From NCBI GenBank assembly GCA_035547515.1, contig DASZUS010000008.1:28257-92256 (forward strand): a stretch of 64,000 nucleotides of DNA, given 5' to 3'. Below, piece after piece: positions 1-64,000 of the stretch. The notes under the pieces were generated by a model that was given only the letters and a program-made list of their open reading frames with translations, had not been told where the DNA came from and did not search any database. The number at the start of each line of letters is the position of its first letter. Within the stretch, counting starts at the first letter, position 1. Made by a program: the position numbers and the translations under genes. The stretch is from Mycobacteriales bacterium. Lineage in GTDB: Bacteria > Actinomycetota > Actinomycetes > JAFAQI01.

Positions 1-1
1 A

Positions 2-454
2 GCCGGAGCAGTCGTCGTCGGGCCGTCGCAGCGCTGCGGGATCGGGCCGCTGGTCAGCGGCAGCGACGGCAGCGCCGCCGGGTTGATCGGCATGACCGAC
101 CGGCGTCACATCCGCCTCGATGGCCCTGCGGTGTTCCGGTGGGCCACCACGTCGCTCAATGCCACCGCCCGTGACATCTGCGCCGCGGCCGGGGTGGCGC
201 CCGAGGACCTGGCGGCGGTCGTGCTCCACCAGGCCAACCTGCGGATCGTCGACGCGATCGCAGGGTCCCTCGACGCCCCGAACGCGGTCGTCGCGACCGA
301 CATCGTCGACACCGGCAACACCTCCGCCGCCTCGGTGCCGCTCGCGCTGGCCCGACTCCGGCGTGAGGGCCGCATCCCCAGCGGGGGCCTGGCTTTGACC
401 TTGGCGTTCGGCGCGGGCCTGACCTGGGCCGGCTGCGTCATCGAAGTCCCCTGA
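2..454 (+). CDS. fabH: 3-oxoacyl-ACP synthase III (KAS III), C-terminal part; 5' end lies outside the window
   Basis: The frame stays open to the window edge. The translation GAGAVVVGPS...VLHQANLRIVDAIAGSL...DTGNTSAASVPLAL...FGAGLTWAG carries the HQAN and GNTSAAS motifs typical of FabH. The gene lies directly upstream of acpP-kasA. Confidence 0.85.
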   Translation, partial: AGAVVVGPSQRCGIGPLVSGSDGSAAGLIGMTDRRHIRLDGPAVFRWATTSLNATARDICAAAGVAPEDLAAVVLHQANLRIVDAIAGSLDAPNAVVATDIVDTGNTSAASVPLALARLRREGRIPSGGLALTLAFGAGLTWAGCVIEVP

Positions 455-497
455 CCCAGTTCCTGATCACCCGATCCAGCAGACCAGAGGAGAGACC

Positions 498-743
498 ATG
501 TCCGACCAGCTGATCGCCGACCTCGGCGAGATCGTGCAAGAGGCGACCGGGATCCCGGCCTCCCGCGTCGTACCCGGAGTCTCGTTCCGGGACGACCTCG
601 ACATCGACTCGCTGTCGATGGTCGAGATCGCCACCATGGCCGAGGACAAGTTCGGCGTCTCGATCCCCGACGCCGAGCTTGCCGAGCTCAAGACCGTCGA
701 CGACGTCGTGGCGTTCCTGGGCAAGGCGGGCGTCCCCGCGTGA
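498..743 (+). CDS. acpP: acyl carrier protein (AcpM/AcpP type)
   Basis: 81 aa, acidic, with the phosphopantetheine attachment motif LDIDSLSMVEI. It sits between fabH and kasA. Confidence 0.9.
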   Translation: MSDQLIADLGEIVQEATGIPASRVVPGVSFRDDLDIDSLSMVEIATMAEDKFGVSIPDAELAELKTVDDVVAFLGKAGVPA

Positions 744-1981
744 CGGGTACGCCTGCTCGCTCTGTCCTCGTGACCGGGCTCGGCGCGACGACGCCGCTGG
801 GCGGTGACATGCCCGCGACCTGGCGTGCGCTGCTCGATGGCCAGTCCGGCGCCTCGGTGCTGGCAGACGAGTGGGCGGCGGACCTGCCGGTGAGGCTCGC
901 GGCGCGCGCCGCGCACGACCCCGCGGACCTGCTGCCCGCGCCGCGGATGCGCAGTCTCGACCGCAGCCAGCAGTTTGCGATGATCGCGGGGCTCGAGGCG
1001 TGGCGGGACGCCGGTGCTCCTGAGGTGGATCCCGAGCGGCTCGCCGTCGTGGTGTCCAGCGGGATCGGCGGCGTCACCACGCTGCTCGACCAGTACGACG
1101 TGCTGCGCTCGAGCGGCGCACGGCGGGTCTCGCCGTTCACCGTGCCGATGATCATGCCCAACGGACCGGCGGCGACGCTCGCCCTGGAGCTGTCGGCCCG
1201 GGCCGGCGCGCACTCGCCGGTGTCGGCCTGCGCCTCCGGTGCCGAGGCGATCGGCTACGGGCTGCAGATGATCCGTGATGGCCGGGCCGACGTCGTCGTG
1301 TGCGGAGGCGCGGAAGCGGCGATCCACCCGCTTCCGCTGGCCGCCTTCGCGGCGATGCGCGCGCTGTCCTCGCGCCACGAGGAGCCGAAGGCGGCATCGC
1401 GGCCGTTCGACAAGCAACGCGACGGGTTCGTGCTCGCGGAGGGCGCGGCGGTGATCGTGCTGGAGGCGGCGGAGCATGCTCGGGCCCGCGGCGCGTCGAC
1501 ATACGCCGTCCTCGCGGGGGCTGGGATGGCGAACGACGCGCACCATGTGGCGGCACCGGAGCCCGAGGGCCGTGGGGCCGCGGCGGCGATCGCGGCAGCG
1601 GTCGAAGACGCCGGCATCAGCTTCGGCGACATCGCGCACATCAATGCGCATGCCACCTCCACCCCGGCCGGCGACGTCGCGGAGGCCGCCGCGATCCGGC
1701 GCGCCTTCGAAGGCCACGCCGACCGGATCGCCGTGACCTCGACAAAGTCGTGCACCGGCCACCTGCTCGGTGCTGCCGGCGCCCTCGAAGCGGCGATCAC
1801 CTGCCTAACGCTTCGTGACCGCGTTGTCCCGGCGACGGCCAACCTCGACGATCCCGACGACGCGGTCCAGCTCGACCTGGTCCGCATGTCGCCGCGGGAC
1901 CTGGCGCCGGGAGGCGCGGCGCTGTCCAACTCCTTCGGCTTCGGCGGCCACGACGTCGCCCTCGTCTTCACGGAGGCCTAG
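740..1981 (+). CDS. fabF: beta-ketoacyl-ACP synthase II (KasA/FabF)
   Basis: 413 aa with an active-site Cys context (SPVSACASGAEAIG), His motifs (NAHATSTPAGD, KSCTGHLLGAAG) and a C-terminal NSFGFGGHD. The GTG start overlaps the acpP stop (GTGA). Confidence 0.9.
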   Translation: MTGTPARSVLVTGLGATTPLGGDMPATWRALLDGQSGASVLADEWAADLPVRLAARAAHDPADLLPAPRMRSLDRSQQFAMIAGLEAWRDAGAPEVDPERLAVVVSSGIGGVTTLLDQYDVLRSSGARRVSPFTVPMIMPNGPAATLALELSARAGAHSPVSACASGAEAIGYGLQMIRDGRADVVVCGGAEAAIHPLPLAAFAAMRALSSRHEEPKAASRPFDKQRDGFVLAEGAAVIVLEAAEHARARGASTYAVLAGAGMANDAHHVAAPEPEGRGAAAAIAAAVEDAGISFGDIAHINAHATSTPAGDVAEAAAIRRAFEGHADRIAVTSTKSCTGHLLGAAGALEAAITCLTLRDRVVPATANLDDPDDAVQLDLVRMSPRDLAPGGAALSNSFGFGGHDVALVFTEA

Positions 1982-1984
1982 CCG

Positions 1985-3397
1985 ATGACGACGCTCGACC
2001 TGCCGCGCCAGCAGACCGGCGACCGCGCCCTCGAGAGCTCCCGCGACCCGCGTGCGCGGCTGTCGCTGCTCCTCGAGGACTGTGTCGTGCTGCCCGGCGA
2101 CCCCGGCTGCGGCGTGGTCGCGGGCGTCGGTGCGATCGAGAGCCGTCCCGCCGTCGCGTTTGCCAACGACCCGGCGATCCAGGGCGGGGCGATGGGTGCG
2201 GCCGGGTGTGAGGTGATCGTCGAGGCCTATCGCATCGCGCTCGAGCGCGGCGCGCCGATCGTCGGCATCTGGCAGTCGGGGGGCGCCCGGCTGGCCGAGG
2301 GAGTCGCTTCCCTCGACGGCGTCGGGCGGGTGTTCACCGCGATGACCTGCGCCTCCGGCCGCGTGCCGCAGGTCTCCGTCGTACTCGGGCCTGCCGCCGG
2401 GGGCGCGGCCTACGGGCCGGCGCTGACCGATGTCGTCGTGCTCGGCCCCGCCGGGCGGGTCTTCGTCACCGGCCCTGACGTCGTGCGAAGCGTCACCGGC
2501 GAGGACGTCGATATGGCCAGCCTCGGTGGCCCGGAGCCGCACAGCCGTCGCAGCGGGGTCGTGCACATCGTGGCCGAATCGGACCTGGCAGCGCTGCGCG
2601 GGGCCGCGCGGGTGGTCGCGCTGCTGGGCGATCACGAGAGCACGATCCGGCCGGTCGCCGACCGGCCAATGGCTGCGCTGCTTCCCGAGTCGCCGCGGCG
2701 GGCCTACGACGTGCACCCGCTGGTCGAGCGGCTGCTGGACGAACCCGGTGTGGAGCTGCACGCCAAGTGGGCGCCGAACATCGTCACCACCCTCGGTCGG
2801 CTCGGCGGCGGGCCGGTGGGCGTCCTCGCCAACAACCCGCTGCGGCTGGCCGGGTGCCTGGACTCGGCGAGTGCGGAGAAGGCAGCGCGGTTCGTGCGGA
2901 TGTGCGACACGTTCGGGGTGCCACTGGTGGTGCTGGTCGACGTACCCGGCTACCTGCCCGGCGTCGCCCAGGAGTGGGAAGGCGTCGTACGCCGAGGGGC
3001 GAAGCTGCTGCACGCCTTCGCCGAAGCGACCGTGCCGCGCGTGACGGTGGTGACCCGCAAGGCCTACGGCGGTGCCTACATCGCGATGAACTCGCGGTCG
3101 CTGGGCGCCACCCGGGTCTTCGCCTGGCCGGGCGCGGAGCTTGCGGTGATGGGCTCGATCGCGGCGGTTCGCGTGCTGCACCGCAGGACCATCGCAGCGG
3201 CGCCGGAGCACGAGCGGGCCGGCCTCGAGCAGGCGCTGGCGGCCGAGCACGAGATCACGTCGGGCGGCGTGGCGCGCGCGGTGTCGCTCGGACTGGTTGA
3301 CGAGGTGATCGCGGCGGACGCGACCCGCAGCGCGGTGAGCCGGACGCTGGCCGCCGAGCCGCGCCGGGCCGGCGGCCACGGCAACATCCCGCTATGA
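1985..3397 (+). CDS. acyl-CoA carboxylase carboxyltransferase beta subunit (AccD6-like)
   Basis: 470 aa. Carboxyltransferase-like motifs are present (GGARLAEGV, VVLGPAAGGAAYGPAL, VDVPGYLPG, KAYGGAYIAMN). Its position after kasA matches the mycobacterial kas-accD6 arrangement. Confidence 0.8.
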   Translation: MTTLDLPRQQTGDRALESSRDPRARLSLLLEDCVVLPGDPGCGVVAGVGAIESRPAVAFANDPAIQGGAMGAAGCEVIVEAYRIALERGAPIVGIWQSGGARLAEGVASLDGVGRVFTAMTCASGRVPQVSVVLGPAAGGAAYGPALTDVVVLGPAGRVFVTGPDVVRSVTGEDVDMASLGGPEPHSRRSGVVHIVAESDLAALRGAARVVALLGDHESTIRPVADRPMAALLPESPRRAYDVHPLVERLLDEPGVELHAKWAPNIVTTLGRLGGGPVGVLANNPLRLAGCLDSASAEKAARFVRMCDTFGVPLVVLVDVPGYLPGVAQEWEGVVRRGAKLLHAFAEATVPRVTVVTRKAYGGAYIAMNSRSLGATRVFAWPGAELAVMGSIAAVRVLHRRTIAAAPEHERAGLEQALAAEHEITSGGVARAVSLGLVDEVIAADATRSAVSRTLAAEPRRAGGHGNIPL

Positions 3398-4110
3398 CCG
3401 CGACGATCGCGCGTTCGGTGCTCGTCACCGGCGGGAACCAGGGGATCGGGCTCGGCATCGCGCAGCGGCTGGCTGCGGCGGGGCACCGCGTCGCGGTCAC
3501 CCACCACGCCTCGGCTGCCCCGCACGAGCTGCTGTGCGTCAAGTGCGACGTCACCGATCGCGAGTCGGTTGCCGAAGCGGTCGCGGCGGTGGGCGAGCAG
3601 CACGGGCCGGTCGAGGTGCTCGTCTACGCCGCCGGCATCACCCGAGACGGGCTGATGCTGCGCATGGCCGACCGCGACTGGGACGACGTGATCGAGACCG
3701 ACCTCGGCGGGGCGTGGGCGTGCTCGCGCGCGGTGCTGCCCGCGATGGCGCGGGCGCGGCATGGCCGCTTGCTGTTCGTCGGCAGCGTGGTCGGGCTGCT
3801 GGGCTCGGCGGGTCAGGCGAACTACGCCGCGGCCAAGGCCGGGATGGTCGGGCTCGCGCGCTCACTGGCTCGTGAGTACGCCGGCCGCGGCATCACCGCC
3901 AACGTGCTCGCTCCCGGCTTCGTCGAGACCGCGATGACCGCATCGCTGAGCGCGGCGCAGCGGGCGGAGATCGTCGGGCGTACGCCGATGGGCCGCCCGG
4001 CGGCGGTCGAGGAGATCGCCGCGGTGGCGGCGTTCCTCGTCTCCGACGAGGCCTCCTACGTCACCGGTGCGGTCGTGCCGGTCGACGGCGGCCTCGGGAT
4101 GGGGCACTGA
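3394..4110 (+). CDS. fabG: 3-oxoacyl-ACP reductase (MabA/FabG1-like SDR)
   Basis: 238 aa. It aligns nearly collinearly with M. tuberculosis MabA as recalled from memory (SVLVTGGNxGIGLxIAQRLAAxGHxVAVTH, NQANYAAxKAG, PVDGGxGMGH). ATGA overlap with the upstream gene. Confidence 0.9.
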   Translation: MTATIARSVLVTGGNQGIGLGIAQRLAAAGHRVAVTHHASAAPHELLCVKCDVTDRESVAEAVAAVGEQHGPVEVLVYAAGITRDGLMLRMADRDWDDVIETDLGGAWACSRAVLPAMARARHGRLLFVGSVVGLLGSAGQANYAAAKAGMVGLARSLAREYAGRGITANVLAPGFVETAMTASLSAAQRAEIVGRTPMGRPAAVEEIAAVAAFLVSDEASYVTGAVVPVDGGLGMGH

Positions 4111-4880
4111 TGGCGGGGTTGCTCGCGGGCAAGACCGTCCTCGTCACCGGCGTGCTCACCGAGGCCTCGATCGCCTATCGGGTGGCCGAGGCGGCGCAAG
4201 ACGAGGGCGCCGCGGTCGTGCTGACCGGCGCCGGCCGCAGCAAGTCGCTCACCGAGCGGATCGCGCGGCGGCTGCCCGCGCCGGCCCCCGTCGTACCGCT
4301 GGATGTGACGGACGCGAGCGAGCTCGACAACCTCGCCGCAGCGGTCGCCGAGCACGCCGGCCAGCTCGACGGGGTGTTGCACGCGATCGGCTTCGCGCCC
4401 GCCGGCGCGCTCGGCGGGGGCTACCTGCAGACCACATGGCCGGAGGTGTCGACGGCGCTGCACGTCTCGACGTACTCGCTGGTCGCGCTGGCGCGCGCGG
4501 CGCTGCCGCTGCTCGGTCAAGGCGGGTCCATCGTCGGGCTCGACTTCGACGCCAGCCGGGCGTGGCCGGCCTACGACTGGATGGGCGTCGCGAAGGCGGG
4601 CCTGGAGTCCGCCGCGCGCTACCTTGCCCGCGATCTCGGCCCTCGAGGCATCCGGGTCAACCTGGTCGCCGCGGGCCCGCTGCGCACGATGGCGGCGAAG
4701 TCGATCCCCGGCTTCGACGGGTTCGAGCAGGTCTGGAAGGAGCGCGCGCCGCTCGGCTGGGACGTCGAGGACGCGAAGCCGGCGGCGCTGGCCTGCATCG
4801 CGCTGCTGTCGGACCTGTTCCCAGCGACCACCGGATCTGTGGTCCACGTCGACGGCGGCGTGCACGCCGTCGGTGCCTGA
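4110..4880 (+). CDS. inhA: NADH-dependent enoyl-ACP reductase (InhA-type FabI)
   Basis: 256 aa. Strong collinear similarity to M. tuberculosis InhA from memory (GLLxGKxxLVxG, HxIGFxP, GSIVGxDFDxSRAxPAYxWMxVAKxxLES, RxNLVAAGPxRT, LLSDxxPATTG). It immediately follows mabA, as in mycobacteria. Confidence 0.9.
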   Translation: MAGLLAGKTVLVTGVLTEASIAYRVAEAAQDEGAAVVLTGAGRSKSLTERIARRLPAPAPVVPLDVTDASELDNLAAAVAEHAGQLDGVLHAIGFAPAGALGGGYLQTTWPEVSTALHVSTYSLVALARAALPLLGQGGSIVGLDFDASRAWPAYDWMGVAKAGLESAARYLARDLGPRGIRVNLVAAGPLRTMAAKSIPGFDGFEQVWKERAPLGWDVEDAKPAALACIALLSDLFPATTGSVVHVDGGVHAVGA

Positions 4881-4890
4881 CCCGGACCGG

Positions 4891-6621
4891 CTACAGCAGC
4901 TGGAATGCCTGGACTCCGGACAGCGGGGACAGCGGCGACTGGCCGACGGTTCGCTCCAGCGAAGGCGGGATCGCGAGGTTTAGCGCCTTGTACTCCAGGT
5001 CCGTCTCGTTGGTGCCGGTACCGAGATAGACCGACGAGCCGCTGACCACGGCGGTGGACGACGGTGGCCCGATCACTGGGCCGACCCACAGCGGCAAGCC
5101 GGTCTTCAGGTCGACCGCAACCACTGAGCTCGCCACCGTCAACGGCACCAGCGCGATGTCGTTCACGACCGACGCCGAGCCGTACGTCGGGGCGACTAGC
5201 CGGTCGCTCCAGAGCAGCTTCCCAGTGGTGGCATCGAAGCTGTGGATGTCCTCGAGCGCGCCAGCCAGGTTTCCGCCGTCCTTCGGCAGCGGGATCGGGA
5301 TCGCGCTGCCGCCGACGATCTGCGTGGCCACGCCTTGCGCGTTGGAAGCCACGGCCAGCGAACCGATGAAGCCGCCGACCGCGAAGTCCTCGGAGAGGTT
5401 GCCGGGCGAGCCGTCGGCGGTCTGCCACAGCGCCTTGCCGGTCCTCGCGGTCCGGGCGTAGTAGACGAGGCCCTTCGAGCCGTCACCCGCGACGAGCTGG
5501 CCGCGGCCGTCGCGGTAGAGGTTCACCGACGAGCCGAAGTCGTCGTCCTGGTAGGCGGCCTTGATGTCAGCGTCTTTGGAGCCGTGGTGCTGCGAGGGCG
5601 AGTAGCGCCACAGGAACCTCCCGGTCGCCGCGTCGACCGCCATGAGCGACTCGGACCAGTTCTGGTGGTGAGCCATCGCCGTCGGCGGGTGGTCGCAGTT
5701 GCCGACGCCGTACACGAGCAGGTCGGCGGGCCCGTCCACTGCCGGCGAGGACCACACGTCGCCGCAGCCCTGACCTTGCCCCGAGCCGGCGGTGAGCCCC
5801 GCCCGGCCGTAGTAGGTCCGGTCGGTCTCCGCGTCGTTCTTCCAGAGCGGGTCGAACGACCAGTGGCCGTCGGCGTCAGAGGTCAGCCGGAGCGCCACGA
5901 TCCCGGTGCGCCCGACGCCGGCGTCGTTGTGCACGTCGAGACCGACGTAGATCCGCTGCTGCGTGCGGGCGCCGACCTTCACCTCGGCGACGGCCGGGGA
6001 GGACTCGATCTCGACTACCGGCGGGTTCGCCGAGGCCTGCTGCTCCGTGCGCAGCTTCGGGTTGCGGGGGTCAAGGTCGATCGCCGCGAGCAGCTTGCCC
6101 GTGTCGGCGGCGAGCGCCCACAGCGTGGAGCCGCCGCCGAAGACCACGACCTCCTGGGTCTTGCCGGTGTCGCCGATCCGGAACGGCTCGACCGCCGCGC
6201 TGGAGACGATCTGCCCGAATGCCACCGGGTCGGCGCTGCGGATGTCGAACACCCACTGCTCGTGACCCGTTGTGGCGTTCAGGGAGTAGAACTTCCCGTC
6301 CCAGTCGCCGACGTAGACGCTGTTGCCGACGACGGCAGGTGACGCGGTCACCGAGTCCTTGGTGTGGAAGAACCACTTCGGGATCAGGGTGGCGACGTTC
6401 TTCGCGGAGATCGGCGAGCAGCCGGCTGGCACCGCGAAGCTGTGATCGGGGCCGTAGCCGTACTGCCGCCAGTCGGTGCTGGCGCATCCCGCCGCGCCGA
6501 CGCGTGCTGCAGGCGACGGGCGAGGTGCGGCGATTGCCGAGCTGGTCCCCACCAGCGCGACCGCCGCGGTCGCCCACAGCGCGACGCTGCGTCTCACCCT
6601 TGCCGCCCCTTCGGTTCCCAC
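4891..6621 (-). CDS. secreted PQQ-like (BamB-type) beta-propeller repeat protein
   Basis: 576 aa with an N-terminal signal-like segment (RVRRSVALWATAAVALVGTSSAIAAP). Repeated propeller blade motifs are present, such as AVVGNSVYVGDWDGKFYSLNATTGHEQW and ATTGKLLW. The start is uncertain (an alternative GTG lies at 6597). Confidence 0.6.
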   Translation of the reverse strand: MGTEGAARVRRSVALWATAAVALVGTSSAIAAPRPSPAARVGAAGCASTDWRQYGYGPDHSFAVPAGCSPISAKNVATLIPKWFFHTKDSVTASPAVVGNSVYVGDWDGKFYSLNATTGHEQWVFDIRSADPVAFGQIVSSAAVEPFRIGDTGKTQEVVVFGGGSTLWALAADTGKLLAAIDLDPRNPKLRTEQQASANPPVVEIESSPAVAEVKVGARTQQRIYVGLDVHNDAGVGRTGIVALRLTSDADGHWSFDPLWKNDAETDRTYYGRAGLTAGSGQGQGCGDVWSSPAVDGPADLLVYGVGNCDHPPTAMAHHQNWSESLMAVDAATGRFLWRYSPSQHHGSKDADIKAAYQDDDFGSSVNLYRDGRGQLVAGDGSKGLVYYARTARTGKALWQTADGSPGNLSEDFAVGGFIGSLAVASNAQGVATQIVGGSAIPIPLPKDGGNLAGALEDIHSFDATTGKLLWSDRLVAPTYGSASVVNDIALVPLTVASSVVAVDLKTGLPLWVGPVIGPPSSTAVVSGSSVYLGTGTNETDLEYKALNLAIPPSLERTVGQSPLSPLSGVQAFQLL

Positions 6622-6627
6622 CCCGGG

Positions 6628-7734
6628 ATGTCCGGCAACGACTTCGACACCGGGATACTGATCCCTGCGGTGATCAAGTACCTCGGTTCCAAGCGGGCGC
6701 TCGTGCCGGTGCTCGGCGCGCTCGCTTGCGCGGTCGAGGCGCGCACCGCCGTGGACCTGTTCACCGGCACCACGCGGGTCGCGCAGGAGCTCAAGCGCCG
6801 TGGCATCGCGGTCACGGCTGTGGACCTCGCGACGTACTCGGAGGCCCTCTCTCAGTGCTACATCGCGACCGACGGGGCGGCGGTCGACGTCAGCGCGCTG
6901 GACGAGGCGCTCGCGGAGCTGAGCCGTCTCCCGGGTCGCCGCGGTTACTTCACCGAGACCTTCTGCGAGTCGGCGCGCTTCTTCCAGCCGCGCAACGGGA
7001 TGCGGGTGGATGCGATCCGGGACGAGCTCGAGGCGTCATACGCCGGCAGCCCGCTGTTCCCGATCCTGCTGACCGCGCTGATGTTGGCAGCGGACCGGGT
7101 GGACTCGACCACCGGTGTGCAGATGGCCTATCTCAAGGAGTGGGCGCCGCGGGCGCACCGAGACCTCGAGCTGCGCCGGCCCGAGCTGATCCCGGGTTGC
7201 GGGCGTTCGATCCGCGGCGACGCATCAGCGATCGTCGGTGAGCTGCCGCGCGCGGATCTCGCCTACGTGGACCCGCCGTACAACCAGCACCGCTACTTCA
7301 CCAACTACCACGTGTGGGAGACCTTGGTCCGCTGGGATGCGCCGGCGCACTACGGCGTGGCATGCAAGCGCATCGACAGTCGAGACGATGCGACGAAGAG
7401 CGTCTTCAACCGCCGCGCCGAGATGCCGGGCGCGCTGCGCTCCGTGCTGTCGCGGCTGTCGGCGGACGTGGTGGTGGTGTCCTACAACGACGAGGCGTGG
7501 GTGGCGCCGGATGACATCGCGCGATGGCTGCTCGACGCCGGTCACGAAGATGTCGGGATGCTGGCGTTCGACAGCAGGCGGTACGTCGGTGCGCAGATCG
7601 GCATCCACGACCGCTCGGGTCGCAAGGTGGGCCAGGTCTCGCATCTGCGCAACCTCGAGCACCTGGTGATCGCCGGGCCTAACGACAAGGTCGCCGCCGC
7701 GGTCGCTGCCGCCCGCGCTACTTGTGGTGCTTGA
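6628..7734 (+). CDS. site-specific DNA N6-adenine methyltransferase (D12/Dam class), no adjacent restriction gene
   Basis: The ATG at 6628 gives 368 aa. Motifs seen: N-terminal KYLGSKR, an AdoMet motif (VDLFTGTTRV) and the catalytic DPPY (AYVDPPYNQHRYF). The 88-codon upstream extension of the ORF (6364-6627) is Arg-rich junk antisense to the neighbouring gene. Confidence 0.8.
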   Translation: MSGNDFDTGILIPAVIKYLGSKRALVPVLGALACAVEARTAVDLFTGTTRVAQELKRRGIAVTAVDLATYSEALSQCYIATDGAAVDVSALDEALAELSRLPGRRGYFTETFCESARFFQPRNGMRVDAIRDELEASYAGSPLFPILLTALMLAADRVDSTTGVQMAYLKEWAPRAHRDLELRRPELIPGCGRSIRGDASAIVGELPRADLAYVDPPYNQHRYFTNYHVWETLVRWDAPAHYGVACKRIDSRDDATKSVFNRRAEMPGALRSVLSRLSADVVVVSYNDEAWVAPDDIARWLLDAGHEDVGMLAFDSRRYVGAQIGIHDRSGRKVGQVSHLRNLEHLVIAGPNDKVAAAVAAARATCGA

Positions 7735-8956
7735 CGGGCTTCGGCTTGACGTAGGCGATCCCGAGGCCCACCGGCATCGGGCGCTCCTCGCCGTCGGCGG
7801 GATAGGTGCGCAGCTCCAGCGCCTGCTGTGAGGGGAGCTTGGCGAGCAGCTCGGTCGAGCCCGACCCGTCGACGTCCCAGGCGCGGTCGACGCCGAGCTG
7901 GGCCATCAGCCCCGACATCTGGTTCGCGTCGAGGCCATGCACGTCGGTCCCCGGGTGGTCCTCGGCCTCGGCGATGACGAACACCTTGCCGTGGTCGGCG
8001 ACGCCGTACGCCGTACGAGCCGGCTGGACCGTGTTCGCGGTGTCGCACGCCAGGTCGTTGCGGGTCTTGCCGTGGTGCTTGACCACCTCGGCGCCGACGC
8101 CGTATGCCTGCTCGAAGGGCTGCTTCGTGGTCTGCTGGACCTTCGCCGCGATGCCGGCTTTGGACCCCGCGGTCAGCCGGGACAGCCACTCCGACGCGGA
8201 CCCGCCGTCGGCCTCGAGCACGAACCCGTTCTGCGGGACGTAGGCCGCCCGGGACTCGTTGGTGCCCAGCAGGTCGCCGATCACCGCGCGGGCGTCGGAG
8301 CCCCAGGATGACGGGACCGGGCGGCTTCCCCACTTCGCGCTGTAGGCCTGCAGCCCGCCGCCGGTGACGTTGTTGATGCCGCCGATCCCGTAGGAGAGCT
8401 TGCCGTCGAACAGCTTGGCGTCCAGCCGCACGCGGCCGTGCTGAATCTTGCCCTTGGCGGTGAAGCCGAGCACACGCATGTAGTGACTTGCGATGACGAG
8501 CGGCTGGCCGTTCACGATCAGCGGCTGCGTCGGGGCGCCGGTGTTGAAGTCGAAGTACCCGGTGTTGACCGCGGCGACGAGATGTGGGTGGCCCGCCGCG
8601 AGCCGGCTCAGCGGGGAGCGGTTGGCCACTGCGTGCATCAGCGGCACGAACGACACCCCGCGCTGGTCGACGTCGATGCTGAGGACGTGCATCTTCACCA
8701 GGCCGCGACCGTTGTCGTCGGTGCGGTTGCCTTCAGTCAGGGTGATGCCGGGGGCCAGCTTGTGGGTGTGCCAGGTGGTGCCCTTCACCAGCTGCTCCGC
8801 CGACGGGCAGGGCCGGCCCCACAAGGCGGGAGCGGCGTGCGCGGACGGGACCGCTGCCAGACCGGCGGTCAGCGCGGCCACCGCCGAGCCGGCGAGGGCA
8901 CGGGTCGCGAGGCGCAGGTGCTTGTCCGACTTTCGGGGGCGAGGCTGGGCTTCCAC
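7718..8956 (-). CDS. secreted phosphodiester glycosidase family protein (NAGPA/DUF2233-like)
   Basis: 412 aa with a signal peptide (AVAALTAGLAAVPSAHAAP). A central AAVNTGYFDF and a C-terminal DVDGSGST...ELRTYPADGEERPM pattern are typical of this family. The call is from memory of the family consensus. Confidence 0.55.
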   Translation of the reverse strand: MEAQPRPRKSDKHLRLATRALAGSAVAALTAGLAAVPSAHAAPALWGRPCPSAEQLVKGTTWHTHKLAPGITLTEGNRTDDNGRGLVKMHVLSIDVDQRGVSFVPLMHAVANRSPLSRLAAGHPHLVAAVNTGYFDFNTGAPTQPLIVNGQPLVIASHYMRVLGFTAKGKIQHGRVRLDAKLFDGKLSYGIGGINNVTGGGLQAYSAKWGSRPVPSSWGSDARAVIGDLLGTNESRAAYVPQNGFVLEADGGSASEWLSRLTAGSKAGIAAKVQQTTKQPFEQAYGVGAEVVKHHGKTRNDLACDTANTVQPARTAYGVADHGKVFVIAEAEDHPGTDVHGLDANQMSGLMAQLGVDRAWDVDGSGSTELLAKLPSQQALELRTYPADGEERPMPVGLGIAYVKPKPVKHHK

Positions 8957-9101
8957 GACTTATCTATCGACAGTTACAAGCCTCCGATGTGCGCAAAGAT
9001 CAACATTGCCAGCGATTTCACTCCGATGGCGGATGGAGGAATGCCGCATTTGCGGAGGAGATCGGGCGATCCGGCACCGTCTGGTTTGCCACACTTGTCC
9101 C

Positions 9102-9722
9102 GTGTTGGTCTCCGTACTCGCCTTCGTCGGCGCTGCCTCCCTGGTGATCTTGCTGCCCGGCCCGGACACCCTCGTGGTGCTGCGGAGCCTGCTGCGCGAG
9201 GGACCGCGCAGCGCCCGGCGTACCGCGCTCGGGGTCGTGACCGGGCTGAGCATCTGGGCCGGCGCCGCGGTTCTCGGCTTGTCCGCGCTGTTGCGCGCGA
9301 GCCACGACGGCTATGACGCGCTGCGGCTCGTCGGAGCGGTGTATCTCTGCGCCATGGGCGTCCAGGCCCTGCGATCGCGGGGGGCGAGCGCGGAGCTCGA
9401 CGGGTCGCGGCCGAACCGGCGCCCGGCGCTGGGCACCGGCTACTTAGGCGGTCTCGCGACGGACTTGCTCAACCCGAAGGTCGGGGTCTTCTTCGTGACG
9501 TTCCTGCCTGCGTTTGTCCCCCACGGCGAGCCGGTCGGCACGACGACGTTGCTGCTCGGCGCGATCTTCGCCGTCGAGACCGGCCTCTACTTCGTCGTGT
9601 TCCTTCGCTTCGCCCGGCACATCGTGGGCTGGCTGGGCAGGCCGAAGCTGCGCAAGGCCCTCGACCGCGGCACCGGCGCCGTCCTCATCGGCTTCGGCTT
9701 GCGGCTCGCTCTCGAGCCTTAG
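9102..9722 (+). CDS. LysE/RhtB family amino-acid exporter
   Basis: The GTG at 9102 gives 206 aa, starting VLVSVLAFVGAASLVILLPGPDT, with a later DLLNPKVGVFFVTFLP. This is the typical LysE length and motif set. The ORF upstream of 9102 overlaps the neighbouring gene antisense. An alternative ATG is at 9033. Confidence 0.75.
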   Translation: MLVSVLAFVGAASLVILLPGPDTLVVLRSLLREGPRSARRTALGVVTGLSIWAGAAVLGLSALLRASHDGYDALRLVGAVYLCAMGVQALRSRGASAELDGSRPNRRPALGTGYLGGLATDLLNPKVGVFFVTFLPAFVPHGEPVGTTTLLLGAIFAVETGLYFVVFLRFARHIVGWLGRPKLRKALDRGTGAVLIGFGLRLALEP

Positions 9723-12232
9723 GCCGGCGGCCCGAACGGCGTGACGACCGCCGTGGTGATCGGCAGCAGGTAGGACCGCGCCGCGGCGTCGCCCACGTTG
9801 CCGACGCGCGGGGGCAGGACCAGCTGGTTGTCGGCGGCGTCGATCTCGTCGACCGGGACCGTGAGCTCGGCGTTGTCGCTCTCTGCCACCACCAGCATGT
9901 GCAGGCCGTGGGTGGCGACGTCGCCCTGCAGGTAGCGCACGTCGCCCTGCGGTCCGAAGTGCGGGTCAGGTGCTGGGTCCGGCCGCTGCACCGGCTTGGC
10001 AGGGTCGAACGTCGCGGTGCCCGGGATGTTGTACGGCGTACCCGAGGCCGTGTGGTTCCAGCACCGTCTCCGGTAGACCCAGTCCCCCCGGTAGGTCTTG
10101 CCGCCGTCGTGAACCAGCCCGTGGAACCGGTCCGCGACCGCCGGTGCGGGCGTCTGGGCTATGGGCTTGCCGTCGATGTCGGCGAACCCCCATGTGGTCG
10201 GCTCGTCGGGACTGCGGAGCGCGACGTGCGGGCCAGGGTCCTCGCCGGTCCCGTCGTCGAAGCACGAGTCGTCGACGTAGTACGGCTGCGCTACCAGCAG
10301 GCCCTGGACGTCGCCGGGCGAGAGCGGCTGGTTCTGCGATAGCCCCCACTTCTCGACCAGCGTCCCGGCCGGCCCTGTCATCTCCTCCCACGACAGCGCT
10401 TCAGGCACGACGCCGGAGAACGTCGCGTCGGGCAGGTTGAACGAGCCGTAGACGCAGGCATCGGAGGTGCAGGTCGAGTCGTCGGGGTTGCCGATGGTCA
10501 GCGGCTTGCCGCCGGTCAGCCGCTTCTCGATCCGGCCCAGCTTGTCGTTGCTGGACTCTGAGATGCCGTCGGGACCGATGTGGGCATTGATGTCGCCGTA
10601 GAGCACCGGGTTGATGCCTTCGACCGGCACGCCCTTCGGGTTGTACGGGTTGTAGTAACGGGTGATCTGGCCGGCGGCCATGTCCCACTGGGTGTAGATC
10701 CCGTCCAGCGGCGGGATCGGGTGCACCCGCATGCCGTAGTCGTGCACGATCGAGTACGGGTAGAAGATGTCGGTCCGCGTGACGTTGGTCCCCGAGTCCG
10801 ATCCCCAGGTCACCCGGATCGCGCGCACCGGGCCCACCCGGATCCCCATCGTCATCGACGAGCCGCCCCAGTTGTTCTGCTCGTCCTCGTAGCCGCAGCA
10901 CGGCGTCTGACCGGCCGGCGACTGCTGGAAGGCCCGTGCCTTGAAGCGGTCGATGAGACTCGGACCGTAGTCGTACTCGGTGAAGCCGCCGTCGTCCTTC
11001 GACACCTGCAGGTCGTCCATCAGCCAGCGGCCGTCGTAGCGGAACCGGTAACGGGGCGTCGTCACCGTCGCGTTGTCGAGGGTGCGGCGCTGGACGTAGG
11101 TCTTCGGGTCGAGAACCACGTCGTGGTGGCTGTTGTAGCGGAAGCCTTGGCCGATCACCGCCTGGCCGTCCGGCGTGCACGCCGGACCGTACGGCGCGTT
11201 GCCGTAGTCGCCGTACGAGCTCTGCGAGTAGACCATCGTGTCCGCGTCGGCATCGGGGGTGTAGCGGACGTACGGCGAGTTCTTCGCGGTGTAGCGCATC
11301 GGCACTGCCCAGGCGTGGCCGTGGGAGCCGGTCGCCGACTCCATCACGTAGGCGTAGCGCGTCTGGCCCGTGGCGGGGTCCACCACGGTCACCTGGTTCG
11401 CCGAGACGATGCCCTTCGGCAGCGCGGTGCCGGCCGCTGCCGCACCCCGGGCGTCGCGCGCCATGAACGCGAGCTGGTCGGTGTCGATGAGCCCGCGGTT
11501 GGGGTCCGGCGTCGGGTCCGGCAGGCCGTTAGCGGGCTTGGCCCGGCAGACGATGCCCGCTTGCTCGAGCTGGTCGGGGCCCGGCGGGATGCAGCCGGGT
11601 GTCGCAGCGCCATTGCCGGGATCGCAGTCCGCGGGCATCGCCGCGTTCGTCGTGTCGAGGAACGGCTCGTGGTCGAAGGAGTACGTCAGGAACTGGTCGG
11701 TGCCCGAGTACACGCCGAACCCGCTGGCGTTGTTGGAGATGTAGTGCGTCCACATCGGGTCGACCTGGAACGGGATCTGCACGAAGCGGTGGCCGGTCCA
11801 GGCGTACCCGCGCAGGCTCGCCGTGGCGACTCCCGGCAGCAGGGTGCGGACCGGGAGCTGGCTCGGCTGGAAGCAGTTGTGGTCACCGTGGTCGGGGTCG
11901 ACGTAGCCGTTGACGTCGGGCTTGGGGTCGGGTTGGTAGCACGCGCTGCGCAGCTGCTTGGGTAGCCGTGCCTGCGTGTTGGCGACGCCGTAGTAGTTCG
12001 GGACCTGCGGCACCCGGGCAGTGACCTCGGGGCCGCTGGACCAGGTCGGGAAGTCGGCCCCGGTCAGAACCACCGGTTGCGTCGCGAACTCGGAGACGTC
12101 CACCGTCGTCGCCGTCGGTCGCGGCGAAGAGCCGCGCGCGTGGCTGCCGTGGACGCCGGTGGCGCGAAGCGGCACGATGGCCGCGGCCACCCCGACGACG
12201 ACGGCAGTGAACCGGGTGGCCGAGGTGCGCAT
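9719..12232 (-). CDS. large secreted hypothetical protein (837 aa), Cys-containing, no recognised domain
   Basis: A long ORF with sensible, non-Arg-rich composition. It has an N-terminal signal-like segment (FTAVVVGVAAAIVPLRATG) and many Cys, Trp, Tyr and Asp residues. I recognise no catalytic motif. Confidence 0.6.
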   Translation of the reverse strand: MRTSATRFTAVVVGVAAAIVPLRATGVHGSHARGSSPRPTATTVDVSEFATQPVVLTGADFPTWSSGPEVTARVPQVPNYYGVANTQARLPKQLRSACYQPDPKPDVNGYVDPDHGDHNCFQPSQLPVRTLLPGVATASLRGYAWTGHRFVQIPFQVDPMWTHYISNNASGFGVYSGTDQFLTYSFDHEPFLDTTNAAMPADCDPGNGAATPGCIPPGPDQLEQAGIVCRAKPANGLPDPTPDPNRGLIDTDQLAFMARDARGAAAAGTALPKGIVSANQVTVVDPATGQTRYAYVMESATGSHGHAWAVPMRYTAKNSPYVRYTPDADADTMVYSQSSYGDYGNAPYGPACTPDGQAVIGQGFRYNSHHDVVLDPKTYVQRRTLDNATVTTPRYRFRYDGRWLMDDLQVSKDDGGFTEYDYGPSLIDRFKARAFQQSPAGQTPCCGYEDEQNNWGGSSMTMGIRVGPVRAIRVTWGSDSGTNVTRTDIFYPYSIVHDYGMRVHPIPPLDGIYTQWDMAAGQITRYYNPYNPKGVPVEGINPVLYGDINAHIGPDGISESSNDKLGRIEKRLTGGKPLTIGNPDDSTCTSDACVYGSFNLPDATFSGVVPEALSWEEMTGPAGTLVEKWGLSQNQPLSPGDVQGLLVAQPYYVDDSCFDDGTGEDPGPHVALRSPDEPTTWGFADIDGKPIAQTPAPAVADRFHGLVHDGGKTYRGDWVYRRRCWNHTASGTPYNIPGTATFDPAKPVQRPDPAPDPHFGPQGDVRYLQGDVATHGLHMLVVAESDNAELTVPVDEIDAADNQLVLPPRVGNVGDAAARSYLLPITTAVVTPFGPPA

Positions 12233-12274
12233 CGTGGCTGTTTCGCCGCGTCCTGGCCGCCTCCTTCACCCGGG

Positions 12275-13192
12275 TCAGCCGCCGGTGCGGCGGCGCCACA
12301 TCAGAGCGGCTCCGGCAGCGACCACCACGGCGGCCCCGATCGCGATGACCACGTTGCGCGTGCCGTCGCCGGAGGCGGCCCGGCTCGACTCGGCTGCGAC
12401 GGACTGGGCCCGTGCCGGAGGGGTGCTGCTCGCATGCCGTGGGTGAGCCGACGGCGACGCGCTCGGGGTCGCGGAGGGCGCAGGCGAGCTGGTGTGCCTC
12501 GGCTGCCGGCTGGCGGCCGGGGACGGCGTACGCCGAGGGCTCGGCGCGGGCGTGCTCGGTGGCCGGGCACGCGGCGAGCCCCCAACCGGGACGGGGAAGC
12601 TGGGGCGGACCGTGTCGAGGACCGTCACGTCCCGGGCTGTAGGTGCGGCGAACGCAACGGTGAAGGTGGGCGCCACCATCGAGGTCACCGCCGGCACGAG
12701 GACGATGCCAGCAGTCGCGTCGCTGGCGGGGAACTCGATCGTCATCGTCTTGTCGTCGGCGCTGAACGCCCCGACGACAGGCGCGGCCCCGGCCCGGTAA
12801 GCGGGCCGGGCGCTCCAGGGCTGCGGCCCGCCAGTCGGCCAGTCAGCGGTCGCCGGGTAGCCGACGACGGCAGGCGGGTTGAGCTTCGACAGTGCCGAGA
12901 CGTGCAAGGTCAGCCGCACGCTCTTGGACCCGGCTGGCAGCGGGATGCGAACCGCCGCCTCCGCCTGTGCCCCCGTCGGCGCGGACGCAACGTAGAGGCC
13001 CCCGGCGGGCACGCCCGGAACCGGGATCAGCCCGGTGATCGGCTCCGCCACCCACCAGAAGCCCGCTTGCGGGGCGAACGTCGTCGTCGCGGCACCCGCC
13101 AGCGCGGGGTCGGCCGCGACCAGTAGCCCGGCCCAGCCGGCCTGAGCCACGGCTGCGACCACGGCTGCGACCACCGATCGGATCGCGGGCAC
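12275..13192 (-). CDS. surface protein with signal peptide, Pro/Ser-rich linker and C-terminal TM anchor (305 aa)
   Basis: N-terminal hydrophobic signal, a roughly 170-aa beta-rich domain, then a PST-rich linker (PRARPPSTPAPSPRRTPSPAAS...). The C-terminus is NVVIAIGAAVVVAAGAALMWRRRTGG. It lies 42 bp upstream of the 837-aa gene on the same strand. Confidence 0.55.
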   Translation of the reverse strand: MPAIRSVVAAVVAAVAQAGWAGLLVAADPALAGAATTTFAPQAGFWWVAEPITGLIPVPGVPAGGLYVASAPTGAQAEAAVRIPLPAGSKSVRLTLHVSALSKLNPPAVVGYPATADWPTGGPQPWSARPAYRAGAAPVVGAFSADDKTMTIEFPASDATAGIVLVPAVTSMVAPTFTVAFAAPTARDVTVLDTVRPSFPVPVGGSPRARPPSTPAPSPRRTPSPAASRQPRHTSSPAPSATPSASPSAHPRHASSTPPARAQSVAAESSRAASGDGTRNVVIAIGAAVVVAAGAALMWRRRTGG

Positions 13193-13228
13193 GCAGACAG
13201 TGTGGCGGACCCGAGCCCGCCCGTCGCG

Positions 13229-14302
13229 CTACTCCGGGCCGTCGGCGTAGCGGTAGTAGACCTCGTCCGATCCGCCGCCGCCGGCGTCGGCGACGGTTCC
13301 CAGCCGGTCGAACTCCGCGGCCAGTGCCAGCGAGAACGGCTTGAGCGGTGGCCTCGGCTGGTTGTGGCTGGCCGCGACCAGCTGCTCGGCGAGCGCGCGG
13401 ACGTACCACTCGCGGAACACGCGGTGGGACGGCGTTGCGGCAACGGTCAGCAGGCGTGCGGCCCGGGCCTGCCGGTCCGCTTCGTCGAGCGCCATCAAGT
13501 AGTGCAGCCCCGCGTTCGCCGCGGATACCGGAAGGTGCAGCGTCAGGTCGGTGAAGGCGTCGCCGCGGCGGGCTGCATCGACCGCCTGGCGCTTGATCTC
13601 GTTGCGGGCCTCGGAGAAGCGCTCGGTCGCCCGCAGCAGCATGTCGACGGTCTTGGACGGCAGGCCGATCTCCGCGTCGGCCCCTGCCCGGATCAGCTCG
13701 AGCTCTCGAACGATGTTGTCGATGTGCGCCTTCGCGGCGACCAGCAGCTCGGTCGGGACGAAACCGAGATGCACCTCGTAGCGGCGGGTCGTGTCCTGGG
13801 CCGACCATGCGACGCGGATCGCGTCCGGGCCGTCGGCGCTCGCACGGGCCACGCGGCGGCGCGGCTTGCCGAGCTCGGCCCAGACCAGCTTGCCGTTGCC
13901 GGACTGCTCGACGCCCCATGCCGTGGACAGCGACTCGACGACCGCGATGCCGCGTCCGGTCATACCTTCCTGGCTGCGCTGCAATCGAAGCGGTACGTCG
14001 CGGCCGCAGTCGCGTACCTCGATCCGCACCCGGTCTCGCCGGCCACTGACCCGCACCGAGATCGGGGGAGCGGCGTGCAGCATCGCGTTGGTCACCAGCT
14101 CGGTGACGACGATCTCCGCGTCGGCGACGAGCTCGGCGGGCAGCTTGCGCAAGGCATCGCTGACCAGCCGGCGCGCAGCGCGGGCGCCGTCGGCACCGGG
14201 GCCGACCTCGAGCTCCGCCCTCGCCACTGGCTGTCCATGCCCCAGGATCTGTTTTGCTAAGCACTGCCCCGGGCCCGCCGACGTCAACCCTTCGGGCGGC
14301 AT
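13229..14302 (-). CDS. RsbW/SpoIIAB-like HATPase (anti-sigma-factor-type Ser kinase) with an uncharacterised ~210-aa C-terminal domain
   Basis: N-terminal EIVVTELVTNAMLHA ... RIEVRDCG ... GRGIAVVESLSTAWGV matches the HATPase_c N- and G-boxes of anti-sigma kinases. I do not recognise the C-terminal helical region. An alternative GTG start is at 14227. Confidence 0.6.
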   Translation of the reverse strand: MPPEGLTSAGPGQCLAKQILGHGQPVARAELEVGPGADGARAARRLVSDALRKLPAELVADAEIVVTELVTNAMLHAAPPISVRVSGRRDRVRIEVRDCGRDVPLRLQRSQEGMTGRGIAVVESLSTAWGVEQSGNGKLVWAELGKPRRRVARASADGPDAIRVAWSAQDTTRRYEVHLGFVPTELLVAAKAHIDNIVRELELIRAGADAEIGLPSKTVDMLLRATERFSEARNEIKRQAVDAARRGDAFTDLTLHLPVSAANAGLHYLMALDEADRQARAARLLTVAATPSHRVFREWYVRALAEQLVAASHNQPRPPLKPFSLALAAEFDRLGTVADAGGGGSDEVYYRYADGPE

Positions 14303-14357
14303 TCCGCACTTTTAGCGCCCAAACCGGAGGTCTCGCCGGAGCGGCACTCACGGACCT

Positions 14358-15287
14358 GTGGAGCGCGCGACGCGCCTGAGCGCTCGAAGCGCCAATCTCC
14401 TGGTCGTGTCGAAGCCGGCTGAGGTCCCCGCGGTCTTGTTGGGCCGACCTTTCACTACCGGTGAAGCCCGCGCCGCGGGCATCAGCAGCTCCGCTCTTCG
14501 AGGGCGGGCATGGCGCCACGTCTTCCGTGACGTGTGGACCCATGTGTCCACCGAAGACTGCCTCGCAACGCGGGTCGCCGCTGCGCGCCTCGTACTGGGC
14601 ACGGAGGGCTTTCTGTGCGGACTGACTGCGGCCTGGGTGTATGGAGCCGAAGCGCAGGACGACCGAGCCCAACTCGTCTGGATCGGACGCCCGACCGGCA
14701 GCTGGCGGAAGGCTCGGTCGGGTTGCTTGGTGCGCCAGATCACGGTCGCCCCCTCCGATCTCATCACCGTGGAGGGTGCGCTGATCACGACCCCGCTGCG
14801 AACGGCCTTCGACTGCGCCCGGTGGCTCACCCGCACCGAGGCGGTCGTCGTCGCCGACGCGATGGCGCGGGAGCACTTCGTCGACGGGTGCCACCTAGCT
14901 GCCTACGTCGAGGCGCACCGCGGTCTGCGCGGGGTGCGTAATGCGGCCCACGTCGCGACGATGGTGGATGCGCTGAGCGAGTCGCCTATGGAGTCGCGCA
15001 TGCGGGTCCTACTAGTGAGTTCGGGCTTCGAGGGCCACGTGTTGCAGCACGAGATCCGCGACGGACACGGTCGGTTCGTCGCCCGAGTCGATCTCGCCTA
15101 TCCAGAACGGCGAATCGCCGTCGAGTACGACGGCTCCTTCCACTGGCGGCAGCGCCGTGACGACGACCGCCGGCGCGACAAGCTGCGTGCGCTCGGATGG
15201 CAGGTCTTCGTCATGAGCGCTAGCGACTACTACCGGCCCGAAGGGTTCGTGGCCGAACTGCGCCGGGCTTTTGCGGCTCCGACGTGA
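14358..15287 (+). CDS. DUF559 / Vsr-like endonuclease-fold domain protein
   Basis: 309 aa. The C-terminal ESPMESRMRVLLV...VDLAYPERRIAVEYDGSFHW...D..RRDKLRALGWQVF is the typical DUF559 (PD-(D/E)xK-like) signature common in actinobacteria. Confidence 0.7.
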   Translation: MERATRLSARSANLLVVSKPAEVPAVLLGRPFTTGEARAAGISSSALRGRAWRHVFRDVWTHVSTEDCLATRVAAARLVLGTEGFLCGLTAAWVYGAEAQDDRAQLVWIGRPTGSWRKARSGCLVRQITVAPSDLITVEGALITTPLRTAFDCARWLTRTEAVVVADAMAREHFVDGCHLAAYVEAHRGLRGVRNAAHVATMVDALSESPMESRMRVLLVSSGFEGHVLQHEIRDGHGRFVARVDLAYPERRIAVEYDGSFHWRQRRDDDRRRDKLRALGWQVFVMSASDYYRPEGFVAELRRAFAAPT

Positions 15288-15387
15288 CCGAGATCAACCG
15301 TCTGGGCGGTATTCGGCGCTTTTCGTGCCCACAGGGTTGGTCTCGGCGGAGCAGAAGGTGCGGCATCTCGCGCCGGATTGCGCCAAT

Positions 15388-15861
15388 ATGTCCGCCATGG
15401 CAGACAAGCAGGTCGAAGTCTCGGCTGACATCAAGTGCGACGCGGGGACCCTCTACGACATGGTCAGCGACCTGTCGAAGATGGGCCAGTGGAGTCCCGA
15501 GGCCAAGGGCGGTCGCTGGCTGGGCGGCGCGTCGGGTCCGACGACAGGCGCACGGTTCCTCGGCCACAACAGCAAGGGGTGGCGGCGGTGGTCGACCGTC
15601 GCGACCGTGACAGCTGCCGAGCGCGGCAAGCGCTTCGCCTTCCACGTGTCGTTTGGGCCGCTGAAGATCGCCGACTGGAGTTATGAGTTCACGCCCACCG
15701 GCGATACGACCAAGGTGACCGAGCGATGGGAGGACCGGCGGACCGCCTGGATGGAGCGGCTGTCGGCCCCGATGATGGGCGTGCCTGACAGGCCCGGACA
15801 CAACCGCAAGAACATGGAGGCCACTCTCGCCGCCCTCAAGCGCGGAGCCGAGGCGAAGTAG
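15388..15861 (+). CDS. SRPBCC (START/polyketide cyclase-like) family protein
   Basis: The ATG at 15388 gives 157 aa. The pattern VEVSADIKCDAGTLYDMVSDLSKMGQWSPE...RFAFHV...W.YEF.P.GD.T.VTE is typical of SRPBCC ligand-binding proteins. Confidence 0.7.
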   Translation: MSAMADKQVEVSADIKCDAGTLYDMVSDLSKMGQWSPEAKGGRWLGGASGPTTGARFLGHNSKGWRRWSTVATVTAAERGKRFAFHVSFGPLKIADWSYEFTPTGDTTKVTERWEDRRTAWMERLSAPMMGVPDRPGHNRKNMEATLAALKRGAEAK

Positions 15862-15866
15862 CGCAC

Positions 15867-16685
15867 TTGGCGAGTACCCGCGGCTTCGACCGGGCCGCCC
15901 TCGCGGGGTACGCCGGTGCCGGCCTCGGCGCGGCGGGTGATCTCTACGCCCTGGCCGGGGACACGATCCTCGCCGGCCTGCAGGGAGTCGCGCGGCGGAC
16001 CTTCCCGTGGCAGGAGGCAGTCTCGCAGGCCTGGTTCATCGCGAGCGTCTGCATGCTGCCGGCGATCCTGGTCGCCATCCCGTTCGGCATTCTCGTCGCC
16101 GTCGAGGTCGGCTCGGTCGCGCACCAGATCGGTGCCGACTCCTACACCGGCGCGGTCGACGCGCTCACCATCGTTCGCGAGGCGGCGCCGCTGGTCACTG
16201 CGCTGATGATCGCCGGCGTCGGGGGCTCGGCGATCTGCGCCGACCTCGGCGCCCGCAAGATCCGCGACGAGATCGACGCGCTCGAGGTCATGGGGATCTC
16301 GCCGATCGAGCGGCTGGTCGCGCCGCGCCTCGCCGCCGCAGTGATCGTCACGATCCTGCTCAACGGGATCGTGCTCTTCGTCGGGGTCACCGGCGGCTAC
16401 CTCTACGAGGTCTGGGTCGGTCACGGTACGCCGGGCAGCTTCCTTCGTACCTTCACCGAGTTCACCTCGTTCAGCGACATCGTGGTCGGAGAGATCAAGG
16501 CCGCGGTGTTCGGCGTGATCGCCGCGCTCGTTGCCGGCTACAAGGGCCTGACGGTCAAGGGGGGACCCAAGGGAGTCGGCGAGGCGGTCAACCAGTCGGT
16601 GGTCATCAGCTTCCTGCTGGTCTTCGTCGCCAACACCGTCATCTCGCAGATCTACCTCATCCTCGTTCCGCCCCACGGCCCATGA
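15867..16685 (+). CDS. yrbEA: Mce-system ABC permease YrbEA (MlaE family)
   Basis: 272 aa from a TTG start. MlaE motifs are present (REAAPLVTALMIAGVGGSAICADLGARKIRDEIDALEVMGISP). It is the first of two tandem permeases preceding six mce genes. Confidence 0.85.
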   Translation: MASTRGFDRAALAGYAGAGLGAAGDLYALAGDTILAGLQGVARRTFPWQEAVSQAWFIASVCMLPAILVAIPFGILVAVEVGSVAHQIGADSYTGAVDALTIVREAAPLVTALMIAGVGGSAICADLGARKIRDEIDALEVMGISPIERLVAPRLAAAVIVTILLNGIVLFVGVTGGYLYEVWVGHGTPGSFLRTFTEFTSFSDIVVGEIKAAVFGVIAALVAGYKGLTVKGGPKGVGEAVNQSVVISFLLVFVANTVISQIYLILVPPHGP

Positions 16686-17557
16686 CCTCGACCACCAACC
16701 CGCTGGCGGGCCTGGCGCCGCCGCGCCCGGTGCGACTCGTCGTGCGCGGCACGACGCGGCTCGTCGACGCGCTCGAGGACCTGGGCAACCAGCTTCGCTT
16801 CTACGTCAGCGCGCTGGTGTGGCTCCCGAGGGCAGCGAAGCGCTACTGGCGCGAGGTGCTGCGCCTGGTCGCCGAGATCAGCCTCGGCTCCGGCGCGCTG
16901 CTGGTCGGTGGCGGCACAGTCGCGGTGATCTTCGCCCTGTCGTTCTTCTCCGGCAGCGAGCTCGGCCTGCAGGGCTTCAAAGGTCTGCAGATCATCGGCC
17001 TCGCTCCGCTGTCCGGCGTCATCTCGGCGTACGCCAACACCCGCGAGATCGCGCCGATCGTCGCAGGAGTCGGGCTTGCCGCACAGGTCGGCTGCGGGTT
17101 CACCGCGCAGCTCGGGGCGATGCGGATCTCCGAGGAGGTCGACGCGCTCGAGGTGATGGCGATCCCGTCGCTGCCCTACCTCGTCACCACCCGGATCCTC
17201 GCCGCGTTCACCGCGGTGGTGCCGCTGTACCTGGTCGGCCTGTTCGCGTCGTACGTCGCCACCGAGGTCGAGGTGGTCTACCTCAACCACCAGTCGAAAG
17301 GCACGTACCTCTACTACTTCCACCGCTTCCTGCCGGTCGACGAGCTGTTCTACTCGCTGCTCAAGGCGGTTGTCTTCGCGATCATCGTCACGCTGGTGCA
17401 CTGCTACTACGGCTACACCGCCTCCGGCGGTCCGGAGGGTGTCGGGCGGGCAGCCGGGCGGGCGTTGCGCACCAGCATCGTCGCGATCGTGGTCTTCGAT
17501 CTCGTGCTGACCTTCGTGCTGTACGGCGCGAACCCGTCGGTCAGGATCTCGGGATGA
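16682..17557 (+). CDS. yrbEB: Mce-system ABC permease YrbEB (MlaE family)
   Basis: 291 aa. ATGA overlap with yrbEA. Motif: REIAPIVAGVGLAAQVGCGFTAQLGAMRISEEVDALEVMAIPS. Confidence 0.85.
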   Translation: MTSTTNPLAGLAPPRPVRLVVRGTTRLVDALEDLGNQLRFYVSALVWLPRAAKRYWREVLRLVAEISLGSGALLVGGGTVAVIFALSFFSGSELGLQGFKGLQIIGLAPLSGVISAYANTREIAPIVAGVGLAAQVGCGFTAQLGAMRISEEVDALEVMAIPSLPYLVTTRILAAFTAVVPLYLVGLFASYVATEVEVVYLNHQSKGTYLYYFHRFLPVDELFYSLLKAVVFAIIVTLVHCYYGYTASGGPEGVGRAAGRALRTSIVAIVVFDLVLTFVLYGANPSVRISG

Positions 17558-18672
17558 GCCGCGCTCGCGCGGCGATCGCCGGGCTGCTGTTCATCGTGCT
17601 GGTCGTGGGCCTGTCGGTCGTCGGAGTCGCGTACGGCTTCGGCGCGTTCTCCTCGTCCAAGACGGTCACCGCCACCCTGCCCGAAGCCGGACCGGCGCTC
17701 GGGCCAGGCGCCGAGGTGGAGTACCGCGGCGTGCTCGTCGGGTCGGTCGCCAGCGTGCACCGGACACTGCACGACGCAGTCCTCACCCTTCACATCGACC
17801 CGTCGCAGCTGTCGAAGATCCCGGCAGGTGCGACCGTGCGGCTCGTCCCGCGCAGCGTCTTCGGCGACCTGTACGTCGACCTCGTGCCGCCCGCCGTCGC
17901 AAGCGGGCAGCTTCAGCCGGACGCGCATCTCGTCGCCGACACCTCGTCGCCGACCGTCGAGCTCGACCAGGCCCTCGACGCCGGCTACCAGCTGCTGACT
18001 GCCGTGCGTCCGGACAAGCTCAGCGCGACGCTGACCGCGATCGCGACCGCGTTGTCCGGCCGCGGCGCGGAGCTCGGGTCACTCGTCGACAACCTGCAGC
18101 GCTACGCCAAGCAAGTCGCACCCCACACCGGTGAGCTGATCCACGACCTGAGCACCCTGGGCACTGTCGGCGACGAGCTCGGCCGCGACGCGCCCGACCT
18201 GCTGAAGACCCTCGACAACGCGATCGCGACGTCGCAGACCGTGGCAGGCAGCCAGGCGCAGATCCAGGAGCTGCTTGCCCAGGGTCCCGGTGTAGCCGAC
18301 CGCACCCGCCACCTCCTCGCGCTCAACCGGCACAAGCTGCACGAGCTCGTCGGGCTGCTGCATCCAGTGGTGTCCGTGCTCGAGGGCCGTCAGCGCAACC
18401 TGGTGCACGGCGTGCAGCAGCTGCGGCTGTTCCTGCTCGGGGCGGCGCGGGCGCTCGGGCACGGGCCTTGGCTGCAGGTCGCGGTGGCCCCGGACCTCAA
18501 CCCGCTCGACACCCAGGGCTACACCGCCGCGCAGTGCCCGAGGTACGCCGGAGAGCCGGGCAAGAACTGCCCCGCCGCGCCGCGAGCGCGGGCGCGGGAG
18601 CGGCCGATGACCTGGCTGCAGCTGGTCGCAGACCCGATTCTCGCTCTGCTCTCGCTACTGGTGTCGCCGTGA
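17554..18672 (+). CDS. mceA: Mce family substrate-binding protein MceA
   Basis: 372 aa. An N-terminal TM helix is followed by an MlaD/Mce domain (VEYRGVLVGSVASV...VRLVPRSVFGDLYVDL) and a helical C-terminal region. ATGA overlap with yrbEB. Confidence 0.85.
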   Translation: MSRARAAIAGLLFIVLVVGLSVVGVAYGFGAFSSSKTVTATLPEAGPALGPGAEVEYRGVLVGSVASVHRTLHDAVLTLHIDPSQLSKIPAGATVRLVPRSVFGDLYVDLVPPAVASGQLQPDAHLVADTSSPTVELDQALDAGYQLLTAVRPDKLSATLTAIATALSGRGAELGSLVDNLQRYAKQVAPHTGELIHDLSTLGTVGDELGRDAPDLLKTLDNAIATSQTVAGSQAQIQELLAQGPGVADRTRHLLALNRHKLHELVGLLHPVVSVLEGRQRNLVHGVQQLRLFLLGAARALGHGPWLQVAVAPDLNPLDTQGYTAAQCPRYAGEPGKNCPAAPRARARERPMTWLQLVADPILALLSLLVSP

Positions 18673-19721
18673 GCCGCCTGAGCGGTAGCCCGCGCGGCGC
18701 GGCGATCAAGCTCGCATTGTTCGTCGCGGTGTCGCTGGTGCTGACGCTGATCGTGGCCAACACGGTCACGCGGCCGCTTGGCCACTCGACGTACACCTAC
18801 CACGCGCTGTTCACCGATGCCTCCGGGCTGCGGCCCGGTGACGACGTCGACATCGCCGGGGTCCGGGTCGGCAAGGTGACCGGCGAGCGGCTGTCCGGCG
18901 ACGACGCGCTGGTCACCTTCGAAGTCGAGCGCTCGCAGCGGTTCACGACCAACGCGCGCGCCGTGATCCGCTACGAGGACCTGCTCGGTGCGCGGTTCCT
19001 GTCGCTGGAGCAGGGACGGCCGGGCGGCGCCACCATGGCCCCGAACGCGGTGTTCGACCTCCAGCACACGACGCCGGCGCTCTCGCTGACCGCGCTGTTC
19101 GACGGCTTCAAGCCGCTGTTCTCCGCACTGACCCCGGCTCAGGCAAACCAGCTGGCGGCGGACATCGTCGCCGACTTCCAGGGCGAGGGCGGCAGCATCA
19201 CTGCGCTCCTCGGCAACGTCGCGAAGCTGACCACCAACCTGGGACAGCGCGACGCGGTGATCGGCCAGGTGGTGAGCAACCTCGACGTGGTGCTGAGCGA
19301 GGTGGCCGACCACGACGGCGACCTGGCTGCGCTGATCGAGCAGCTCGAGTCGCTGACGCATGGGCTGTCCTCGGATCGGCACCAGATCGCGGGGGCGCTG
19401 CACGGCATCGATGCGGTAGCGGCGTCGATCGCTGGGCTGGTCGACCGCGGCGAGCCGGTTCTGCACCACGACATCGGTGATCTGTTCCTCGTCGCCGGCA
19501 CGTTGGTCCGCAACGAGAAGATCCTCGCGCAGGCGGTCCAGGCCTTGCCGCTGGGTGCCGCGGCCTTCACGCGCAGCCTCGGCTACGGGACCTGGCTCAA
19601 CGGCTACGTCTGCTCGGTGGCGATCCGCAGTGGCGCCCTCGTCGTACCGGTACGGGTCAACGGGCGCGTCGTGCACTCCGCGGTCTGCCGGACCGCGGCC
19701 GAGGGCGGGGGTGCGCAGTGA
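18669..19721 (+). CDS. mceB: Mce family protein MceB
   Basis: 350 aa. N-terminal TM helix and Mce domain (DVDIAGVRVGKVTGERL...IRYEDLLGARFLSLE). GTGA overlap. Confidence 0.85.
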   Translation: MSRLSGSPRGAAIKLALFVAVSLVLTLIVANTVTRPLGHSTYTYHALFTDASGLRPGDDVDIAGVRVGKVTGERLSGDDALVTFEVERSQRFTTNARAVIRYEDLLGARFLSLEQGRPGGATMAPNAVFDLQHTTPALSLTALFDGFKPLFSALTPAQANQLAADIVADFQGEGGSITALLGNVAKLTTNLGQRDAVIGQVVSNLDVVLSEVADHDGDLAALIEQLESLTHGLSSDRHQIAGALHGIDAVAASIAGLVDRGEPVLHHDIGDLFLVAGTLVRNEKILAQAVQALPLGAAAFTRSLGYGTWLNGYVCSVAIRSGALVVPVRVNGRVVHSAVCRTAAEGGGAQ

Positions 19722-20710
19722 GGCCGTTGCGCTCACGCAACCCGGTGCTCGTCGGGCTGATCGGAACGGCGGCTCTGATCGGCGTTCTCGCCGCCGTGGT
19801 CTTCCTGCCCAAGGTGCCGGCGTTGTCCTCGAAGCGGTCGTACTCCGCGGACTTCGCCGAGGCGGCGGGCCTGTCCAGCGGCGACGACGTCCGCGTGGCC
19901 GGCATCCCCGAAGGGACGGTGACCGGAGTCCACCTCGACAACGCGGTCATCCGGGTCGACTTCACGCTGTCCGACAGCGTCCACCTCGGGTCCGAGACGT
20001 CGGCGTCGATCGAGGTCGCGACGTTGCTCGGCACGAAGTACGTCGAGATCACGCCATCCGGCACCGGCACGCTCGCCGCGTCCACGCCGATCCCGCTGTC
20101 CGGGACGCAGGTGCCGTTCGATCTCGCGGAGGTGACGAACGGCCTGTCCGCGACGGTCGGGGGGCTCGACATCCCGACGCTGCGCAAGGCACTGGCAACC
20201 GTCAGTACGACGTTCGCCCACACGCCGACGGTGACCCGGCAGCTGCTGCACGGCCTGGCCGGGATCTCGAAGGTCGTCGTCTCCCGGCGGTCGCAGCTCC
20301 AGCAGCTGGTCCGCAGCACCCGGTCGGTGACCGCCACGCTGGTGTCGCAACGTGGCTCGCTCGATGCGCTGTTCCTCGATGCCGACCAGGTGCTCGCCAC
20401 GTTGCACGCCCGTCGTGTCATCATCCACGAGCTGCTCGTCGACGCGACCCGCCTCGGTGACGAGCTCGCGCGGCTGGTCGACCGCAACGCGGCCACGCTC
20501 GGCCCGCTGCTCGACCGGCTCCACCTGGTCGCGGCGCTGCTGCGCAAGGACGACCACGTGCTCGCTCACTCGGTCGATCTGCTCGCGCCCGCGAGCCGCG
20601 GCCTCGCCAACGCGACCGGCGACGGCCCCTACATCGACATCAACCTGCCGTACCTGCTCCTGCCGGACAACGTGCTGTGCGCCTTCTCCGTTGCCAAGGA
20701 CTGCCAGTGA
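19718..20710 (+). CDS. mceC: Mce family protein MceC
   Basis: 330 aa. N-terminal TM helix and Mce domain (DVRVAGIPEGTVTGVHL...IEVATLLGTKYVEI). GTGA overlap. Confidence 0.85.
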   Translation: MRPLRSRNPVLVGLIGTAALIGVLAAVVFLPKVPALSSKRSYSADFAEAAGLSSGDDVRVAGIPEGTVTGVHLDNAVIRVDFTLSDSVHLGSETSASIEVATLLGTKYVEITPSGTGTLAASTPIPLSGTQVPFDLAEVTNGLSATVGGLDIPTLRKALATVSTTFAHTPTVTRQLLHGLAGISKVVVSRRSQLQQLVRSTRSVTATLVSQRGSLDALFLDADQVLATLHARRVIIHELLVDATRLGDELARLVDRNAATLGPLLDRLHLVAALLRKDDHVLAHSVDLLAPASRGLANATGDGPYIDINLPYLLLPDNVLCAFSVAKDCQ

Positions 20711-21756
20711 GGCGTCGCGGAGCCGCCGGCGTGATCGCGGCGCTCGCGACGGTCGTGATTGTGGCGGGCCTGGTGGTCGTCGCGGTTCATGCAGTGACCG
20801 GCGGGAAGCGCCTGCACATCACGGCGTACTTCACCGAGAGCAACGGCATCTATCCCGGAAACCACGTCGACATCCTTGGCCTGCCGGTCGGCGACGTCTC
20901 GTCGGTCACGCCCGAACCGGGCGATGTCAAGGTCGTGCTGAGCCTGCCGGCCGGCACCAAGATCCCCCTGGACGCGCAGGCATACATCGTGCCGCCGTCG
21001 GTGATCAGCGACCGGTACGTCGGGCTGAGCCCCGCATACGACGGGACCGGCCCGACCATGCCCGACGGCTACGTGCTCCCGGTCGCCAAGACCCACGAGC
21101 CGGCGGAGTTCGACCAGCTCGTCGGCTCCCTGACCACGCTGTTCGACGCCCTCGGTCCGAAGCAGGCTGGGGCAAAGGGCGCGGTCGGCAGGCTGATCGC
21201 CGTGCTCTCGAACAACCTCGCCGGCAACGGGGCGGCGCTGCACGAGAGCATCGAAGGGCTCTCGACCGCGACCGGCGCGCTCGCCGAGGACCGCGGAGCA
21301 TTCGCCGGGGTCATCACGAACCTCGATGCGCTGAGCAGCAATCTCGCCAAGCGGGTCGGGCTGATCTCCTCATTCGAGTCCGACCTCGCTGCCGCGTCCT
21401 CGGAGCTCGCAAGCGAGCGCGGTCAGATCAGCGAGGTGGTCGACAGCCTCTCGACCGGCCTGCTGTCACTCGCCACGTTCCTGAAGTCGCACCGCGCGGC
21501 GCTGCATGGCGACCTGCACGACCTCGTGGTCACGACGAACGTGCTGCTGCGTCACCAGCGCGCCCTGATCGAGACCCTCGACAACCTGCCGCTCGCCGCG
21601 CAGAACCTCGCCCGGGTCAACCACGGCGGAGCGATCCTCACCCGGCACGCGGACCTCGGCCAGAACGAGTTCTTCAACTCGATCGTCCACCAGGTCTGCG
21701 CCCACCTCGGCCCGGTCTGCGAGATCCTCACCGGCGAGGGCGGGGTCGCGCGATGA
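20707..21756 (+). CDS. mceD: Mce family protein MceD
   Basis: A GTG at 20707 in a GTGA overlap gives 349 aa (an ATG alternative is at 20677). N-terminal TM helix and Mce domain (HVDILGLPVGDVSSV...SVISDRYVGL). Confidence 0.8.
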   Translation: MRRRGAAGVIAALATVVIVAGLVVVAVHAVTGGKRLHITAYFTESNGIYPGNHVDILGLPVGDVSSVTPEPGDVKVVLSLPAGTKIPLDAQAYIVPPSVISDRYVGLSPAYDGTGPTMPDGYVLPVAKTHEPAEFDQLVGSLTTLFDALGPKQAGAKGAVGRLIAVLSNNLAGNGAALHESIEGLSTATGALAEDRGAFAGVITNLDALSSNLAKRVGLISSFESDLAAASSELASERGQISEVVDSLSTGLLSLATFLKSHRAALHGDLHDLVVTTNVLLRHQRALIETLDNLPLAAQNLARVNHGGAILTRHADLGQNEFFNSIVHQVCAHLGPVCEILTGEGGVAR

Positions 21757-22736
21757 GCCGCTGTGCGGTGAAGCGGCGGAGCGCAGCGATCGCCTCAGCC
21801 CTCGCGGTGGCGGCAGCCGCCACCGGCTGCGGGCCGGGGTTGCAGAGCTTCTCGGTGGGTCGCGGCGTCAGCGGGCCGTCGTACCGGCTGACCGCGGTGT
21901 TCGACGACGCCTCCGGGCTTCCCGTGGGCGGCCGGGTCGAGTTGCACGACGTGACCGTCGGGCGGGTCGACTCGCTCACCACGTCGGGCTTTCACGCCGA
22001 CGCGCACCTGGTGATCGAGAAGTCCGCGAGGTTGCCGGTCGGCACCCGTGCCTCGCTTGCGCTCACCACACCGCTAGGCGAGGAGTACGTCGATCTCCTG
22101 CCGCCCGCGACTGGCGAAGCGGCTGGGTTCATCCCGCCGGGCGGCGAGATCGCCGCGACGGCGACCAACCGCGCACCCGACGTCGAGAACCTGCTGTCGG
22201 CGTTCTCTGCCGTGCTCAACGGGGGCGGGCTCGGCCAGATCTCGACGATCGTCCGCCAGCTCGACGTCGCACTCGACGGTCGAGCGAAGACCGGACGCGC
22301 GCTGATCGCCGAGCTCAATGACGTGCTGTCGCAGCTGGACGCGCACACCGGCGAGATCGACGGCACGCTCACTGCGGTCGCACGGCTGTCGAAACAGCTC
22401 GCCGCGCAGCACACCTTGCTGGTCCGGGGCCTCACCGAGCTCCGCCCGGGCATCGCGGACCTGCACGCCGACACCGCCGGCTTCACCAGGCTGCTGACCC
22501 GGATATCGCTGCTCGGGCACACCGCCACCCAGGTCCTCGACTCGGTGCAGGGCACCCTGCTGACCGACCTCGACGACCTGGCGCCGACGCTGGACACGCT
22601 GGTGTCGTTGCGCGGCCGGCTCGGCTCGACGCTGCTCGGGCTGCGCAAGTTCGCGGTCCTGCTCGACCGCGCCATCCCGGGCGACTATCTCAACCTGGTC
22701 GGCACGGTCGTCGCGCCGAGGGGGTCGGCGCCGTGA
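21753..22736 (+). CDS. mceE: Mce family lipoprotein MceE (LprK-like)
   Basis: 327 aa with the lipobox ALAVAAAATGC and an Mce domain (RVELHDVTVGRVDSL...TPLGEEYVDLLPP). ATGA overlap. The fifth Mce gene is the lipoprotein in characterised mce operons. Confidence 0.85.
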   Translation: MSRCAVKRRSAAIASALAVAAAATGCGPGLQSFSVGRGVSGPSYRLTAVFDDASGLPVGGRVELHDVTVGRVDSLTTSGFHADAHLVIEKSARLPVGTRASLALTTPLGEEYVDLLPPATGEAAGFIPPGGEIAATATNRAPDVENLLSAFSAVLNGGGLGQISTIVRQLDVALDGRAKTGRALIAELNDVLSQLDAHTGEIDGTLTAVARLSKQLAAQHTLLVRGLTELRPGIADLHADTAGFTRLLTRISLLGHTATQVLDSVQGTLLTDLDDLAPTLDTLVSLRGRLGSTLLGLRKFAVLLDRAIPGDYLNLVGTVVAPRGSAP

Positions 22737-23854
22737 GCCGGCTTCCCCTGGGCAAGCTCGCGGTCTTCGCCGCCGTCGGGCTGCTCGCGCTCGGCTACCT
22801 GGTGGTCAGCGTCGTGGGTCAGAAGACCATCGAGGGCAGCTATCGGGTGACGGTCGACATGCCGGAGACCGGGGGTCTGTTCCCCGGCAGCCAGGTCACC
22901 TATCGTGGCGTGCCGATCGGCACCGTCTCCTCGATCGAGATCACCCCGACCGGCGTCGCTGCCCATCTCGCGATCCACGACTCGGTGCAGATCCCGAGCG
23001 CGACCCGGGCGGTTGTCGCCGACCGTTCACCTGCAGGTGAGCAGTACATCGACATGGAGCCGACCGGGACCGGCCCGCCGTACCTCGCCGACGGCTCGGT
23101 GATCGCGCCGGCGAACACCGCGCGTCCGCCGTCTCTCGCAGCGCTCCTGAACAGCATCGCGTCGTTCTCGGGATCGGTGGACCTCCGCCAGCTGCGCACG
23201 GTGGTCGACCAGCTCGATGTCGCCTTCGCCGGGACCGGCCCGCAGCTCGGCGCGATCCTCGACCACGGCGCGAAGCTCATTGCATCTCTCGCGAAGGTCG
23301 AGCCGCAGACCGTCGACCTGCTCCACAAGGCGGGCGTGCTGCTCGACGCCCAGGCCTCGCACGACGGGGACCTTCATACGTTCGCAGTCTCCCTACGCAA
23401 GCTGTCGGACACGATTCGCAACGACGACCCGCGGACCGCCGCGCTGGTCGCCGCAGCGCTGCAGACCACGCAGCAGGTCGCGCCGCTGCTGGTGCGGGAC
23501 TCGCATGACGTCGGGGTGTTGCTGGCCAACCTGGTGACCACCGGCCGCATCGCCGTCGCACGGCTGCCGGGACTGAAGGCGCTGCTGTTCTCGCTGCCCG
23601 CGGGGCTGCACGCGCTTGCCTCTGCCGTCCACGGCGGGCGCGTCGAGTTCCTGCTGAGCCCGCAGCCCGGCACGTTCTGCTCGTACCCGGGCACCCGGCG
23701 CCGGGCGCCGTTCAATCCGCACCGGGGTCCACCGATCACCAACGGCTACTGTCTGCACCCGCTGCCGATCCAGGACCAGCGCGGCGCGGTGTACGAGCCC
23801 CGGCCCGCCGGTGACGACACGTGGCGCGGCGTCTACACGACAGGAGCGAAGTGA
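22733..23854 (+). CDS. mceF: Mce family protein MceF
   Basis: 373 aa. N-terminal TM helix and Mce domain (QVTYRGVPIGTVSSIEI...VADRSPAGEQYIDMEP). GTGA overlap. Confidence 0.85.
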   Translation: MSRLPLGKLAVFAAVGLLALGYLVVSVVGQKTIEGSYRVTVDMPETGGLFPGSQVTYRGVPIGTVSSIEITPTGVAAHLAIHDSVQIPSATRAVVADRSPAGEQYIDMEPTGTGPPYLADGSVIAPANTARPPSLAALLNSIASFSGSVDLRQLRTVVDQLDVAFAGTGPQLGAILDHGAKLIASLAKVEPQTVDLLHKAGVLLDAQASHDGDLHTFAVSLRKLSDTIRNDDPRTAALVAAALQTTQQVAPLLVRDSHDVGVLLANLVTTGRIAVARLPGLKALLFSLPAGLHALASAVHGGRVEFLLSPQPGTFCSYPGTRRRAPFNPHRGPPITNGYCLHPLPIQDQRGAVYEPRPAGDDTWRGVYTTGAK

Positions 23855-24375
23855 GCGAGGAGAGCAGGCCGGGCGCGTCGCGCCGGTCCCGAAGCCGCGC
23901 CCTGCTCACCGCGGCGGCAGCGACGCTGGTCGTCGCCGACCTCCTGGTCGCGGCGGTGCGGAGCCATGACGTGGCAGCCTCGCGGTCGCGGTTGGAGCAT
24001 TCACTGCCGCCCAGTGCGCGTAGCGCCATGCAGGCGGCGGAGATCTACGCCATCGACTTCGCGACGTACACCTATGGCGACCTGGACGCGGCGTTCGCCA
24101 AGACGGAGGCGCACTCGATCGACCCGTTCCTGTCGCAGTACCGCAAGGAGACCGCGCAGCTTCGCGCGACGCTGGTGCAGGCGAAGGCAAGCTCGACGGC
24201 GACGGTCGTGAGCGAGGGCGTCGCGTCGCTCACCGCGGACTCAGCGGTGGTGGACCTGTTCCTGAACCAGACCGTCAAGAACACCGGTGGCACTCACGTC
24301 GACGCTCAGCGCGTGGAGATGACGCTGCAGTGGCGCAACCACACCTGGCTGATCAGCGAGGTGGTCCTCCCGTAG
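23851..24375 (+). CDS. Mce-associated membrane protein (Mas-like)
   Basis: A GTG at 23851 in a GTGA overlap with mceF gives 174 aa. It has a single TM helix (LLTAAAATLVVADLLVAAV) followed by an NTF2-like domain ending QWRNHTWLISEV. The position directly after mceF is typical of Mas proteins. Confidence 0.65.
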   Translation: MSEESRPGASRRSRSRALLTAAAATLVVADLLVAAVRSHDVAASRSRLEHSLPPSARSAMQAAEIYAIDFATYTYGDLDAAFAKTEAHSIDPFLSQYRKETAQLRATLVQAKASSTATVVSEGVASLTADSAVVDLFLNQTVKNTGGTHVDAQRVEMTLQWRNHTWLISEVVLP

Positions 24376-24934
24376 CCGAGGCGGTCACCTCGCCGGCCAT
24401 GCTCTGCACCAGGGGCATCAGGTCGATCGTCTCGAATGCGGAGACCTCGGTCTCCAGCAGCTCGCGCACGTAGCGGGCGATGTGCTTGCGCAGGTCGCGC
24501 TCGACCATCCCGGACCGGGCGAGCACGCGGGCCTGGATCCCTTTGGGGTGTACGACGACATCGACGTTCTCGTACGTCGGGCGCTCCGCGACGACCGCCA
24601 GCGACAGCGGCGCGAGGAGCGTCACCGTGAGTGCGAGCCGCACGGTCGCCTCGACGTCGAAGTGGTGCTTCGCACCCGCCGCCGTGACGTCGACGTCGAG
24701 CATCGCCGGCAGGGTGAGCCGGTAGGTGAGCGGGTCCTCGCCGGTCACGTCGACGATCGGATCGCCGATGTGCCCGACGGCATTGGCGGTGGCCATCCCG
24801 GCGGGACCGGCATGCATCGGCCCGACGCGCACCCCGCCCTCAGTGAGGCCGGCGATGACCGCGCAGATCCGCTGCGGGCTCACTGCCGCATGCACGAACG
24901 CTTTGCCGAACTCGGCGTACGACAGCTCCGTCAC
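24353..24934 (-). CDS. hypothetical protein (193 aa)
   Basis: An ORF of normal composition, head-to-head with ephD (31 bp apart). Its 3' end overlaps the mas gene by 23 bp. No domain recognised. Confidence 0.45.
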   Translation of the reverse strand: MTELSYAEFGKAFVHAAVSPQRICAVIAGLTEGGVRVGPMHAGPAGMATANAVGHIGDPIVDVTGEDPLTYRLTLPAMLDVDVTAAGAKHHFDVEATVRLALTVTLLAPLSLAVVAERPTYENVDVVVHPKGIQARVLARSGMVERDLRKHIARYVRELLETEVSAFETIDLMPLVQSMAGEVTASATGGPPR

Positions 24935-24965
24935 GATCCTCCGAGGTTAGATTCGCAGGCTACGG

Positions 24966-26777
24966 GTGAAGCAACCGAATGGGGTGAGCGGCGTGGCCGG
25001 CTTCTTCGTCGAGTCCGGCGGGGTGAAGCTCGCGGTCAACGAGAGCGGTCCCCGCGACGCGCCGACCGTGATCCTGGTCCACGGCTATCCCGACACCTCC
25101 GCGACGTGGGGCCCGGTGGTCGACGAGCTGTCCGGGCGCTTCCACGTCGTCAGCTACGACGTGCGCGGCGCGGGTGCCTCCGACGCGCCGCGCCGGAAGG
25201 CGGCGTACCGGCTCGAGGTGCTTGCCGCCGACCTGCGCGCCGTCGCAGATGCCGTCTCACCGCACCAGCCGGTGCATCTGGTCGGGCACGACTGGGGCTC
25301 GGTGCAGGCTTGGGAGGCGGTCACCGATCCGGACTCGCAGAGCCGCTTCGCGTCGTTCACCTCGATCTCCGGGCCTTCGCTGGACCACGTGGCGTTCTGG
25401 CTGCGCGACCGGCTCACCGCGCGGCCCGCCTCGCTTGCGGCAGTCCTCGGCCAGGCCATGCGGTCGTGGTACATCGGCGCGATCTACGTGCCGTTGCTCG
25501 TCCCGCTGATGTGGCGGCTGTTCCTGCACCGCAGCTTCGGTCCGGTGGTCGGCAAGACCGAGGGCTTCGCGACCCGCGGCTCCTGGCCCGCGGCGACGCT
25601 GAAGAAGGACGGGGTTCGCGGGGTGAACCTCTACCGTGCGAACGTCCTCCGGGTGCTGCGCGCGCCCACGCAACGGCGTACGGCGGTCCCGGTGCAGGTG
25701 GTCGTGCCGACCCGCGACCGCTACCTGTCCCCGTCCGTGGTCTCCGACGACGTGCCGCGGTGGGCCGACAAGCTCTGGGTACGGCGGGTGCGCTCGGGTC
25801 ACTGGCTCCAGCAGAAGTCACCCGCGGCTCTCGCGAACGCGGTGACGGAGCTGGTGGCGCACGTCGAAGGCCAGCCCGAGCCCCGGACTCTGGCGAGGCT
25901 GCGCGTCAGTGCACCCGAGCAAGCAGTCAGCCCGCGGCGCCGCGGCCGCCGCCGGCGGAGCGAGCGGGGCTTCGCCGACCAGCTGGTCGTCGTCACGGGC
26001 GCCGGCAGCGGCATCGGACGTGAGACCGCGCTGGCCTTCTCCCGGGTGGGCGCGGAGGTCGTGATCGCCGAGCTGCACGCCGAGGCGGGGGAGCGCACCG
26101 CGGGTGAGATCCGCGCGAGCGGCGCGGCCGCTCACTCCTACGCCGTCGACGTGTCCGACGTCGCGGCGATGGAGGACTTCGCGAAGCGAGTCGTCACCGA
26201 CCACGGGGTGCCTGACATCGTGGTCAACAACGCCGGGATCGGGGTAACGGGAAGCTTCCTCGACACCTCTGCGGAGGACTGGCGGCGCATCGTCGATGTG
26301 AACCTGATGGGCGTCGTCAACGGCTGCCGGGTGTTCGGGTCCGCGATGGCGGAGCGACTCGAGGGCGGCCACATCGTCAACGTCGCGTCGGCCGCGGCGT
26401 ACACGCCGAGCAAGATGCTGAGTGCCTACGTCGCTACCAAGGCGGCCGTGCTGATGCTCAGCGAGTCACTCGGCGCCGAGTTCGCGGAGTACGGCATCGG
26501 CGTCTCCGCGATCTGCCCCGGCATCGTCAACACCCCGATCACCACCGCAACCCGCTACGTCGGGCTGTCCGAGGCCGAGCAGGCCGAGCGAGCCAGGACC
26601 ATCAGCAAGCAGTACGCGCGGCGCAACTACCCGCCGTCGAAGGTTGCCGACGCGATCGTGAAAGCGGTCCGGCAGGGCACCCCCGTCGTCCCGGTCACCC
26701 CGGAGGCGGTCGGCGGGCGGCTGATGTCGCGGCTCTCGCCCGCGGTCATGCGCCGCCTCGCCAGGGTGCAGCTCTAG
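24966..26777 (+). CDS. ephD: bifunctional alpha/beta-hydrolase (epoxide hydrolase-like) / short-chain dehydrogenase, EphD-like
   Basis: 603 aa. The N-terminal half has a hydrolase-fold pattern (VILVHGYPDTS...VHLVGHDWGS). The C-terminal half is an SDR (VVVTGAGSGIGRETALAF...VVNNAGIG...SAYVATKAAV). Strong collinear similarity to Rv2214c EphD as recalled from memory. Confidence 0.8.
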   Translation: MKQPNGVSGVAGFFVESGGVKLAVNESGPRDAPTVILVHGYPDTSATWGPVVDELSGRFHVVSYDVRGAGASDAPRRKAAYRLEVLAADLRAVADAVSPHQPVHLVGHDWGSVQAWEAVTDPDSQSRFASFTSISGPSLDHVAFWLRDRLTARPASLAAVLGQAMRSWYIGAIYVPLLVPLMWRLFLHRSFGPVVGKTEGFATRGSWPAATLKKDGVRGVNLYRANVLRVLRAPTQRRTAVPVQVVVPTRDRYLSPSVVSDDVPRWADKLWVRRVRSGHWLQQKSPAALANAVTELVAHVEGQPEPRTLARLRVSAPEQAVSPRRRGRRRRSERGFADQLVVVTGAGSGIGRETALAFSRVGAEVVIAELHAEAGERTAGEIRASGAAAHSYAVDVSDVAAMEDFAKRVVTDHGVPDIVVNNAGIGVTGSFLDTSAEDWRRIVDVNLMGVVNGCRVFGSAMAERLEGGHIVNVASAAAYTPSKMLSAYVATKAAVLMLSESLGAEFAEYGIGVSAICPGIVNTPITTATRYVGLSEAEQAERARTISKQYARRNYPPSKVADAIVKAVRQGTPVVPVTPEAVGGRLMSRLSPAVMRRLARVQL

Positions 26778-26807
26778 CGGGCCACCCGCTCGTGGCAGGC
26801 TCGAGGG

Positions 26808-27200
26808 GTGGAGGGCGAGCTGAACGTGCTGGGCGAGCCGCTGCAGCCATGCGGCCTCGACCCCGTCACCGGCTTCTACCGCGACGGCTGCTGCAGCTCC
26901 GGCCCTGAGGACGTCGGCAGCCACACCGTCTGTGCCGTGGTGACGCGTGAGTTCCTCGCCCACCAGGTCTCGGTCGGCAACGACCTCGTGACTCCCCGGC
27001 CGGAGTGGCACTTCCCCGGGCTGGTGCCAGGCGACCGGTGGTGCGTCGTTGCGGCCCGCTGGCTGCAGGCTCACCTCGACGGGATGGCCTCGCCCGTCGT
27101 CCTTGCCTCGACGAACCAGCGCGCGCTGGAGATCGTCCCGCTCGAGATCCTCGAGCAGTACGCGGCGGACGTGCCTTCCGATCCGAGCGAGCTGCTGTGA
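26808..27200 (+). CDS. DUF2237 family protein
   Basis: 130 aa. The pattern NVLGEPLQPCG.DPVTGFYRDGCC..GPEDVGSHTVCAVVT.EFL is the DUF2237 signature as I recall it. Confidence 0.7.
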   Translation: MEGELNVLGEPLQPCGLDPVTGFYRDGCCSSGPEDVGSHTVCAVVTREFLAHQVSVGNDLVTPRPEWHFPGLVPGDRWCVVAARWLQAHLDGMASPVVLASTNQRALEIVPLEILEQYAADVPSDPSELL

Positions 27201-27568
27201 ACCGGCCGCTGCTCGCGTGGGGCTGCGCTCTCGGCCCGGCATGGGTCGCCTCGACCATGGCGTCGTACGAGCTCATGGGTCGTTACGCCACCGGCAAGAC
27301 GCCACCGCGGAGCAAGTACCACCGCTTCTATCCGGCGTGGGCGCTGCTCGGCGTGCCCTTCGGCCTGGTGTCCGCCGGGTTCTCGACGGTCTGGCCGGAC
27401 CTGCTGTTCACGGCGTACGTCGTGCTGTCCGTGGTCATCCCACTCGTCGCACTGCCGTCGCTGCGGCGAACGATCGCGGCGGCGCCCGGCGCGTGCCACA
27501 CCGGCGGCGCCTGCGCGTCGTGCCCGATCGCGTGCGACCGCCGAGAGAGCGCCGCCGTCAGGTCGTGA
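27197..27568 (+). CDS. small membrane protein with Cys-rich C-terminus (hypothetical)
   Basis: A GTG at 27197 in a GTGA overlap with the DUF2237 gene gives 123 aa (an alternative ATG is at 27257). Two predicted TM helices and a C-terminal CHTGGACASCPIAC motif. The 3' end overlaps the convergent hemerythrin gene by 11 bp. Confidence 0.4.
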   Translation: MNRPLLAWGCALGPAWVASTMASYELMGRYATGKTPPRSKYHRFYPAWALLGVPFGLVSAGFSTVWPDLLFTAYVVLSVVIPLVALPSLRRTIAAAPGACHTGGACASCPIACDRRESAAVRS

Positions 27569-28217
27569 CGCCGCGCAGCTGCCCGGCGAACTCGGTGAAG
27601 CTGCGCTGTCCCATGCCCTCCCACATCTCCTTCACCGGAGGCGGCATGTGCGCGTCCATGTTGGCGATCTGCTGGGCCGTCATCTGCTCGCGGATCAGCC
27701 CCATGATCAGCCACAGCTTGTCGCCGGCGTAGGTGCGCATGCCGTGCGACGGCAGCTCGCCCCACTCCGGCGCCGTCAGATACCGGCCGGCGATCGGGAG
27801 AACCACCGCCTCCTCTTCGTCGAGGTGAGGGGTCAGGCCGTCGTTCAGGGCGATGACAGAGGCAGCGGCGTGATCCGCCCTGGCCGGCGACGGATCGGAC
27901 TCCCATGCGCTGAGGGCCTGGTGGGCCGCGTCGATCAGGGCGATCACCGGCTCGTGCTGGGCGGCGATGCGCTCGACGTCGGCGACCTCGGAGGCGCTCG
28001 CGCGGTCCTTCAGGCGTGGTGTGACGATCTCGTCCTCACCCTCGTGGTGCGACCTCAGCAGGCTCAGCACGTTGGTGAGGTAGCTCGCGACGAGCGCAGT
28101 GCGCTCCGCGGTGTCGGCAGTGCGGATCAGATCGGGTCCGTCGGCGCCGGCGTTCCGGAACACCCGGTGCAGTCCGATCATGTCGCTGGTGTCAGCAAGG
28201 GGTGGTGCGTCGTTCAT
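27558..28217 (-). CDS. hemerythrin (HHE cation-binding) domain protein
   Basis: 219 aa. Two hemerythrin-like half-sites are present: LHRVFRN...HHEGEDEIVTP and LTPHLDEEEAVVLP. Confidence 0.7.
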   Translation of the reverse strand: MNDAPPLADTSDMIGLHRVFRNAGADGPDLIRTADTAERTALVASYLTNVLSLLRSHHEGEDEIVTPRLKDRASASEVADVERIAAQHEPVIALIDAAHQALSAWESDPSPARADHAAASVIALNDGLTPHLDEEEAVVLPIAGRYLTAPEWGELPSHGMRTYAGDKLWLIMGLIREQMTAQQIANMDAHMPPPVKEMWEGMGQRSFTEFAGQLRGVTT

Positions 28218-28289
28218 GCCGCCACGTTAACGAATGTCGTGGCCCTGCGTGCCGCGGTTGGTCTCGCCGGCGGAGGGCAGATTGCAGGT

Positions 28290-29150
28290 ATGACGACCGC
28301 CGCGGCCTCGCGCCGCCGGCGCACCAGCAGCAGCAGTCGCGGTCGCCGGGGCAGCCGCGCCGCCGGTCGCGTCGAGACCGCGGCACGTGGCGCGGCTCGG
28401 TTCGGTCTGGTCGCCCGGGGCTGCTTCTACCTGCTGCTTGCCGGCCTCGTCGTCAACCTCGCGGTGACCGGCCGTCACGCCCGGCAAGCCAACGCCAACG
28501 GCGCGTTGTCAACCATCGCCTCGGACCCTTTGGGCGAGGTCGCCATCGTGGCCGTCGCGATCGGCTTCCTCAGCTTCGGTGTCACCAGGCTGTGGAGCGC
28601 ATGGTCCGACCGTCGCGGTTCGGCTTGGCGTCGCGTCACGACCGGGCTGCAGGGCGCGTTCTACCTGGCGCTGACCTGGATCCCGCTCGGCTACGTGCTC
28701 GGCGACCACTCGGCGGGAAGCAACCAGTCGCAGCACCGTACGGCGGGAGACCTGCTGCGGTTGCCGCTCGGCCGCGAGTTCGTCGTCGTACTCGGACTCG
28801 TCGTCATCGGCGTGTGCGTGAACCAGATCCGCACCGCCGTCACTGAGCAGTACGCCGACGGCCTCGACGTGAAGCAGTCGCCGCGGTGGGTCCGTCGGCT
28901 CGTCGACGCTGCGGCGACGGTCGGCATCCCGGCACGGGCGGTGGTCTTCCTACCGGTCGGGGTCTTCCTGATCGTCGCCGCCGTGCAGTCAAACCCGTCA
29001 CACGCCGACGGCCTCGACCAGGTGCTTGCCCGGCTCACCGGTCACTGGTGGGGCGACGTGCTGCTCGCCGCGGTCGCCGCTGGTCTGCTGGTCTTCGCGG
29101 CCTACAGCTTTCTGGAGGCCCGCTACCGCAAGGTCACCCGGGCCCAGTAG
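28290..29150 (+). CDS. DUF1206 domain membrane protein
   Basis: The ATG at 28290 gives 286 aa. An Arg/Ser-rich N-terminus is followed by three repeats of paired TM helices (ARGCFYLLLAGLVV..., GAFYLALTWIPL..., ARAVVFLPVGVFLIV...), which is typical DUF1206 architecture. The upstream part of the ORF is antisense to the hemerythrin gene. Confidence 0.6.
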   Translation: MTTAAASRRRRTSSSSRGRRGSRAAGRVETAARGAARFGLVARGCFYLLLAGLVVNLAVTGRHARQANANGALSTIASDPLGEVAIVAVAIGFLSFGVTRLWSAWSDRRGSAWRRVTTGLQGAFYLALTWIPLGYVLGDHSAGSNQSQHRTAGDLLRLPLGREFVVVLGLVVIGVCVNQIRTAVTEQYADGLDVKQSPRWVRRLVDAAATVGIPARAVVFLPVGVFLIVAAVQSNPSHADGLDQVLARLTGHWWGDVLLAAVAAGLLVFAAYSFLEARYRKVTRAQ

Positions 29151-30408
29151 CGCGCTTGCCGCTCTCGGAAGCGGCCCAGGCGAACACGCCTTTGGCCATC
29201 GTCGAGGCTTCACGCTCCGCGCGCGCGCCGAAGACCTCGGCCCTCACGCGGTGTACGCCGGCGTCGTCCGGTGCGGCAAGTGCGGCGAGCTCGGCGAGGT
29301 GTCCGGCCAGGCGAAGCGACTCGTCGTCGCCCTCGGCCGCCAGCGCAGCCGCGCGCGACGCCAGCGCCGGTGCGCCACCGGCAAGCTCCGCGAGCTCCGA
29401 GGCCACCGCGGCATCTGGCGCGGGCTTCAGCGAGGCCGGATTGCCGTCGTACCAGCCGCCGTAGAGCCGCCAGACGTTGCGTACGACGAACTCCGGCTCG
29501 TCGTAGACCGGCCGCAGGTAGGGCTTGTCGAGCAGCTCCGCCGGCGCCTTGACGGTGTGGATGATGTCGTCGAGCCGCGCGCCCTCGTTCATCATCGCGA
29601 CGGTCTGTTCGTGTAGCGACTCGAGCAGGGCAGCGGTGTCGAGCAGCGCCGTCTTGATCCGCTCGGCTCCTACCACCGGCACGCCGTGTCCCGGAAGCAG
29701 GAACTCCGCGCCGAGCCCTGCCATCGTCCGAAGCGCCCGTGCCCACTCGATCGGGTACCGCTGCACCTTCTGCGGGTTGCCGGCGTTGGGGGAGGCCCAG
29801 ATGAACAGGTCACCCGAGCACAGCACCTTCTTGTCCGGCACCCAGGTCCAGGTGTGGTCGTCGGTCTCCCCGCGCGCATGGTGCAGCTCGATGGTCAGGC
29901 CGCCGACGACCAGCGTCATCGAGTCGCGGTAGGTGATGTCCGGGTAGCGGTAGTTCATCGGCCACTTCAGGTTCTCCACCTGGAACTGGCGCTTGTTGAT
30001 GATCTCGTTGTAGCCCGCGGTCAGCTTGTAGCGGTCGAACCGGTGCGGCAGCGCCTCGTGCGCGACGACCTGCGGCGCCCGCCAGCCCTTCTCCGCGGCT
30101 TCCGCCGCGAAGACCGGTACGCCGAAGATGTGGTCGACGTGGCCGTGCGAGTAGACCGCCGTGTGCAACGGCTGGTCCGACCAGGCGCGGATCTGGCCGT
30201 GGATGATCGAGGCCATCATCTCCGCACCGGTGTCGACCAGGAACAGCCCGTCGCCGGTCGAGAACGCCGACACGTTGGCGAACGTCGGCAGGAACGCGAC
30301 GCCGTCGGTGCACTCCTCGAGCGGCAGGCCGGCAAAGAGCTGGTGGCCGCTGGTGATCTCGTCCTCGCCGCGCCACAGCCGGTCGGCGTAGTCGAGCGTC
30401 TCGCCCAT
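29134..30408 (-). CDS. MBL-fold hydrolase with alkyl-sulfatase dimerisation domain (SdsA1/BDS1-like, apparently lacking the SCP2 tail)
   Basis: The ATG at 30408, preceded by AGGAGA, gives 424 aa. Motifs: the MBL motif YSHGHVDHIFG, a later HHARGETDDH, and the dimerisation-domain motif RNVWRLYGGWYDGNPASL. Confidence 0.7.
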   Translation of the reverse strand: MGETLDYADRLWRGEDEITSGHQLFAGLPLEECTDGVAFLPTFANVSAFSTGDGLFLVDTGAEMMASIIHGQIRAWSDQPLHTAVYSHGHVDHIFGVPVFAAEAAEKGWRAPQVVAHEALPHRFDRYKLTAGYNEIINKRQFQVENLKWPMNYRYPDITYRDSMTLVVGGLTIELHHARGETDDHTWTWVPDKKVLCSGDLFIWASPNAGNPQKVQRYPIEWARALRTMAGLGAEFLLPGHGVPVVGAERIKTALLDTAALLESLHEQTVAMMNEGARLDDIIHTVKAPAELLDKPYLRPVYDEPEFVVRNVWRLYGGWYDGNPASLKPAPDAAVASELAELAGGAPALASRAAALAAEGDDESLRLAGHLAELAALAAPDDAGVHRVRAEVFGARAEREASTMAKGVFAWAASESGKRATGPG

Positions 30409-30419
30409 TCGATCTCTCC

Positions 30420-31307
30420 TTAGCCGGGCTCGCGGCGGTGCCGCGCAGCAGGCATCCACTCGGTGCCGGCAGTCTCGTCGATACGTGCCAGGAGCCGGTC
30501 GCCGACCGGTTCGACCAGCGCCAGGAACTGCGAGGTGAGCGGAGCGCCGAGCAACCGCCACGCGCGTTCGCAAAGCTGATCGGTGCGCTGCTCGATCCGC
30601 TCACGCAGATCGAGGCCCGCCGCGTTGACCGAGCCACCGCTCGCAAGACCGCGCGACTCGAGCGCGGCGTAGGCCGCCGCGATGTCGTCGTCCCCGGCGC
30701 CGCGACTGCGCGGGATCCAGTCCTTCGGGTAGTTCAGGTAGGCGTTGTGCAGCAGGCCGGCCTGGGTCCCGGAGATGTCCTCCGCGGCCAGCACCGCGAA
30801 GTGCGTGTCGCCGCGCCACTCGCGAATGCAGTTCAGCGCGAGCCACGCGGACAGCAACCGGGCCTCCGCTGACTCGGCCGACGGCCGGGCGGCCTGCCGG
30901 TGCGCGGCGAACATCACCCGTCCGGAGACCGGCAAGGCGTCGACCGCGGCCCACAGCGCCGGAGCGAGTGACGCGAGCGAATCGCAGATCTCGGGGACGA
31001 AGCGGCGCAGGCCGTCGACGACCGCGTCGTTGCGCGCTTCGGTGAGGGCGGCGTACGTCGTCCGCTCCTCGGCGATGGCGAGCGAGGCGGCGATGAACTC
31101 TGGGCTGATGGAGTAGAAGGCGGCCGCGACCACCTGGGCGCCTGCCGGCGCCATCGGCGCCGCTCGGCTGGCGATGTAGGAGACGCCGCCGATGTCGACG
31201 CCGAGCGCGGCGTAGCGCTCGAGGGCTCCCGGGTCCCAGTAGATCCAGCCGATCAGTCGGTGGGAGGCGAAGGACGCGCGCGCCGACAGCTGCGTCCAGT
31301 CCGTCAC
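30420..31307 (-). CDS. conserved actinobacterial hypothetical protein (possibly SCO6745 family)
   Basis: The GTG at 31307 gives 295 aa of helical composition. The pattern IGWIYWDPGALERYAALG...SRAAPMAPAG...AAFYSISPEFI resembles the SCO6745 family as recalled from memory (tentative). The ORF upstream of 31307 is an Arg-rich artefact. Confidence 0.45.
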   Translation of the reverse strand: MTDWTQLSARASFASHRLIGWIYWDPGALERYAALGVDIGGVSYIASRAAPMAPAGAQVVAAAFYSISPEFIAASLAIAEERTTYAALTEARNDAVVDGLRRFVPEICDSLASLAPALWAAVDALPVSGRVMFAAHRQAARPSAESAEARLLSAWLALNCIREWRGDTHFAVLAAEDISGTQAGLLHNAYLNYPKDWIPRSRGAGDDDIAAAYAALESRGLASGGSVNAAGLDLRERIEQRTDQLCERAWRLLGAPLTSQFLALVEPVGDRLLARIDETAGTEWMPAARHRREPG

Positions 31308-31325
31308 GAGCCGGTTCCTATCATC

Positions 31326-31342
31326 TGTCAGTTGTAATGACA
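31326..31342. promoter_or_regulatory. AT-rich inverted repeat TGTCA-N7-TGACA in a divergent intergenic region (candidate operator/promoter)
   Basis: TGTCAgttgtaaTGACA lies in the only AT-rich stretch (ctatcatctgtcagttgtaatgacaatagaag) of the 104-bp gap between the divergently transcribed 30420-31307 gene and the desaturase gene. An outer CTAT/ATAG pair extends the symmetry. Confidence 0.3.
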
Positions 31343-31411
31343 ATAGAAGTCGGGCGTGCGACGGGCGTGCGGCGGGCCCTCGCCGATGCTTGCCGTTGCT
31401 AGCCTCTGCGG

Positions 31412-32386
31412 GTGGCAATGCCGGCTGAGAAACCGACCGTCGCCGCCCCCGAGTCGATCCCCGCACCGCGCGAAGCGCGTGAGGCCGGCGACGTCTCGCT
31501 GCGGCGCGACTTCCACGACCTTCGAGTCGAGCGCTCCGACGAGCTGTGGAATGCCGCCTACCTCGGGCTGTCGTGGGCCGCGGTCGCCGGCTCGGTCGCG
31601 CTGTTCTGGAAGAAGCGGACGCCGCTTGCCGCCGGTGCCGCCATCGCGGTGATCGCCAGCCGCCAGCAGGCGCTGTTGAACGTCGAGCACGACGCGATCC
31701 ACCGGTCGCTGTTCCGCAACCGCCGGCTGAACGACGCGGTCGGCCTCGTGGCCGCTGCCGCACCGTGCGGTTCCGGGTTCCGTTCGACGCGAGCCCAGCA
31801 CCTCCGCCACCACCGGCTGCTCAACACCCCTGACGACCCGGATGGCTACCTGCACGAGGGCCCGCACCTCGAGACCCGCAAGGGCCTGCTGCGCCACCTG
31901 GTCGAGGCCTTCACCGGCATCTACGCGGTCAAGCTGCTCAAGCGCCGCGAGGACTGGACCTGGGTCGACCCGGGCAACGCGGGCAAGGACAAGCGGGATC
32001 TCGTGCTGGTTCAGCTCGGCCTGTGGGCGCTGTTCGCGAAGCTCACGCGGTGGTGGACCTACCCGCTGCTGTGGCTCGCGCCGCTGGTGACCATCACCTC
32101 CGGGGTCGTGGTGGCGCGCAACTACGTCGACCACGCGCTGGTCGGCGAGGAGCTCGAGGCCTACCCCGACCGGCGGGTGTCGGTCGACGCCCACCCGGTC
32201 GAGGGGGCGAACTTCTCGCCGTACAACATGAACTGGCACGCCGAGCACCACCTGTTCCCGTGGATCCCCGCGAGGAGACTGCCGGAGGCGTCACGTCGTC
32301 TTGCGGCGCGGACGGATGCGCCCGACCGGCTGGTGCACAAGAGCTACCTCGGCGCACTGCTGAAGCACCTCAAGACGCTGCCCTAG
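31412..32386 (+). CDS. membrane fatty-acid desaturase family protein
   Basis: 324 aa. All three His boxes are present: HDAIHRS (HxxxH), HLRHHRLLN (HxxHH) and HAEHHLFPWIP (HxxHH). TM segments lie between them. Confidence 0.8.
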   Translation: MAMPAEKPTVAAPESIPAPREAREAGDVSLRRDFHDLRVERSDELWNAAYLGLSWAAVAGSVALFWKKRTPLAAGAAIAVIASRQQALLNVEHDAIHRSLFRNRRLNDAVGLVAAAAPCGSGFRSTRAQHLRHHRLLNTPDDPDGYLHEGPHLETRKGLLRHLVEAFTGIYAVKLLKRREDWTWVDPGNAGKDKRDLVLVQLGLWALFAKLTRWWTYPLLWLAPLVTITSGVVVARNYVDHALVGEELEAYPDRRVSVDAHPVEGANFSPYNMNWHAEHHLFPWIPARRLPEASRRLAARTDAPDRLVHKSYLGALLKHLKTLP

Positions 32387-32395
32387 GGTGCAGGC

Positions 32396-33421
32396 GTGAC
32401 GCCAGCTGGAGCCAGCGAGCCGATCCGGACGGTACGGCGGCCCTGCGCGCTGTGCGGCGAGACCGATGCGGTCGTGCTCTGGAGCGGTCACGAGCACGAG
32501 TACCCCGAGACCACCGACGCGACGTTCTCGGTGGTCAAGTGCAAGAGCTGCGGTCTCGGACGGCTCGACCCGTGTCCCGACGTGAGTGAGCTCGACCGGA
32601 TCTACCCGCCGACGTACTACAGCTACAACATGGTCAACGACCGCCGTCCCGATGGCTCGCTGAGCGCCAAGGAAAAGGTGTCGTTGAAGTACACCGGCCA
32701 GGTGCTGACCAAGGCGATGCGCCGCGCCGACGTACCCGCCGGGGCCAAGGTGAAACTGCTCGATGTCGGCTGCGGCGACGGCCGGATCCTCGACTACTAC
32801 CGCGCCAGCCGGCCCGAGGGCATGGTCGAGACCTGGGGCCTCGACATCAACGGCGACGCACTCGCGATTGCGGCAAAGGCCGGGCACAAGACCGTGCAAG
32901 GCGCATTCGAGGACCAGCACGGCGGGGAGCTCCCGAAGGGGTACTTCGACATCGTCGTCGCGCGTCACGTCATCGAGCACGTCGAGGACCCGGTGGTCTT
33001 CACTCGTAACGCGGCCGAGCTGTTGCGGCCGGGTGGCGTGTTTCTCGCGGCTACCCCGGACTTCGGGTCCAAGGACGCCCAGAGGTTCGGCGGCCATTGG
33101 GGCGGCAACCACTTTCCGCGGCACTGGTGGTTCTTCGACGCGGACTCGATGCGCAAGGTCGCCGAGCACGTCGGTCTCGACTGCGTTGCCGTGGAGTACG
33201 AGCTCAACCCGGTCTTCTGGACGTGGACCATGCACTCCGCGCTGCGCGACCGCTTCCCCGAGGCGAAGTGGGTGGACGCGGTCTTCCCGCCGGTGTCGAT
33301 CTTCTACGGCGGCCCGCGCAGCTTCCTGCTACAAGGTGCCTTCACCGTGGTCGACTCGGTCATGCGCCGTACCACGGGCATGACCGGCAGCATGATCGCC
33401 ACCCTCCGCAAGCCCGCGTGA
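32396..33421 (+). CDS. class I SAM-dependent methyltransferase with N-terminal Cys4 zinc-ribbon-like motif
   Basis: 341 aa. Features: CALCG...CKSCG near the N-terminus, the SAM motif I LLDVGCGDGRIL, and FDIVVARHVIEHVEDP. It starts 10 bp after the desaturase. Confidence 0.75.
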   Translation: MTPAGASEPIRTVRRPCALCGETDAVVLWSGHEHEYPETTDATFSVVKCKSCGLGRLDPCPDVSELDRIYPPTYYSYNMVNDRRPDGSLSAKEKVSLKYTGQVLTKAMRRADVPAGAKVKLLDVGCGDGRILDYYRASRPEGMVETWGLDINGDALAIAAKAGHKTVQGAFEDQHGGELPKGYFDIVVARHVIEHVEDPVVFTRNAAELLRPGGVFLAATPDFGSKDAQRFGGHWGGNHFPRHWWFFDADSMRKVAEHVGLDCVAVEYELNPVFWTWTMHSALRDRFPEAKWVDAVFPPVSIFYGGPRSFLLQGAFTVVDSVMRRTTGMTGSMIATLRKPA

Positions 33422-33462
33422 GCCTGCTTGCGCCGCCAGGCGGGAGTGACTTATTCCACTTG

Positions 33463-33489
33463 CAGGCAGGCTTGCCTGTTTGTTTTTTT
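33463..33489 (+). terminator. intrinsic terminator-like hairpin plus T-tract downstream of the methyltransferase gene
   Basis: CAGGCA-ggct-TGCCTG (6-bp stem, 4-nt loop) is followed by TTTGTTTTTTT. A T7 run is very unusual in this roughly 70% GC sequence. It lies 42 nt after the stop at 33421 and 20 nt before the tetR start. Confidence 0.6.
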
Positions 33490-33508
33490 GCGCGTACCGT
33501 CCGAAGGC

Positions 33509-34129
33509 ATGGAGCGGCGATCGCAGGCTGAGCGCACCGAGGCGATGCGTGCTCGCCTGCTCAACGCCACCATCGACTGCCTGGCGCACTCCGGCTACGG
33601 CCGGATGTCGACCAACGACGTCGTGCGGCGGGCCCACGTCTCCCGCGGCGCGCTCGCTCACCACTTCCCGACCAAGGCCGACCTCGTCACCGCGGCCGCC
33701 GAGCAGCTGGTCGAGTCGCGGGGCAAGGAGTTCCGCGAGCAGCTGTCCGCGCTCGATCCCGCGCGGCGTACCCCGGACGAGGCGCTGGCGGTCCTCTGGT
33801 CGTTCTACGACGACCCGACCGGCCTCGCGCTGATCGAGCTCACCGTCGCGTCACGCGCCTATCCCGAGCTGAAGCCGGTGCTGGCGCGCATGGAGGACCA
33901 GATCGCCGCGATCACCGCGGAGATGGTCCTGGAGTACTTCCCCGATCTCGCGAAGCTGCCCTACATCGAAGAGGCGCTGCGCTCGCTGCACGCGCTCTAC
34001 GCCGGGCTCGCGCTCGGTGCGATGGCAGGGGAGCACGCGAAGGGCCAGGCCCGGAAGGTTCGCGAGTTCCTCGGGGTACTCGCACTGAACATGCAGGTCG
34101 CCACCAATCCCGTCAGGAGCAAGTCATGA
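33509..34129 (+). CDS. TetR/AcrR family transcriptional regulator
   Basis: The ATG at 33509 gives 206 aa. The N-terminal HTH region is RARLLNATIDCLAHSGYGRMSTNDVVRRAHVSRGALAHHFPTKADLV. Confidence 0.85.
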   Translation: MERRSQAERTEAMRARLLNATIDCLAHSGYGRMSTNDVVRRAHVSRGALAHHFPTKADLVTAAAEQLVESRGKEFREQLSALDPARRTPDEALAVLWSFYDDPTGLALIELTVASRAYPELKPVLARMEDQIAAITAEMVLEYFPDLAKLPYIEEALRSLHALYAGLALGAMAGEHAKGQARKVREFLGVLALNMQVATNPVRSKS

Positions 34130-34989
34130 GCGTGATGTCCGTACCGGCAGCGCCGAAGCGAGTGGTGAAGACCCGTCGGGTGAAGTTCGAGTACACGCCC
34201 GCCACGGTCAAGCGGCACTATGCCGGCGGCGACCTCATCATGAGCCACATCGTCGCGATCCTGTCGGCGATGTTTCCCGAGGGCGAGGACTTCTTCGTCC
34301 GATCGGTTCGCTACTACGCCGACGAGATCACCGACCCGGACCTCAAGGCGGCGGTCGCCGGCTTCACGGGCCAGGAGACGATGCACGGCCGCGAGCACCG
34401 GGCGCTCAACGAGCGGCTGCAGGAGCTCGGCTACCCGACGCGGCGGGTCGACCGGCTGGTGAAGGCGGACCTGGCCCGGGTCGAGCGGAAGGCGCCGCAC
34501 AAGGTGCAGCTCGCCATCACGGCGGCACTCGAGCACTACACGGCGACCCTGGCCGAGCGGCTGCTCACCAGCGAGCGCGCGCGCGAGATGCTCGGCGACG
34601 GCGAGGTGCGCAAGGTCCTGCTCTGGCACGCCCTCGAGGAGTCCGAGCACAAGGCCGTCGCGTTCGACGTCTACCGCGCGGTCGGCGGCACCGAGAAGAT
34701 GCGGATCCGGGTCATGCGGCTGATGACGTGGTCGTTCCTGTTCGGTACGGCGCTGCACACCGTGCTGTCGATGCTCGCGGACCGCTCGACGTACAACCCG
34801 ATCCGGCTGGCGAAGAGCCTCGCGGCGCTGCGGACCTCGCCGTTCCTCGGCAAGGAGATGGTCGCCGCGATCAAGGACTACAACCGCGTCGGGTTCCACC
34901 CCAACGACCACGACAACAGTGAGTTGCTCGAGCGCTGGACGAAGGAGCTGTTCGGCGAGCAAGGCCAGCTGGCCGGGAACCTCAAGTGA
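34126..34989 (+). CDS. predicted metal-dependent hydrolase (PF10118-like)
   Basis: 287 aa. Motifs typical of this family: GQETMHGREH, ALEHYTA and LEESEHKAVAFDVY. ATGA overlap with tetR. Confidence 0.6.
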   Translation: MSVMSVPAAPKRVVKTRRVKFEYTPATVKRHYAGGDLIMSHIVAILSAMFPEGEDFFVRSVRYYADEITDPDLKAAVAGFTGQETMHGREHRALNERLQELGYPTRRVDRLVKADLARVERKAPHKVQLAITAALEHYTATLAERLLTSERAREMLGDGEVRKVLLWHALEESEHKAVAFDVYRAVGGTEKMRIRVMRLMTWSFLFGTALHTVLSMLADRSTYNPIRLAKSLAALRTSPFLGKEMVAAIKDYNRVGFHPNDHDNSELLERWTKELFGEQGQLAGNLK

Positions 34990-36476
34990 CCGCCCGCGCG
35001 CCCGACCACGAGGTCGTCGTCGTCGGCGCCGGCTTCGGCGGCATGGGCGCGGCGATCGAGCTGAAGCGGCAGGGCTTCGAGGACATCCTGATCGTCGACC
35101 GCGAGTCCGACCTCGGCGGCACGTGGCACGTGAACCACTATCCCGGGCTCGCCGTCGACATCCCGTCGGTGACGTACTCCTACTCCTTCGAGCCGAACCC
35201 GTACTGGTCGCGGCTGTTCGCGCCGGGCTCGGAGCTCAAGCGGTACGCCGTGCACGTCGCCGACAAGTACGACCTGCATCGCCACATGCGCTTCAACACC
35301 TCGGTCGAAGGGGCGCGCTGGGACGAGGACGACCAGGTGTGGGTGGTGAGCCTCGCCGGCGGCGAGACCGTCACCGCGAGGTTCCTCATCACCGCGACCG
35401 GCTACCTGTCGCAGCCCTACCGCCCGGAGATCCCCGGGATCGACTCCTACACAGGCACGGTCATTCACACCTCGGACTGGGACGACGACGCCGACCTCGA
35501 CGGCAAGCGGATCGCGGTCATCGGCACCGGCGCGACCGGCGTACAGGTCATCCCCGAGCTCGCGAAGGTGGCCGGCGAGCTCACCGTCTACCAGCGCACC
35601 GCGATCTACGTCACCGCCAAGACCGACTTCCCGATCCCGAAGCAGGTGCAGCGGCTGTTCGCCCGGGTTCCAGCGACGCAGAAGGCGGCCCGGTTCGTCA
35701 GCACGTCGCTGCTCGAGATGCTGATGGTGCTCGGTGTGCTCCGCTACCGGCAGTTCCGGCGGCTGAACGAGCGCGCCGCCAGCATGGCGATGCGCAACAT
35801 GGGCCGCACGATCAAGGATCCCGAACTGCGAAAGAAGCTCACACCGAACTACTCGTTCGGGTGCAAGCGTCCGACGTTCTCCAACACCTACTTCGAGGCG
35901 TTCACCAAGCCCAACGTCCGCCTCGAGACGACCTCGATCGACCACTTCGAGCCCGATGGCATCGTCACTGTCGACGGCAACAAGACCCAGATCGACGTCC
36001 TGGTGCTCGCCACCGGCTTCAACCTGTGGGACGTCAACTTCCCGGCCTTCGAGGTGATCGGGCGGGAGGGCCGCAACCTGGGCAAGTGGTGGCGCGACAA
36101 CCGGTTCTGCGCCTACGAGGGCGTCTCGATCCCGCTCTTCCCTAACTTCTTGAACCTCGCGAGCCCGTACTCCTACAGCGGGCTTTCGTACTTCACGACG
36201 ATCGAGTACCAGATGACGCATATGGGCCGGGTCTTCAGCGAGCTCGAGCGACGGGGCAAGAAGACCTTCGAGGTCACCGAAGCCGCGAACTCGAAGTTCC
36301 TTGACCGGATGACCGACCTGCTCGGCGACTCGGTCTTCTACAACGGCAGCTGCTCGACCGCGCGCAGCTACTACTTCAACCCGAAGGGGGAGGCGGCGAT
36401 CCTGCGGCCGACCTCGACGCTGAACACCCGACGCGAGGCACGGCGGTTCCCGCTCAGCGACTACTCCTTCGCATAA
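34986..36476 (+). CDS. flavin-dependent (Baeyer-Villiger type) monooxygenase
   Basis: 496 aa. Features: an FAD GxGxxG (VVVGAGFGGMGAA), DLGGTW, a BVMO-like fingerprint (YTGTVIHTSDWDDD) and a second Rossmann fold (IAVIGTGATGVQ). GTGA overlap with the hydrolase gene. Confidence 0.8.
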   Translation: MTARAPDHEVVVVGAGFGGMGAAIELKRQGFEDILIVDRESDLGGTWHVNHYPGLAVDIPSVTYSYSFEPNPYWSRLFAPGSELKRYAVHVADKYDLHRHMRFNTSVEGARWDEDDQVWVVSLAGGETVTARFLITATGYLSQPYRPEIPGIDSYTGTVIHTSDWDDDADLDGKRIAVIGTGATGVQVIPELAKVAGELTVYQRTAIYVTAKTDFPIPKQVQRLFARVPATQKAARFVSTSLLEMLMVLGVLRYRQFRRLNERAASMAMRNMGRTIKDPELRKKLTPNYSFGCKRPTFSNTYFEAFTKPNVRLETTSIDHFEPDGIVTVDGNKTQIDVLVLATGFNLWDVNFPAFEVIGREGRNLGKWWRDNRFCAYEGVSIPLFPNFLNLASPYSYSGLSYFTTIEYQMTHMGRVFSELERRGKKTFEVTEAANSKFLDRMTDLLGDSVFYNGSCSTARSYYFNPKGEAAILRPTSTLNTRREARRFPLSDYSFA

Positions 36477-36488
36477 GCGCTCGTTGCG

Positions 36489-36500
36489 AGTCGGGCTACG
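36489..36500. repeat. left copy of a short direct repeat flanking the DUF222/HNH gene (AGTCGGGCTACG)
   Basis: AGTCG-GGCTACG at 36489-36500 matches AGTCGcaGGCTACG at 37891-37904 (12/12 identities with a 2-nt insertion). The left copy overlaps the gene's stop codon and a small hairpin (TCGGGC-tacg-GCCCGA, 36491-36506). Confidence 0.35.
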
Positions 36501-37878
36501 GCCCGAGCCGGTAGTCGTGCGGGTAGACAGTCTCGGTGAGCCCGGTCGGTGAGGTCCACGTGACCGAGTCGTCCCTGTTCTTCACGTACGACCAGCCGGC
36601 GTGGGTCTTCGTGCGATGCCATCGACGGTCGATCGGGGTGTTGTTGCGCGCATCGGTGCCGCCGCCGCGCTGGTGGGGAATGTTGTGCTCCATGTCGCAG
36701 TCCGCGGCGGGGACGTTCGAGTGCGGACCGGCGCTGGTGCCGTAAAGCGCGATCAGGAAGTCGGCGAGGGGCGGCGGCACCAGGTAGGTGCTTGTCCCGT
36801 AGTCCAGCAGGCGCCCGTCGGCCTCGTCGATGATCAGCCGGCGCAGCGGGGAGCCGTTGGACAACAGCTCGAACGCCGCCTCCGCCGGAACCATCCCGTA
36901 CCCGGGGATCTCGGCTGGGTGCCGGGCGAGCCCGAACAGCGTCGGCGCGTCGAAGGTGACGTTGAGCCCGAATGCGCGGCCGTGCCGGCGGGGTGCTGCG
37001 GGTGAGGTCAGGTAGTCCTCGGCCCACTGCACGAGGGCGGCGAGCTTGCGGTTGGCTGCGGCACCGCCGAGAGCCGGCTTCGTCGCTTTCGCATACGCGC
37101 GCATCGCGAGGTCGATGATCGCCGTACGCTCCAGCGGGCCGCGGATCAGCAGCTCGCCGACGCCGTCGCCAAGATCGTGGTGCTCGACAATGACCTCCGC
37201 GCGCGCCGCCTTGCTCCGGGTCACGAAGTTGGGGTCGAGCCTGGCGAGCCAGCGCCGCAGCGACGCCTTGAACTTCGTGAGGTCCTGGCGATGGGCGAAC
37301 TTGAGCAGCCGGCTCTCGATCTCCTGTGCGACGTCGTCGGGAAGATGGGCCACGCCCTCGCTCAAGGCACGGGCCTGCCCGAGGGTGCACCGGCCCTCGC
37401 TCATCGCCGCGCGGGTCGCCGTGAGCCGGCTAGCGAGATCACGCGCGAACGCGACCTGCCGGTCTGCCGAGTAGATGCTCGACCGGGTCGCGGCGGCGAC
37501 GTCGTAGGGCCCCCAATCCTCGCGACGGTCTGCCGGCGTCGGCCCGGCCAGTGAGGCGGTGAGCTCCGCGCAGAACGCTTCGAGGTGGCTGATCAGATCC
37601 CGGGTTCGTTTGAGCGCCCAGGCCTTCGCGGTCGATGACATCTCATCGACCGGCGTCATCTTCAGCAGCGGATAGGTGTGCTGCCCGAGTGGCAGGCGGC
37701 ACGCGTCGTCGACCGGCTGATCCGAGAAGGCGAGCCCGCCGTCCATCCAGTCCGGGGCGGTGCGCTCGATCTCTTCCCACACTTCTTGTGGGATCGGCTC
37801 CCAGTCACCGAGGTCCGGCGGATCGGGCTCGTCCCACCACGGAGGCGTCAGGAGCACGGCGCCTCGAGCATCGAACAC
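36496..37878 (-). CDS. DUF222 domain / HNH endonuclease protein (REP13E12-type)
   Basis: 460 aa. The DUF222-like helical body is followed by a C-terminal HNH nuclease motif (CDMEHNIPHQRGGGTDARNNTPIDRRWHRTKTH). This architecture is typical of the actinobacterial 13E12 repeat family. Confidence 0.75.
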   Translation of the reverse strand: MFDARGAVLLTPPWWDEPDPPDLGDWEPIPQEVWEEIERTAPDWMDGGLAFSDQPVDDACRLPLGQHTYPLLKMTPVDEMSSTAKAWALKRTRDLISHLEAFCAELTASLAGPTPADRREDWGPYDVAAATRSSIYSADRQVAFARDLASRLTATRAAMSEGRCTLGQARALSEGVAHLPDDVAQEIESRLLKFAHRQDLTKFKASLRRWLARLDPNFVTRSKAARAEVIVEHHDLGDGVGELLIRGPLERTAIIDLAMRAYAKATKPALGGAAANRKLAALVQWAEDYLTSPAAPRRHGRAFGLNVTFDAPTLFGLARHPAEIPGYGMVPAEAAFELLSNGSPLRRLIIDEADGRLLDYGTSTYLVPPPLADFLIALYGTSAGPHSNVPAADCDMEHNIPHQRGGGTDARNNTPIDRRWHRTKTHAGWSYVKNRDDSVTWTSPTGLTETVYPHDYRLGP

Positions 37879-37890
37879 GCGTTCGAACCT

Positions 37891-37904
37891 AGTCGCAGGC
37901 TACG
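37891..37904. repeat. right copy of the direct repeat flanking the DUF222/HNH gene (AGTCGCAGGCTACG)
   Basis: See the left copy. This copy lies 13 nt upstream of the GTG start at 37878. Confidence 0.35.
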
Positions 37905-37926
37905 ACAGTTTCAAGGGTCGAGCGGA

Positions 37927-40011
37927 TCAGGTTCGTTGAACCGCCAGGAGGGCGACGTCATCGGCCCGGGTCGCGCCGGACAGCGCGGTCAAGATGTGGT
38001 CGAGCAGCACATCAGGAGTTCGTGTCGCTGCGCCGACGGCGGCGCGGATCAGCCGGCCGGTCCCTTCGTCGATGTCACGGTGGCGGTCCTCGACCAGGCC
38101 GTCGGTATAGAGCACAAGGCCGGCGCCCACCGGGAGCTCGCCCTCCCACAACACCGGTCGCTCCGCGCCGGGAACGCCGAGCGGCGCAGCGGGATCGAGG
38201 GTTGGGAACCAAGCCCGGTCCGGTTCCACGATCAGGGGCGGCAGGTGTCCGGCGGAGGCGATCGTCAGCTTGCCGTTCGTCGGGTCGAGCCGCGCGAACA
38301 GCGCCGTGGCCATCCGGTCCAGGCCGAGGTGGTCCCAGTTCGTGTGCAAGAGGTTGATCAGCTCGTCCGGGCTGTTGGCTTGCGACCGCAGCGCCCGGCA
38401 GGCGCTGCGCAGCTGCGCCATCGTTGCGGCGGCGGTGATGTCGTGGCCGGCGACGTCCCCGATGGCCAGGGCTACCTCGCCGCTGCCCGTGACCATGACG
38501 TCCCAGAAGTCACCGCCGACTTCTGCATCGGTGGTGCCGGGCAGGTAGCGCACCGCGAACTGCAAGGTCTCGACGGTTGGGAGCTCGGAAGGGAGCAGGT
38601 TCGTCTGCAAGGTGTGCGAGAGGTTGCGCTCGACGTCGTAGTGACGTTCCTTCGCGATCACCAGTGCCACCCGGCTGGCGAGCTCCTCGGCCAATGACAC
38701 GTCGTCGGGACCGAACCTGCGCCCGGAGCCCGCGGACAGCAGGGTGACGGTGCCGAGCACCGCGTCGTTGGCGATCAAGGGGATCGTCATGAAGCTGCTG
38801 CACCCGAGCTGTTTGGCGATGCGGAAGTGCTCGTCGTTTCGGGTCACGGAGCGCAGGAACTCGTCGCTCATGTCGGCTGACCACCGTGACCGCCGGACTC
38901 GCATGGCCTCGATGCTCGGATGCGTGCCGGTCGCTACCGGTGCGTACCTCGTCCGCAGCACGTCGACCAGGGCTTGGTGGGCGGGGTCGGCGTGTACGGC
39001 GGCGACGCGGCGGGGCCGGCCCGCCGCGTCGACCACGTCGATCAAGCAGATGTCGCCGAGCTGCGGCACGGCCACCGACGCCAGAGCCTGCAGCGTCTCG
39101 GTGAAGCCGCTGACGTGCGCGAGAACGTTGGAAGCGTCGAGGAGAAACCGTTGCGACCGTTGCGCTTCACGCAGCTGCACGACCAGGGCCGTGCGCTGCG
39201 CATCCGCCGCTCGGCGCTCGGTGTCGTCGTGGACGTACCAGACCCGGCCGATGATCACGTCCGCGTCGTCGGTGATCGGGGCTGCGTACCCTTCGACGAT
39301 GCGGCCGTCGTGAAGGCTGAGGGTCGACGACCGGCTCTGTGAGGCATCGCCGCCCCGCGCGCCGATCGTCTGCAGCAGCGGCGTCTGGTCGGCCAGCTGG
39401 GCTTGGCAAAGCGCCAGCACGGCCTCCGCGTTCCCCCCGACTGGAATGTCGGAGGTCTCGAGGCCCCACAGCTCGCAGAACGTGCGATTCACGGCGAGGA
39501 CGCGTCCGTCGGACGCCCACGCGAGCACGCCGTCGCGGGCGGCGTCGACTGTTGCCTGCAGGTAGCGCGACAGCAAGGCCTGCCGTTCCAGGTCCACGCG
39601 GCGCGAGACATCCCTGATCGTTGCCACCACTGCGAACTGCGGGTCATCCGGCTCTCCGACGACCGCGAGCGTCAGCTCGACGGGCAGCTCGGAGCCGTCT
39701 GCGCGGAGCGCCGCAACCTGGACCGGGCCACCGCCCACCAGCCGACCGTGTCCGGTCCGCACGAAGTTGCCGAAGCCCGCCTGATGGGCGCTGCGGAAGC
39801 GTTGCGGGACCAGCTCGACGAGCGGCAGCCCGACCTGGACCCGCCGGCCGAACAGCGCCTCGGCGGCCGGGTTTGCGCCCGCGACCATGCCGCGGCGATC
39901 CGCGACGACCACGGCGTCGGCCAGCACGCGAAGTACGGCGGACTCGTCGATCGTCGGCGGGTGCTCCGGCCAGGGCGTGGCTGCTCGGCCAGCACCCGTG
40001 TCGGCTGACAT
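37927..40011 (-). CDS. PAS-PAS-GAF-PP2C (SpoIIE family) protein phosphatase
   Basis: 694 aa. There are two PAS-like segments (VVVADRRGMVAGANPAAEALFG; VLAWASDGRVLAVNRTFCELWG). These are followed by a GAF-like region and a C-terminal PP2C/SpoIIE region (EVGGDFWDV...IGDVAGHD...ASAGHLPP...LYTDGLVE). Confidence 0.8.
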   Translation of the reverse strand: MSADTGAGRAATPWPEHPPTIDESAVLRVLADAVVVADRRGMVAGANPAAEALFGRRVQVGLPLVELVPQRFRSAHQAGFGNFVRTGHGRLVGGGPVQVAALRADGSELPVELTLAVVGEPDDPQFAVVATIRDVSRRVDLERQALLSRYLQATVDAARDGVLAWASDGRVLAVNRTFCELWGLETSDIPVGGNAEAVLALCQAQLADQTPLLQTIGARGGDASQSRSSTLSLHDGRIVEGYAAPITDDADVIIGRVWYVHDDTERRAADAQRTALVVQLREAQRSQRFLLDASNVLAHVSGFTETLQALASVAVPQLGDICLIDVVDAAGRPRRVAAVHADPAHQALVDVLRTRYAPVATGTHPSIEAMRVRRSRWSADMSDEFLRSVTRNDEHFRIAKQLGCSSFMTIPLIANDAVLGTVTLLSAGSGRRFGPDDVSLAEELASRVALVIAKERHYDVERNLSHTLQTNLLPSELPTVETLQFAVRYLPGTTDAEVGGDFWDVMVTGSGEVALAIGDVAGHDITAAATMAQLRSACRALRSQANSPDELINLLHTNWDHLGLDRMATALFARLDPTNGKLTIASAGHLPPLIVEPDRAWFPTLDPAAPLGVPGAERPVLWEGELPVGAGLVLYTDGLVEDRHRDIDEGTGRLIRAAVGAATRTPDVLLDHILTALSGATRADDVALLAVQRT

Positions 40012-40041
40012 GAGCCCACGCTAACCGCGTACCCTCGAAGG

Positions 40042-41016
40042 GTGGCCACGGAAGTTCAGGAGGTCGCTCCGCAGGCGCACACCGTCAGTTTCTACGACGA
40101 CGACCGCCACCTCGTCGCTGATGTCGCCCGTTTCGTCGCGGACGGGCTGACCCACGGCGAGCGGGTCGTGGTCGTGGCAACCGCCGAGCACCGCGCCGCG
40201 ATCGACGACGTCCTCGTGCAGTTCGGGACAGACGCGATGCGTGCCCACATCCACGGCCGGTTCATCGCGCTGGACGCCGGTGAGCTGCTGCGCACCTTCA
40301 TGGTGGACGGCGCACCTGACCCTGCAAGGTTCGTCGCACACGTCGGTTCGGTCATCGACGCTGCGGCCGAAGATGGCTGCGGTGTTCGAGTGTTCGGCGA
40401 GATGGTGGCCCTGCTCTGGCAGGCCGGCGGCGAACCTGAGGCGATCGCGCTCGAAGCGTTGTGGAACGAGCTTGCGCAAAGCCGCCGGTTCTCGCTGCTC
40501 TGCGCATACCCCACCCAGGTCTTCAGCGAGACCGCACTGCCCGGGATCAACCGCGTCTGCGAGCTGCACTCAGAGGTCATGGCGCCGCGCAGCTACACCG
40601 CCGCAGCCTTCGACACCACACCTGCCGACCCTCCCGTTGTGGCGCGAACCTCGCAGCTGTTCGTGCCGGTGCCCTCGGCAGTCAGGGCTGCCCGGCTGTT
40701 CGCGGGCGACGTGCTGCGGAGCTGGGGCGAGGACGCCGTCCTCGGCGATGCGCGCGCCATCGTCTCCGAGCTCGCCACGAACGCGGTCGCGCACGCCTCG
40801 TCGGCATTTCAGATTCGCCTTGCCCGAGCGGACCAGGTCCTCCGCATCTCGGTCGAGGACGTCGGCCCGGCGCAACCGCAACGACGCGAGCCGTCGCCTG
40901 AGGATCTCAACGGCCGGGGAATGCTGCTCGTCGAGTCGCTCGCGCTGCGGTGGGGGTGCGAGGCCACGGCTGCCGGCAAGTCGGTGTGGGCGGAGCTCCC
41001 CTCGCGTCCCGGCTAG
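40042..41016 (+). CDS. MEDS sensory domain fused to RsbW-like HATPase (anti-sigma regulatory kinase)
   Basis: 324 aa from a GTG start. The N-terminus (HTVSFYDDDRHLVADVARFVADGL..GERVVVV...FGEMVALLW) matches the MEDS domain pattern. The C-terminus (IVSELATNAVAHA...LRISVEDVG...GRGMLLVESLALRWG) is HATPase_c of the anti-sigma kinase type. Confidence 0.7.
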   Translation: MATEVQEVAPQAHTVSFYDDDRHLVADVARFVADGLTHGERVVVVATAEHRAAIDDVLVQFGTDAMRAHIHGRFIALDAGELLRTFMVDGAPDPARFVAHVGSVIDAAAEDGCGVRVFGEMVALLWQAGGEPEAIALEALWNELAQSRRFSLLCAYPTQVFSETALPGINRVCELHSEVMAPRSYTAAAFDTTPADPPVVARTSQLFVPVPSAVRAARLFAGDVLRSWGEDAVLGDARAIVSELATNAVAHASSAFQIRLARADQVLRISVEDVGPAQPQRREPSPEDLNGRGMLLVESLALRWGCEATAAGKSVWAELPSRPG

Positions 41017-41765
41017 CCCTTGAGCAGGCCTCCGATGAGGCCACCGACCGCGCCGCCCGCTCCCGCGTTGCCTGCCTCGGCGGTCGGCAGGTAGGGCATC
41101 AAGTCCTGCGCGAGCCCCTGCAAGGTCAGCGACTGCAGCCAGACCTTGCCCGGGCCGGTGAGCTTCACCAGGAAGAACTCGCCTCCGAAGAACTTGTTCT
41201 TCAGGCCCTTGATCGTCGTGATGCCGAACTGCGTGCCGTCGGTGAACATGCCGATGTGCGCGGGGTGCACGAAGAGGTTCTGCCCGGGCTGCAGGTCGTA
41301 GGTGACGATCTCGCCCTGCAGCTGGATCCAGGCGTCGCACTGGCCGCCGACGCGCTGCAGGATGAAACCCTCGCCACCGAACAGCGCACCGCCCAACGAC
41401 TGCTGGAATGCCGCTGAGAGCTGTACGCCGTTCGTCGCCGCCAGGAAGCCGTGGCGGTGAACGATGTAGTCGTGTCCCGGGGAGACGCTCACCGGCAGGA
41501 TCTGGCCCGGGATCGTGGTCGAGAACGCGACGAGGCCGCCAGCCGCACCGGCGGTGTAGCTGCTCGTGAACAGTGTGCCGCCACCGGCCATCCGCTTGAT
41601 GGCGCCCATGAATCCGCCGCTGCCGCCGGCGTACGACGTGGAGGTCGCCATCGTCACGTCCTCGGACATCCACGACATGCGGCCGGCCTCGCCGATGACC
41701 GCCTCGCCGGCGCTGAGCACGCACTCGAGGACCGGAAGCGTGGTGCCGAGAATCTTGGTCTGCAT
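41013..41765 (-). CDS. AIM24/TIGR00266 (DUF124) family protein
   Basis: 250 aa. The pattern L..GE....E.G.M.wM...v.m.T...GG......KR...GE and later GEGF.LQ...G.G..wlq..G, with a Gly-rich tail, matches the family consensus from memory. Confidence 0.65.
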   Translation of the reverse strand: MQTKILGTTLPVLECVLSAGEAVIGEAGRMSWMSEDVTMATSTSYAGGSGGFMGAIKRMAGGGTLFTSSYTAGAAGGLVAFSTTIPGQILPVSVSPGHDYIVHRHGFLAATNGVQLSAAFQQSLGGALFGGEGFILQRVGGQCDAWIQLQGEIVTYDLQPGQNLFVHPAHIGMFTDGTQFGITTIKGLKNKFFGGEFFLVKLTGPGKVWLQSLTLQGLAQDLMPYLPTAEAGNAGAGGAVGGLIGGLLKG

Positions 41766-41828
41766 GGAACCCCCTCGATCGCTGACGGCCGCAGCGCCGT
41801 CGACGGATGAACGATAGAGCGCCGAGCG

Positions 41829-44800
41829 CTAGCCCGCGACGCCCAGGTAGGACTCGATGACGCGGTCGTTCTCGAGCACGTCGCCCGGCGCCCCCTCCGC
41901 GATGACCTGTCCGAGCTCGAGGGCGACGAGGCGGTCACACAGCGAGGTCAGCAAGGGCATGTCGTGGTCGATGACGAGCATCGTCGCGCCGGTCTCGTCG
42001 CGCACTCTGCGCAGCAACGGGCCAAGCGCTTCGGTCTCCTTCTGCGCCACGCCGGCAGTCGGCTCGTCGAGGAGTACGACGGCGGGCCGCTGAGCCATGA
42101 TGCAGGCCAGCTCGACGATGCGCCGGGTGCCCGTGGACAGCTCGCCGATCATCGTGTCTGCGTAGCGGACCAACCCGAGCTGGGCCAGCAGATCCTGCAC
42201 CCGCTCGGCGACGGCAGCCTCGGACAGGGTCGAGGCCGGCAGCCGGAGCGCCGCGGCGACGACATCCCGGGAGTCGACGTGGCGCTCGAGTGCGACGGCA
42301 ACCGTCTCCGCCACGGTGAGCCCGGGGAAGAGCCGGGCTTCCTGGAACGAGCGGCCCAGCCCGATCACTGCTCGGTCCGACGCGCCGAACGACGTCACGT
42401 CGGAGCCACCGAGAAAGACCTTGCCGCCGTCGGTCGGCAGGAAGCCGCAGATGACGTCGAACAGCGTCGTCTTGCCGGCGCCGTTGTGCCCGATGAGGCC
42501 GACGATCTCACCCTTGTGAACCGTCATGCCGATGTCGTTGAGCACCTTGACGCCGCCGAACGACTTGCCGACGTTGACGCACTCCAGCACTGCCGGCCGG
42601 GCGATCAGCTCGGCGAGCTCCCGCTGCCGCGTGGCGGCGCTCTTCTTGCGCGGGCGCTTCCCGCCGTTCGAGGCGTTCGCGCCGTTCGCGGTGGTCGCGG
42701 GCGCGGCGCCGCCGATGAAGACGGAGCGGAGCACGTCGGTCCTGGCCAGCAGGTCCTTGGTCTCACCCGAGAACCGCGCCGTACCGCGCTCGAGGAAGAC
42801 CGCGCGCCTCGCCACCTCGAGCGCCACGCTGACCGACTGCTCGACGATGACGATCGTGACGCCGCCTGCGGCGAGCTCGCGGACCACCTCGAGCAAGCGT
42901 GCGACCACCGAGGGGGCCAGCCCGAGGGAGAGCTCGTCGATGAGCATGACCCTCGGCTCGGTCTGCAGCGCCATCGCCAGCGAGAGCATCTGCTGCTGGC
43001 CGCCGGACATCGTCCCGGCGAGCTGTCGCTGGCGGTCCGCGAGCTGCGGGAAGAGCTCGACGGCCTTACGCCTGCCTTGCTCCAGCTTCGCTCGATCCCG
43101 GCGAACCAGCCATCCCGCGACCCGGAGGTTCTCCGCCACGCTCAGCGACGGGAAGATCGACTTGGCGGGGACGAGACACAGCCCGCGTGCCGCTCGTTGG
43201 GCCGGGCTCGTCGAGGTGATGTCGACGCCGTCGAACCACACCCTTCCGGGCGCCGCCGACAGCAGCCCGGCAACGGCCTTGAGCATCGTGGACTTGCCTG
43301 CTCCGTTCGTGCCGAGCAGCGCGACGATCTCCTGGTCGGCGACATCGAGGTCGACGCCGAACAGCACCTGCATCGGGCCGTAGCTGGCCTGGATGCCGTC
43401 GCAGCGGAGCAGCGCCGTCGAGGGCTCGACGGCCTGCGCTCCTGCGCGCTCGCTCGCCTCGACTGGTGGCGCGCTGACGGCGCCGTCGGCGGCCGCCGTG
43501 AGGTCGATTTCGCGGCGCCGTGCCACGAGGTCGAGCAAGCGATCCCGTACGCCGAAGAAGACGGACGCCAGTCCGGCCGGCAGGACCAGCAGGACGATCA
43601 GCAGCCCGGAGCCGGTGATCAGCAGCTGGTACTGCGGGTAGTAGTGGACGGCCGCTTGCACAGCGATCACGCCGAGCAGGGCGCCGACGATCGAGTCCGC
43701 GCCGCCGATGATCAGCATCGAGAAGACGAGGAAGCTGTCCGCCGGCGGGTAGGTCTCGAACCCGACGCTTTGCAGGATGGTCGAGTGCAGCCCGCCGGCG
43801 ATGCCGGCGATCGCTCCGGACAGGACGAAGCCGAGCAGCTTGACCCGCATGGTCGGCACAGCCATGGCGGCCGCGGCGCGCGGGTTGTCGCGCGTCGCGA
43901 GCATCACCCGGCCGGGTCGCGCGCGGCGCAGTCCCTGGACGATGACGATGGTCAGGATGAGCAGGCCGAGGCCGACGTAGTAGAGAGCGCGCTCGGAGGT
44001 GAGGTTGAACCGCTTCCACAGCACCGGGCGGGTGATCGACGACGGAAGCAACGAGTTGAAGTCGGTGGGGTTGAAGAAGTAGCTGTCGGCCGCGACCGCC
44101 AGCGCCATGGTCGTGACGGCCAGGTCGAGGCCCTGGATGCGCAGCGCCGGGAGCCCGACCAGGACCGCGAGCAGCGCGCCCGCGGCTCCGGCGGCGATCA
44201 GGCAGACGAAGAAGTCGAGGTTCCAGTGCGTCATCAGGTCGCCGACGAGGATCCCGCCGAGGCCGACGAAGGCGTACTGGCCGAAGCTGACCTGGCCCGA
44301 CCAGCCGACCAGGACCACGAGAGACACCGCGACGATCGCGAAGACCGCAGTCACGCTGAAGATCCGGATCGTGCTGGGACTGCAAGCAAGCGGTACGAAG
44401 ACCGCCAGCGCGAGCAGTGCGACCCGGCCGGCACTCTGCGCCGCCAGGACCTCGGGCAGCCGGCGCAGCGGGGCCGGGATGTCGCGGGCGCGGTCGCCGC
44501 TCGACAGCGAGGTCTCCTCAGCGCCGTCGCGCCCTTGGCCCCGGCGCGGCAGCAGCAGCGCCAGCAGGATGACCGCGAGGAACGCGACGTCGGTGAGCCC
44601 CGGCTGTGAGGTGAAGTTCCACGAGACCAGGGCGCTCAGGATGCCCAGCCCGATGCCGGCGAACATCGCGATGGGCAAGGACTCCTTGCGCGCGAGCACG
44701 GCGGCGGCGAGGGCTGGTAGCAGCAACGTCGGGCCGGCTCCGGCCGCGATCGTGACGCCTTGGTCGGGGGCGGGAAGGATGACCGCCGCCGCGGCGAGCA

Positions 44801-45503
44801 CACCGCCGACCGTCCAGACGATGGTGGCGAGCCGGCGTACCGGGACTCCGAGCAGCAGCGCCCGGTCGCGGTTGTCGGCGATCGCACGCACCGCGATGCC
44901 CGAGTCGGTCCGCAGCAGGTACCAGCCGAGCGCGACGATCGCGACGGGCACCGCGATGACCACGATGAGGTCGTTGCCGGTGAACAGCACCGGGCCGATG
45001 TTCAGCCCGTGCTTGGTGAGGGCGGTCGAGAAGCCGCCAACGAGCGACGGCCCGCCGATCCACTTCGGCAACAGCAGCTGGATGCCGCCGAGCACCTGCG
45101 CGAGCCCGAGGGTCGCGACGGTGAGGGTCAGCCGGCTGGCGTTGGCGAAGCGCCGGATGACGAGGAGCTCGGTGAGCGCGCCGACGAGCGCGCCGGTCAG
45201 CAGGCCGGCGATCACCGCGAGCGGCCACGACCAGTGCTGCCCGAGGTAGAGCAGGACCCCGACGGTGCCGCCGACGCCGCCCATCGAGCCGTACGCGAAG
45301 TTGACGATGCGATCCGACCGGTAGGTCAGGACCAGACCCAGCGCGAACAGCCCGTTGACCGATCCGAATAGCGCGCCTTGCAGGATGATGCCGAACGGCG
45401 CCTTGCCCGGCGCGGCCAGATGGGTGACCAGCAACGCCAGTACGACGCCGACTCCCGCGGACAGTGCGCGGTGGCGGTTCAACGTGTCGGAGATCGCGGT
45501 CAC
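41829..45503 (-). CDS. single-polypeptide branched-chain-amino-acid-type ABC importer: LivH-like + LivM-like permeases + LivF-like + LivG-like ATPases
   Basis: One uninterrupted 1224-aa ORF. Residues ~1-330 resemble LivH (LVLTYRSDRIVNFAYGS). Residues ~340-650 resemble LivM (VSFGQYAFVGLGG). Next is NBD1 with Walker A GTNGAGKST and signature SGGQQQML (LivF-like). Last is NBD2 with Walker A GHNGAGKTT and signature LSTGTRR (LivG-like). Confidence 0.8.
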   Translation of the reverse strand: MTAISDTLNRHRALSAGVGVVLALLVTHLAAPGKAPFGIILQGALFGSVNGLFALGLVLTYRSDRIVNFAYGSMGGVGGTVGVLLYLGQHWSWPLAVIAGLLTGALVGALTELLVIRRFANASRLTLTVATLGLAQVLGGIQLLLPKWIGGPSLVGGFSTALTKHGLNIGPVLFTGNDLIVVIAVPVAIVALGWYLLRTDSGIAVRAIADNRDRALLLGVPVRRLATIVWTVGGVLAAAAVILPAPDQGVTIAAGAGPTLLLPALAAAVLARKESLPIAMFAGIGLGILSALVSWNFTSQPGLTDVAFLAVILLALLLPRRGQGRDGAEETSLSSGDRARDIPAPLRRLPEVLAAQSAGRVALLALAVFVPLACSPSTIRIFSVTAVFAIVAVSLVVLVGWSGQVSFGQYAFVGLGGILVGDLMTHWNLDFFVCLIAAGAAGALLAVLVGLPALRIQGLDLAVTTMALAVAADSYFFNPTDFNSLLPSSITRPVLWKRFNLTSERALYYVGLGLLILTIVIVQGLRRARPGRVMLATRDNPRAAAAMAVPTMRVKLLGFVLSGAIAGIAGGLHSTILQSVGFETYPPADSFLVFSMLIIGGADSIVGALLGVIAVQAAVHYYPQYQLLITGSGLLIVLLVLPAGLASVFFGVRDRLLDLVARRREIDLTAAADGAVSAPPVEASERAGAQAVEPSTALLRCDGIQASYGPMQVLFGVDLDVADQEIVALLGTNGAGKSTMLKAVAGLLSAAPGRVWFDGVDITSTSPAQRAARGLCLVPAKSIFPSLSVAENLRVAGWLVRRDRAKLEQGRRKAVELFPQLADRQRQLAGTMSGGQQQMLSLAMALQTEPRVMLIDELSLGLAPSVVARLLEVVRELAAGGVTIVIVEQSVSVALEVARRAVFLERGTARFSGETKDLLARTDVLRSVFIGGAAPATTANGANASNGGKRPRKKSAATRQRELAELIARPAVLECVNVGKSFGGVKVLNDIGMTVHKGEIVGLIGHNGAGKTTLFDVICGFLPTDGGKVFLGGSDVTSFGASDRAVIGLGRSFQEARLFPGLTVAETVAVALERHVDSRDVVAAALRLPASTLSEAAVAERVQDLLAQLGLVRYADTMIGELSTGTRRIVELACIMAQRPAVVLLDEPTAGVAQKETEALGPLLRRVRDETGATMLVIDHDMPLLTSLCDRLVALELGQVIAEGAPGDVLENDRVIESYLGVAG

Positions 45504-45513
45504 GCGACGGGCC

Positions 45514-47160
45514 CTACTTGCCCTTGTACGGCGTGTGCGGGAAGTTGCCCTTCGGCCACGCCTGCAGGGTGTAGCGCCGGCTGGCGAAGACGTAGGCGCC
45601 CTTGCGCTGGTTGTATGCCGAGACCTTGTTCGGGTCCCAGTAGATCTCCGCGCCGTCGAGTGTCGGGGTGAAGTCGCCCGGTGGGAACCCCCACGTGCCG
45701 AACTCGCCGGTGCCGCCGCGGTAGGAGCGCATGCCCGTCTCGAAGCTCTGCGGGGTGAGGTCCGGGCCGGCCTCCTGGATGCCGAGGGCGAGCATGTACA
45801 TCTGGGCGTAGATCAGGTTGACGAAGGTCGACGGCTCCGAGCTCGGATCCGCCTGCTTGTACGCCGCGTAGCCCAGCGTCGCCTGGTAGGGAAGCGTCGG
45901 TCCCTGGTAGGTCACCCCGAAGGCATGCGCCCACTCGGACTGGTCGAACAGCTGGCCGACGATGTCCTCGTCGGTGAGCGCGACGCCGACCACTGCCCAC
46001 TCCGGGTAGTAGTCCTGCTCGGCGGCGCGCTGCGTCAGGTAGACCGGGATGATCGGGTCGCAGCCGCACACGACGGTGGTGATGTTGTTGGCCTTGAGCT
46101 TGGAGATGATCCCGTCGGCCTGGTTGGCCAGCGTCGCCAGGTTGAGCTGGTAGGGGATGTTCATCGGCGCCTTCTGGCCGGCCGAGGTGAAGATGCGGGC
46201 ACCGTTGGCAACGCACTGCTGGTACCACGGGTTGTCGGGTGCGAGGGTGGCGAACGTCCTGGTGTGACTGGCAAGGGCCGGCCCCGCGAAACTCGCCTTC
46301 TTCCCGGCGAGCTCCCGGACGCCGACCTCGGCCACCGCTTCGCTGACGCCGGTGCAGTCGGTTGCCACGCTCCACGAGTACGGCGCGCGTTGCGCGAACC
46401 ACTGCTTCGACATGTACGGCACGCCGAAGTTGACGACTTTGTCGCGCGACAGCGCGTCGGCGTACGGCTCGGTCACCGCACTCATGTCGCCGAACGCCTT
46501 GATGCTGGTGGCGACCTTCAGCGCATCGTCGCTTGCCTGCTGCTGCCCGCCGCCGAGCAGCTCGTTGGTCTGCGAGCCCTGGCCCTTGTAGAAGACGAAC
46601 TTGAGCTTGCGGCCGTAGAACTGGAAGTGGCTGTTGAAGTAGTCGGCCAGGCCCTGGATCGTGCGGTCGGTGTCGGCCTGGGTGTCGGAGAACTGGGCGC
46701 CGCCGATCGCGGCCAGGGTCTGCTGGAAGCTCGGGTCCGAGGTGATCCGGTAGGCGATCGTGATCGTCGAGCCGGTGACCCCCCGGCTGGTCGCGCCGCC
46801 ATTGTTTCCGGAGAAGCTCACGCAGGCAGGGGAGTACGGGTCTCCGGGGACCTGTGCGCCCTGGCACCCCTTCGGGGCGGAGATCGGCTTGCCGTTGGCG
46901 CTGGTCGTCGGCTGCCCCGCGCCCGGGACGCCGCCCTTCCCGGTGGGCAGGGTGCTGCTGCCCGCGGCACTCGTTCCGGGGCCCGTGGCTCCCGGCACGC
47001 CCGTCCCGGTCGCCGCGGTCGCGCCGGTCCCGGCCCCGGCTGTGGTCACGGTGACCTGCTGGGGCGCGTCGGTCGGTACGAACGCAGCCATCAGCACGAA
47101 GGCCACGAGGAGCACCGCGAGCGGTCCGTAACCGCGCAGGAAGGGACTCGGGTTGGTCAT
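45514..47160 (-). CDS. membrane-anchored ABC substrate-binding protein (type 1 PBP, LivJ-like) with Gly/Thr/Ala-rich N-terminal linker
   Basis: 548 aa. An N-terminal TM helix (LAVLLVAFVLMAAFV) is followed by a low-complexity linker (TTAGAGTGATAATGTGVPGATGPGTSAAG...). A PBP1-like body follows. It lies 10 bp upstream of the fused transporter gene. Confidence 0.65.
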   Translation of the reverse strand: MTNPSPFLRGYGPLAVLLVAFVLMAAFVPTDAPQQVTVTTAGAGTGATAATGTGVPGATGPGTSAAGSSTLPTGKGGVPGAGQPTTSANGKPISAPKGCQGAQVPGDPYSPACVSFSGNNGGATSRGVTGSTITIAYRITSDPSFQQTLAAIGGAQFSDTQADTDRTIQGLADYFNSHFQFYGRKLKFVFYKGQGSQTNELLGGGQQQASDDALKVATSIKAFGDMSAVTEPYADALSRDKVVNFGVPYMSKQWFAQRAPYSWSVATDCTGVSEAVAEVGVRELAGKKASFAGPALASHTRTFATLAPDNPWYQQCVANGARIFTSAGQKAPMNIPYQLNLATLANQADGIISKLKANNITTVVCGCDPIIPVYLTQRAAEQDYYPEWAVVGVALTDEDIVGQLFDQSEWAHAFGVTYQGPTLPYQATLGYAAYKQADPSSEPSTFVNLIYAQMYMLALGIQEAGPDLTPQSFETGMRSYRGGTGEFGTWGFPPGDFTPTLDGAEIYWDPNKVSAYNQRKGAYVFASRRYTLQAWPKGNFPHTPYKGK

Positions 47161-48617
47161 GAGTCGATTGCCAATGCTGCGAGCCTTCTCCGTCGTCGGC
47201 TTACCAGGACGTCAGCGGCGGCGACGCCGCCGAGGGTTGCGAGAGCGATCAGCCCGACCGCGAGGCCTGCGCCGCGGCTGCAGGACGGCCGGCCCGCCGC
47301 ACTCATCGTCGAGCAGCTCGAGCTGACGATCCGGGTGCCCGCGATCACCGGCGACTGGCCGCCCTGCGGCACCGTCGACGTCTGCGGCAGTGTCGGCGGC
47401 GCCCCGCCGCCGAGGCCAGGCCCGGTCGCTGGAGAGGCGCCGCCGGGGCTCGGGCTTGCCGGCGGCAGTGTCGGCGGCGTGCCGTTGCCGAACGGGTTGG
47501 CGTACGACGTGTCGCTGGTGGTGGCGGTGGCGCCGCCGAGCTCGGCGTCGACCGCGCCCACTCCGGTGAGCGCCGTCAGCAGCAGATTGAGAGAGGTGTA
47601 GACGCTGCCGACCTGGCAGATCGCGTTGGTGATCGCCGACATGACCGGGTCGGTGAGCGTGTGCAGCAGGTTCAGGATCGGCACGAACACCGCGGCGCCG
47701 ATCCGGGAGTTGTCGATCCCGATGGACAGGGGGCTGATCCCGTAGACGCCGCTGGACAGCGTCGGTCGCGGGAGGGTGATGTGGAGCCCCGTCGCGGCGA
47801 CCGCCTTGTTGACCGCCGCGAGGGTCGAGGCGAGCGCGTTCGGCAGCGTCGGCAGCTTGACGCCGGCGAGGGTCGCGGAGCCGATGCTGAACGAGCGCGA
47901 CATCGAGGGGTGCGTGCCGCTGCGTACCGAGATCTGCCAGTGCAGGCCGTCGAGTGCGATCTTGCCGCCGAGCAGGTCCAGCTTTGCGATGTCCGCGGTG
48001 GCGGTGGAGATCCGGGCCTGGCCGTTGATCAGTCGCGCGTTGGCGGAGCTGGACAGACCGGAGATGTCGAGCAGGCCGGGGATCTCGATGCGCTCGCCGT
48101 CGAAGCTGCTGGCTGCCGCTTCGTTCGGTTGCGGGGAGACTGAGACCGCCTCGCGCCCGGTTGCGACCTTGGCGGTCTTGGTGTCGGGTCCGGCAGCCGC
48201 CTTGTCGACGCTGGCGGCGCCGGTGTCGGACTCCGCGGTGAGCGCCTTGGGGAGATCTCCGGCAGATACCGGAGGCGGAAGTGAGCTGCACTGGACCGTC
48301 AGGGTCGAGCCGACCAGGCCGAGGTCGAGAGCCTGGCTGGAGGCCTGCGCCAGCGTGTCGCGGTAGTCGGCGATCGACTGCCCGACGGTCACCGTCGCGG
48401 CCAGCCCGGCGTCGCGCGGGGAGAGCATGAAGGCCTGCGAGGTCCCCGCTGCGGAGCCTGCCACGAACTCCGTCGCCGTGGCGGTGGGCATCGGCGACGG
48501 TTCGGGACTCGCCGATGTCGTGGTCGAGCTGATCGCGAAGGCCGGGAGCTGGGTCGCGACGACCGCGGTCGCGACGCCGGTATAGAGGAGCACCCGAAAG
48601 CTGCTCCTGGCGTCCAC
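47157..48617 (-). CDS. secreted surface protein with Pro-rich linker and C-terminal TM anchor (486 aa, hypothetical)
   Basis: Signal-like N-terminus (LLYTGVATAVVATQLPAFA), a Ser/Thr/Ala/Leu-rich body, then a Pro-rich linker (PPTLPPASPSPGGASPATGPG). The C-terminus is GLAVGLIALATLGGVAAADVLVSRRRRR. ATGA overlap with the SBP gene places it first in the transporter operon. Confidence 0.55.
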   Translation of the reverse strand: MDARSSFRVLLYTGVATAVVATQLPAFAISSTTTSASPEPSPMPTATATEFVAGSAAGTSQAFMLSPRDAGLAATVTVGQSIADYRDTLAQASSQALDLGLVGSTLTVQCSSLPPPVSAGDLPKALTAESDTGAASVDKAAAGPDTKTAKVATGREAVSVSPQPNEAAASSFDGERIEIPGLLDISGLSSSANARLINGQARISTATADIAKLDLLGGKIALDGLHWQISVRSGTHPSMSRSFSIGSATLAGVKLPTLPNALASTLAAVNKAVAATGLHITLPRPTLSSGVYGISPLSIGIDNSRIGAAVFVPILNLLHTLTDPVMSAITNAICQVGSVYTSLNLLLTALTGVGAVDAELGGATATTSDTSYANPFGNGTPPTLPPASPSPGGASPATGPGLGGGAPPTLPQTSTVPQGGQSPVIAGTRIVSSSCSTMSAAGRPSCSRGAGLAVGLIALATLGGVAAADVLVSRRRRRLAALAIDS

Positions 48618-48692
48618 GGACGGACCATAGGAGGGCCGGACACGCCGGGCAAGGGTGGTGCAAACCGGGCCGCCGGGCGTACGCTAACTACT

Positions 48693-51371
48693 GTGACCCC
48701 ACCAACACAACAAAGTAAGACTAGTTTTGTGGTGGTCGGCGGCGGTGCGGCAGGCACCCTCGTCGCGACGCGCCTGCTCGACGAGTCGGCGCGGCGCCAT
48801 CTCTCGATGACAGTCACGGTCGTCGAGCCCCGCGCGGCGCTCGGCCGCGGGATCGCGTACTCCGCGGCGGACCGCCGCCACGTCCTCAACGTGCCCGCGC
48901 TGAAGATGACCGCGTATCCGGAGGACGGCGAGCACTTCCTGCGGTGGCTCGCGCGTCACGGCCGCGAGGTCGCGGAGGCCGACTTCGTCCCGCGGGCGTG
49001 GTACGGCCAGTACCTCGACGACGTGCTCCGGGCCGCGGCGCGCCGCGCGAACCTTGCCGAGCTGCGCGTTGTGCGCGCCCGGGCGACAGGTCTCGAGCGG
49101 GTGGGCACGCGGGCTCGCGTCATGCTCGACACCGGCGAGGACCTGCCGCCGGCCGACGGTGTCGTGCTCGCGCTGGGGCACCTCGGCGTCGAGACCGGCT
49201 GGGCGCCGCCGGCCCTTCGCGAGTCGAAGCGCTTCATCGCCGACCCCTGGGCAGCCGGCGCCCTCGACGGCGTACCGGAGGACGCCGACGTGATGTTCGT
49301 CGGCTCGGGGCTGACGATGGTCGACGCGGCCCTCCAGCTCGACCGGCCGGGCCGGACGCTGCGGGTGGTCTCGCGCCACGGCCTGCTGCCGCGGCGGCAC
49401 GTGCGCGACCTGCTTCCCGCGATGGAGGCGCCGCAGTTCTCGTGCGAGGCGCCGACGCTGGCGGAGCTGCGCAGGGTGATGTCGGCGCACATCGACAAGG
49501 CGCAGCGGCGGTACGGCGACTGGCGTCCGGCGATCGACAGCATTCGCGCCCTGACCCCCAAGCTGTGGGCCGGCCTCGACCCGGCCGACCGTGCCGAGTT
49601 CGTGCGCACCGACGCTCGCGCGTGGGACGCGGTGCGGCATCGCATCCCGCCCGACAGCGCGGAGCTCATCCACCAGATGCGCGGGGCGGGCCGGCTCGTG
49701 CTCACTCCCGGCGAGGTGGCGGCGGTGGTCGAGAGCGACGCTGGCCTCGCCGTACGTCTCTCGGACGGCTCGTCGGCCATGGTCGGGGCAGTGGTCAACT
49801 GCACGGGACCCTGCGATCGGCCGGAGCGCAGCCGCGACCCGTTCGTCCAGTCGCTGCTGGCGGCGGACCTCGCGCGAAGCGGGCCGCTCGGGATCGGGTT
49901 CGACACGCGCCCGGACGGCCGCCTCATCGGGCGTGACGGCAGTGACGACTTGCCGCTGTTCACCCTCGCGGCGCTTCGCAAGGGCTCGCTGTGGGAGTCG
50001 ACGGCGATGCCCGAGATCCGGGTGCAGGCCGCCCACGTCGCGCGATGTCTCGTCGGGCCGGCCCGCCACGAGCCGGTGCGCCCGACCGACCAGTACGGGC
50101 TGGCCGTATCGACCACCGCCGAGGCGGCGGAGCTGTGGCGGCAGGCGCTGGACCGGATCCGCCGGGTGCAGGCGGGGGCGCCGGAGCTGATCGCGGCAGC
50201 CCTCGAGATCGACCCAGCCTTTGCCCTCGGGCACGCCGCTCTCGCGTTGCTGGCGCGCGAGTGCGAGGCCGACGTCGACGCGGCGGCGTCGCTGTCGTGT
50301 GCGATCGACGCGATGCGGCTGCGGGCGGACGCCCGGGAGATCAGCTTCATCCGCATGGTCGAGGCGCGGCTGGTCGAAGAGCCCGCCACCGCGGACGAGC
50401 AGCTGCTGCGGCACATCAAGCAGCATCCGATCGACTGCCTCGCGGTGAGCGCGGCGCTGCCGACGATCGCCTTCAGCGGGGTGGCGCAGCCGATCGAGCA
50501 GGCATGGGCGCTGGTCGACTCGCTCGCACCCGAGTACGGCGACGACTGGTGGTTTCGCAGTCTCGCGGCCTTCACCCGCCAGGAGCAGGAGCGCTTTGCC
50601 GAGGCCGAGGAGCTGGCCGAGCAGGCGCTCGCCTTCGAGCCGGCTGCCGGGCACGCCGTGCATGCCCGCGCACACATCACCTATGAGACCGGCGACCACC
50701 TCGCGGGTCTGGCCTGGCTGGATCGATGGATCGACGAGCACGGCGGGGACACCAACCACCGCGCGCACTTCGTGTGGCACGCGGCGTTGCACGAGATCGC
50801 GATGGGTGACTTCGACGCGGCGCTGCGGCGCTACCACGAGCAGCTCGCGCCGCCGCGGGTCACCGGGGCGCGGGCGCTGGTCGACTCGGCGTCGCTGTTG
50901 TGGCGGCTGCGGATGCTCGGCGTGTCGATCGGGTGTGCCGAGATGCTGCCGACCCTGGCAGCGGTGGACCAGTGCGTCTTCGACCGCCCGGCGACGACCT
51001 TCACCGCGCTTCATGCGGCCATCGGACTGGCCGGTGCAGGCGACCTCGCCGCTCTCGCCGCTCTGGAGTCCTACGCCGCCGAGCATCCCAACCGCTCGTT
51101 CGCGGTAGCCGTCGTACCGCTGTGCCGCGGGCTCGCGGCGGTGGCCGATAGCCGGCCGGCCGACGCGGTCGGCCCGCTCACCGCCCTGCGCACCATGGGG
51201 CTGCGCCGCTTCGGGGGGAGCGCGGCCCAGCAGGAGGTCGTGGAGGAGACGCTGCTGCACGCACTCGTCGCATCGGGCCGTCGGGCTGAGGCCGCGACCT
51301 TGCTGGACGAGCGGCACCAGCGACGGCGGTCCCCGGGCGACCAGCGCCGCCTGGAGGCTCTCCTCAGCTGA
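48693..51371 (+). CDS. FAD/NAD(P)-binding domain protein fused to a TPR (TTC38-like) domain
   Basis: 892 aa from a GTG start. The N-terminal Rossmann motif is FVVVGGGAAGTLVATRLL, with a second dinucleotide motif at MFVGSGLTMVDAAL. The C-terminal ~400 aa are helical repeats (HFVWHAALHEIAMGDFDAALRRY), resembling TTC38-type TPR proteins. The longer antisense ORF is an Arg-rich artefact. Confidence 0.6.
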   Translation: MTPPTQQSKTSFVVVGGGAAGTLVATRLLDESARRHLSMTVTVVEPRAALGRGIAYSAADRRHVLNVPALKMTAYPEDGEHFLRWLARHGREVAEADFVPRAWYGQYLDDVLRAAARRANLAELRVVRARATGLERVGTRARVMLDTGEDLPPADGVVLALGHLGVETGWAPPALRESKRFIADPWAAGALDGVPEDADVMFVGSGLTMVDAALQLDRPGRTLRVVSRHGLLPRRHVRDLLPAMEAPQFSCEAPTLAELRRVMSAHIDKAQRRYGDWRPAIDSIRALTPKLWAGLDPADRAEFVRTDARAWDAVRHRIPPDSAELIHQMRGAGRLVLTPGEVAAVVESDAGLAVRLSDGSSAMVGAVVNCTGPCDRPERSRDPFVQSLLAADLARSGPLGIGFDTRPDGRLIGRDGSDDLPLFTLAALRKGSLWESTAMPEIRVQAAHVARCLVGPARHEPVRPTDQYGLAVSTTAEAAELWRQALDRIRRVQAGAPELIAAALEIDPAFALGHAALALLARECEADVDAAASLSCAIDAMRLRADAREISFIRMVEARLVEEPATADEQLLRHIKQHPIDCLAVSAALPTIAFSGVAQPIEQAWALVDSLAPEYGDDWWFRSLAAFTRQEQERFAEAEELAEQALAFEPAAGHAVHARAHITYETGDHLAGLAWLDRWIDEHGGDTNHRAHFVWHAALHEIAMGDFDAALRRYHEQLAPPRVTGARALVDSASLLWRLRMLGVSIGCAEMLPTLAAVDQCVFDRPATTFTALHAAIGLAGAGDLAALAALESYAAEHPNRSFAVAVVPLCRGLAAVADSRPADAVGPLTALRTMGLRRFGGSAAQQEVVEETLLHALVASGRRAEAATLLDERHQRRRSPGDQRRLEALLS

Positions 51372-51391
51372 ACTTGCGCGGGGGCAGCTAC

Positions 51392-51439
51392 CGCGAGCGC
51401 CGCCTGACGGTGCTAGAAGACAGCCAGGCGGCGCTCGCG
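51392..51439. terminator. perfect 15-bp inverted repeat (18-nt loop) between convergent genes; candidate bidirectional terminator
   Basis: CGCGAGCGCCGCCTG (51392-51406) pairs perfectly with CAGGCGGCGCTCGCG (51425-51439). It lies in the 76-bp gap between the stop codons at 51371 (+) and 51448 (-). There is no U-tract. Confidence 0.45.
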
Positions 51440-51447
51440 CGCTGCAA

Positions 51448-51828
51448 CTAGTCGTTGACGGTCGGAAGGCCTTCGGCGCGCCAGGCGCGGTAGCCGCCGA
51501 TCAGGTCCGTTGCACGCCGGATGCCCAGGTTGCGCAGGCTGTCGGCGGCGAGGCTCGAGGCGTAGCCCTCGTTGCAGCACAGCACCACCCACGCGTCGTA
51601 CGACGCGAACGGCAGTCGTGCCTCGGAGGCCGGGTCGAGCCGCCACTCGAGGACGTTGCGGTCAATCACCACCGCGCCGGGGATCTCGCCTTCGATGACC
51701 CGGTTCACCTCGGGGCGGATGTCGATGATGAGCGCGCCTTCTGCCTGCGCGGCGAATGCTTCCTTCGGGGTCAGCCGCGACAGCCGCGACCTGGCATTGG
51801 CCAGTGCCTGGCTGATCGTCATCGTCAT
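51448..51828 (-). CDS. single-domain rhodanese-like sulfurtransferase
   Basis: The ATG at 51828 gives 126 aa. The rhodanese pattern is LIIDIRPE...GEIPGAVVIDRN..EW...VVLCCNEGYASSLAA..L...G...DLIGGYRAW. ATGA overlap with the upstream cysteine dioxygenase gene. Confidence 0.75.
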   Translation of the reverse strand: MTMTISQALANARSRLSRLTPKEAFAAQAEGALIIDIRPEVNRVIEGEIPGAVVIDRNVLEWRLDPASEARLPFASYDAWVVLCCNEGYASSLAADSLRNLGIRRATDLIGGYRAWRAEGLPTVND

Positions 51829-52337
51829 GCCGGCACCGCGCTCGGTGCCCGCCGGCCGATGGCAGCCTCGCGGTCCTCTCGGGTCGAGACGGTGCGCACT
51901 CGCGCGAGCCCGCTCGGGTGCTGGGCGTAGAACGACATCTCCGACAGCGGTGGGGAGTAGGCATGCAGGCTCACCGCTGCCGCGGGTCCGGCGTTGTAGA
52001 CGTCGTGGACCGTCGTCGGGGAGATCGCCACGGACTTGCCCGCCGTGACAACCGTCGTACGGGTCTCCAGCGCCTCGGGCATTGCGCGGACCTCGGTCAG
52101 CGCGCCCTGGACGACGAGGAACGCGCCCGACGAACCGCCGTGGTCGTGCAGCTCGGTGCCTTGGCCGGTCAACCAGGTGAGCAACCAGATGTCCGCACAG
52201 TCGTTGCCTTGCAGCCGCCGCCACCAGCGGCCGGAGGCGTCGAATCGCGCCAGGCTGCGCCACTGCGAGGCGCGGTCGGCGAGCCGCTCGAGGACGGCTA
52301 CTAGCTGCGTTGCGTCGAGTGTCTGGAGGGAAGCCAT
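51825..52337 (-). CDS. cysteine dioxygenase type I family (cupin) protein
   Basis: The ATG at 52337 gives 170 aa (an alternative GTG is at 52358). The cupin metal motif is WLTGQGTELHDHGGSSGAFLVVQGALTE, with a later HDVYN...VSLHAYSPPL. Confidence 0.7.
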   Translation of the reverse strand: MASLQTLDATQLVAVLERLADRASQWRSLARFDASGRWWRRLQGNDCADIWLLTWLTGQGTELHDHGGSSGAFLVVQGALTEVRAMPEALETRTTVVTAGKSVAISPTTVHDVYNAGPAAAVSLHAYSPPLSEMSFYAQHPSGLARVRTVSTREDREAAIGRRAPSAVPA

Positions 52338-52355
52338 AGAGCAACTGTAGCAGAC

Positions 52356-52367
52356 CACTCAAGTAAC
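52356..52367. promoter_or_regulatory. conserved AT-rich motif CACTCAAGTAAC, copy 1, in the cdo leader
   Basis: It lies in the 34-bp gap between the stop of the PDO-rhodanese gene (52372) and the cdo ATG (52337). It matches 53831-53842 at 11 of 12 positions, with a 9-nt identical core CACTCAAGT. Confidence 0.4.
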
Positions 52368-52371
52368 TACA

Positions 52372-53748
52372 TTAAGACACGCTTAACGGCTCGACCAGGT
52401 CGTGCTCGCGCGCAGAGGCGAAGCTGTCGTCGACGAGCACGACCTGGTGGCCCGCACGGTCGAGCAGCGACGCGGCGATCGTGGCGCGGAAGCCGCTCGC
52501 GCAGTGCACCCACCAGCTGTGCTTCGGCAGCTCGGGTAGCCGCGCCATGAGCTCCGGCAGCGGCAGGTGCGTCGCGCCGGGGATGGCGCCGTCGCGGTCG
52601 CGCTCGTCATGGCGTCGCACGTCGAGCACCGTGGCGCCGCCCCGGCTCGCGTGGTCGAGCTCGGCGAAGGTCGCCCGGCGGAAGCTTCGGCGGGGCAGCG
52701 CCGGTGCGATCGAGTCGAGTGGGCCGTGCGCGACGGCTGTGGGCCGGTCGATGCCGATCCGGGCGAGCTGGCGTTGCGCCGCCGCGATCTGCTCGGCGCT
52801 CTCGCCGAGCAGGGTGAGCGGCTCGCCGTACGGGAAGATCCACCCGAGGTAGGTCGCGAACTGCGTGCCGAGCTCGACGGCGATCGACCCCGCCAGGTGG
52901 TCGGCGGCAAACTCGCGGCGGCTGCGGATGTCGACCACCCACTCGCCGGCGGCCAACCGCCGTGCGATCTCCTCGGCGTCCGCGGCGCGCGCCTCGCTGA
53001 GGTCGGCCGCGGTGACTCCCGCGGCGTTTCTCGGCGCCATGTGGGCGTAGTAGGCGGGGTACGGCGTGAAGCCCGCGACCACGGTGTGCACGAACTCGGC
53101 CTCGTCGGGCGCAGTGAGTGCGAGGTTGTTGCGGCGCTCGTCGCCGATGGTGCCACCGGCCGATGCGCTCGGGCTCGGGGGACCGGAGGAGCAGAAGCTG
53201 CCGAAGCCGTGGGTGGGGTAGAGCGCGGCGTCGTCAGGCAGCGAGTCGGCCAGCCGGCGTACCGAGCGGTACTGCGCGAGGGCGAGCGGGTGCGTGAGGT
53301 CGGGGCTGATCAAGTCGGTACGGCCCACTGCGCCGTAGAGCAAGGACCCGCCGCTGAACACCGCCGTCGCGCCGCCGGCATCCGTCACCACGTAGCTCAG
53401 GTGTCCGGGAGTGTGACCGGGCGTCGCGACGACGCGGACGCTGAGGTCGCCCACGAACAGCGTCGTGTCGTCGCCGACCGGAGTGCGCGGGAAGCCCACC
53501 TTCTCGCTGCCAGCCACCAGGTAGTCGACCTTCGCCGAGCGGGCGAGCGCCAGGCCGCCGGTCAGGTAGTCGTTGTGGATGTGCGTCTCGGCCACCGCGG
53601 CGAGCTCGAGGCCTAGCCGGTCGAGCACCTCGCTGATTCGGTCGATGTCGCGCTGCGGGTCGACCACCAATGCATACGACCCGTCGTGCACCACATAGCT
53701 ACGGTCGCCGAGCTCCTCGGTCGGAACTGTCTCAACCTGCACGTGCAT
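52372..53748 (-). CDS. persulfide dioxygenase (MBL fold) fused to two rhodanese domains (CstB-like)
   Basis: 458 aa from the ATG at 53748 (or 472 aa from the GTG at 53790). MBL motifs: ETHIHNDYLTGG and ATPGHTPGH. A middle rhodanese-like domain is followed by a C-terminal rhodanese with the active-site loop VHCASGFRAT (CX5R-type). Confidence 0.75.
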   Translation of the reverse strand: MHVQVETVPTEELGDRSYVVHDGSYALVVDPQRDIDRISEVLDRLGLELAAVAETHIHNDYLTGGLALARSAKVDYLVAGSEKVGFPRTPVGDDTTLFVGDLSVRVVATPGHTPGHLSYVVTDAGGATAVFSGGSLLYGAVGRTDLISPDLTHPLALAQYRSVRRLADSLPDDAALYPTHGFGSFCSSGPPSPSASAGGTIGDERRNNLALTAPDEAEFVHTVVAGFTPYPAYYAHMAPRNAAGVTAADLSEARAADAEEIARRLAAGEWVVDIRSRREFAADHLAGSIAVELGTQFATYLGWIFPYGEPLTLLGESAEQIAAAQRQLARIGIDRPTAVAHGPLDSIAPALPRRSFRRATFAELDHASRGGATVLDVRRHDERDRDGAIPGATHLPLPELMARLPELPKHSWWVHCASGFRATIAASLLDRAGHQVVLVDDSFASAREHDLVEPLSVS

Positions 53749-53830
53749 CCCGTCTCTCGAAGTTGTGACGTGTGTCACTGCGCCGCTCACGTCGCGTTCC
53801 CGTACCGGTCGTGCTATATCTATCTCAACT

Positions 53831-53842
53831 CACTCAAGTTAC
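53831..53842. promoter_or_regulatory. conserved AT-rich motif CACTCAAGTTAC, copy 2, in the divergent promoter region
   Basis: It lies in the AT-rich core (gtgctatatctatctcaactCACTCAAGTTACgcgggttagtcatcaatcta) of the intergenic region between the PDO-rhodanese gene (-) and the SBP56-like operon (+). A GGAGG ribosome-binding site is at 53876-53880. Confidence 0.4.
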
Positions 53843-53884
53843 GCGGGTTAGTCATCAATCTAGCGCCGACGCACGGAGGCAGGA

Positions 53885-56257
53885 ATGCGGTTCCGGTTGA
53901 GCAGTTCAAGACTTGTGGCGGTGGGTGCAGCGCTCGCCGTCGCGTCCGGAGGAGGGGTGGCAGCCGCGTCGACGGGAACGTCGGCCGCGAGCGGCTCGAG
54001 CTCCTTGCTTCCGACGATCACCCGCACCGTCGACACGATCAAAGCCGCGGGCAAAACGGTGGTCGGCAGCGTCAACTACACGGTCAACGAGCCGACCGAG
54101 TCGCGCGCGAGCGCGACCGACACCTACGGCAACCCGCTCGAGGGCCTCTCGCTCAAGGGCCTGCCGAGCCTGCCGGGCGTGGGGGAGGGCCTCCCGTTCG
54201 AGACCGGCAACAACCCGGGGCTGGACAACGAGCCGTCGAGTGAGAACACCGGCAAGTGCCCGCCGCCCGGCAACGGTCACGAGTACCTCATCGTGTGGGC
54301 CGGCAAGATGAACGCCGCCGACCTCACCGGTACCGACATCCTCGACCTGATCAACGGCGGTGCGGTCAACCCCGAGGGTCTGGCCTCCCAGATCCCGATC
54401 GAGTTCCTCGAGACCGGGTCGGACATGATGGCCACGATCGACGCCGAGCCGGGTTGCGCGACGTACGGCAAGGTCGTCAACGTCTCAGTCGTCAGCGGCC
54501 CGGATGGCGTGGAGAACGAGCCGCATCACATGCAGTACACGTGGTACCCCGGCCAGACGGTCTGGGCGGGCGGCCTGTTCACCTCGCGGCTGTTCACCTA
54601 CGACTTGTCCGACCTGCCGCAGGTCAAGCTGACCCGGATCGACGAGCCGTGGTCGACGCCCAGCGGCAGCATCTGGGACGCGTTCGCGACGCTCCCCAAC
54701 GGAGACGCGTACGGCACGCTCATGGGCGGTCCGCTCTACGCCTACGGCACCACGCCGGGCGCGGTCGTCGAGATCGCCGGCAACAACCACCCCGGCGCGC
54801 AGCCCGGCCAGATCCTCGGCGAGTGGCCGGCGTCCGGGTCGGAGGACCTGCTGAACTCGGCGAACACCAACGGCAGCGTGGGCGGCGCTCTCCTGTCGTC
54901 GGTCGGCTCGACGCTGGGGAGCCTGCCTGGTCTGGTGAGCAAGGGCAACGACGACGCGGGCATCAGCACGGCGAACGGTCACATCAAGTGCCCGGACTTC
55001 GGCAGCTGCGCCAACCCGCACGGCATCCAGATCCGAGCCGACCTCCACACGATGGTGACCTCGGACTACGCCGAGCCCGCCCAGATCATCGAGGACCCGG
55101 TCAAGCCGACCAACCCGTACTACTTCCGTCGTACGGTGCGCATCTGGAGCTTCGACGACAAGGGCTGCTCCGGCAACCCGACGCCGGGCGCCACGATCAA
55201 CAACCCGAAGATCTGCGCCATCGACGTGATGCCGCTCGGGCCGCGTGACGACTCGAACCCGGCCCACGGCGAGAACCTCGGGATCATGGAGAACGGCGCG
55301 ACCTGGGACTACCCGCTGCCTGACGGCAACGTGCCCAAGGGCTGGTTCTCCGAGTCGATGTGCGGTGGCGCGGTCTTCTACACGCCGGACATCACCGACA
55401 CCAAGGACCACCCGTGGCACGAGGTCTTCGACTCGACCGCGGCGGTGGCCGCACTGAAGTCCAATGGCGCAGGCAGGGTGCCCGGCGGTGGCGACCTGAA
55501 GAACGAACCGGCCGGCTGCGACGGCGCGGCGTGGGACGTCGTGAGCCCTGACAACCGGTTCCTCGGTCACGCGGTCAGCGGGCGCTACATCCTGCAGGAC
55601 GACTACGACGACGCCGGTACGCCGAAGATGGTCTACACCCTGAGCATCACCAAGCTGCTCGAGGCCGGCGACCACTACAAGTGCAACCTCGCGAACAACA
55701 TCCGCGCGCTCGCCGACCCGACGCTGGGCGGCAAGGACTGCCCGACGGTGGCCGGTGTGGTCCCGATCAACGACCCGACCTCGGGTGGCCCGCACTGGGC
55801 GGAGTTCGACAACTTCCGCCTGGCCGCGGTCAAGATCAAGGACCCGAAGACCGGCAAGACGGTGATCGACTACCACGCCCCGACCCGGATCGCGGAGGCG
55901 AACTACTTCGTCGCCCGGACCGGCGTCGACGGCAACCACACCGTCTGCATGATCAACATGAACCCGACCACGGGCTCGCTCTCGCTCGACACCAGCTTCA
56001 TCGACGAGACCGAAGGCACGCCCTGCGTCCAGTTCAACCGACGGGACTGGCCGGACCCGAACATCAAGGGGTTCTACAAGCCGCACTCGATGCTGTTCGT
56101 CGAGAACGACCCGCCGGCAACCGGTCTGACCCCGTACGGGCACAACTACGGCCCGAACTGCGAGTTCGGCAAGGTCGTGGACGGTCAGTGCCGCGGCTAC
56201 TGGGGCGAGCCGATCGACATGGGCGCTGATACCGCCGGCTTGAAGTACGAAGAGTGA
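53885..56257 (+). CDS. large secreted SBP56 (selenium-binding protein / methanethiol oxidase)-like protein, 790 aa
   Basis: Signal peptide [21 protein letters not shown]. The motif order is collinear with SELENBP1 as recalled from memory. [17 protein letters not shown] matches CGPGY..[29 protein letters not shown]...ENEPHHMQY matches [20 protein letters not shown]...[31 protein letters not shown] matches [45 protein letters not shown] matches [23 protein letters not shown]. The family assignment is not verified by any search. Confidence 0.55.
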   Translation: [790 protein letters not shown]

Positions 56258-59013
56258 GCGGCCGCCGCTGGCCGCGCCGGGGCAGGAACCTGCTCCGGCG
56301 CGGCGGCGGCGTCGCGCTGCTGACCGTCCTCATCGGACTCGTGACGGCAGCTCCCGCCGCCGCCCACCCGTACCTGCTCAGCAGCAACCCGGCGAACGGC
56401 GCCATCCTCGCGTCCGCCCCCGCCACGATCGACATCAGCTACACCGAGGGCCTCGACCGCCCGTACTGCTCGGTGGTGCTGGTCGCCCCAGACGGCACGC
56501 ACGTCGACACGCACCAGGTTGCCGCGTCCGCTCCGACCGAGCTGGCAGTGGCGCCGGACGCGTCCCTGTCCGAGCAGGGCACCTACGCCGTCAACTGGAC
56601 CGCGGTCGGCGACGACGGCCACACGGTCATCGGCAGCTTCGGCTTCAGCGTCGGCCACCCGAGCGCCAACGCGGCAGTCCAATCCGGCGGCACCGCCGTG
56701 TCGGGAACCGGGTCGAGCTCCGGCGGGGCTCGCCGGGTGCTCGGCGCGGTCCTGCCGTTCGCCGTCATCGTCCTCGCGGGACTGGTCCTGCTGTCGCGGA
56801 CCTTGGCCGCCGCCGGGGCCCGCGCGACTCGGCTGATCCGGGTGGCGTTCGCTGCCTCCGGCGCGCTCGAGCTTGCGCTGGCCGGGATCGCGATCTCCGA
56901 CCACGGGCTGTCGGCGTTCGGCTCGTCGGCGACCGGTCGCCGGCTGATCGCCGAGATCGCGTTGACAGCGGCGGCGGGCCTTGCCGGGCTCGCCCGGACC
57001 TCTCGCCGGCGGACCTGGCTCGGCGGGCTCGCCGCACTGGCACTGCTCGTCGTCCTTGCCGACTCCGGCCACGCGGCATCGCAACCGTCGTCGCGACGCG
57101 ACCTCGTCCTCGCCGTGTACTCCCTGCACCTGCTCGCGGTCAGCATCTGGATCGCTGCGATCGCCGCCGTCCTGCTCCGGCTTCGCACGAGGACAGATGA
57201 CGACCTTGCACCCGACCTGCATCGCTCGCTGCGCACCCTTGTCGCCGTGTCGCTTGTTGCGGTGCTCGCGACAGGCGTTGCGACGACGGACTGGGGCCTG
57301 CGCACCCTGAGCGATCTTCCGCACACCACCTATGGCCGGCTGGCGCTGACGCTTGCCGGCCTCTTCGTGGTCATGGTGTGCCTGGGCATTGCGGCGTCGG
57401 CGTCGCGTCGGATGATCGTGGTGGAAGCCGTCGTCGCGGCTGGCGCGCTCGTGGTGGGCGGCGTGATCAGCCAGTCGTCCCTGCCGCTCGACGAGCCCTA
57501 CGCGTCGCAGACATTTGCCGCCTCGACCGGTGTTGCGATGTCCGTGGCACCGGTCGGTGACGACGGCCTGGACATCGCCACGCTGGCGCCGGGCATCGTG
57601 GGCCGCAACACCCTGGTCCTCGAGGTCGGGCACGCCGACGAGGAGGACTTCCTGAGCCCGCAGTCAAGCGTGAGGGCGGTCACCGCGACCGTGTCCTGCG
57701 GCGGCTGCGGAGCGCCGGACCAGCACCTGACGTTGCAGCCGACCGGGGCGGGAGCGGAGTGGACGGCAGACGTCACGTTGCCGCGAGCCGCTTCGTGGCT
57801 GGTCACGGCGGCGGTACGGCGCGCTGGTGCCGCGGCGGAGGTCTCGCGGTTCTCCGAGCGCGTCACGCCCGCGGACCTTCCCGACCAGGTCGTCATCGGC
57901 GTCCCTGCGGCGTTGTCCGGACCTAGCGGATCGACCTGCCGTGACCAGCTGCTCGGGCTCCAGGTCGCGCTGCAGGATCTCAACGCGCAGGCAGCCGACC
58001 ACGGCGACCTCATGCGCGTCGTCGCAGTGGACCTGCACGACGGCGTCACGCAAGCGATGGCACGGCTGCACTCCCTCGGTGCGCGGCTGATCGCCATGCC
58101 GTGCGGCACCGCGGACCAGGTCGACCGAGCCACCTCCCTGGCCCGCGCCGCCGGGCTGCCGGTGGTGGCGGGGGAGGGCTCGGTGACCGACCGGCAGGCC
58201 GGGGTCTGGTCGACCCAGCCGTCGTGGCAGGCCGAAGGCGCCGCGATCGCCAACCAGGCGCTGCGCCAGGACGCTAAGAGCGTCGTCGCCGTTGCGGGGA
58301 CGACCGCGGTGGACCAGGCCGAGCTCGCCGGGTTGCGGCAAGGTCTCGCCGGGCATGCGGTGGCGCTGCGCGTGACGGGCTTTCCGGCGAGGCCGCGGAG
58401 CTTCGTCGGCGGTCTCTACCGTGCCGACACCGACGTGGTCGTGCTGCTCGGCGACCGCACGGAGGCCGATCCCACAGTGCACTCGTTCTCCGCCGTGAAC
58501 GCGGACACCGGATGGGCGCCGACGCACGGCATCCTTGCGTCGGCCCAGCTGATGAGCACGGACTTCATCAACGGCGCCGGCAACATCACCCGGGTCGGGG
58601 GGATCGAGTTCGCGAGCGACATCAACCCGTTCGACCCGATCGCCCAGTACTACGCCAGCCGGCTGCGCGCGCTCGCCCCCGGCGTACGCCCGACCTTCGA
58701 TGGCGTGCACGGTTACGACGCCGGTCTGCTGGTGGCGGAGGCGTTGCGTGACGGCGGCGGCCGGCCGTCGCCGTCGTCGCTCGCGAAGCTGCTCGGCTCG
58801 CACTTCACCGACTTCACGGTCGGCAGCTACCAACTCGACTGGCAGCCCGACGGCGGTACGTCGACGTCGCTGGCGTTCTTCCGCTCCACGTACGTCAACC
58901 CGATGGCGATGCCGTCGTTCGCGCCGGGCGGCGCCGCGGCCCTTGCCCACGAAGGAACATTTCTCAATGCCGGCGGCTTCGAACAAGTCGCCCCGTTTAG
59001 GAGGTTGTCGTGA
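56254..59013 (+). CDS. CopC - CopD - (YtkA-like?) - type 1 periplasmic-binding-protein fusion, 919 aa
   Basis: GTGA overlap with the upstream gene. A signal/TM segment is followed by a CopC domain that begins with the predicted mature N-terminal His. The CopC sequence is AAAHPYLLSSNPANGAIL...TIDISYTE...GTYAVNWTAVGDDGHTVIGSFGFSV. About 8 TM helices follow, consistent with CopD. Next is a roughly 120-aa beta-rich region containing SCGGCG. The C-terminal ~330 aa resemble LivJ-type PBP1 (VVIGVPAALSGPSG...AMPCGTAD...VVAVAGTTAVDQAE...FDGVHGYDAGLLVAEAL). Confidence 0.65.
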   Translation: MSGRRWPRRGRNLLRRGGGVALLTVLIGLVTAAPAAAHPYLLSSNPANGAILASAPATIDISYTEGLDRPYCSVVLVAPDGTHVDTHQVAASAPTELAVAPDASLSEQGTYAVNWTAVGDDGHTVIGSFGFSVGHPSANAAVQSGGTAVSGTGSSSGGARRVLGAVLPFAVIVLAGLVLLSRTLAAAGARATRLIRVAFAASGALELALAGIAISDHGLSAFGSSATGRRLIAEIALTAAAGLAGLARTSRRRTWLGGLAALALLVVLADSGHAASQPSSRRDLVLAVYSLHLLAVSIWIAAIAAVLLRLRTRTDDDLAPDLHRSLRTLVAVSLVAVLATGVATTDWGLRTLSDLPHTTYGRLALTLAGLFVVMVCLGIAASASRRMIVVEAVVAAGALVVGGVISQSSLPLDEPYASQTFAASTGVAMSVAPVGDDGLDIATLAPGIVGRNTLVLEVGHADEEDFLSPQSSVRAVTATVSCGGCGAPDQHLTLQPTGAGAEWTADVTLPRAASWLVTAAVRRAGAAAEVSRFSERVTPADLPDQVVIGVPAALSGPSGSTCRDQLLGLQVALQDLNAQAADHGDLMRVVAVDLHDGVTQAMARLHSLGARLIAMPCGTADQVDRATSLARAAGLPVVAGEGSVTDRQAGVWSTQPSWQAEGAAIANQALRQDAKSVVAVAGTTAVDQAELAGLRQGLAGHAVALRVTGFPARPRSFVGGLYRADTDVVVLLGDRTEADPTVHSFSAVNADTGWAPTHGILASAQLMSTDFINGAGNITRVGGIEFASDINPFDPIAQYYASRLRALAPGVRPTFDGVHGYDAGLLVAEALRDGGGRPSPSSLAKLLGSHFTDFTVGSYQLDWQPDGGTSTSLAFFRSTYVNPMAMPSFAPGGAAALAHEGTFLNAGGFEQVAPFRRLS

Positions 59014-59651
59014 AGCTCGCTCAGCTCGGCGGTGTCGCCGCGGGAGCGACAGCGGTTCTGCTGGTCTCCGGGTGCGGCGGCGGTTCGACCCCAAGCCCGT
59101 CGTCGCACCCGGTCACGGCGAGGCCCGCCGCGGCAGTGGCGCCGGTGACGACCGGCTGCACCGGGGCGATGCTGCCGAAGGGCTTCACGGTCGACGCCGC
59201 GCACACCGGCAAGCTCACGGCACACAACTACAGCGCGACGGCCGATGTGCAGGCGGCGCTGGAGTACGACCAGATGACCGACGGCGGCCGCGACGTATGG
59301 CTGAAGCGAGCGAAGTCGGGACGGATCACTCAGGTGGCCAGCTGCATCGCGATGCCGTTCCCGTCGGCGCACATCGCCAACCGGTTCTTCATGTCCTACC
59401 GGCAGCTGCGCACGGACGCGGGATCCATCGTGCATCGCATCGCGCTGCCGAAGCCGGTCGCCGGTCTGGCGGGCGTCACGGCGTACCTCGAGACGCAGCA
59501 GTCGTTCCGCGGGTACCACATCGCCTCGACGAACGTGATCGAGGCGGCGGGCCGGGACGGCTCACGGCTCGACATCGTGTCGGTAGCGGGCTCCTCGCCG
59601 TCAGCCGCGCTCGCGCAACGGCTGCTGGCCGCGATGGCGGGTGCCGCATGA
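59010..59651 (+). CDS. lipoprotein, hypothetical (213 aa)
   Basis: Lipobox AVLLVSGCGG. GTGA overlap with the upstream gene. No domain recognised. Confidence 0.55.
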   Translation: MKLAQLGGVAAGATAVLLVSGCGGGSTPSPSSHPVTARPAAAVAPVTTGCTGAMLPKGFTVDAAHTGKLTAHNYSATADVQAALEYDQMTDGGRDVWLKRAKSGRITQVASCIAMPFPSAHIANRFFMSYRQLRTDAGSIVHRIALPKPVAGLAGVTAYLETQQSFRGYHIASTNVIEAAGRDGSRLDIVSVAGSSPSAALAQRLLAAMAGAA

Positions 59652-60298
59652 GCGCGCGTCGCAGCGCTGTGGCCCTCGCCCTGGCAGCGCTCGGCTTCGC
59701 CGTGGCGGGCTGCAGCAGTGGCTCCTCGCCGTCCGCGAGCCCCTCCAGTCCGGCTGTCGCGTCGAGCCCGTCGACCGTGCAGACGGTCCCGCCCGGACCC
59801 GTCGTACCGAGCTCGCCTTCGCTGTCGCTGGCCGACATCGCCGATCCTGGGCTCGCATCCCACATCGGCGACGGCAAGCTGACCGTCGCCCAGGTCAGGC
59901 AGCTCATGCAGTTCTTCGAGAACAAGGTCAGCGCCGCGTATGCCCACGGCGACGCGGACGCCCTCGACCACTACCTCGCGGGGCCGATGCTGTCGGGCAA
60001 CCGGGCAACGATCAACCTGCTCAACAGCCAGAACAAGCTCAACGTCTACCGGATCAGGGTTGGCAAGGTGACGATCGAGACGAACGAGAAGACCAGCGTG
60101 ATCTTCGACATGACCGGCGACATGGTTCTCGACTACTTCCTCGACTCGAAGACGCACAAGGTCCTCGAGCACGGATTGCCCGGGCCGAGCCAGGTGCAGT
60201 TCGCGGTGTTCTTCAACGAGAACCCGAAGAACCACACGTGGTACTGGACCGGTGAGAAGTCCGAGACCGCTAGCGACTCGTCGGGGGCAGGCCAGTGA
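59648..60298 (+). CDS. lipoprotein, hypothetical, possibly NTF2-like fold (216 aa)
   Basis: Lipobox LGFAVAGCSS, then a Ser/Pro linker, then a ~140-aa domain (VAQVRQLMQFFENKVSAAYAHGDADALDHYL...VIFDM.GDMVLDYF). ATGA overlap with the upstream gene. Confidence 0.55.
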   Translation: MSARRSAVALALAALGFAVAGCSSGSSPSASPSSPAVASSPSTVQTVPPGPVVPSSPSLSLADIADPGLASHIGDGKLTVAQVRQLMQFFENKVSAAYAHGDADALDHYLAGPMLSGNRATINLLNSQNKLNVYRIRVGKVTIETNEKTSVIFDMTGDMVLDYFLDSKTHKVLEHGLPGPSQVQFAVFFNENPKNHTWYWTGEKSETASDSSGAGQ

Positions 60299-61296
60299 GG
60301 CGGGCGAGGCTCGCGGCCGCTCTCGCCGGTCTGGTGGCGGCGGCGGTCGCGGCGCCGGCCGCCGCCGCGTCCGCTGGGGCGCGCTCTGCCGGGCACCCCG
60401 GGATCCTGCGGTTGTCCGGCGTGCTGCGGCTGGCGAGCGGGAGCTGCGCCGGCGGAACGCCCAGCGGGAGCTATCTGTCCGTCACGTTCGGAACGCGCGC
60501 GATCGACAACCCGGCGTCGGACTGCGAAGGCGGCGCGGTGACGCTGCTCTCGCCAGGACGTGAGGGCCTATCGACGACGTCGTTCTCCCCGGCTTCGGAG
60601 GACGGATTCGACGGTCGCGGCAATGCCGTGGCCCAGTCGATCACCCGCCCGGTCGCCTTCGGCAAGCACCTGCTCGGCCTCGTCAGCTCGGCCCAGGACT
60701 TGCAGGACGCGCCAACCGGGCCTGGCTTGTTCTCGCTGCCGCACATCTACGTGACAGGGGACAAGGTCCTGGCCGACGTCCGGTCGGTGCAGGTGCTCTA
60801 CGGCGGGCAGGCCGACACCACCTGTGCGTCCGGAGCCGGAGCCGGGTGCTGGCTGATCGGCGCGGAGCGAGCCACGGGGACCTACGACGCGGCGACCCGC
60901 CACATCACGCTGTCGTGGTTTTCCGGGCAGTCGTTCGTGCCGCAGTCGGCGGGGACCGCAGTGCATCTGTCCGGCACCTTCGTGGGAGCCGAGCCGAAGC
61001 CCGTGAGCACGCACGGCGTGGTCGAGCTCGGCACGTCGAGCTTCAGCGCCGCTTCGCCGCCACCCGCAGTCGTCGCCGCGATCCGGCACAGCTCGCCACC
61101 TCCCGCTCGGGCGGCGAAGCGCCGCGCGGTGGCAGCTTCCGGCCCGGCCTCCGAGCGGTCGGCGCTCACCGGCGGGGAGGACTCGCCGCTGTGGCGCGTG
61201 CTCGGTTCGCCATTGGCGCTCGCCGTCGCGACGTTGCTGATCGGGGTCGACGGGCTGCTGCTGGCCGGCGCAGTGGGGCGAAGGCGGACGCGGTGA
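60295..61296 (+). CDS. secreted protein of uncharacterised paralog family (member 1) with C-terminal TM anchor (333 aa)
   Basis: Signal peptide (LAGLVAAAVAAPAAAAS). The ~200-aa core is shared with the 61293-62006 and 62613-63326 products: GTPSGSYLSV, FDGRGN, ATGTYDAATRHITLSWFSG, HLSGTF. An Ala/Pro-rich linker follows, then LALAVATLLIGVDGLLLAGAVGRRRTR. GTGA overlap with the upstream gene. Confidence 0.6.
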   Translation: MRRARLAAALAGLVAAAVAAPAAAASAGARSAGHPGILRLSGVLRLASGSCAGGTPSGSYLSVTFGTRAIDNPASDCEGGAVTLLSPGREGLSTTSFSPASEDGFDGRGNAVAQSITRPVAFGKHLLGLVSSAQDLQDAPTGPGLFSLPHIYVTGDKVLADVRSVQVLYGGQADTTCASGAGAGCWLIGAERATGTYDAATRHITLSWFSGQSFVPQSAGTAVHLSGTFVGAEPKPVSTHGVVELGTSSFSAASPPPAVVAAIRHSSPPPARAAKRRAVAASGPASERSALTGGEDSPLWRVLGSPLALAVATLLIGVDGLLLAGAVGRRRTR

Positions 61297-62006
61297 TCGC
61301 CCACCGTGGCCGCCGGGCACTGGCCGCCCTGACGGCGGGCGCTGCGCTCGTCCTCGCGGCGGGCTGCAGCGGCACGCACCAGACCACGCCGGACGCGACG
61401 CACCTCGACGGGCTGTTCCGCATCGCTCCCGGCGCCTGCCCGGCGGCCTCCGGCCTGCCTACCGGCAGCTACCTCGTCGTGCTCTCGGCCGCGTCGGGCG
61501 GCACCGTCGGCAACCCGCACGGCGGGTGCAAGAACCCGGCGTACACCCTGCTCGACCCTGGCACCGACGGCGGGCTGGTGACCGGAGAGTTCCAGCAGGT
61601 CTCGGGACCGACGTTCGACCGCCACGGCAACTCGCGCGACGGGCGGATCATCGCGCCGGTGCGCTTCGGCAAGCTCGACGTCGGCTTCGGCACGAGCTCG
61701 CGGGACGAGCAGGACGCGCCTGCCGGAGCGCCCGCCTTCCCGGTCCCGTCCGCAATCGTCCGGGGCAGCGCGCTGTCGGTGGACCTGCGCTCGTTGGTGG
61801 TGAGCTACGCGGGCGACGCGGACACGAGCTGCAAGACGACGTACGGCGTCGGCTGCTGGGAGCTCGGCTCGGAGAACGCCACTGGCACCTACGACGCAGC
61901 GACCGGCCACTACAGCATCCAGTGGTTCTCCGGTGCGTCGTTCACGCCGAAGGGCGACTCGATCGAGGTCCATCTCGAAGGCACGTTCGTCCCGTCCTCC
62001 TCGTGA
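61293..62006 (+). CDS. lipoprotein of the same uncharacterised paralog family (member 2, 237 aa)
   Basis: Lipobox ALVLAAGCSG. Core motifs: GLPTGSYLVV, LDPGTDGGLVTGEFQ, FDRHGNS, ATGTYDAATGHYSIQWFSG, HLEGTFVPSS at the end. GTGA overlap with the upstream gene. Confidence 0.6.
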   Translation: MIAHRGRRALAALTAGAALVLAAGCSGTHQTTPDATHLDGLFRIAPGACPAASGLPTGSYLVVLSAASGGTVGNPHGGCKNPAYTLLDPGTDGGLVTGEFQQVSGPTFDRHGNSRDGRIIAPVRFGKLDVGFGTSSRDEQDAPAGAPAFPVPSAIVRGSALSVDLRSLVVSYAGDADTSCKTTYGVGCWELGSENATGTYDAATGHYSIQWFSGASFTPKGDSIEVHLEGTFVPSSS

Positions 62007-62599
62007 GCCGGCGAGCGTCGCTGGCCATCGGCACCGCGATCCTCGTGGTGCTCGGCTGCGGAGCGGGCGTTGCGGCTGGCCGGGGTGGTGGGGACGCGTC
62101 GGCCAGCGCGGACCTGATCGCGCCGTTGTCGACGGCCGACCGGTCGGCGCTTGCCGCTGATCACCAGCTGGTCGAGAGCCTGCCGGGCGCCCTTGCCGAG
62201 GTGCCCCGCGCCGCGGCGGATGCGGCACGCGTCGACGCCGCGACGGCGAGGTCGGAGCTCGCCGGCAATGCCGCGCTGCACGACCTTGCTGAGGCCGCCG
62301 AAGGGCGCTCGGCGGCCGTGTCGCTGCTGGTCTCGGACTACCGGGAGCTGCTCGCCGGCCGCCCGTTGCACGACGTCGCCGCGATGCCGCAGGCGTTGGC
62401 ATCGCTGCAGGCAATTGAGGGCGACATCGTGCCGGCGGTGCGGGTGGTCGCCTTCACACACGGCCGGCGGCTGACGGCCACAGCGGCGTACGAGGCGGTC
62501 GCGGGCGACCACCGGGCGCCGGAGCTTGCCCGGCTGCTGGCCGACTGGTCGCAGGCCTACGGCGTGCTTGTGCTGATGGAGCAGAAGGCGCTCGGCTGA
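62003..62599 (+). CDS. lipoprotein, Ala-rich helical, hypothetical (198 aa)
   Basis: Lipobox-like AILVVLGCGA. GTGA overlap with the upstream gene. It is the last gene of the + strand operon. Confidence 0.5.
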   Translation: MSRRASLAIGTAILVVLGCGAGVAAGRGGGDASASADLIAPLSTADRSALAADHQLVESLPGALAEVPRAAADAARVDAATARSELAGNAALHDLAEAAEGRSAAVSLLVSDYRELLAGRPLHDVAAMPQALASLQAIEGDIVPAVRVVAFTHGRRLTATAAYEAVAGDHRAPELARLLADWSQAYGVLVLMEQKALG

Positions 62600-62612
62600 G
62601 CCGGGATCGCTG

Positions 62613-63326
62613 CTAGCTCGACGGGGTGAAGTGCCCCTGCAGGTGCCAGTAGCCGGAGAACCCGTTGAACGGCCCGCCGACGATCGAGCTGGTCCAGGTG
62701 AGGACGAAGGCGCCCGTCGCCGCGTTGTAGGTGCCGGTCACGGGCGAGGTGATGCCGGGAGAGGTGCCCCCCGGCTTCGGCGAGCCCTGGTTGAAGTACT
62801 GGTTGTTCCAGGACGCCGACCACGCCTCGAGCTGGCCGGAGAGCTTGCCGTCGTTGTCGAAGATCTGCGGCGCGGGAACCTTGATGTGGCTCTGGGGGTC
62901 GACCTGCTCGGTCTGGATCCCGAACTCGATGGCGGTGAACGTCCCCGGCTTGGTGATCCGGTCGGCGAGGGAGTTGCCGTGGGCGTCGAACGCCTTCGCC
63001 GGCGGCGGCTGGAAGGTGCCGGTGACCAGCCCGCCGTCGGTGCCGGGCAGCTCGGGGGAGTAGGACTTGTCGGTGCAGACCGAGTCCGGGTTCTGGAAGT
63101 ACGGGCCGTTGGCGAGGCTGCCGTTGGCGTCGATCATCCGGAAGTAGCTGCCGGTCGGGGTCCCGCTGCCCTTGCAGGAGCCCGGCGTCAGGTGGAATGT
63201 GCCGACGAGTGCTTTCGCGCCCTGCGGGGCCGTGGTGCCGCCTCCTGACGAGCCGCCTCCGCACGCGGCGCCGGCGACCGCGAGCGACGCGGCCGTGAGG
63301 GCGAGACGAGCGGTACGGCGGTTCAT
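62613..63326 (-). CDS. lipoprotein of the same uncharacterised paralog family (member 3, 237 aa)
   Basis: The ATG at 63326 gives the lipobox SLAVAGAACGG. Core motifs: GTPTGSYFRM, LPGTDGGLVTGTFQ, FDAHGNS, VTGTYNAATGAFVLTWTSS, HLQGHFTPSS at the end. It is convergent with the operon, 13 bp from its end. Confidence 0.6.
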   Translation of the reverse strand: MNRRTARLALTAASLAVAGAACGGGSSGGGTTAPQGAKALVGTFHLTPGSCKGSGTPTGSYFRMIDANGSLANGPYFQNPDSVCTDKSYSPELPGTDGGLVTGTFQPPPAKAFDAHGNSLADRITKPGTFTAIEFGIQTEQVDPQSHIKVPAPQIFDNDGKLSGQLEAWSASWNNQYFNQGSPKPGGTSPGITSPVTGTYNAATGAFVLTWTSSIVGGPFNGFSGYWHLQGHFTPSS

Positions 63327-63334
63327 GGCACTCC

Positions 63335-64000
63335 TCATGCGGCGACGGGATCGGTGGCGACCGAGGCTTCGGCCGGGGTGTCGGGACGGCGTTGCGGCGG
63401 TGCGCCGGCTGCGATCGCGGCGAAGAAGACCAACGCGCCCGGTACGACGAAGAACCAGGGGAACAGCATGAACGAGGGCAGCGACGAGATCGCCTGGAAG
63501 CGCGGCAGGCTGTCGCTCATCGCGCCGATCATCGGTGTCATGTCGTTGAGGATGTGCACCCAGTCGGCGTCGAGGGCGGTGATTGACGGGTAGTCGGCCG
63601 CGAGAGCGGCCTGGCTGACCCCGGAGGAGCGCAACGCCGGGACGATGTCGTTGCGGATCGCACCTTGTCCGACCGCCATCGTCGAGAAGTACTGCTGGAT
63701 CTGCCCGATCTTCTGAGGCGTCTCGATCTGCTTGAAGGTGCTCATCATGTCGGCGCCCTTCGGCGCCCGGTCGAACATCTGCGTCGCAACCGGGGCGAGG
63801 ATCAGCGCGATCCCGATCACGGCCAGGCCGATCCGGGTGGGCTGGGGCGGCAGCGCCCCGAGCAGGCCCGCGATGGCGAGCGCTGCCATGAGAACGCCGG
63901 GGATGACGAAGAACCACGGGAACAGCCGGAAGCTGGGCAGTGCGGCCATCGCCTGGTAGTTGCCGAGGTTGTCCTGCACCTTGTCGAGCAGGTCGGTCAT
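63335..64000 (-). CDS. membrane protein with internally duplicated TM module (at least 221 aa; start coincides with the window edge)
   Basis: An ATG sits exactly at 63998-64000, so the gene may extend beyond the window. Two copies of a module are present: YQAMAALPSFRLFPWFFVIPGVLMAALAIAG and FQAISSLPSFMLFPWFFVVPGALVFFAAIAAG. A ~110-aa soluble region separates them. The stop lies 8 bp upstream of paralog 3's start. Confidence 0.5.
   Translation of the reverse strand: MTDLLDKVQDNLGNYQAMAALPSFRLFPWFFVIPGVLMAALAIAGLLGALPPQPTRIGLAVIGIALILAPVATQMFDRAPKGADMMSTFKQIETPQKIGQIQQYFSTMAVGQGAIRNDIVPALRSSGVSQAALAADYPSITALDADWVHILNDMTPMIGAMSDSLPRFQAISSLPSFMLFPWFFVVPGALVFFAAIAAGAPPQRRPDTPAEASVATDPVAA

Follow-up and report, generated by a model that had tools for sequence, protein, structure and literature searches.

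A three-gene cassette on the minus strand

The window analysed here is a stretch of 64,000 nucleotides from a MAG of an uncultured actinobacterium (98 contigs, 85.5% complete). Three consecutive genes on its minus strand, to which all coordinates below refer, form a cassette in the order P0003, P0002, P0001. From its open reading frame and translation, the first gene, P0003 (47157..48617), encodes a 486-aa type-I membrane protein. It is followed by P0002 (45514..47160), a 548-aa substrate-binding protein (SBP), and by P0001 (41829..45503), the 1224-aa core of an ABC importer in a single chain. The TGA stop of P0003 overlaps the ATG of P0002 by 4 bp (ATGA at 47157-47160), the coupling that had been read from the sequence by an initial annotation of this DNA, and P0001 starts 10 nt past the P0002 stop. 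Judged from database sequences, the three genes recur jointly across many related uncultured bacteria. The genes flanking the cassette vary from locus to locus among those compared; we therefore rejected neighbouring genes as a guide to the substrate.

Domain organization of the single-chain transporter

P0001 starts at a GTG and runs uninterrupted through 1224 codons. Pfam placed two BPD_transp_2 and two ABC_tran domains on it, with the C-terminal LivG-type motif BCA_ABC_TP_C at residues 1199-1223; the permease match (PF02653, E 3.1e-55) falls in two stretches, and TMD1 and TMD2 are found separately in relatives. NCBIfam recognised a LivF/UrtE-like ATPase at residues 697-932 and a LivG/UrtD-like ATPase at 972-1221, and from these combined placements the module order is H-M-F-G. 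The initial annotation had proposed exactly this fusion within a single ORF, and its estimated junctions (about 44500, 43500 and 42650) match those we delimited at 44448-44543, 43416-43523 and 42591-42707.

By hydropathy, the chain opens with an N-terminal extension (45399..45503) that carries an extra hydrophobic helix at residues 12-33 and is poorly conserved ahead of the LivH-like core (mean conservation 0.44). TMD1, the LivH-like BPD_transp_2 domain (residues 36-320; 44544..45398; Pfam and hydropathy), is joined to TMD2, its LivM-like counterpart (residues 353-660; 43524..44447; best Pfam stretch 379-620, and hydropathy), by an Arg-rich junction 1 defined from the homolog alignment (residues 321-352; 44448..44543). 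This junction has a constant length of 31-34 aa in 115 homologs, and its sequence is conserved as well. Junctions 2 (residues 661-696; 43416..43523) and 3 (residues 933-971; 42591..42707) are variable tethers, spanning 30-140 and 19-100 aa in homologs, respectively. The NCBIfam-defined NBD1 (LivF/UrtE-like, residues 697-932; 42708..43415) has a Walker A GTNGAGKS, a signature SGGQ and a Walker B LIDEL, with Q replacing the H-loop His. NBD2 (LivG/UrtD-like by Pfam and NCBIfam, residues 972-1224; 41832..42590) has a Walker A GHNGAGKT, a Q-loop FQE, a Walker B LLDEP, an H-loop HD and the C-terminal BCA_ABC_TP_C; its signature is LSTGT, a variant conserved in the family. Both ATPase sites show conserved Walker A and B motifs across the 115 homologs and keep the catalytic Glu.

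An equivalog-level match to the Liv or Urt models would mean that the substrate is a branched-chain amino acid or urea. By the curated NCBIfam cutoffs P0001 is not an equivalog of LivG (275.9 vs 362), LivF (242.5 vs 441), UrtD (292.1 vs 304.1) or UrtE, the nominal UrtE score of 295.4 against a cutoff of 285.8 being invalid because the whole-protein score adds two ATPase domains. A search of PDB sequences found no relatives of the permease half.

The four-module fusion is a property of the lineage

A database search with P0001 returned more than 4000 matches. Among the best 120 of these, 115 are full length (1190-1400 aa); they share 48-86% identity and come from independent NCBI, JGI, ENA and Logan assemblies. 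Many separate assemblies contain orthologs at 74-86% identity with equal length and full coverage, and the genome under study contains a second fused transporter, a paralog. Roughly 13 of 401 sampled genomes of the phylum carry four-module frames without stops; others in this sample have TMD-TMD or NBD-NBD halves. Four-module fusion is thus typical of the clade and not unique to P0001. An origin of the 1224-aa frame in assembly or sequencing errors that conceal separate genes might be argued from the incomplete, fragmented MAG and from the split forms of the same transporter in other lineages, but the concordant length and coverage of the close orthologs, the full-length best matches, the conservation of junction 1 and the fused paralog leave that explanation a negligible probability.

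Binding-protein-dependent ABC importers are textbook multi-subunit transporters, and against that background the earlier statement that four-module fusions are rare stands; within this lineage it does not, as the fusion is the norm among the matches described above. A 2014 review of prokaryotic ABC transporters describes subunit fusions of two, occasionally three, only (PMC3971661), and our literature search for fully fused Liv-type importers gave no specific description. The single chain probably arose when the stop codons separating four adjacent genes, H, M, F and G, were lost; this order is retained even where the genes remain separate. A natural single-chain importer of fixed 1:1:1:1 stoichiometry would suit structural and mechanistic work.

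A membrane-tethered binding protein

Conservation and hydropathy place a TM anchor at residues 6-34 of P0002 (LRGYGPLAVLLVAFVLMAAFVP; 47059..47145), in which G10, Y11, G12, P13, L14, F21, L23, M24, A25, V28 and P29 are near-invariant. The anchor leads into a Gly/Thr/Ala/Pro stalk (residues 35-98; 46867..47058), delimited from sequence and from the predicted model, where pLDDT is below 50 over residues 27-98. As no Cys occurs ahead of residue 99, P0002 has no lipobox; it had rightly been described as TM-anchored through a Gly/Thr linker and not lipidated. A similar RxYxP/TM/stalk layout in a paralog without a P0003-type partner led us to reject the TM motif as specific to pairing with P0003.

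The remainder of P0002 (residues 99-545; 45526..46866) was assigned by Foldseek to the two-lobe LivJ-type fold (type I, cluster B), and carries a C99/C113 pair and a VCGCDP motif. Matches in the PDB were 4evs, 4kv7, 3eaf, 3ipc, LivJ and UrtA (E 1e-15 to 1e-12, probability 1.0, TM (target) ~0.7), which include binders of amino acids, aromatic acids, urea and fatty acids without discriminating among them. Pfam and NCBIfam gave no match to P0002 itself, and a PDB sequence search with the family profile returned noise only. The family comprises at least 1349 matches, and 24 of 42 sampled members match Peripla_BP_6 (PF13458). By these family matches and its predicted fold, P0002 is a LivJ-fold binding protein.

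An anchored surface protein of an unannotated family

The product of the first gene begins with a signal peptide (residues 1-28, ...LPAFA/ISS; 48534..48617) defined by sequence and alignment, and its GTG start at 48617 is supported by conservation of an MDAxGKxR N-terminal motif in orthologs. An AF2 model of moderate confidence (overall pLDDT 73.7, above 90 over residues ~50-310) predicts a beta-rich ectodomain at residues ~49-370 (47508..48473), in which C110 and C334 are near-invariant. A Pro/Gly-rich stalk of 58 aa (residues 377-434; 47316..47489), with low pLDDT and no secondary structure, leads to an anchor module recognised by alignment and hydropathy (47184..47315): C435-x10-C446, a TM helix at 449-474, and RRRRR. 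Near-invariant positions of this module are C435, C446, G449, D469 (within the TM helix) and R474-476, and the spacing from C446 to R474 is 27 aa in 22 of 22 loci. The signal peptide, Pro-rich stalk and C-terminal TM helix agree with the original description of the 486-aa gene. The Cys-x10-Cys/TM/RRRR tail was considered as a general sorting signal and rejected, P0003 being its sole occurrence in the genome.

P0003 had also been called uncharacterised, and its family proved to be unannotated, with no Pfam model and no relative of solved fold. We collected 64 homologs, and the family comprises 756 clusters at 50% identity. No Pfam family matched P0003 or 37 family members, and the NCBIfam choice-of-anchor P model (NF040603, choice_anch_P) did not match P0003 at E<=1. 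Three of the 37 sampled relatives, all distant, do match this model and 34 do not; its 27-bit cutoff is exceeded by just two, P0185 (34.1 bits) and P0177 (27.2 bits), and the matches cover central strands (model positions ~16-132 of 185). The link of the family to choice-of-anchor P is marginal. A fold search of the P0003 model against PDB and BFVD gave no match at E<=1e-3, and a likeness to outer-membrane beta-barrels (TM <0.2) was rejected as generic beta-meander similarity.

In the alignment of the family ectodomain, His, Asp, Glu, Ser and Lys are nowhere invariant. Because P0003 has no invariant catalytic-type residue, Pfam match or fold relative, enzymatic processing is unlikely and we rejected an enzymatic function; these results lend no support to the capture or processing step upstream of uptake suggested by the initial annotation. 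Within the genus, the P0003 ectodomain diverges faster than the binding protein (~50% vs ~77% identity).

P0003 is consistently encoded with the binding protein

Conservation of the 486-aa gene with the transporter had been named as the test of their association, and we found it in both related and distant genomes. Within the same taxonomic order, 25 of 26 P0003 matches have a binding-protein gene directly downstream on the same strand, and the remaining one sits at a contig end. The order anchor-SBP-H-M-F-G was observed at all nine anchor-bearing loci tested, which include fused, 2+2 and other variants, and the synteny of P0003 with the binding protein holds down to ~30% identity at phylum-level loci. 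At every assessable locus, with a fused or a split transporter, a P0003-type gene lies directly upstream of the binding-protein gene.

Transporter fusion and the anchored protein are unlinked: P0003-type proteins also accompany split (2+2) transporters, and the second fused transporter of this genome lacks such a partner. Plus-strand ORFs upstream at this paralog locus were considered as a divergent anchor gene and rejected as Arg-rich antisense of a minus-strand gene. All binding-protein paralogs below 40% identity are likewise without a P0003-type partner. Given these partnerless paralogs, the transporter class does not require P0003.

Stalk lengths of P0003 and P0002 co-vary across 22 loci (Spearman 0.73, or 0.81 when the own genus counts as a single point, both uncorrected for shared ancestry). 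In one 983-aa database protein, the anchor protein and the SBP are fused in frame, with a topologically consistent TM hairpin; a sequencing error of one base within the 4-bp overlap could account for it.

Comparison with known systems

With two PF02653 domains, LivG- and LivF-type ATPases bearing Walker motifs, and a type-I SBP by family and fold, the cassette belongs with the HAAT importers (TC 3.A.1.4) LivJ/K-LivHMGF and UrtABCDE. Like them, it has a pair of BPD_transp_2 permease domains, one LivF-like ATPase and one LivG-like ATPase that ends in the BCA_ABC_TP_C tail, and an adjacent gene for a LivJ-fold binding protein. Unlike LivHMGF and UrtABCDE, it holds all four core modules on one chain (H-M-F-G); unlike LivJ and UrtA, its binding protein is neither free nor lipidated but tethered through a conserved TM helix with a long stalk; its binding protein and ATPases score under the curated LivG, LivF and UrtD cutoffs; and its operon adds an anchored surface protein. 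From these homologies we predict ATP-driven inward transport of a solute delivered by the binding protein.

The tether of P0002 recalls OpuA, GlnPQ and the TM-anchored SBPs of archaea and Gram-positives in keeping the binding protein membrane-bound beside the permease, and the use of a separate TM helix for anchoring is an established mode (PMC3971661). It differs from OpuA/GlnPQ-type tethering in being a sequence-conserved helix with a stalk of ~70 aa, and in the pairing of P0002 with a second tethered protein of co-varying stalk length.

For P0003, the closest parallels concern architecture. Choice-of-anchor P proteins also combine a signal peptide, a secreted beta-rich domain and a C-terminal anchor, whereas the P0003 family differs in additional elements at the N- and C-terminal sides of the ectodomain, in having an anchor of its own (Cys-x10-Cys/TM/Arg) and in its fixed association with a transporter. 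In Corynebacterium, HtaA and ChtA are receptors anchored by a C-terminal helix that feed the ABC importer HmuTUV with hemin (PMC12494546). P0003 likewise has a C-terminal anchor that holds it at the surface and is encoded alongside an actinobacterial ABC importer, and it is by this analogy that it might capture or relay a substrate; however, the cassette transporter is from another family, P0003 lacks a CR or NEAT domain (no Pfam family in 37 members), and its family has no invariant Tyr or His able to hold haem. The Isd and Shp-HtsABC systems of Firmicutes are comparable, with surface proteins placed ahead of the importer's binding protein.

A proposed role for P0003 and its alternatives

Our best reading of the locus, which we consider rather probable, is a HAAT-type three-gene uptake cassette with P0003 as a dedicated, non-enzymatic accessory subunit, and we infer its mechanism as follows. 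P0001 joins both permease domains and both ATPases, in the order H-M-F-G, in one chain. P0002, as the cognate binding protein held at the membrane by its N-terminal helix and reaching out on a flexible stalk of ~65-70 aa, would bind a small solute and then dock on the permease. Import would next be driven by the two ATP sites, which both have their Walker A and B motifs intact. P0003, presumably made in step with P0002 through the ATGA overlap, carries its beta-rich domain at the surface, on a Pro-rich stalk (~60 aa) that the highly conserved Cys-x10-Cys/TM/Arg module fixes in the membrane. It most likely works beside P0002 at equal height above the membrane, in a predicted physical association of all three proteins, where it could bind or present substrate, or position the tethered P0002 within the wall.

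P0003 might instead be an assembly or stability factor that makes no contact with substrate. Its TM/Arg module would pack on the P0002 TM helix or on the extra N-terminal helix of the permease and aid insertion, orientation or retention of P0002, the ectodomain being a mere wall spacer. This would accord with the membrane module, of fixed 27-aa spacing, being the most conserved part of P0003, with an ectodomain that evolves much faster than P0002, and with the TM hairpin of the anchor-SBP fusion protein. We nevertheless consider it unlikely, though a serious contender, as related tethered SBPs of the same layout work without such a partner, and a folded ectodomain of ~320 aa conserved over hundreds of clusters exceeds what a spacer needs. 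Strict synteny at all assessable loci through deep divergence, the start/stop overlap, and the fact that no family member was seen apart from a binding-protein gene make it improbable that P0003 is an unrelated choice-of-anchor adhesin or envelope protein sharing only a promoter with the transporter, even though its sole family link is to surface proteins without a known role and its rapid divergence is that of exposed proteins. More improbable still is that the cassette, instead of importing a nutrient, serves sensing or signalling, with P0002 and P0003 relaying an outside cue by way of the ABC core. Conserved catabolic genes are lacking beside the cassette and regulatory genes (PAS-GAF-SpoIIE, MEDS/HATPase) lie nearby in the window, but these regulators are not conserved at other loci, both ATPase sites keep Walker A/B and the catalytic Glu, and the permease domains are transporter-like in their conservation.

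As an accessory subunit, P0003 would give the HAAT importers of monoderm Actinomycetota an extracellular component missed by annotation. Its family is in any case sizeable, without a Pfam model and tied to one transporter clade. The host organisms are known from metagenomes only, and the cassette may therefore bear on their uptake from soil or water. More tentatively, P0003 could be a stoichiometric subunit that captures substrate and hands it over to P0002 and thence to the single-chain permease/ATPase, making this a new class of envelope-reaching importer. Were that so, a LivJ-fold receptor and a beta-rich partner of new fold would pair in the wall on co-evolving stalks, the captured substrate would be scarce or poorly soluble, the hosts would be uncultured Actinomycetota, and among the variants of the class would be one with its ATPases fused to an MFS domain.

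The single-chain importer is a clade-typical architecture

In the 1224-aa importer P0001 (41829-45503, minus strand), Pfam recognizes two copies each of BPD_transp_2 and ABC_tran plus a LivG-type C-terminal motif, and NCBIfam models place a LivF/UrtE-like ATPase at residues 697-932 and a LivG/UrtD-like ATPase at residues 972-1221. These domain positions establish the module order LivH-LivM-LivF-LivG within one ORF, as the initial annotation had read it. P0001 scored below the curated NCBIfam equivalog cutoffs for LivG, LivF and UrtD; it passed the UrtE equivalog only apparently, because that score sums two ATPase domains. P0001 is a HAAT-family member, but its substrate is not readable from the NCBIfam models. 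Hydropathy placed some 18-20 membrane segments within the first 655 residues; one of them is an extra helix (residues 12-33) that precedes the LivH-like core. In an alignment of 115 full-length relatives, the Walker A motif and the Walker B motif with its catalytic Glu are conserved in both ATPases; the LivG-like domain also keeps its Q-loop and H-loop, and its signature motif is an LSTGT variant family-wide. The junction between the two permease domains has a fixed length in this alignment (31-34 aa); those between permease and ATPase (30-140 aa) and between the two ATPases (19-100 aa) vary, as expected of flexible tethers. The permease half had no PDB sequence relative at E<=1; within P0001, only the ATPase domains have such relatives.

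An uninterrupted frame of this length could be an assembly artefact that joins separate genes, and we weighed this explanation against the distribution of the fused form. A protein search with P0001 returned more than 4000 matches. The best 120 came from NCBI, JGI, ENA and Logan assemblies, in Mycobacteriales-labelled, Frankiaceae, Acidimicrobiales and Dormibacteraeota MAGs, and 115 of them were full-length (1190-1400 aa, coverage mostly 97-100%, identity 48-86%). The source genome itself holds a second fused copy of 1266 aa on contig C25. Among 401 genomes sampled evenly across the phylum, a stop-free four-module frame occurred in about 13; with just two candidates scored per genome, this is a minimum. 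TMD-TMD or NBD-NBD halves were found in others. The H-M-F-G order is identical in fused and split loci, so the single chain represents one state of fusion within a conserved string of genes rather than an error; the cross-assembly evidence for a real fusion is strong. For prokaryotic ABC transporters, a review of their architecture names fusions of two and occasionally three subunits (PMC3971661). A four-module chain remains unusual by textbook standards, and our literature search for a fully fused Liv-type importer found no description of one. The observation of a single-chain Liv-type importer beside tethered partners is confirmed, and the fused importer is a clade-typical architecture, visible in databases yet undescribed.

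Organization of the cassette

The source MAG (3.09 Mb, 98 contigs, 85.5% complete) carries the window on its contig C8, and the G+C content of the window is about 70%. The three genes of the cassette are tightly packed on the minus strand: the gene for the 486-aa anchored surface protein P0003 (47157-48617) ends in a TGA that overlaps the ATG of the gene for the 548-aa binding protein P0002 (45514-47160) within an ATGA at 47157-47160, and 10 nt separate the P0002 stop from the P0001 start. Simple scans inside the cassette found no promoter and no convincing terminator.

Upstream, a divergent gene starts 75 nt from the cassette (48693-51371, plus strand); its 892-aa product has an N-terminal NAD_binding_9 FAD/NAD(P)-binding domain, and no Pfam family matched the long remainder toward the C-terminus. 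An AIM24-family gene (41013-41765, minus strand) lies 63 nt downstream of the P0001 gene. It has its own ribosome-binding site (GAGGGGG), the gap contains no terminator, and it may be co-transcribed with the cassette in the window; no AIM24 gene was called in the three annotated distant loci (L001, L003 and L004). Farther downstream, a PAS-PAS-GAF-SpoIIE phosphatase gene (37927-40011, minus strand) adjoins a MEDS plus HATPase_c_2 gene (40042-41016, plus strand). The two look like a regulatory pair of the partner-switching type, and they are not kept beside the cassette in other loci.

The anchored protein is tied to the binding protein and transporter clade

P0003 starts with a signal peptide (residues 1-28), followed by a beta-rich ectodomain (about 49-370), then a Pro/Gly stalk (377-434) and a conserved module comprising C435-x10-C446, a TM helix at 449-474 with D469, and RRRRR. 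It is the more novel element of the cassette compared with the fused importer. No Pfam family matched P0003 or any of 36 relatives; the NCBIfam choice-of-anchor P model aligned with the central strands in three distant members of the family, where two scores slightly exceeded the cutoff, but did not match P0003 itself. The structural model was confident over about residues 50-310 (pLDDT >90; 73.7 overall) and had no fold relative at E<=1e-3 in PDB or BFVD. Searching 1.84 billion representative proteins with a profile recovered 756 clusters at E<=1e-3, of which 425 reached E<=1e-30. Most of the 150 matches listed were 440-510 aa long and aligned end-to-end; about a dozen were shorter fragments. 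Invariant positions in the family are Gly, Pro, Trp and Phe; few polar positions (Q91, S130, R202 and N270) come close to invariance. Since the family alignment contains no conserved His, Asp, Glu or Lys in the ectodomain, P0003 is unlikely to be an enzyme. The strict tail motif was found only once in the source genome, ruling it out as a general sorting signal. Separately, C-terminal tails of the form LAFTG, TM and RRRR occur there on contigs C40 (about 2766, minus strand) and C75 (about 21617, plus strand). By their sequence these are predicted sortase substrates, so wall-anchored proteins probably exist in this organism alongside P0003, which is TM-anchored.

The P0003 family was present in 16 of 37 genomes of the same order, including 11 of 11 from the source genus, and a genome frequently had two or three paralogous copies. 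Coordinate comparison within the order placed a P0002-family gene directly downstream on the same strand in 25 of the 26 matches outside the source genome, the remaining one sitting at a contig end; the proposed retention of the 486-aa gene with the transporter in relatives thus holds. Binding-protein matches of at least 44% identity all had a P0003-family partner, and those below 40% had none. The order anchor-SBP-H-M-F-G is kept in distant family members at about 26-34% identity, from Acidimicrobiales MAGs and from long ENA contigs. Among these distant loci, 4-bp start/stop overlaps occur, with the transporter fused, split 2+2 or otherwise varied; the anchored protein is consequently tied to the binding protein and transporter clade, not to the fusion state.

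A tethered binding protein with a covarying stalk

P0002 alone had no match in Pfam or NCBIfam. Its family has at least 1349 matches, and 24 of 42 sampled members matched Peripla_BP_6. The AlphaFold2 model (pLDDT 79.4; >85 through most of residues 130-540) aligned with LivJ-type, aromatic-acid, urea and fatty-acid binders (Foldseek E 1e-15 to 1e-12, probability 1.0, TM (target) about 0.7). These matches identify P0002 as a true type-I binding protein without singling out a substrate. A lone hydrophobic helix spans residues 6-34, with near-invariant G10 Y11 G12 P13 L14 ... V28 P29, and residues 35-98 form a disordered Gly/Thr/Ala/Pro stalk. As the first Cys does not occur before residue 99, there is no lipobox, which bears out the earlier description of P0002 as TM-anchored rather than lipidated. 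A separate TM helix is a recognised anchoring mode for binding proteins (PMC3971661). On C25, the paralogous binding protein shares this layout, with an RRYAP motif, a TM helix and a stalk of about 70 aa, yet lacks an anchored partner, indicating that the tether is a general property of this transporter class.

We measured the stalks in 22 loci, from F376 to C435 in the anchored protein and from P29 to C99 in the binding protein. Their lengths co-vary (37-87 aa and 47-108 aa, respectively; Spearman 0.73, p=1e-4, kinship ignored), and treating the source genus as one point gave a rho of 0.81 (n=12, kinship otherwise ignored). The spacing from C446 to R474 was 27 aa in 22 of 22 loci. The covariation hints at two heads held at a matched distance from the membrane.

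A candidate accessory to the receptor

By family membership, the tethered LivJ-fold receptor P0002 would bind a small solute and dock on the single-chain permease, with two competent ATP sites driving import. Four features (synteny, translational coupling, a conserved membrane module and covarying stalks) lead us to infer that P0003 is probably a dedicated, non-enzymatic accessory whose synthesis is coupled to that of the receptor and that would either capture or present substrate or position the receptor in the wall. Rival readings make P0003 a pure assembly factor or an unrelated surface protein that is co-transcribed, or give the cassette a signalling role. The interpretation given in the initial annotation is supported in part: the P0003-P0002 pairing is conserved, capture upstream of uptake is a possibility by analogy, and enzymatic processing is unlikely, no catalytic-type residue being conserved in the P0003 ectodomain. 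The nearest functional precedent for an accessory role of P0003 is Corynebacterium HmuTUV, an importer fed by hemin receptors anchored through a C-terminal helix (PMC12494546); those receptors use CR domains, and P0003 has none.

Variant loci

A 983-aa protein from the representative library, P0351, joins in frame a P0003-family part with its TM helix and Arg tail and a P0002-family part with its TM helix; the two helices would give a hairpin with both ectodomains outside. This single case could be a 'Rosetta stone' fusion of natural origin, or it could stem from an error of one base in the ATGA overlap. At L003:12000-12206 and L004:11979-12185, a conserved 68-aa ORF between the binding-protein and permease genes encodes a stand-alone binding-protein N-terminal TM motif (GGFGPLAVGVVLFVLMVLLAPT) and the first part of a Thr-rich stalk; it may represent a small subunit or what is left of a second binding-protein gene.

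In a near-complete 3-contig genome (G174:C1), the transporter genes of L026 and L027 lie in many short frame-shifted pieces, which look like long-read-assembly indel errors rather than real pseudogenes. In a related cassette (L030:5320-8373, G044:C5), an MFS_1 domain stands at the N-terminus of a 1017-aa protein and is followed by LivF-like and LivG-like ATPases, an odd combination; the gene for this protein follows that of a 722-aa TMD-TMD protein with a 4-bp overlap, and the same MFS_1 insert is present in L027. At L028 (G404:C1:284000-299500), a weakly matching anchor gene (aligned over query residues 200-381 only; tblastn E 7e-11) precedes binding-protein, TMD-TMD and NBD-NBD genes, and two more tandem P0002-family binding-protein genes follow the last of these.

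Follow-up and report, generated by a model that had tools for sequence, protein, structure and literature searches.

A seven-gene operon for exported proteins pairs a remote SBP56 relative with a CopC-CopD fusion, beside sulfur-metabolism genes, in a soil actinobacterium

The window, i.e. the whole 64,000-nucleotide stretch of DNA analyzed here, belongs to a soil actinobacterium. From 53885 to 62599, its + strand carries seven genes joined via six 4-nt start/stop overlaps, with coordinates and junctions exactly as a first-pass annotation of the sequence had described them.

53885-56257, + strand: g1, 790 aa, with RBS GGAGG
56254-59013, + strand: g2, 919 aa
59010-59651, + strand: g3, 213 aa
59648-60298, + strand: g4, 216 aa
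60295-61296, + strand: g5, 333 aa
61293-62006, + strand: g6, 237 aa
62003-62599, + strand: g7, 198 aa

The overlapping letters are GTGA at 56254, 59010, 60295, 61293 and 62003, and ATGA at 59648. Two identical public contigs (L085 and L086), whose genes were called independently, show the same seven genes, with equal lengths. The g2 to g7 overlaps (4-nt or 1-nt) are kept in the orthologous operons of loci L003, L004, L005, L006, L008, L081 and L082, which supports the choice of start codons; the g1-g2 overlap is found in the closest relatives only, other loci showing a gap of 24-165 nt. Overlaps of 4 nt occur often in this GC-rich genome (others lie at 3394, 47157 and 51825) and are no oddity per se, but six in a row indicate a single operon, and no terminator-like site was found above chance inside it. 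Taken together, the seven genes are best explained as a single, translationally coupled operon.

Each of the seven products has an export signal or a lipobox at its N-terminus, as had also been proposed, g7 being atypical. Sec-type signal peptides are predicted for g1 and g5, and the one predicted for g2 ends at AAA/HP. Lipoboxes were tested with the pattern [LVI][ASTVI][GAS]C, placed behind the h-region of a signal peptide and including a conserved Cys. Three products conform to it, g3 (LVSGC), g4 (AVAGC) and g6 (LAAGC), whose Cys is kept by all or at least 90% of the orthologs. The N-terminal hydrophobic segment of g7, with its non-canonical VLGC, may be either a signal-anchor or an atypical lipobox.

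The genes around the operon, and the control region that precedes it, are the following.

48693-51371, + strand: FAD/NAD(P)-binding protein (PF13454), 892 aa
51448-51828, - strand: single-domain rhodanese, 126 aa (PF00581, 7e-11), with a 4-nt overlap with the next gene of this list
51825-52358, - strand: CDO_I cysteine-dioxygenase-type thiol dioxygenase, 177 aa (PF05995, 4.2e-22, exceeding the cut-off)
52372-53790, - strand, divergent: CstB-like persulfide dioxygenase of the MBL fold, in fusion with rhodanese domains (Pfam Lactamase_B and Rhodanese)
53764-53884, no strand: divergent control region, with a palindrome, an invariant block and an RBS
62613-63326, - strand, convergent: lipoprotein, 237 aa, third paralog of the g5/g6 domain (36-37% identity to g6)

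Conservation was followed in a set of 88 related loci (29 in clade A, 59 in clade B), in which per-gene counts use eligible loci only. In the control region, the palindrome TGTGAC-N4-GTCAC (53764-53778) is conserved, and an invariant block, GTGCTATATCT..CAAC.CACTCAAGTTA, lies at 53811-53848; the region is kept in L001, L003, L004 and L008 though the flanking proteins diverge. The divergent fusion protein matches the PDB structures 3TP9 (4e-49), 3R2U (3e-40) and ETHE1 4CHL (1.5e-13), and also BpPRF. The CDO_I gene is present in L001 and L085 as well. The FAD/NAD(P)-binding protein recurs beside g1 homologs and, together with the persulfide dioxygenase, adjoins them in both clades; in L081, its FAD/NAD(P)-binding domain is fused with MBL and rhodanese domains. 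Sulfur genes were found within 10 kb in 8 of 29 clade-A and 6 of 59 clade-B loci, a minority, many such loci having short flanks. A Sulf_transp gene (YeeE-type sulfur transporter) is the next gene but one in 16 clade-B loci. Other neighbours include AhpC, upstream in 7 Chloroflexota/Dormibacterota loci, RuBisCO/CbbX, adjacent in L082, and a cupredoxin at the end of the orthologous operons of L081 and L087, where a BNR-like gene occurs too. No cupredoxin was found in the window operon itself. The role in sulfur metabolism that the first-pass annotation proposed gains added support from the persulfide dioxygenase-rhodanese, CDO_I and rhodanese genes upstream.

The SBP56-like assignment proposed for g1 stands at the level of fold and profile, and falls at the level of the Pfam family, PF05694 (gathering threshold 34 bits) giving no match to g1 at E<=1, a result that formally counts against the assignment by the annotation's own standard. 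Nine g1 relatives score 11-30 bits against this profile, at positions 31-72 only, i.e. along a 40-residue motif. Similarly, the NCBIfam MtoX equivalog (NF052453, cut-off 650 bits) gives 34.2 bits, over residues 175-261 only. An AF2 model of g1, of moderate confidence (pTM 0.75, mean pLDDT 68), predicts an SBP56-type seven-bladed beta-propeller, and its best Foldseek match is the archaeal SBP56 2ECE (E 4.2e-14, TM 0.69 normalised by target). Profile comparison by hhalign against SBP56 gives a probability of 85% (E 6e-6). In this alignment H214/H215 of g1 (NEPHH motif), invariant in 27 family members, face H73/H74 of SELENBP1, which correspond to H89/H90 of MtoX in the XHHX motif. Predicted fold, profile and HH motif together identify g1 as a remote SBP56 relative; its relatives number more than 400.

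Eight conserved His, six of them invariant, are found along the g1 propeller. The family alignment shows, besides the HH pair, invariant H379 (in SCANPHG), H637, H685, H734 and C375. H734 is opposite SELENBP1 H457 (MtoX H412) only in the greedy hhalign extension (mact 0.05). The SELENBP1/MtoX His that align with H214/H215 and H734 are activity-essential or proposed Cu ligands (PMC10362175; PMC5739008). SELENBP1 activity also requires HXXH, D189 and E252, the two acidic residues being needed for Cu binding as well. The HXXH motif (SELENBP1 H137/H140; MtoX H140) is not conserved in the g1 family, A268 and a gap being opposite in the hhalign alignment. D189 faces P378, beside the invariant H379, and E252 faces the invariant G452, both in a low-confidence part of the alignment. 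As these residues are not conserved, the chemistry of g1 may differ, or g1 may be non-catalytic.

The second gene encodes a membrane fusion protein with the domain order signal peptide, CopC, CopD, Ig-like (CxxC) and type I PBP.

Residues 1-37 of g2, + strand: signal peptide
56365-56652, + strand (residues 38-133): CopC domain, with N-terminal His38 and D121-x-H123
about 56716-57483, + strand (about residues 155-410): CopD-type polytopic region, with TM segments by hydropathy
about 57541-57888, + strand (about residues 430-545): Ig-like domain, with invariant C482-x-x-C485
57934-59010, + strand (residues 561-919): divergent type I periplasmic-binding-protein domain

CopC, CopD and PBP had been named in the first-pass annotation; CopC is recognized in g2 itself, and CopD and PBP through orthologs and profiles. 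NCBIfam also detects CopC, and Pfam CopC (PF04234) gives 5e-17 and 63 bits (threshold 23.3), and is found in 10/10 orthologs, in which H38, D121 and H123 are invariant. The Cu(II) site as defined for YcnJ/CopC, N-terminal His and DxH (PMC12362106), is thus intact. About 8 hydrophobic segments lie within residues 160-410. For CopD, NF033808 reaches 47 bits on g2 (cut-off 195) and PF05425 has no match there, but is found in 7/10 orthologs (best 4.9e-13). The C-terminus alone does not match Peripla_BP_6 (PF13458), which is detected in 3 of the 10 orthologs (best 2.7e-18, another 2.6e-12), and a PBP profile from 11 orthologs retrieves 3LOP (1.6e-5) and 3HUT (2.5e-4) from the PDB. No YtkA domain was found in g2 or 9 orthologs.

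The remaining five products had been described as lacking any recognisable domain, and the Pfam and NCBIfam searches agree. The lipoprotein g3, with invariant C50/C112 in the ortholog alignment, belongs to an orphan family that comprises just 20 representative clusters in a set of 1.84 billion proteins; no relative was found in PDB, Pfam or NCBIfam. The lipoprotein g4, also of an orphan family, has an invariant TWYWT motif and 55 homologs, each annotated hypothetical; its Pfam match to Tim44 (Tim44/NTF2-like, E 0.046) is weak and under the cut-off, and its PDB matches are confined to the signal/lipobox region. In g5, the signal peptide is followed by an all-beta domain of ~200 aa with four Cys. 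A linker rich in Pro and Ala then leads to a TM helix at the C-terminus, with a basic tail; this anchor is conserved among orthologs. As had been claimed, g5 and g6 are paralogs (BLASTP, 45% identity, E 4e-51), g6 being a lipoprotein bearing the same all-beta domain. The AF2 model of g6 is confident (pLDDT 87, pTM 0.81), and Foldseek found no counterpart for it in the PDB (best E 0.5). Its 61 homologs are all hypothetical; g6 is 100% identical to NCBI VHB69_01240 (Mycobacteriales MAG). The start of the convergent third paralog is ATG 63326 and not that of a 434-aa ORF, as judged from codon-position GC and the signal peptide. Finally, g7 has an Ala-rich region, helical-looking by composition, and no family match in Pfam or NCBIfam; L081 has a longer g7-like protein.

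Among the 88 loci, the conserved core is g1-g4, found in Actinomycetota, Chloroflexota and Dormibacterota, and g5-g7 are limited to the closest actinobacterial clade. The seven-gene block thus does not co-occur as the unit that had been proposed. In clade A, g2 comes after g1 in 21/23 eligible loci, g3 is present in 18/19, and g7 in 4/10. The genes g3 and g4 are essentially restricted to this operon type, and two distant g4 homologs likewise lie in g1-g2-g3-g4 operons. In the more distant clade of 600-aa proteins, only the pair "SBP56-like + CopD-Ig-PBP-like" is found: in 42 of the 59 clade-B loci, the protein encoded directly downstream shows homology to g2 over residues 155-828 (hhalign 99.4%, E 1e-21). 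Most clade-B partners have no CopC domain, which weakens copper delivery as the conserved role of the partner.

It is on balance probable that the operon provides a redox enzyme that is copper-dependent, tethered to the membrane at the cell surface and active on a reduced sulfur compound, with its own copper-delivery partner. This is the best explanation given the SBP56 fold of g1, the intact CopC site of g2, the conserved pairing of their genes and the sulfur-gene context. The cupredoxin in L081 and L087 and AhpC upstream in 7 loci add hints of redox and peroxide chemistry, and there are precedents, MtoX with SCO1/MauG (PMC5739008) and thiocyanate dehydrogenase (TcDH) with copCD (PMC5744179). 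After Sec export in the unfolded state, g1 would fold outside the cell as a seven-bladed propeller whose active site retains the methanethiol oxidase HH pair, probably along with the C-terminal His, the remainder being remodelled. The histidine brace of CopC would capture Cu(II), which would be handled inside g2 by the CopD membrane domain and the CxxC-bearing Ig domain. The PBP-like domain may dock g1 or bind a ligand, making g2 a dedicated metallation or partner protein. The lipoproteins g3 and g4 would keep an otherwise soluble g1 at the membrane, or help assembly, and in this clade the TM-anchored protein and lipoproteins g5, g6 and g7 could have the same role. Sulfide or sulfane sulfur, as the product, would be consumed in the cytoplasm by the divergent CstB-like persulfide dioxygenase-rhodanese, the CDO-type dioxygenase and the rhodanese. 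The first-pass annotation is thus confirmed as an observation, and its interpretation, a copper-loaded thiol/organosulfur oxidase in a putative stoichiometric seven-protein complex, is partly supported: the sulfur neighbours speak for it, and against it, of the residues that SELENBP1 activity needs, only HH and perhaps the C-terminal His are kept.

The same fold and His residues might belong to a true methanethiol oxidase, in which g1 would turn methanethiol and O2 into formaldehyde, H2S or sulfane sulfur, and H2O2, with CopC/CopD replacing the SCO1/SenC chaperone. A homolog is carried by the organosulfur degrader Pseudonocardia sulfidoxydans (L066), AhpC neighbours suit H2O2 production, and persulfide dioxygenase and rhodanese neighbours suit H2S or sulfane-sulfur products, in line with PMC10936201. 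We hold this to be unlikely, however: g1 scores far under the MtoX and PF05694 thresholds and does not retain the three further determinants of activity, no SCO1/SenC or MauG was found among g2-g7 (Pfam, NCBIfam), and no formaldehyde-handling gene was seen adjoining the operon. Moreover, the cupredoxin of orthologous operons suggests a carrier, and not O2, as the electron acceptor. That carrier, with the BNR-like gene in L081 and L087, would also suit a multinuclear copper or copper-sulfide centre in g1, comparable to those of thiocyanate dehydrogenase or N2O reductase, oxidizing inorganic sulfur and feeding cupredoxin and the respiratory chain, with g2-g7 as assembly machinery. The eight conserved His, RuBisCO/CbbX in L082, the copCD, ABC-transporter and BNR-repeat genes of TcDH clusters (PMC5744179), and the trinuclear copper site and dedicated electron acceptor of TcDH (PMC9456337) are in favour of such a centre. 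Its chances appear slim, as TcDH (5F75) ranks only 23 in the Foldseek search (TMt 0.40, vs 0.69 for SBP56), profile searches with g1 show no TcDH or N2OR sequence similarity at E<=1, and the window operon has no cupredoxin.

Slimmer still are the chances of copper acquisition or homeostasis, with g2 a YcnJ-like importer, and g1 and the lipoproteins binding, sequestering or passing copper non-enzymatically. The complete CopC site and CopD domain of g2, the many conserved His of g1, and the cooperation of YcnJ with YcnI, an extracellular Cu-binding protein (PMC12362106), would all fit. Against this, the propeller keeps its partner in clade B although most partners there have no CopC, the scanned flanking genes include neither a copper-sensing regulator nor a copper efflux gene, the recurring neighbours are sulfur-oxidation genes and not copper genes, and a 790-aa propeller would be unusual as a metallochaperone.

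There is also a bolder reading, which we judge quite improbable. Here, g1 together with over 400 relatives would be unrecognised extracytoplasmic copper propeller enzymes, a sister family of SBP56 with a rebuilt, possibly multinuclear site, a sulfur substrate other than methanethiol, electrons going to cupredoxin, and dedicated CopD-Ig-PBP/lipoprotein assembly and tethering. If true, soil Actinomycetota, Chloroflexota and Dormibacterota would share a family that conserves energy via cupredoxin, with sulfide, polysulfide, thiosulfate, thiocyanate or COS/CS2-derived sulfur as candidate substrates, and a CopD-Ig-PBP membrane protein and orphan lipoproteins with new folds would assemble and tether the enzyme.

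Among known systems, MtoX/SBP56 (Hyphomicrobium sp. VS, Ruegeria pomeroyi; human SELENBP1) shares with g1 the predicted propeller fold, the N-terminal DF(L/I)AV(I/V)D...TYGKVV...E(P/L)HH motif, a signal peptide for export, a copper-handling protein in the operon and a link to sulfur metabolism. As the first-pass annotation had correctly stated after Eyice et al., MtoX is a Cu-dependent enzyme encoded near copper-chaperone genes; SCO1/SenC and mauG lie beside its gene (PMC5739008). In contrast, g1 falls under all family thresholds (PF05694, NF052453), has 790 aa instead of about 435-470, with an N-terminal extension and insertions, and does not conserve HXXH, D189 and E252. Its partner is a CopC-CopD-Ig-PBP fusion and not SCO1/SenC, MauG is missing, five orphan anchored proteins are added, and the g1 systems occur in Gram-positive or monoderm-type phyla.

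The complex had been proposed to be of an undescribed type, but its CopC/CopD partner has a precedent that weakens this claim: the TcDH cluster of Thioalkalivibrio contains copCD, ABC-transporter and BNR-repeat genes, co-induced on thiocyanate (PMC5744179). In both cases, the gene of a beta-propeller sulfur enzyme (copper-containing for TcDH, putatively so for g1) lies beside copC/copD, and the BNR-repeat protein recalls the BNR-like gene of L081 and L087. However, CopC and CopD are separate opposite-strand genes in the TcDH cluster, vs a PBP-containing fusion here, and TcDH is Tat-exported, whereas the g1 signal is Sec-type without twin arginine.

The g2 protein resembles YcnJ (CopC-CopD-YtkA) of the Bacillus subtilis YcnJ/YcnI system, and E. 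coli YobA-YebZ-YebY, in its N-terminal extracellular CopC histidine brace, followed within the fusion by a CopD membrane domain and another extracellular domain, and in the accessory extracellular or lipoproteins and the proposed role in metallating extracytoplasmic copper enzymes. It differs from YcnJ by Ig-like CxxC and type I PBP domains in place of YtkA, and it is tied by operon and phylogeny to one client, g1, and not to a CsoR/YcnK-regulated general uptake locus. The divergent MBL-rhodanese fusion (3R2U, 3TP9), with its extra rhodanese and thiol dioxygenase genes, recalls the cst genes; its partner in the present case is a secreted propeller operon, and no CstR, CstA or SQR was identified beside it. 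The operon is best read as a variant on the MtoX/SCO1 and TcDH/CopCD theme.

The first-pass annotation had described seven consecutive + strand open reading frames (ORFs) joined by six overlaps, and re-examination reproduced both exactly. They are listed here with a convergent paralogous gene.

53885-56257, + strand: g1, ORF for an SBP56-like propeller protein, joined to g2 by a 4-nt overlap
56254-59013, + strand: g2, ORF for a CopC-CopD-Ig-type I PBP fusion
59010-59651, + strand: g3, ORF for a lipoprotein
59648-60298, + strand: g4, ORF for a lipoprotein
60295-61296, + strand: g5, ORF for a paralog of g6
61293-62006, + strand: g6, ORF for a lipoprotein
62003-62599, + strand: g7, ORF for the last product of the operon
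62613-63326, - strand: 237-aa lipoprotein, third copy of the g5/g6 domain, convergent to the operon, start placed from codon-position GC

Five junctions are GTGA overlaps and one is an ATGA overlap; G+C across the window is 66-75%. The same seven genes were called independently on identical public contigs, and g4 and g6 are 100% identical to the hypothetical proteins VHB69_01230 and VHB69_01240 of a Mycobacteriales MAG. In orthologous operons, the g2-g7 junctions keep 4-nt or 1-nt overlaps, which validates the start codons. No terminator-like site above chance was found within g1-g7. Overlaps of 4 nt also occur often in the rest of the window, so the run of six indicates one operon but is not strange in itself. 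That all seven products have an N-terminal export signal also held: Sec signal peptides for g1, g2 and g5, lipoboxes conserved in orthologs for g3, g4 and g6, and a signal-anchor or atypical lipobox for g7. The C-terminus of g5 adds a conserved transmembrane helix with a basic tail.

Direct sequence searches with g1 were uninformative. It had no match in Pfam, none in a single-sequence search of the PDB, and a sole, local match in NCBIfam, to the methanethiol oxidase model (34 bits, for a cut-off of 650). The family profile had at most a 38-residue motif in common with the archaeal SBP56 structure 2ECE (E 0.03), and relatives of g1 labelled SBP56 in Pfam reach 11-30 bits over 40 residues, for a cut-off of 34. 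A fold search and a profile-profile alignment were needed to establish the relation to SBP56. With 27 family members as input, AlphaFold gave a model (pTM 0.75, mean pLDDT 68) whose best Foldseek match was 2ECE (E 4e-14, TM 0.69 on the target), with generic propellers far behind. Against a profile of human SELENBP1 and 2ECE, in which the SELENBP1 sequence was validated by its 358-bit match to 2ECE, the g1 family aligned with a probability of 85% (E 6e-6). In this alignment, g1 H214/H215 fall on an HH pair, essential in SELENBP1 (PMC10362175) and proposed as a copper ligand in MtoX (PMC5739008). The SBP56 HXXH motif is opposite an Ala and a gap, D189 lies beside the invariant g1 motif SCANPHG, and E252 is opposite an invariant Gly; in a greedy extension of the alignment, the C-terminal His (MtoX H412) is matched by the invariant H734. 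Within the g1 family six His are invariant, two nearly so, and Cys375 is invariant. From the fold match, and from an alignment that keeps HH and not HXXH, D189 or E252, we infer g1 to be a remote sister of SBP56 whose putative metal site is partly retained and partly rebuilt. The earlier SBP56-like call stands at the level of fold and profile, although g1 has no Pfam match to bear it out. We make no claim that the conserved His line the propeller channel, one per blade, as the predicted strand order gave this no clear support. A 603-aa ORF at 24966, considered as a possible g1 paralog among the long ORFs of the window, is an unrelated hydrolase-SDR fusion.

The description of g2 as a CopC/CopD-PBP fusion proved correct: its CopC domain is above threshold, and the CopD match, weak in g2 itself, is clear in 7 of 10 orthologs. 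The predicted cleavage AAA|H gives a mature N-terminus at His38, which with D121-x-H123 forms the Cu(II) histidine brace of CopC, following the motif defined for YcnJ/CopC (PMC12362106); H38, D121 and H123 are invariant in 10 orthologs from three phyla. About 8 hydrophobic segments follow CopC, so that the C-terminal 500 residues would be extracellular. They comprise an Ig-like domain with an invariant CxxC and a divergent type I PBP domain (PF13458 in orthologs, up to 2.7e-18; profile match to PDB 3LOP). No YtkA domain was found in g2 or in 9 orthologs. Duplication of the binding protein of the adjacent ABC transporter (45514-47160) was rejected as the origin of the PBP domain, the two showing no similarity.

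None of g3-g7 has a relative in Pfam, NCBIfam or the PDB; PDB matches of the g3 and g4 profiles (e.g. LpqN) were confined to signal-peptide or lipobox regions and are uninformative. Only 20 representative clusters of g3 were found among 1.84 billion proteins. Of the 55 homologs of g4, two distant ones again lie within g1-g2-g3-g4 operons. The g5 and g6 products have in common a four-Cys domain of about 200 aa (45% identity); the g6 model is confident (pLDDT 87) and all-beta, and its fold search against the PDB gave no significant match (best E 0.5). For the third copy of this domain, a longer, 434-aa ORF (62613-63917, - strand) was rejected, because codon-position GC is that of coding sequence in the last 237 codons only. 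This gene is preceded on the same strand, at the window edge (63335-64000), by a membrane protein of 221 aa in which hydrophobic motifs are duplicated. Homologs of the third-copy gene are found upstream of the operon in two other loci carrying g1 homologs (L005, L006).

One genome per species (185,579 species) was scanned, which confirmed 410 stretches encoding a g1 relative; neighbourhoods were analyzed in 88 loci, among them the best 80 of the 410. Clade A (at least 53% identity to g1) is found in Mycobacteriales, Frankiaceae, Sporichthyaceae, Acidimicrobiia, Chloroflexota and Dormibacterota. Counting only clade-A loci whose downstream sequence is long enough, g2 occurs in 21/23, g3 in 18/19, g4 in 17/19, g5 and g6 each in 9/15, and g7 in 4/10, all close actinobacterial relatives. 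The seven genes are not conserved together: g1-g4 are the core of the block in clade A, and g5-g7 are limited to one subclade. A second g1 paralog (L015, DATARS010000177.1), from the Dormibacterota MAG that also carries locus L014, is an exception to the pairing, with no g2-g4 in the 10 kb downstream. Clade B proteins (about 600 aa, about 40% identity to g1) come from Pseudonocardia (including P. sulfidoxydans), Kutzneria, Saccharopolyspora, Amycolatopsis, Lentzea, Sporichthya and Solirubrobacterales. Their loci lack g3-g7, yet in 42 of 59 the next gene encodes a membrane protein of about 600 aa with a weak CopD match; hhalign shows it to be homologous to residues 155-828 of g2 (99.4%, E 1e-21). 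Judging from these comparisons, the ancient conserved unit is the pair formed by the SBP56-like propeller and the CopD-Ig-PBP-like membrane protein. Clade A gained CopC, g3 and g4, and one subclade also gained g5-g7.

Divergent from g1 are genes for a CstB-like persulfide dioxygenase-rhodanese (PDB 3TP9, 4e-49; 3R2U, 3e-40; ETHE1), a CDO_I thiol dioxygenase and a rhodanese. Beyond these three lies an 892-aa FAD-binding protein (48693-51371), for which the PDB gave no relative and NCBIfam nothing informative. Next to g1 homologs in both clades, the persulfide dioxygenase and the FAD protein are found again. At the operon end, loci L081 (20506-22466) and L087 (13912-15368) encode a BNR/sortilin-like beta-propeller protein and a small cupredoxin (PF00127/PF13473), followed in L081 by a 935-aa protein fusing FAD, MBL and rhodanese domains. 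In 16 clade-B loci, a YeeE/YedE-type Sulf_transp gene (PF04143) lies two genes downstream (e.g. L037, 13796-14671; L058, 13002-14567); Rrf2 and LuxR-type response regulators also recur near clade-B loci. In L082 (GCA_000763215.1; 12632-15114, 1608-2090), a clade-A locus outside the actinobacterial subclade, the operon adjoins genes for the large and the small RuBisCO subunit and for a CbbX-like AAA protein. An AhpC peroxiredoxin is upstream in seven Chloroflexota/Dormibacterota loci. Upstream of the L082 operon are an AhpC/TSA peroxiredoxin and a conserved, uncharacterised 163-aa protein; both recur in 7-8 loci of clade A, some of them in Chloroflexota and Dormibacterota MAGs.

The intergenic region 53764-53848 contains a CRP/FNR-like palindrome, TGTGAC-GTGT-GTCAC (TGTGAC-N4-GTCAC), and the invariant block GTGCTATATCT..CAAC.CACTCAAGTTA.G.GGG, in which an imperfect inverted repeat is present. 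The two elements, candidates for operator and promoter, are conserved in L001, L003, L004 and L008. Farther away on the - strand (41829-48617), one 1224-aa polypeptide combines two Liv-type permease and two ABC ATPase domains, preceded by 486-aa and 548-aa proteins, neither with a family match; L001 has the same arrangement, and there the ortholog of the 548-aa protein has Peripla_BP_6. Lying 17-25 kb upstream, an alkyl-sulfatase-like MBL protein (Alkyl_sulf_dimr; 29134-30573, - strand) and an FMO/Baeyer-Villiger-type flavin monooxygenase (34986-36476, + strand) may be further organosulfur or xenobiotic genes.

On balance, we lean towards g1-g7 encoding a copper-dependent redox enzyme that is tethered to the membrane outside the cytoplasm and acts on a sulfur compound in reduced form, with its own copper-handling partner and a product finished by neighbouring genes. 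A partner dedicated to g1 would serve the enzyme with copper, and the sulfur product would be finished in the cytoplasm by the adjacent persulfide-oxidation genes. Homology, the conserved His, the CopC/CopD partner and the cupredoxin neighbours suggest copper binding and catalysis by g1; the anchors of g3-g7 and their exclusive co-occurrence suggest tethering.

Methanethiol as the specific substrate of g1 seems unlikely, being weakened by the loss of SBP56 residues and by the absence of MauG and SCO1. That g1 is a multinuclear copper enzyme of lithotrophy, resembling thiocyanate dehydrogenase (TcDH) or N2OR, we find quite unlikely; TcDH came at rank 23 in the g1 fold search. A role purely in copper uptake would fit g2, but neither the CopC-less clade B nor the sulfur neighbours, and is very unlikely.

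If g1 is catalytic, it stands for a large and so far uncharacterised part of the SBP56/methanethiol-oxidase superfamily. This branch belongs to soil phyla of high abundance, for which little is known of the enzymes consuming volatile and reduced sulfur compounds. Its pairing with a specialised CopD-family fusion offers a tractable case of client-specific extracytoplasmic copper handling in Gram-positive-type cells, and suggests a role beyond general uptake for the little-understood CopD family. For structural biology, the accessory proteins offer new material, among it a confidently predicted fold unmatched in the PDB. The two-gene core is also carried by cultured organisms (Pseudonocardia, Kutzneria, Saccharopolyspora, Sporichthya and Carbonactinospora), so the hypothesis is directly testable.

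Our literature searches on the g1 family, SBP56 with CopD, and actinobacterial mtoX returned nothing specific and no description of this system. An exported copper propeller enzyme of sulfur metabolism encoded with a copper-delivery protein is known for MtoX with SCO1-MauG (PMC5739008), and the same logic for TcDH with CopCD (PMC5744179). Fusion of CopC-CopD to an extra domain, as in g2, is known from YcnJ (PMC12362106, PMC13344008). New here are the divergent propeller family, its CopD-Ig-PBP partner, the orphan anchored accessory proteins and the taxa that carry them.

Follow-up and report, generated by a model that had tools for sequence, protein, structure and literature searches.

Volatile sulfur compounds such as methanethiol hold a key intermediate position in the sulfur cycle. 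To our knowledge, MtoX/SELENBP1 is the only known methanethiol oxidase family, and nearly all work on it concerns Proteobacteria and animals. Representatives of this SBP56 group (PF05694; NCBIfam model NF052453) are MtoX of Hyphomicrobium sp. VS, SPOA0269 of Ruegeria pomeroyi (RpMTO) and human SELENBP1. The first SBP56 proteins to be described were regarded as binding proteins. The characterised members of the superfamily are enzymes (PMC5739008). Four strictly conserved histidines are putative copper ligands: His89, His90, His140 and His412 of the Hyphomicrobium enzyme, equivalent to His88, His89, His141 and His424 of RpMTO (PMC5739008, PMC10936201). In the R. pomeroyi locus, the gene order is mtoX-SCO-cytochrome c peroxidase. 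The products of the oxidase feed a persulfide dioxygenase in this species (PMC10936201). The PDB holds no metal-bound SBP56 structure; the only solved SBP56 structure is 2ECE, the hypothetical selenium-binding protein ST0059 of Sulfolobus tokodaii. A second point of comparison is thiocyanate dehydrogenase (TcDH) of Thioalkalivibrio (5F75/5OEX), a secreted seven-bladed copper propeller that acts on a sulfur compound. Its site comprises Lys103, His135, His136, His206, Asp314, His381, His437, His482 and His528, and Glu288 is also an active-site residue (PMC6504805). The gene encoding TcDH is bordered by copCD, which is co-induced with it (PMC5744179).

The gene studied here lies in a 64-kb window, the whole stretch of DNA that was analyzed. 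An open reading frame of 790 amino acids (aa) was found at 53885..56257 on the plus strand, exactly where the earlier note had placed it; features inside it are given below in the same coordinates and on the same strand. Its GC content at codon positions 1/2/3 is 0.59/0.50/0.93. Since this GC3 pattern is typical for a genome of ~70% GC, we consider the frame to be a real gene. A Shine-Dalgarno sequence, GGAGG, can be read directly at 53875..53879, 5 nucleotides 5' of the ATG. The protein begins with a Sec-type signal peptide (aa ~1-30, 53885..53974, cleavage site approximate), recognizable by a basic N-terminus, a hydrophobic stretch at aa 10-29 and a pLDDT of ~30. No RR motif was seen on inspection of the N-terminus, in agreement with the Sec-type secretion proposed earlier. 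The unusual size is also real: R. pomeroyi MtoX has 436 aa, and the target family is about 200-350 residues longer than MtoX owing to a hairpin, a linker, loop insertions and a tail.

Because direct sequence searches of Pfam and the PDB came up nearly empty, structure prediction and profile-profile methods were adopted. No Pfam family, PF05694 included, matched the target at E<=0.1, and phmmer of the target against PDB sequences returned nothing. When 30 family members were compared with PF05694, 21 gave weak partial matches only, the best at 1.8e-6. A family profile searched against the PDB at E<=1 found only 2ECE, in a 38-residue match, and one chance match. The NCBIfam MtoX model NF052453 was matched with 34.2 bits (E 9e-9) against a cut-off of 650 in one stretch, aa 175-261 versus model positions 32-114 of 408. 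The HMM coverage of the SBP56 assignment made in the earlier note is thus limited to these 87 residues and does not extend over the full length; taken literally, the missing PF05694 match speaks against that assignment by the note's own standard.

The AlphaFold2 (AF2) model has a pTM of 0.75; disorder in about 250 residues lowers its mean pLDDT to 65.9. In a Foldseek search of the PDB, the best match was 2ECE (E 3.4e-14, TM 0.67 normalised to 2ECE), which leads the list by six orders of magnitude over the next propellers, nitrous-oxide reductase (N2OR) and TcDH among them (E ~1e-7 to 1e-6). A beta-propeller was accordingly predicted, as anticipated, with 2ECE as the nearest solved structure. 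The two proteins share the block DF(L/I)AV(I/V)D...TY.K(V/I)V...NE.HH, which on the 2ECE side reads DFIAVVDVNPKSETYSKIV...NDELHH. They differ in that 2ECE is a cytoplasmic protein of 462 aa, whose crystals contained no metal. Structurally aligned, the two are 12% identical, with an rmsd of 7 Å over 674 columns. The predicted propeller core (aa 125-745, 54257..56119) has 28 strands in seven blades. DSSP gave the same arrangement, 3 + 6x4 + 1 = 28 core strands, for the models of the target and of R. pomeroyi MtoX (alignment A3), and in both models a conserved polar residue opens each inner strand. Blade 7 of the target model is closed by the C-terminal strand 732-741 together with the N-terminal strands 133-140, 180-186 and 197-203.

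Profile-profile comparison of the family (A1) with MtoX by hhalign yielded a probability of 97.1% and an E value of 5e-11 over 211 columns, covering MtoX 55-277. Sequence similarity of the C-terminal half to MtoX was not significant (E 0.03-0.2); homology of this half is supported by the predicted fold and topology rather than by sequence. In an exhaustive profile search, proteins of ~440 aa (P0338, P0341, P0364, P0371, P0386 and P0284) matched the family profile at E 1e-23 to 1e-34. These bridging proteins also exceed the PF05694 gathering score, with 38-74 bits. Identity between the family and MtoX is about 19-21% (alignment A3). The earlier note had recognized four blocks in the same order as in SELENBP1. 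The first of them (...ENEPHH) aligns with SBP56 proteins far beyond chance, as judged from NF052453, 2ECE and hhalign, but no other block is significant individually. Its suggestion of a divergent subfamily fits these data well: direct HMM scores are weak, yet the fold, hhalign and the bridging proteins all link the protein to SBP56. We are therefore highly confident that the target is an SBP56-superfamily propeller. The kinship holds at the superfamily level only, and "methanethiol-oxidase-like" is fair as a resemblance but not established as a function.

What makes the protein long is not an extra domain. The ~130-aa N-terminal extension described before is present and resolves into three parts: the signal peptide, a beta-hairpin that is conserved (aa 44-68, 54014..54088) and a disordered Pro/Gly/Ser linker (aa 69-124, 54089..54256). 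The hairpin, with the motif VNYTVN / TNHLV, consists of strands 44-54 and 57-68 in the AF2 model (pLDDT 73-81, DSSP). Its Asn64 is kept in 29 of the 30 family members, and the hairpin is missing from MtoX and the bridging proteins (alignment A3). The linker has a pLDDT below 35 and is found only in the subfamily of 750-830 aa, being a gap in the short subfamily. A Gly/Ser-rich insertion was likewise confirmed, at aa ~325-370 (54857..54994), but only within the 750-830-aa subfamily. It contains 65% G/S/T/A/P/N, has a pLDDT below 50 over residues 329-366 and directly precedes the invariant CANPHG motif (C375, H379). The C-terminal tail (aa 746-790, 56120..56254), of low pLDDT and with a Cys759/Cys769 pair, is restricted to the long and the ~690-aa subfamilies. 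No Pfam or NCBIfam domain was found in the extensions, and apart from the hairpin AF2 predicts just insertions that are disordered or form short helices there. The additional domains that had been considered for the extra ~320 aa were therefore rejected in favour of hairpin, disordered linkers, loop insertions and tail.

About 80 positions of the ~600-aa propeller are invariant in the family alignment. Among the residues identical in 30 of 30 members are H214, H215, D265, C375, H379, E469, H637, H685 and H734. His214-His215 (ENEPHH, 54524..54529) align with the putative copper ligands His88/His89 of MtoX, and H214 is invariant across the family, the bridging proteins and MtoX. In alignment A3, His424 corresponds to H734, and the putative ligand His141 is replaced by Asp265 in all 30 members. 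Hence the metal ligands to which the earlier note pointed are kept at three positions (H214, H215 and H734), and the fourth histidine has given way to aspartate. We chose H734 as the His424 equivalent because local C-terminal alignments consistently pair KPHSMLF with RAHIMRF, because it is invariant in 18 of 18 sequences of the alignment with bridging proteins and because in both proteins the histidine belongs to the inner strand that ends blade 7. A global hhalign run (-glob -mact 0) had paired His424 with H637, with a confidence of zero, and was rejected for these reasons. The ligands of MtoX have been assigned by inference, because the PDB holds no metal-bound structure, and mapping them onto the target shares that limit.

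Further differences surround the putative site. Tyr204 and Asn365, invariant in MtoX itself, correspond to the invariant histidines H379 and H637, and Glu469 corresponds to MtoX Glu269 (alignment A3). The predicted target site thus comprises His214/His215, Asp265, His379, Glu469, His637 and His734, compared with His88/89, His141, Tyr204, Glu269, Asn365 and His424 in MtoX. These residues would line the central channel, each opening the inner strand of its blade in the model; the ring geometry was deduced from strand order. Because the site has more histidines than that of MtoX, plus an aspartate, it may hold two or three copper ions. Trp223 of MtoX aligns with the invariant Pro398, and the region of Trp386 aligns with FVAR-TG, which is free of Trp; the tryptophan-derived, TTQ-like cofactor that this Trp pair is proposed to form in MtoX is probably not used by the target. 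Cys28, needed for RpMTO activity, lies in the sequence TCQSPYM, for which the cluster-1 counterpart is GGDCS. A family-wide equivalent of this catalytic or substrate-binding cysteine is doubtful: the nearest residue, Cys125 (KCPPPG), is 4-5 residues off and present in only 13 of the 30 members. Cys375 and the pair Cys600/Cys619, which may form a disulfide, are invariant in the family and added relative to MtoX.

The target gene is probably translated together with its downstream neighbour. The GTG start of the latter overlaps the TGA stop of the target (GTGA), which points to translational coupling. The partner (56254..59013, plus strand) is a fusion of 919 aa composed of CopC, a multi-transmembrane (TM) CopD, an Ig-like region and a domain resembling type-I periplasmic binding proteins (PBP). 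CopC was recognized by PF04234 with 63 bits, and the NCBIfam scores for CopC (66.6 bits, cut-off 95) and CopD (47.3 bits, cut-off 195) are both under their cut-offs. The orthologue in locus L001 matches PF05425 (CopD) and, weakly, Peripla_BP_6. Like YcnJ of Bacillus subtilis, the partner has a CopC with a mature N-terminal histidine (AAAHPYLL) and a DGH motif, followed by the CopD-like multi-TM part. It differs from YcnJ and CopCD by an additional extracytoplasmic region of ~500 aa, Ig-like and type-I PBP-like, and by the low CopD score (47 versus 195); in the Pseudonocardiaceae subfamily the partner has no CopC domain. In about 60 of 79 genome loci, the next gene downstream encodes CopC/CopD-PBP or its CopC-less homologue. 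Homology between these two kinds of partner was established by hhalign (99.5%, E 2e-22); the partner of the short subfamily had no Pfam or NCBIfam matches and was identified by hhalign only. A copper-handling protein encoded directly downstream and a sulfur-metabolism context are shared with mtoX loci, as are export and the seven-bladed propeller with its 28-strand topology and homologous N-terminal half. In place of SCO1/SenC plus MauG, however, the target has CopC-CopD-PBP, and neither SCO1 nor MauG genes were found in the window or in the related loci examined.

The sulfur link comes from the upstream genes. Divergently transcribed from the target is a gene for a 472-aa protein with an MBL fold and a C-terminal rhodanese domain (52372..53790, minus strand; PF00753 + PF00581), which resembles persulfide dioxygenases and sulfurtransferases and has GloB-like and weak Blh matches in NCBIfam. 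It is followed by a gene for a rhodanese-domain protein (51448..52362, minus strand; PF00581, E 6e-10; NCBIfam MoeB-type rhodanese region), of 304 aa as the longest frame with an approximate start, and by a gene for an 892-aa FAD/NAD(P)-binding protein (48693..51371, plus strand; PF13454, E 2e-39). The MBL-rhodanese gene adjoins a target homologue in L005, L008-L012, L014, L028, L029 and L032, and MBL-rhodanese, rhodanese and FAD genes accompany the target here and in these loci as well as in L053. In L001, the FAD, MBL and rhodanese domains are joined in one gene of 935 aa. In Pseudonocardiaceae loci, a Sulf_transp gene of the YeeE/YedE type and one for Rrf2 lie two genes downstream, and three independent subfamily contexts feature sulfur genes. 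The link of these genes to the target is one of adjacency, and co-regulation with it is hypothetical. Downstream of the partner, five overlapping genes for lipoproteins or secreted proteins (59010-59651, 59648-60298, 60295-61296, 61293-62006 and 62003-62599, plus strand) were delimited by frame-specific GC3 and lipobox N-termini. They are syntenic with L001 (tblastn), L005 and L009-L012 and had no Pfam or NCBIfam matches. A second target copy and genes for Rrf2, cupredoxin, BNR or Sulf_transp were not found within the 64-kb window.

The altered predicted metal site and the copper-handling partner make it probable that the target is a copper enzyme of sulfur metabolism, as yet uncharacterised, and not an ordinary MtoX. 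Our preferred reading, to which we assign a probability of roughly 0.55, is a Sec-exported SBP56-superfamily propeller of a deeply divergent clade that acts as a copper-dependent oxidoreductase of sulfur compounds. That it is a copper protein is somewhat better founded than this reading as a whole; for a sulfur compound as substrate the odds are about even, and for methanethiol specifically we are doubtful. The coupled CopC-CopD-PBP partner would deliver copper to the propeller outside the cytoplasmic membrane, in the role that SCO1/SenC has as chaperone in classical mtoX operons. The propeller would then oxidise a small reduced sulfur compound extracellularly, the leading candidate being a volatile thiol such as methanethiol, and the released sulfide or sulfane sulfur might be handled by the adjoining cytoplasmic MBL-rhodanese, rhodanese and FAD proteins. 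A bolder version is tentative: the clade may represent a new class of extracytoplasmic multicopper propeller enzymes in soil Actinomycetota, Chloroflexota and Dormibacterota. In these, the channel site of the SBP56 scaffold would have been rebuilt with Asp, Glu and five or six His, the enzyme would be matured by or docked to a CopD-PBP partner in the membrane that is dedicated to it, and the cell-surface reaction would be a sulfur transformation other than methanethiol oxidation, acting for example on sulfide, polysulfide, thiocyanate, COS, CS2 or larger thiols.

Of the other readings, a true methanethiol oxidase survives best, though we consider it unlikely. The target would then be a loop-decorated enzyme with chemistry equivalent to that of MtoX, CH3SH + O2 (+H2O) -> HCHO + H2S or sulfane sulfur (+H2O2), and another copper chaperone would mature it. 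Among characterised enzyme families MtoX is the closest, both proteins are exported, and of the four putative His ligands three are retained. A family member is also present in Pseudonocardia sulfidoxydans (L069), a degrader of dimethyl disulfide. The persulfide-type detoxification neighbours would suit an H2S or sulfane-sulfur product (PMC10936201). Against this stand the score of 34 bits versus 650, the missing PF05694 match, the exchange of His141 for Asp and of the invariant Tyr204 and Asn365 for His, the loss of Trp223 and Trp386, Cys28 without a family-wide equivalent, and loci that contain neither SCO1 nor MauG in any case examined.

A non-enzymatic role appears less probable still. Here the propeller would be the extracytoplasmic metal-binding or receptor part of a system that acquires copper, or another metal or selenium, for import together with CopC-CopD-PBP. 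The conserved neighbour is indeed the CopD-type membrane protein and not any sulfur gene, several lipoproteins are co-operonic with the target, and binding was the role first ascribed to SBP56 members. Since proteins of the CopD/YcnJ family are proposed copper importers (PMC13344008, PMC12362106), the propeller could serve copper uptake rather than receive copper. On the other hand, the ~80 invariant positions, which include a seven-residue polar ring and CANPHG, fit a catalyst better than a carrier, the characterised superfamily members are enzymes, and sulfur genes recur in the three subfamily contexts.

Least probable by a narrow step is a multinuclear copper propeller like TcDH or the CuZ site of N2OR, which would pass electrons to a cupredoxin or cytochrome acceptor instead of O2 and act on thiocyanate or inorganic sulfur: the His-rich ligand ring with an HH pair and Asp recalls His135/His136, Asp314 and five more His of TcDH (PMC6504805), copCD adjacency is common to TcDH clusters, the orthologous cluster L001 has cupredoxin and BNR-repeat genes (BNR also occurring in the TcDH cluster), and both proteins are among the Foldseek matches, but the family profile has no sequence similarity to TcDH or N2OR in the PDB at E<=1, the TcDH match (E 1.5e-6, TM 0.45) is much weaker than that of 2ECE, and no cupredoxin or cytochrome gene is found within the window nor a cyanase seen nearby. 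Round the blades, the ligands of the target follow the order HH, D, H, E, W, H, H, whereas those of TcDH, in sequence order, are HH, H, D, H, H, H, H. TcDH is also Tat-exported and clustered with flavocytochrome c. Orthology to TcDH was rejected on sequence, fold score and ligand order; copC/copD beside a propeller gene is a shared context and no proof of membership.

If the target is a copper-dependent sulfur oxidoreductase, reduced sulfur in soils would have a sink or a route of transformation that has gone unrecognised. The protein would also be a natural variant of the MTO site (His to Asp, Tyr/Asn to His, no TTQ Trp, no MauG) that bears on how SBP56 enzymes use copper, and the CopD-PBP partner would offer a tractable system for how CopD-family proteins metallate extracytoplasmic enzymes. 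Our literature searches on the actinobacterial clade found no paper, and its proteins are mostly annotated "hypothetical protein". Relatives were detected in 427 species-level genomes and, at 50% identity, in 676 clusters. The clade belongs to monoderm soil phyla and not to Proteobacteria: it abounds among the Actinomycetota, Chloroflexota and Dormibacterota of soil and peat.

The 790-amino-acid (aa) ORF at 53885..56257 (+), which the earlier note described as an enlarged secreted SBP56/methanethiol-oxidase-like protein, was found in the sequence as claimed. Its codon-position GC content (0.59/0.50/0.93, in an actinobacterial window of ~70% GC) is that of a genuine gene, and a GGAGG ribosome-binding site is located 5 nt 5' of the ATG. 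The proposed Sec-type signal is plausible, because the N terminus carries basic residues and a single hydrophobic segment (aa 10-29) without a twin-arginine motif. The only record of the exact protein is an unnamed Logan sequence. The 90% cluster to which it belongs is made up of Mycobacteriales MAG entries annotated 'hypothetical protein', and family members bear this name or, now and then, 'selenium-binding family protein'. A literature search retrieved no papers on this clade.

A full-length match to the SBP56 family model PF05694 was not obtained: no Pfam family matched the protein at E ≤ 0.1, and phmmer against all PDB sequences gave no match. The NCBIfam equivalog model of the methanethiol oxidase (MTO) MtoX matched aa 175-261 only (34 bits, cut-off 650; E 9e-9). 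This region coincides with the block ending in ENEPHH that had been recognized as shared with SBP56 proteins, and we regard this local sequence match as genuine despite its low score. There are 294 homologues of 600-860 aa, annotated mostly as 'hypothetical'; in 21 of the 30 used for a family alignment, PF05694 matches were weak and partial. When this alignment was compared by hhalign with a profile built around the experimentally validated Ruegeria pomeroyi mtoX (taken from the megaplasmid), 211 columns were aligned to MtoX residues 55-277 (97.1% probability, E 5e-11). When 1.84 billion representatives were searched exhaustively with an HMM, 676 relatives emerged, 113 of them at E<1e-30. Among the 676 are proteins of ~440 aa (E 1e-23 to 1e-34) that pass the PF05694 gathering score with 38-74 bits and, judged by sequence, are intermediates joining the target family and SBP56.

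An AlphaFold2 model based on the family alignment predicted a beta-propeller (pTM 0.75), with a mean pLDDT of only 65.9 because ~250 residues are disordered. The top PDB neighbour of this model was 2ECE from Sulfolobus tokodaii, the sole SBP56 structure in the PDB (E 3.4e-14; TM 0.67, normalised to 2ECE), followed by generic seven-bladed propellers at E ~1e-7 and thiocyanate dehydrogenase (TcDH) at 1.5e-6. Predicted fold and remote homology thus establish membership in the SBP56 superfamily.

Since pairwise profiles detected no significant similarity between the C-terminal half of the family and MtoX (E 0.03-0.2), secondary structures were compared. The target model and the AlphaFold2 model of MtoX (pLDDT 82.9, pTM 0.84) both open with three N-terminal strands, continue with six complete blades of four strands, and end with a single C-terminal strand that closes blade 7, giving 28 core strands each. 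In both, a conserved polar residue marks the start of each inner strand. Using residue counts and an alignment including the ~440-aa bridging proteins, we equated MtoX His88/His89 with target H214/H215 (blade 1), His141 with D265 (blade 2), Tyr204 with H379 (blade 3), Glu269 with E469 (blade 4), Asp321 with the W550 region (blade 5), Asn365 with H637 (blade 6), and His424 with H734 (blade 7). All 30 family members share residues H214, H215, D265, C375, H379, E469, H637, H685, and H734. In MtoX, the putative Cu ligands are His88/89, His141, and His424 (PMC5739008; PMC10936201). Given these equivalences and the invariance in 30/30 members, three of the four His residues proposed as conserved ligands are retained, and the fourth, His141, is replaced by Asp265. 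Conversely, Tyr204 and Asn365, invariant non-His residues in MtoX, correspond to His in the target. At position 265, bridging proteins have either His or Asp, and at position 379 either Tyr or His, which is consistent with a stepwise remodelling of the site. The predicted central-channel site has more His residues than that of MtoX plus an Asp, and for this reason could hold several Cu ions. For Cys28, essential in the R. pomeroyi enzyme, the family offers only a near-equivalent, Cys125, restricted to a subfamily (13/30 members). According to the alignment and counts, the target lacks the two tryptophans Trp223/Trp386 from which a TTQ cofactor has been proposed to form, with Pro398 at the first position.

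The protein is indeed larger than MtoX (790 versus 436 aa). From the N terminus onward, the surplus comprises the signal peptide, a beta-hairpin at aa 44-68 that is conserved (29/30 members have Asn64), a disordered Pro/Gly linker spanning aa 69-124, an insertion behind the WAG strand (aa 141-178), a Gly/Ser-rich loop at aa ~325-370 (previously placed at ~300-380), a hairpin inserted into blade 6 (aa 646-666), and a tail of 45 residues that carries a Cys pair. Several smaller loops were also found, including a helix flanked by Cys600 and Cys619, an invariant pair. The linker, the Gly/Ser loop, and part of the tail are confined to the subfamily of 750-830 aa (Mycobacteriales/Frankiales); the core family length is ~610 aa, and orthologues of 610 aa include Psed_1640 of Pseudonocardia dioxanivorans and genes from Kutzneria and Saccharopolyspora. 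The suggestion of additional domains did not hold, as no further folded domain was predicted or detected.

Directly downstream is a gene at 56254..59013 (+), whose GTG start overlaps the TGA stop of the target ORF (GTGA). It encodes an unusual four-part fusion of CopC (PF04234, 63 bits), a CopD-like multi-transmembrane part, an Ig-like region, and a type-I PBP-like domain. A tblastn survey of 79 genome loci placed this partner directly behind the propeller gene in the long (750-830-aa), ~690-aa, and Solirubrobacterales subfamilies. Its place in the ~610-aa subfamily of Pseudonocardiaceae/Frankiales is taken by a ~550-650-aa gene corresponding to the partner protein minus CopC (hhalign 99.5%, E 2e-22, 500 columns). 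Because the partner or its CopC-less homologue follows across subfamilies, propeller and CopD-PBP are a conserved two-gene module. The MAG Mycobacteriales bacterium SMAG_U5591 harbors two long-form genes, 90% and 92% identical to the target (loci L008 and L014), each with its own CopC-CopD-PBP gene. CopC-less Pseudonocardiaceae homologues are located, for example, at L002:11850-13622 and L007:11820-13631, and in several such ORFs an apparent signal peptide is followed by a short motif rich in His, such as AHGGG or AHEHPG.

Upstream, on the divergent side, are an MBL-fold plus rhodanese gene (52372-53790) and a rhodanese protein gene, followed by a gene for an 892-aa FAD/NAD(P)-binding protein (PF13454; 48693-51371, (+)). 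This trio was found again in L005, L008-L012, L014, L028, L029, L032, and L053. In L001, a single 935-aa gene, homologous to that of the 892-aa protein, fuses FAD, MBL, and rhodanese domains (with Pyr_redox_2); at the sequence level, this Rosetta-stone fusion ties the FAD protein functionally to the MBL-rhodanese gene. The coordinates noted for the L001 FAD homologue are L001:22059-22466. Pseudonocardiaceae loci contain a YeeE/YedE-type sulfur transporter gene and an Rrf2 regulator gene two genes downstream. The 94-bp divergent gap between the MBL-rhodanese gene and the target ORF (53791-53884; gctatatctatctcaactcactcaagttacgcgggttagtcatcaatctagcg) appears relatively AT-rich by eye and is likely a shared promoter/operator region. 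Genes for Rrf2-family regulators are close by in the related loci L005 and L011, and absent from the window.

The reading best supported by the predicted site and gene context makes the protein a secreted copper enzyme that acts in sulfur metabolism. Its fold belongs to a known family; the assigned function is a candidate one. In R. pomeroyi, SCO1/SenC and MauG genes directly follow mtoX; neither is present near the target, and the CopC/CopD partner would supply copper in place of SCO1. This proposal draws on TcDH: copCD genes flank the TcDH gene and are co-induced with it. Sulfide or sulfane sulfur, the expected product, would be passed to the neighbouring cytoplasmic MBL-rhodanese and FAD proteins, paralleling the MTO-PDO link shown in R. 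pomeroyi. Methanethiol is the leading substrate candidate, by homology only. The chemistry may differ from that of MtoX, considering that the site is remodelled, that Cys28 and the Trp pair are missing, and that the maturation genes are different. The main rival is a true MTO; the target falls short of the MtoX equivalog in its score, operon, Cys, and Trp pair, and in the completeness of its His set. Another rival is a TcDH-like multicopper dehydrogenase. The copCD context is shared with TcDH, which also appears in the structure search, but the target is not a relative of TcDH by sequence. A non-catalytic copper-acquisition component is a further rival, which we rank behind a secreted copper enzyme. 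Two features, the changed set of ligands and the obligatory CopD-PBP partner, are specific and testable, and bear on the mechanism of SBP56 enzymes.

In the window and syntenic loci, five genes for lipoproteins/secreted proteins without known family are located behind the partner. Small lipoprotein genes with lipobox N termini and overlapping start/stop codons are found at 59010-59651, 59648-60298, and 62003-62599 (+); their products matched no family. In loci of the long and ~690-aa subfamilies, the partner is followed by homologues of the first two; the third has counterparts in some long-subfamily loci only. The products of 60295-61296 (+), 61293-62006 (+), and 62613-63338 (-) are paralogous secreted proteins/lipoproteins (30-46% mutually identical) without Pfam or NCBIfam match. 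Their homologues, among them a duplicated form of 649 aa, occupy syntenic positions in L001 and further loci. Farther away, a 1224-aa ORF (41829-45503, (-)) combines two branched-chain-amino-acid-type ABC permease and two ABC ATPase domains, and is followed by two ORFs (548 and 486 aa) without family match. The L001 cluster, which contains a target orthologue, also includes genes for a small cupredoxin and a BNR/Sortilin-like protein (coordinates noted as L001:21705-21953 and L001:20506-21576); the TcDH cluster likewise holds a BNR-repeat protein. Finally, a family member is present in Pseudonocardia sulfidoxydans NBRC 16205 (L069), a species that degrades dimethyl disulfide.
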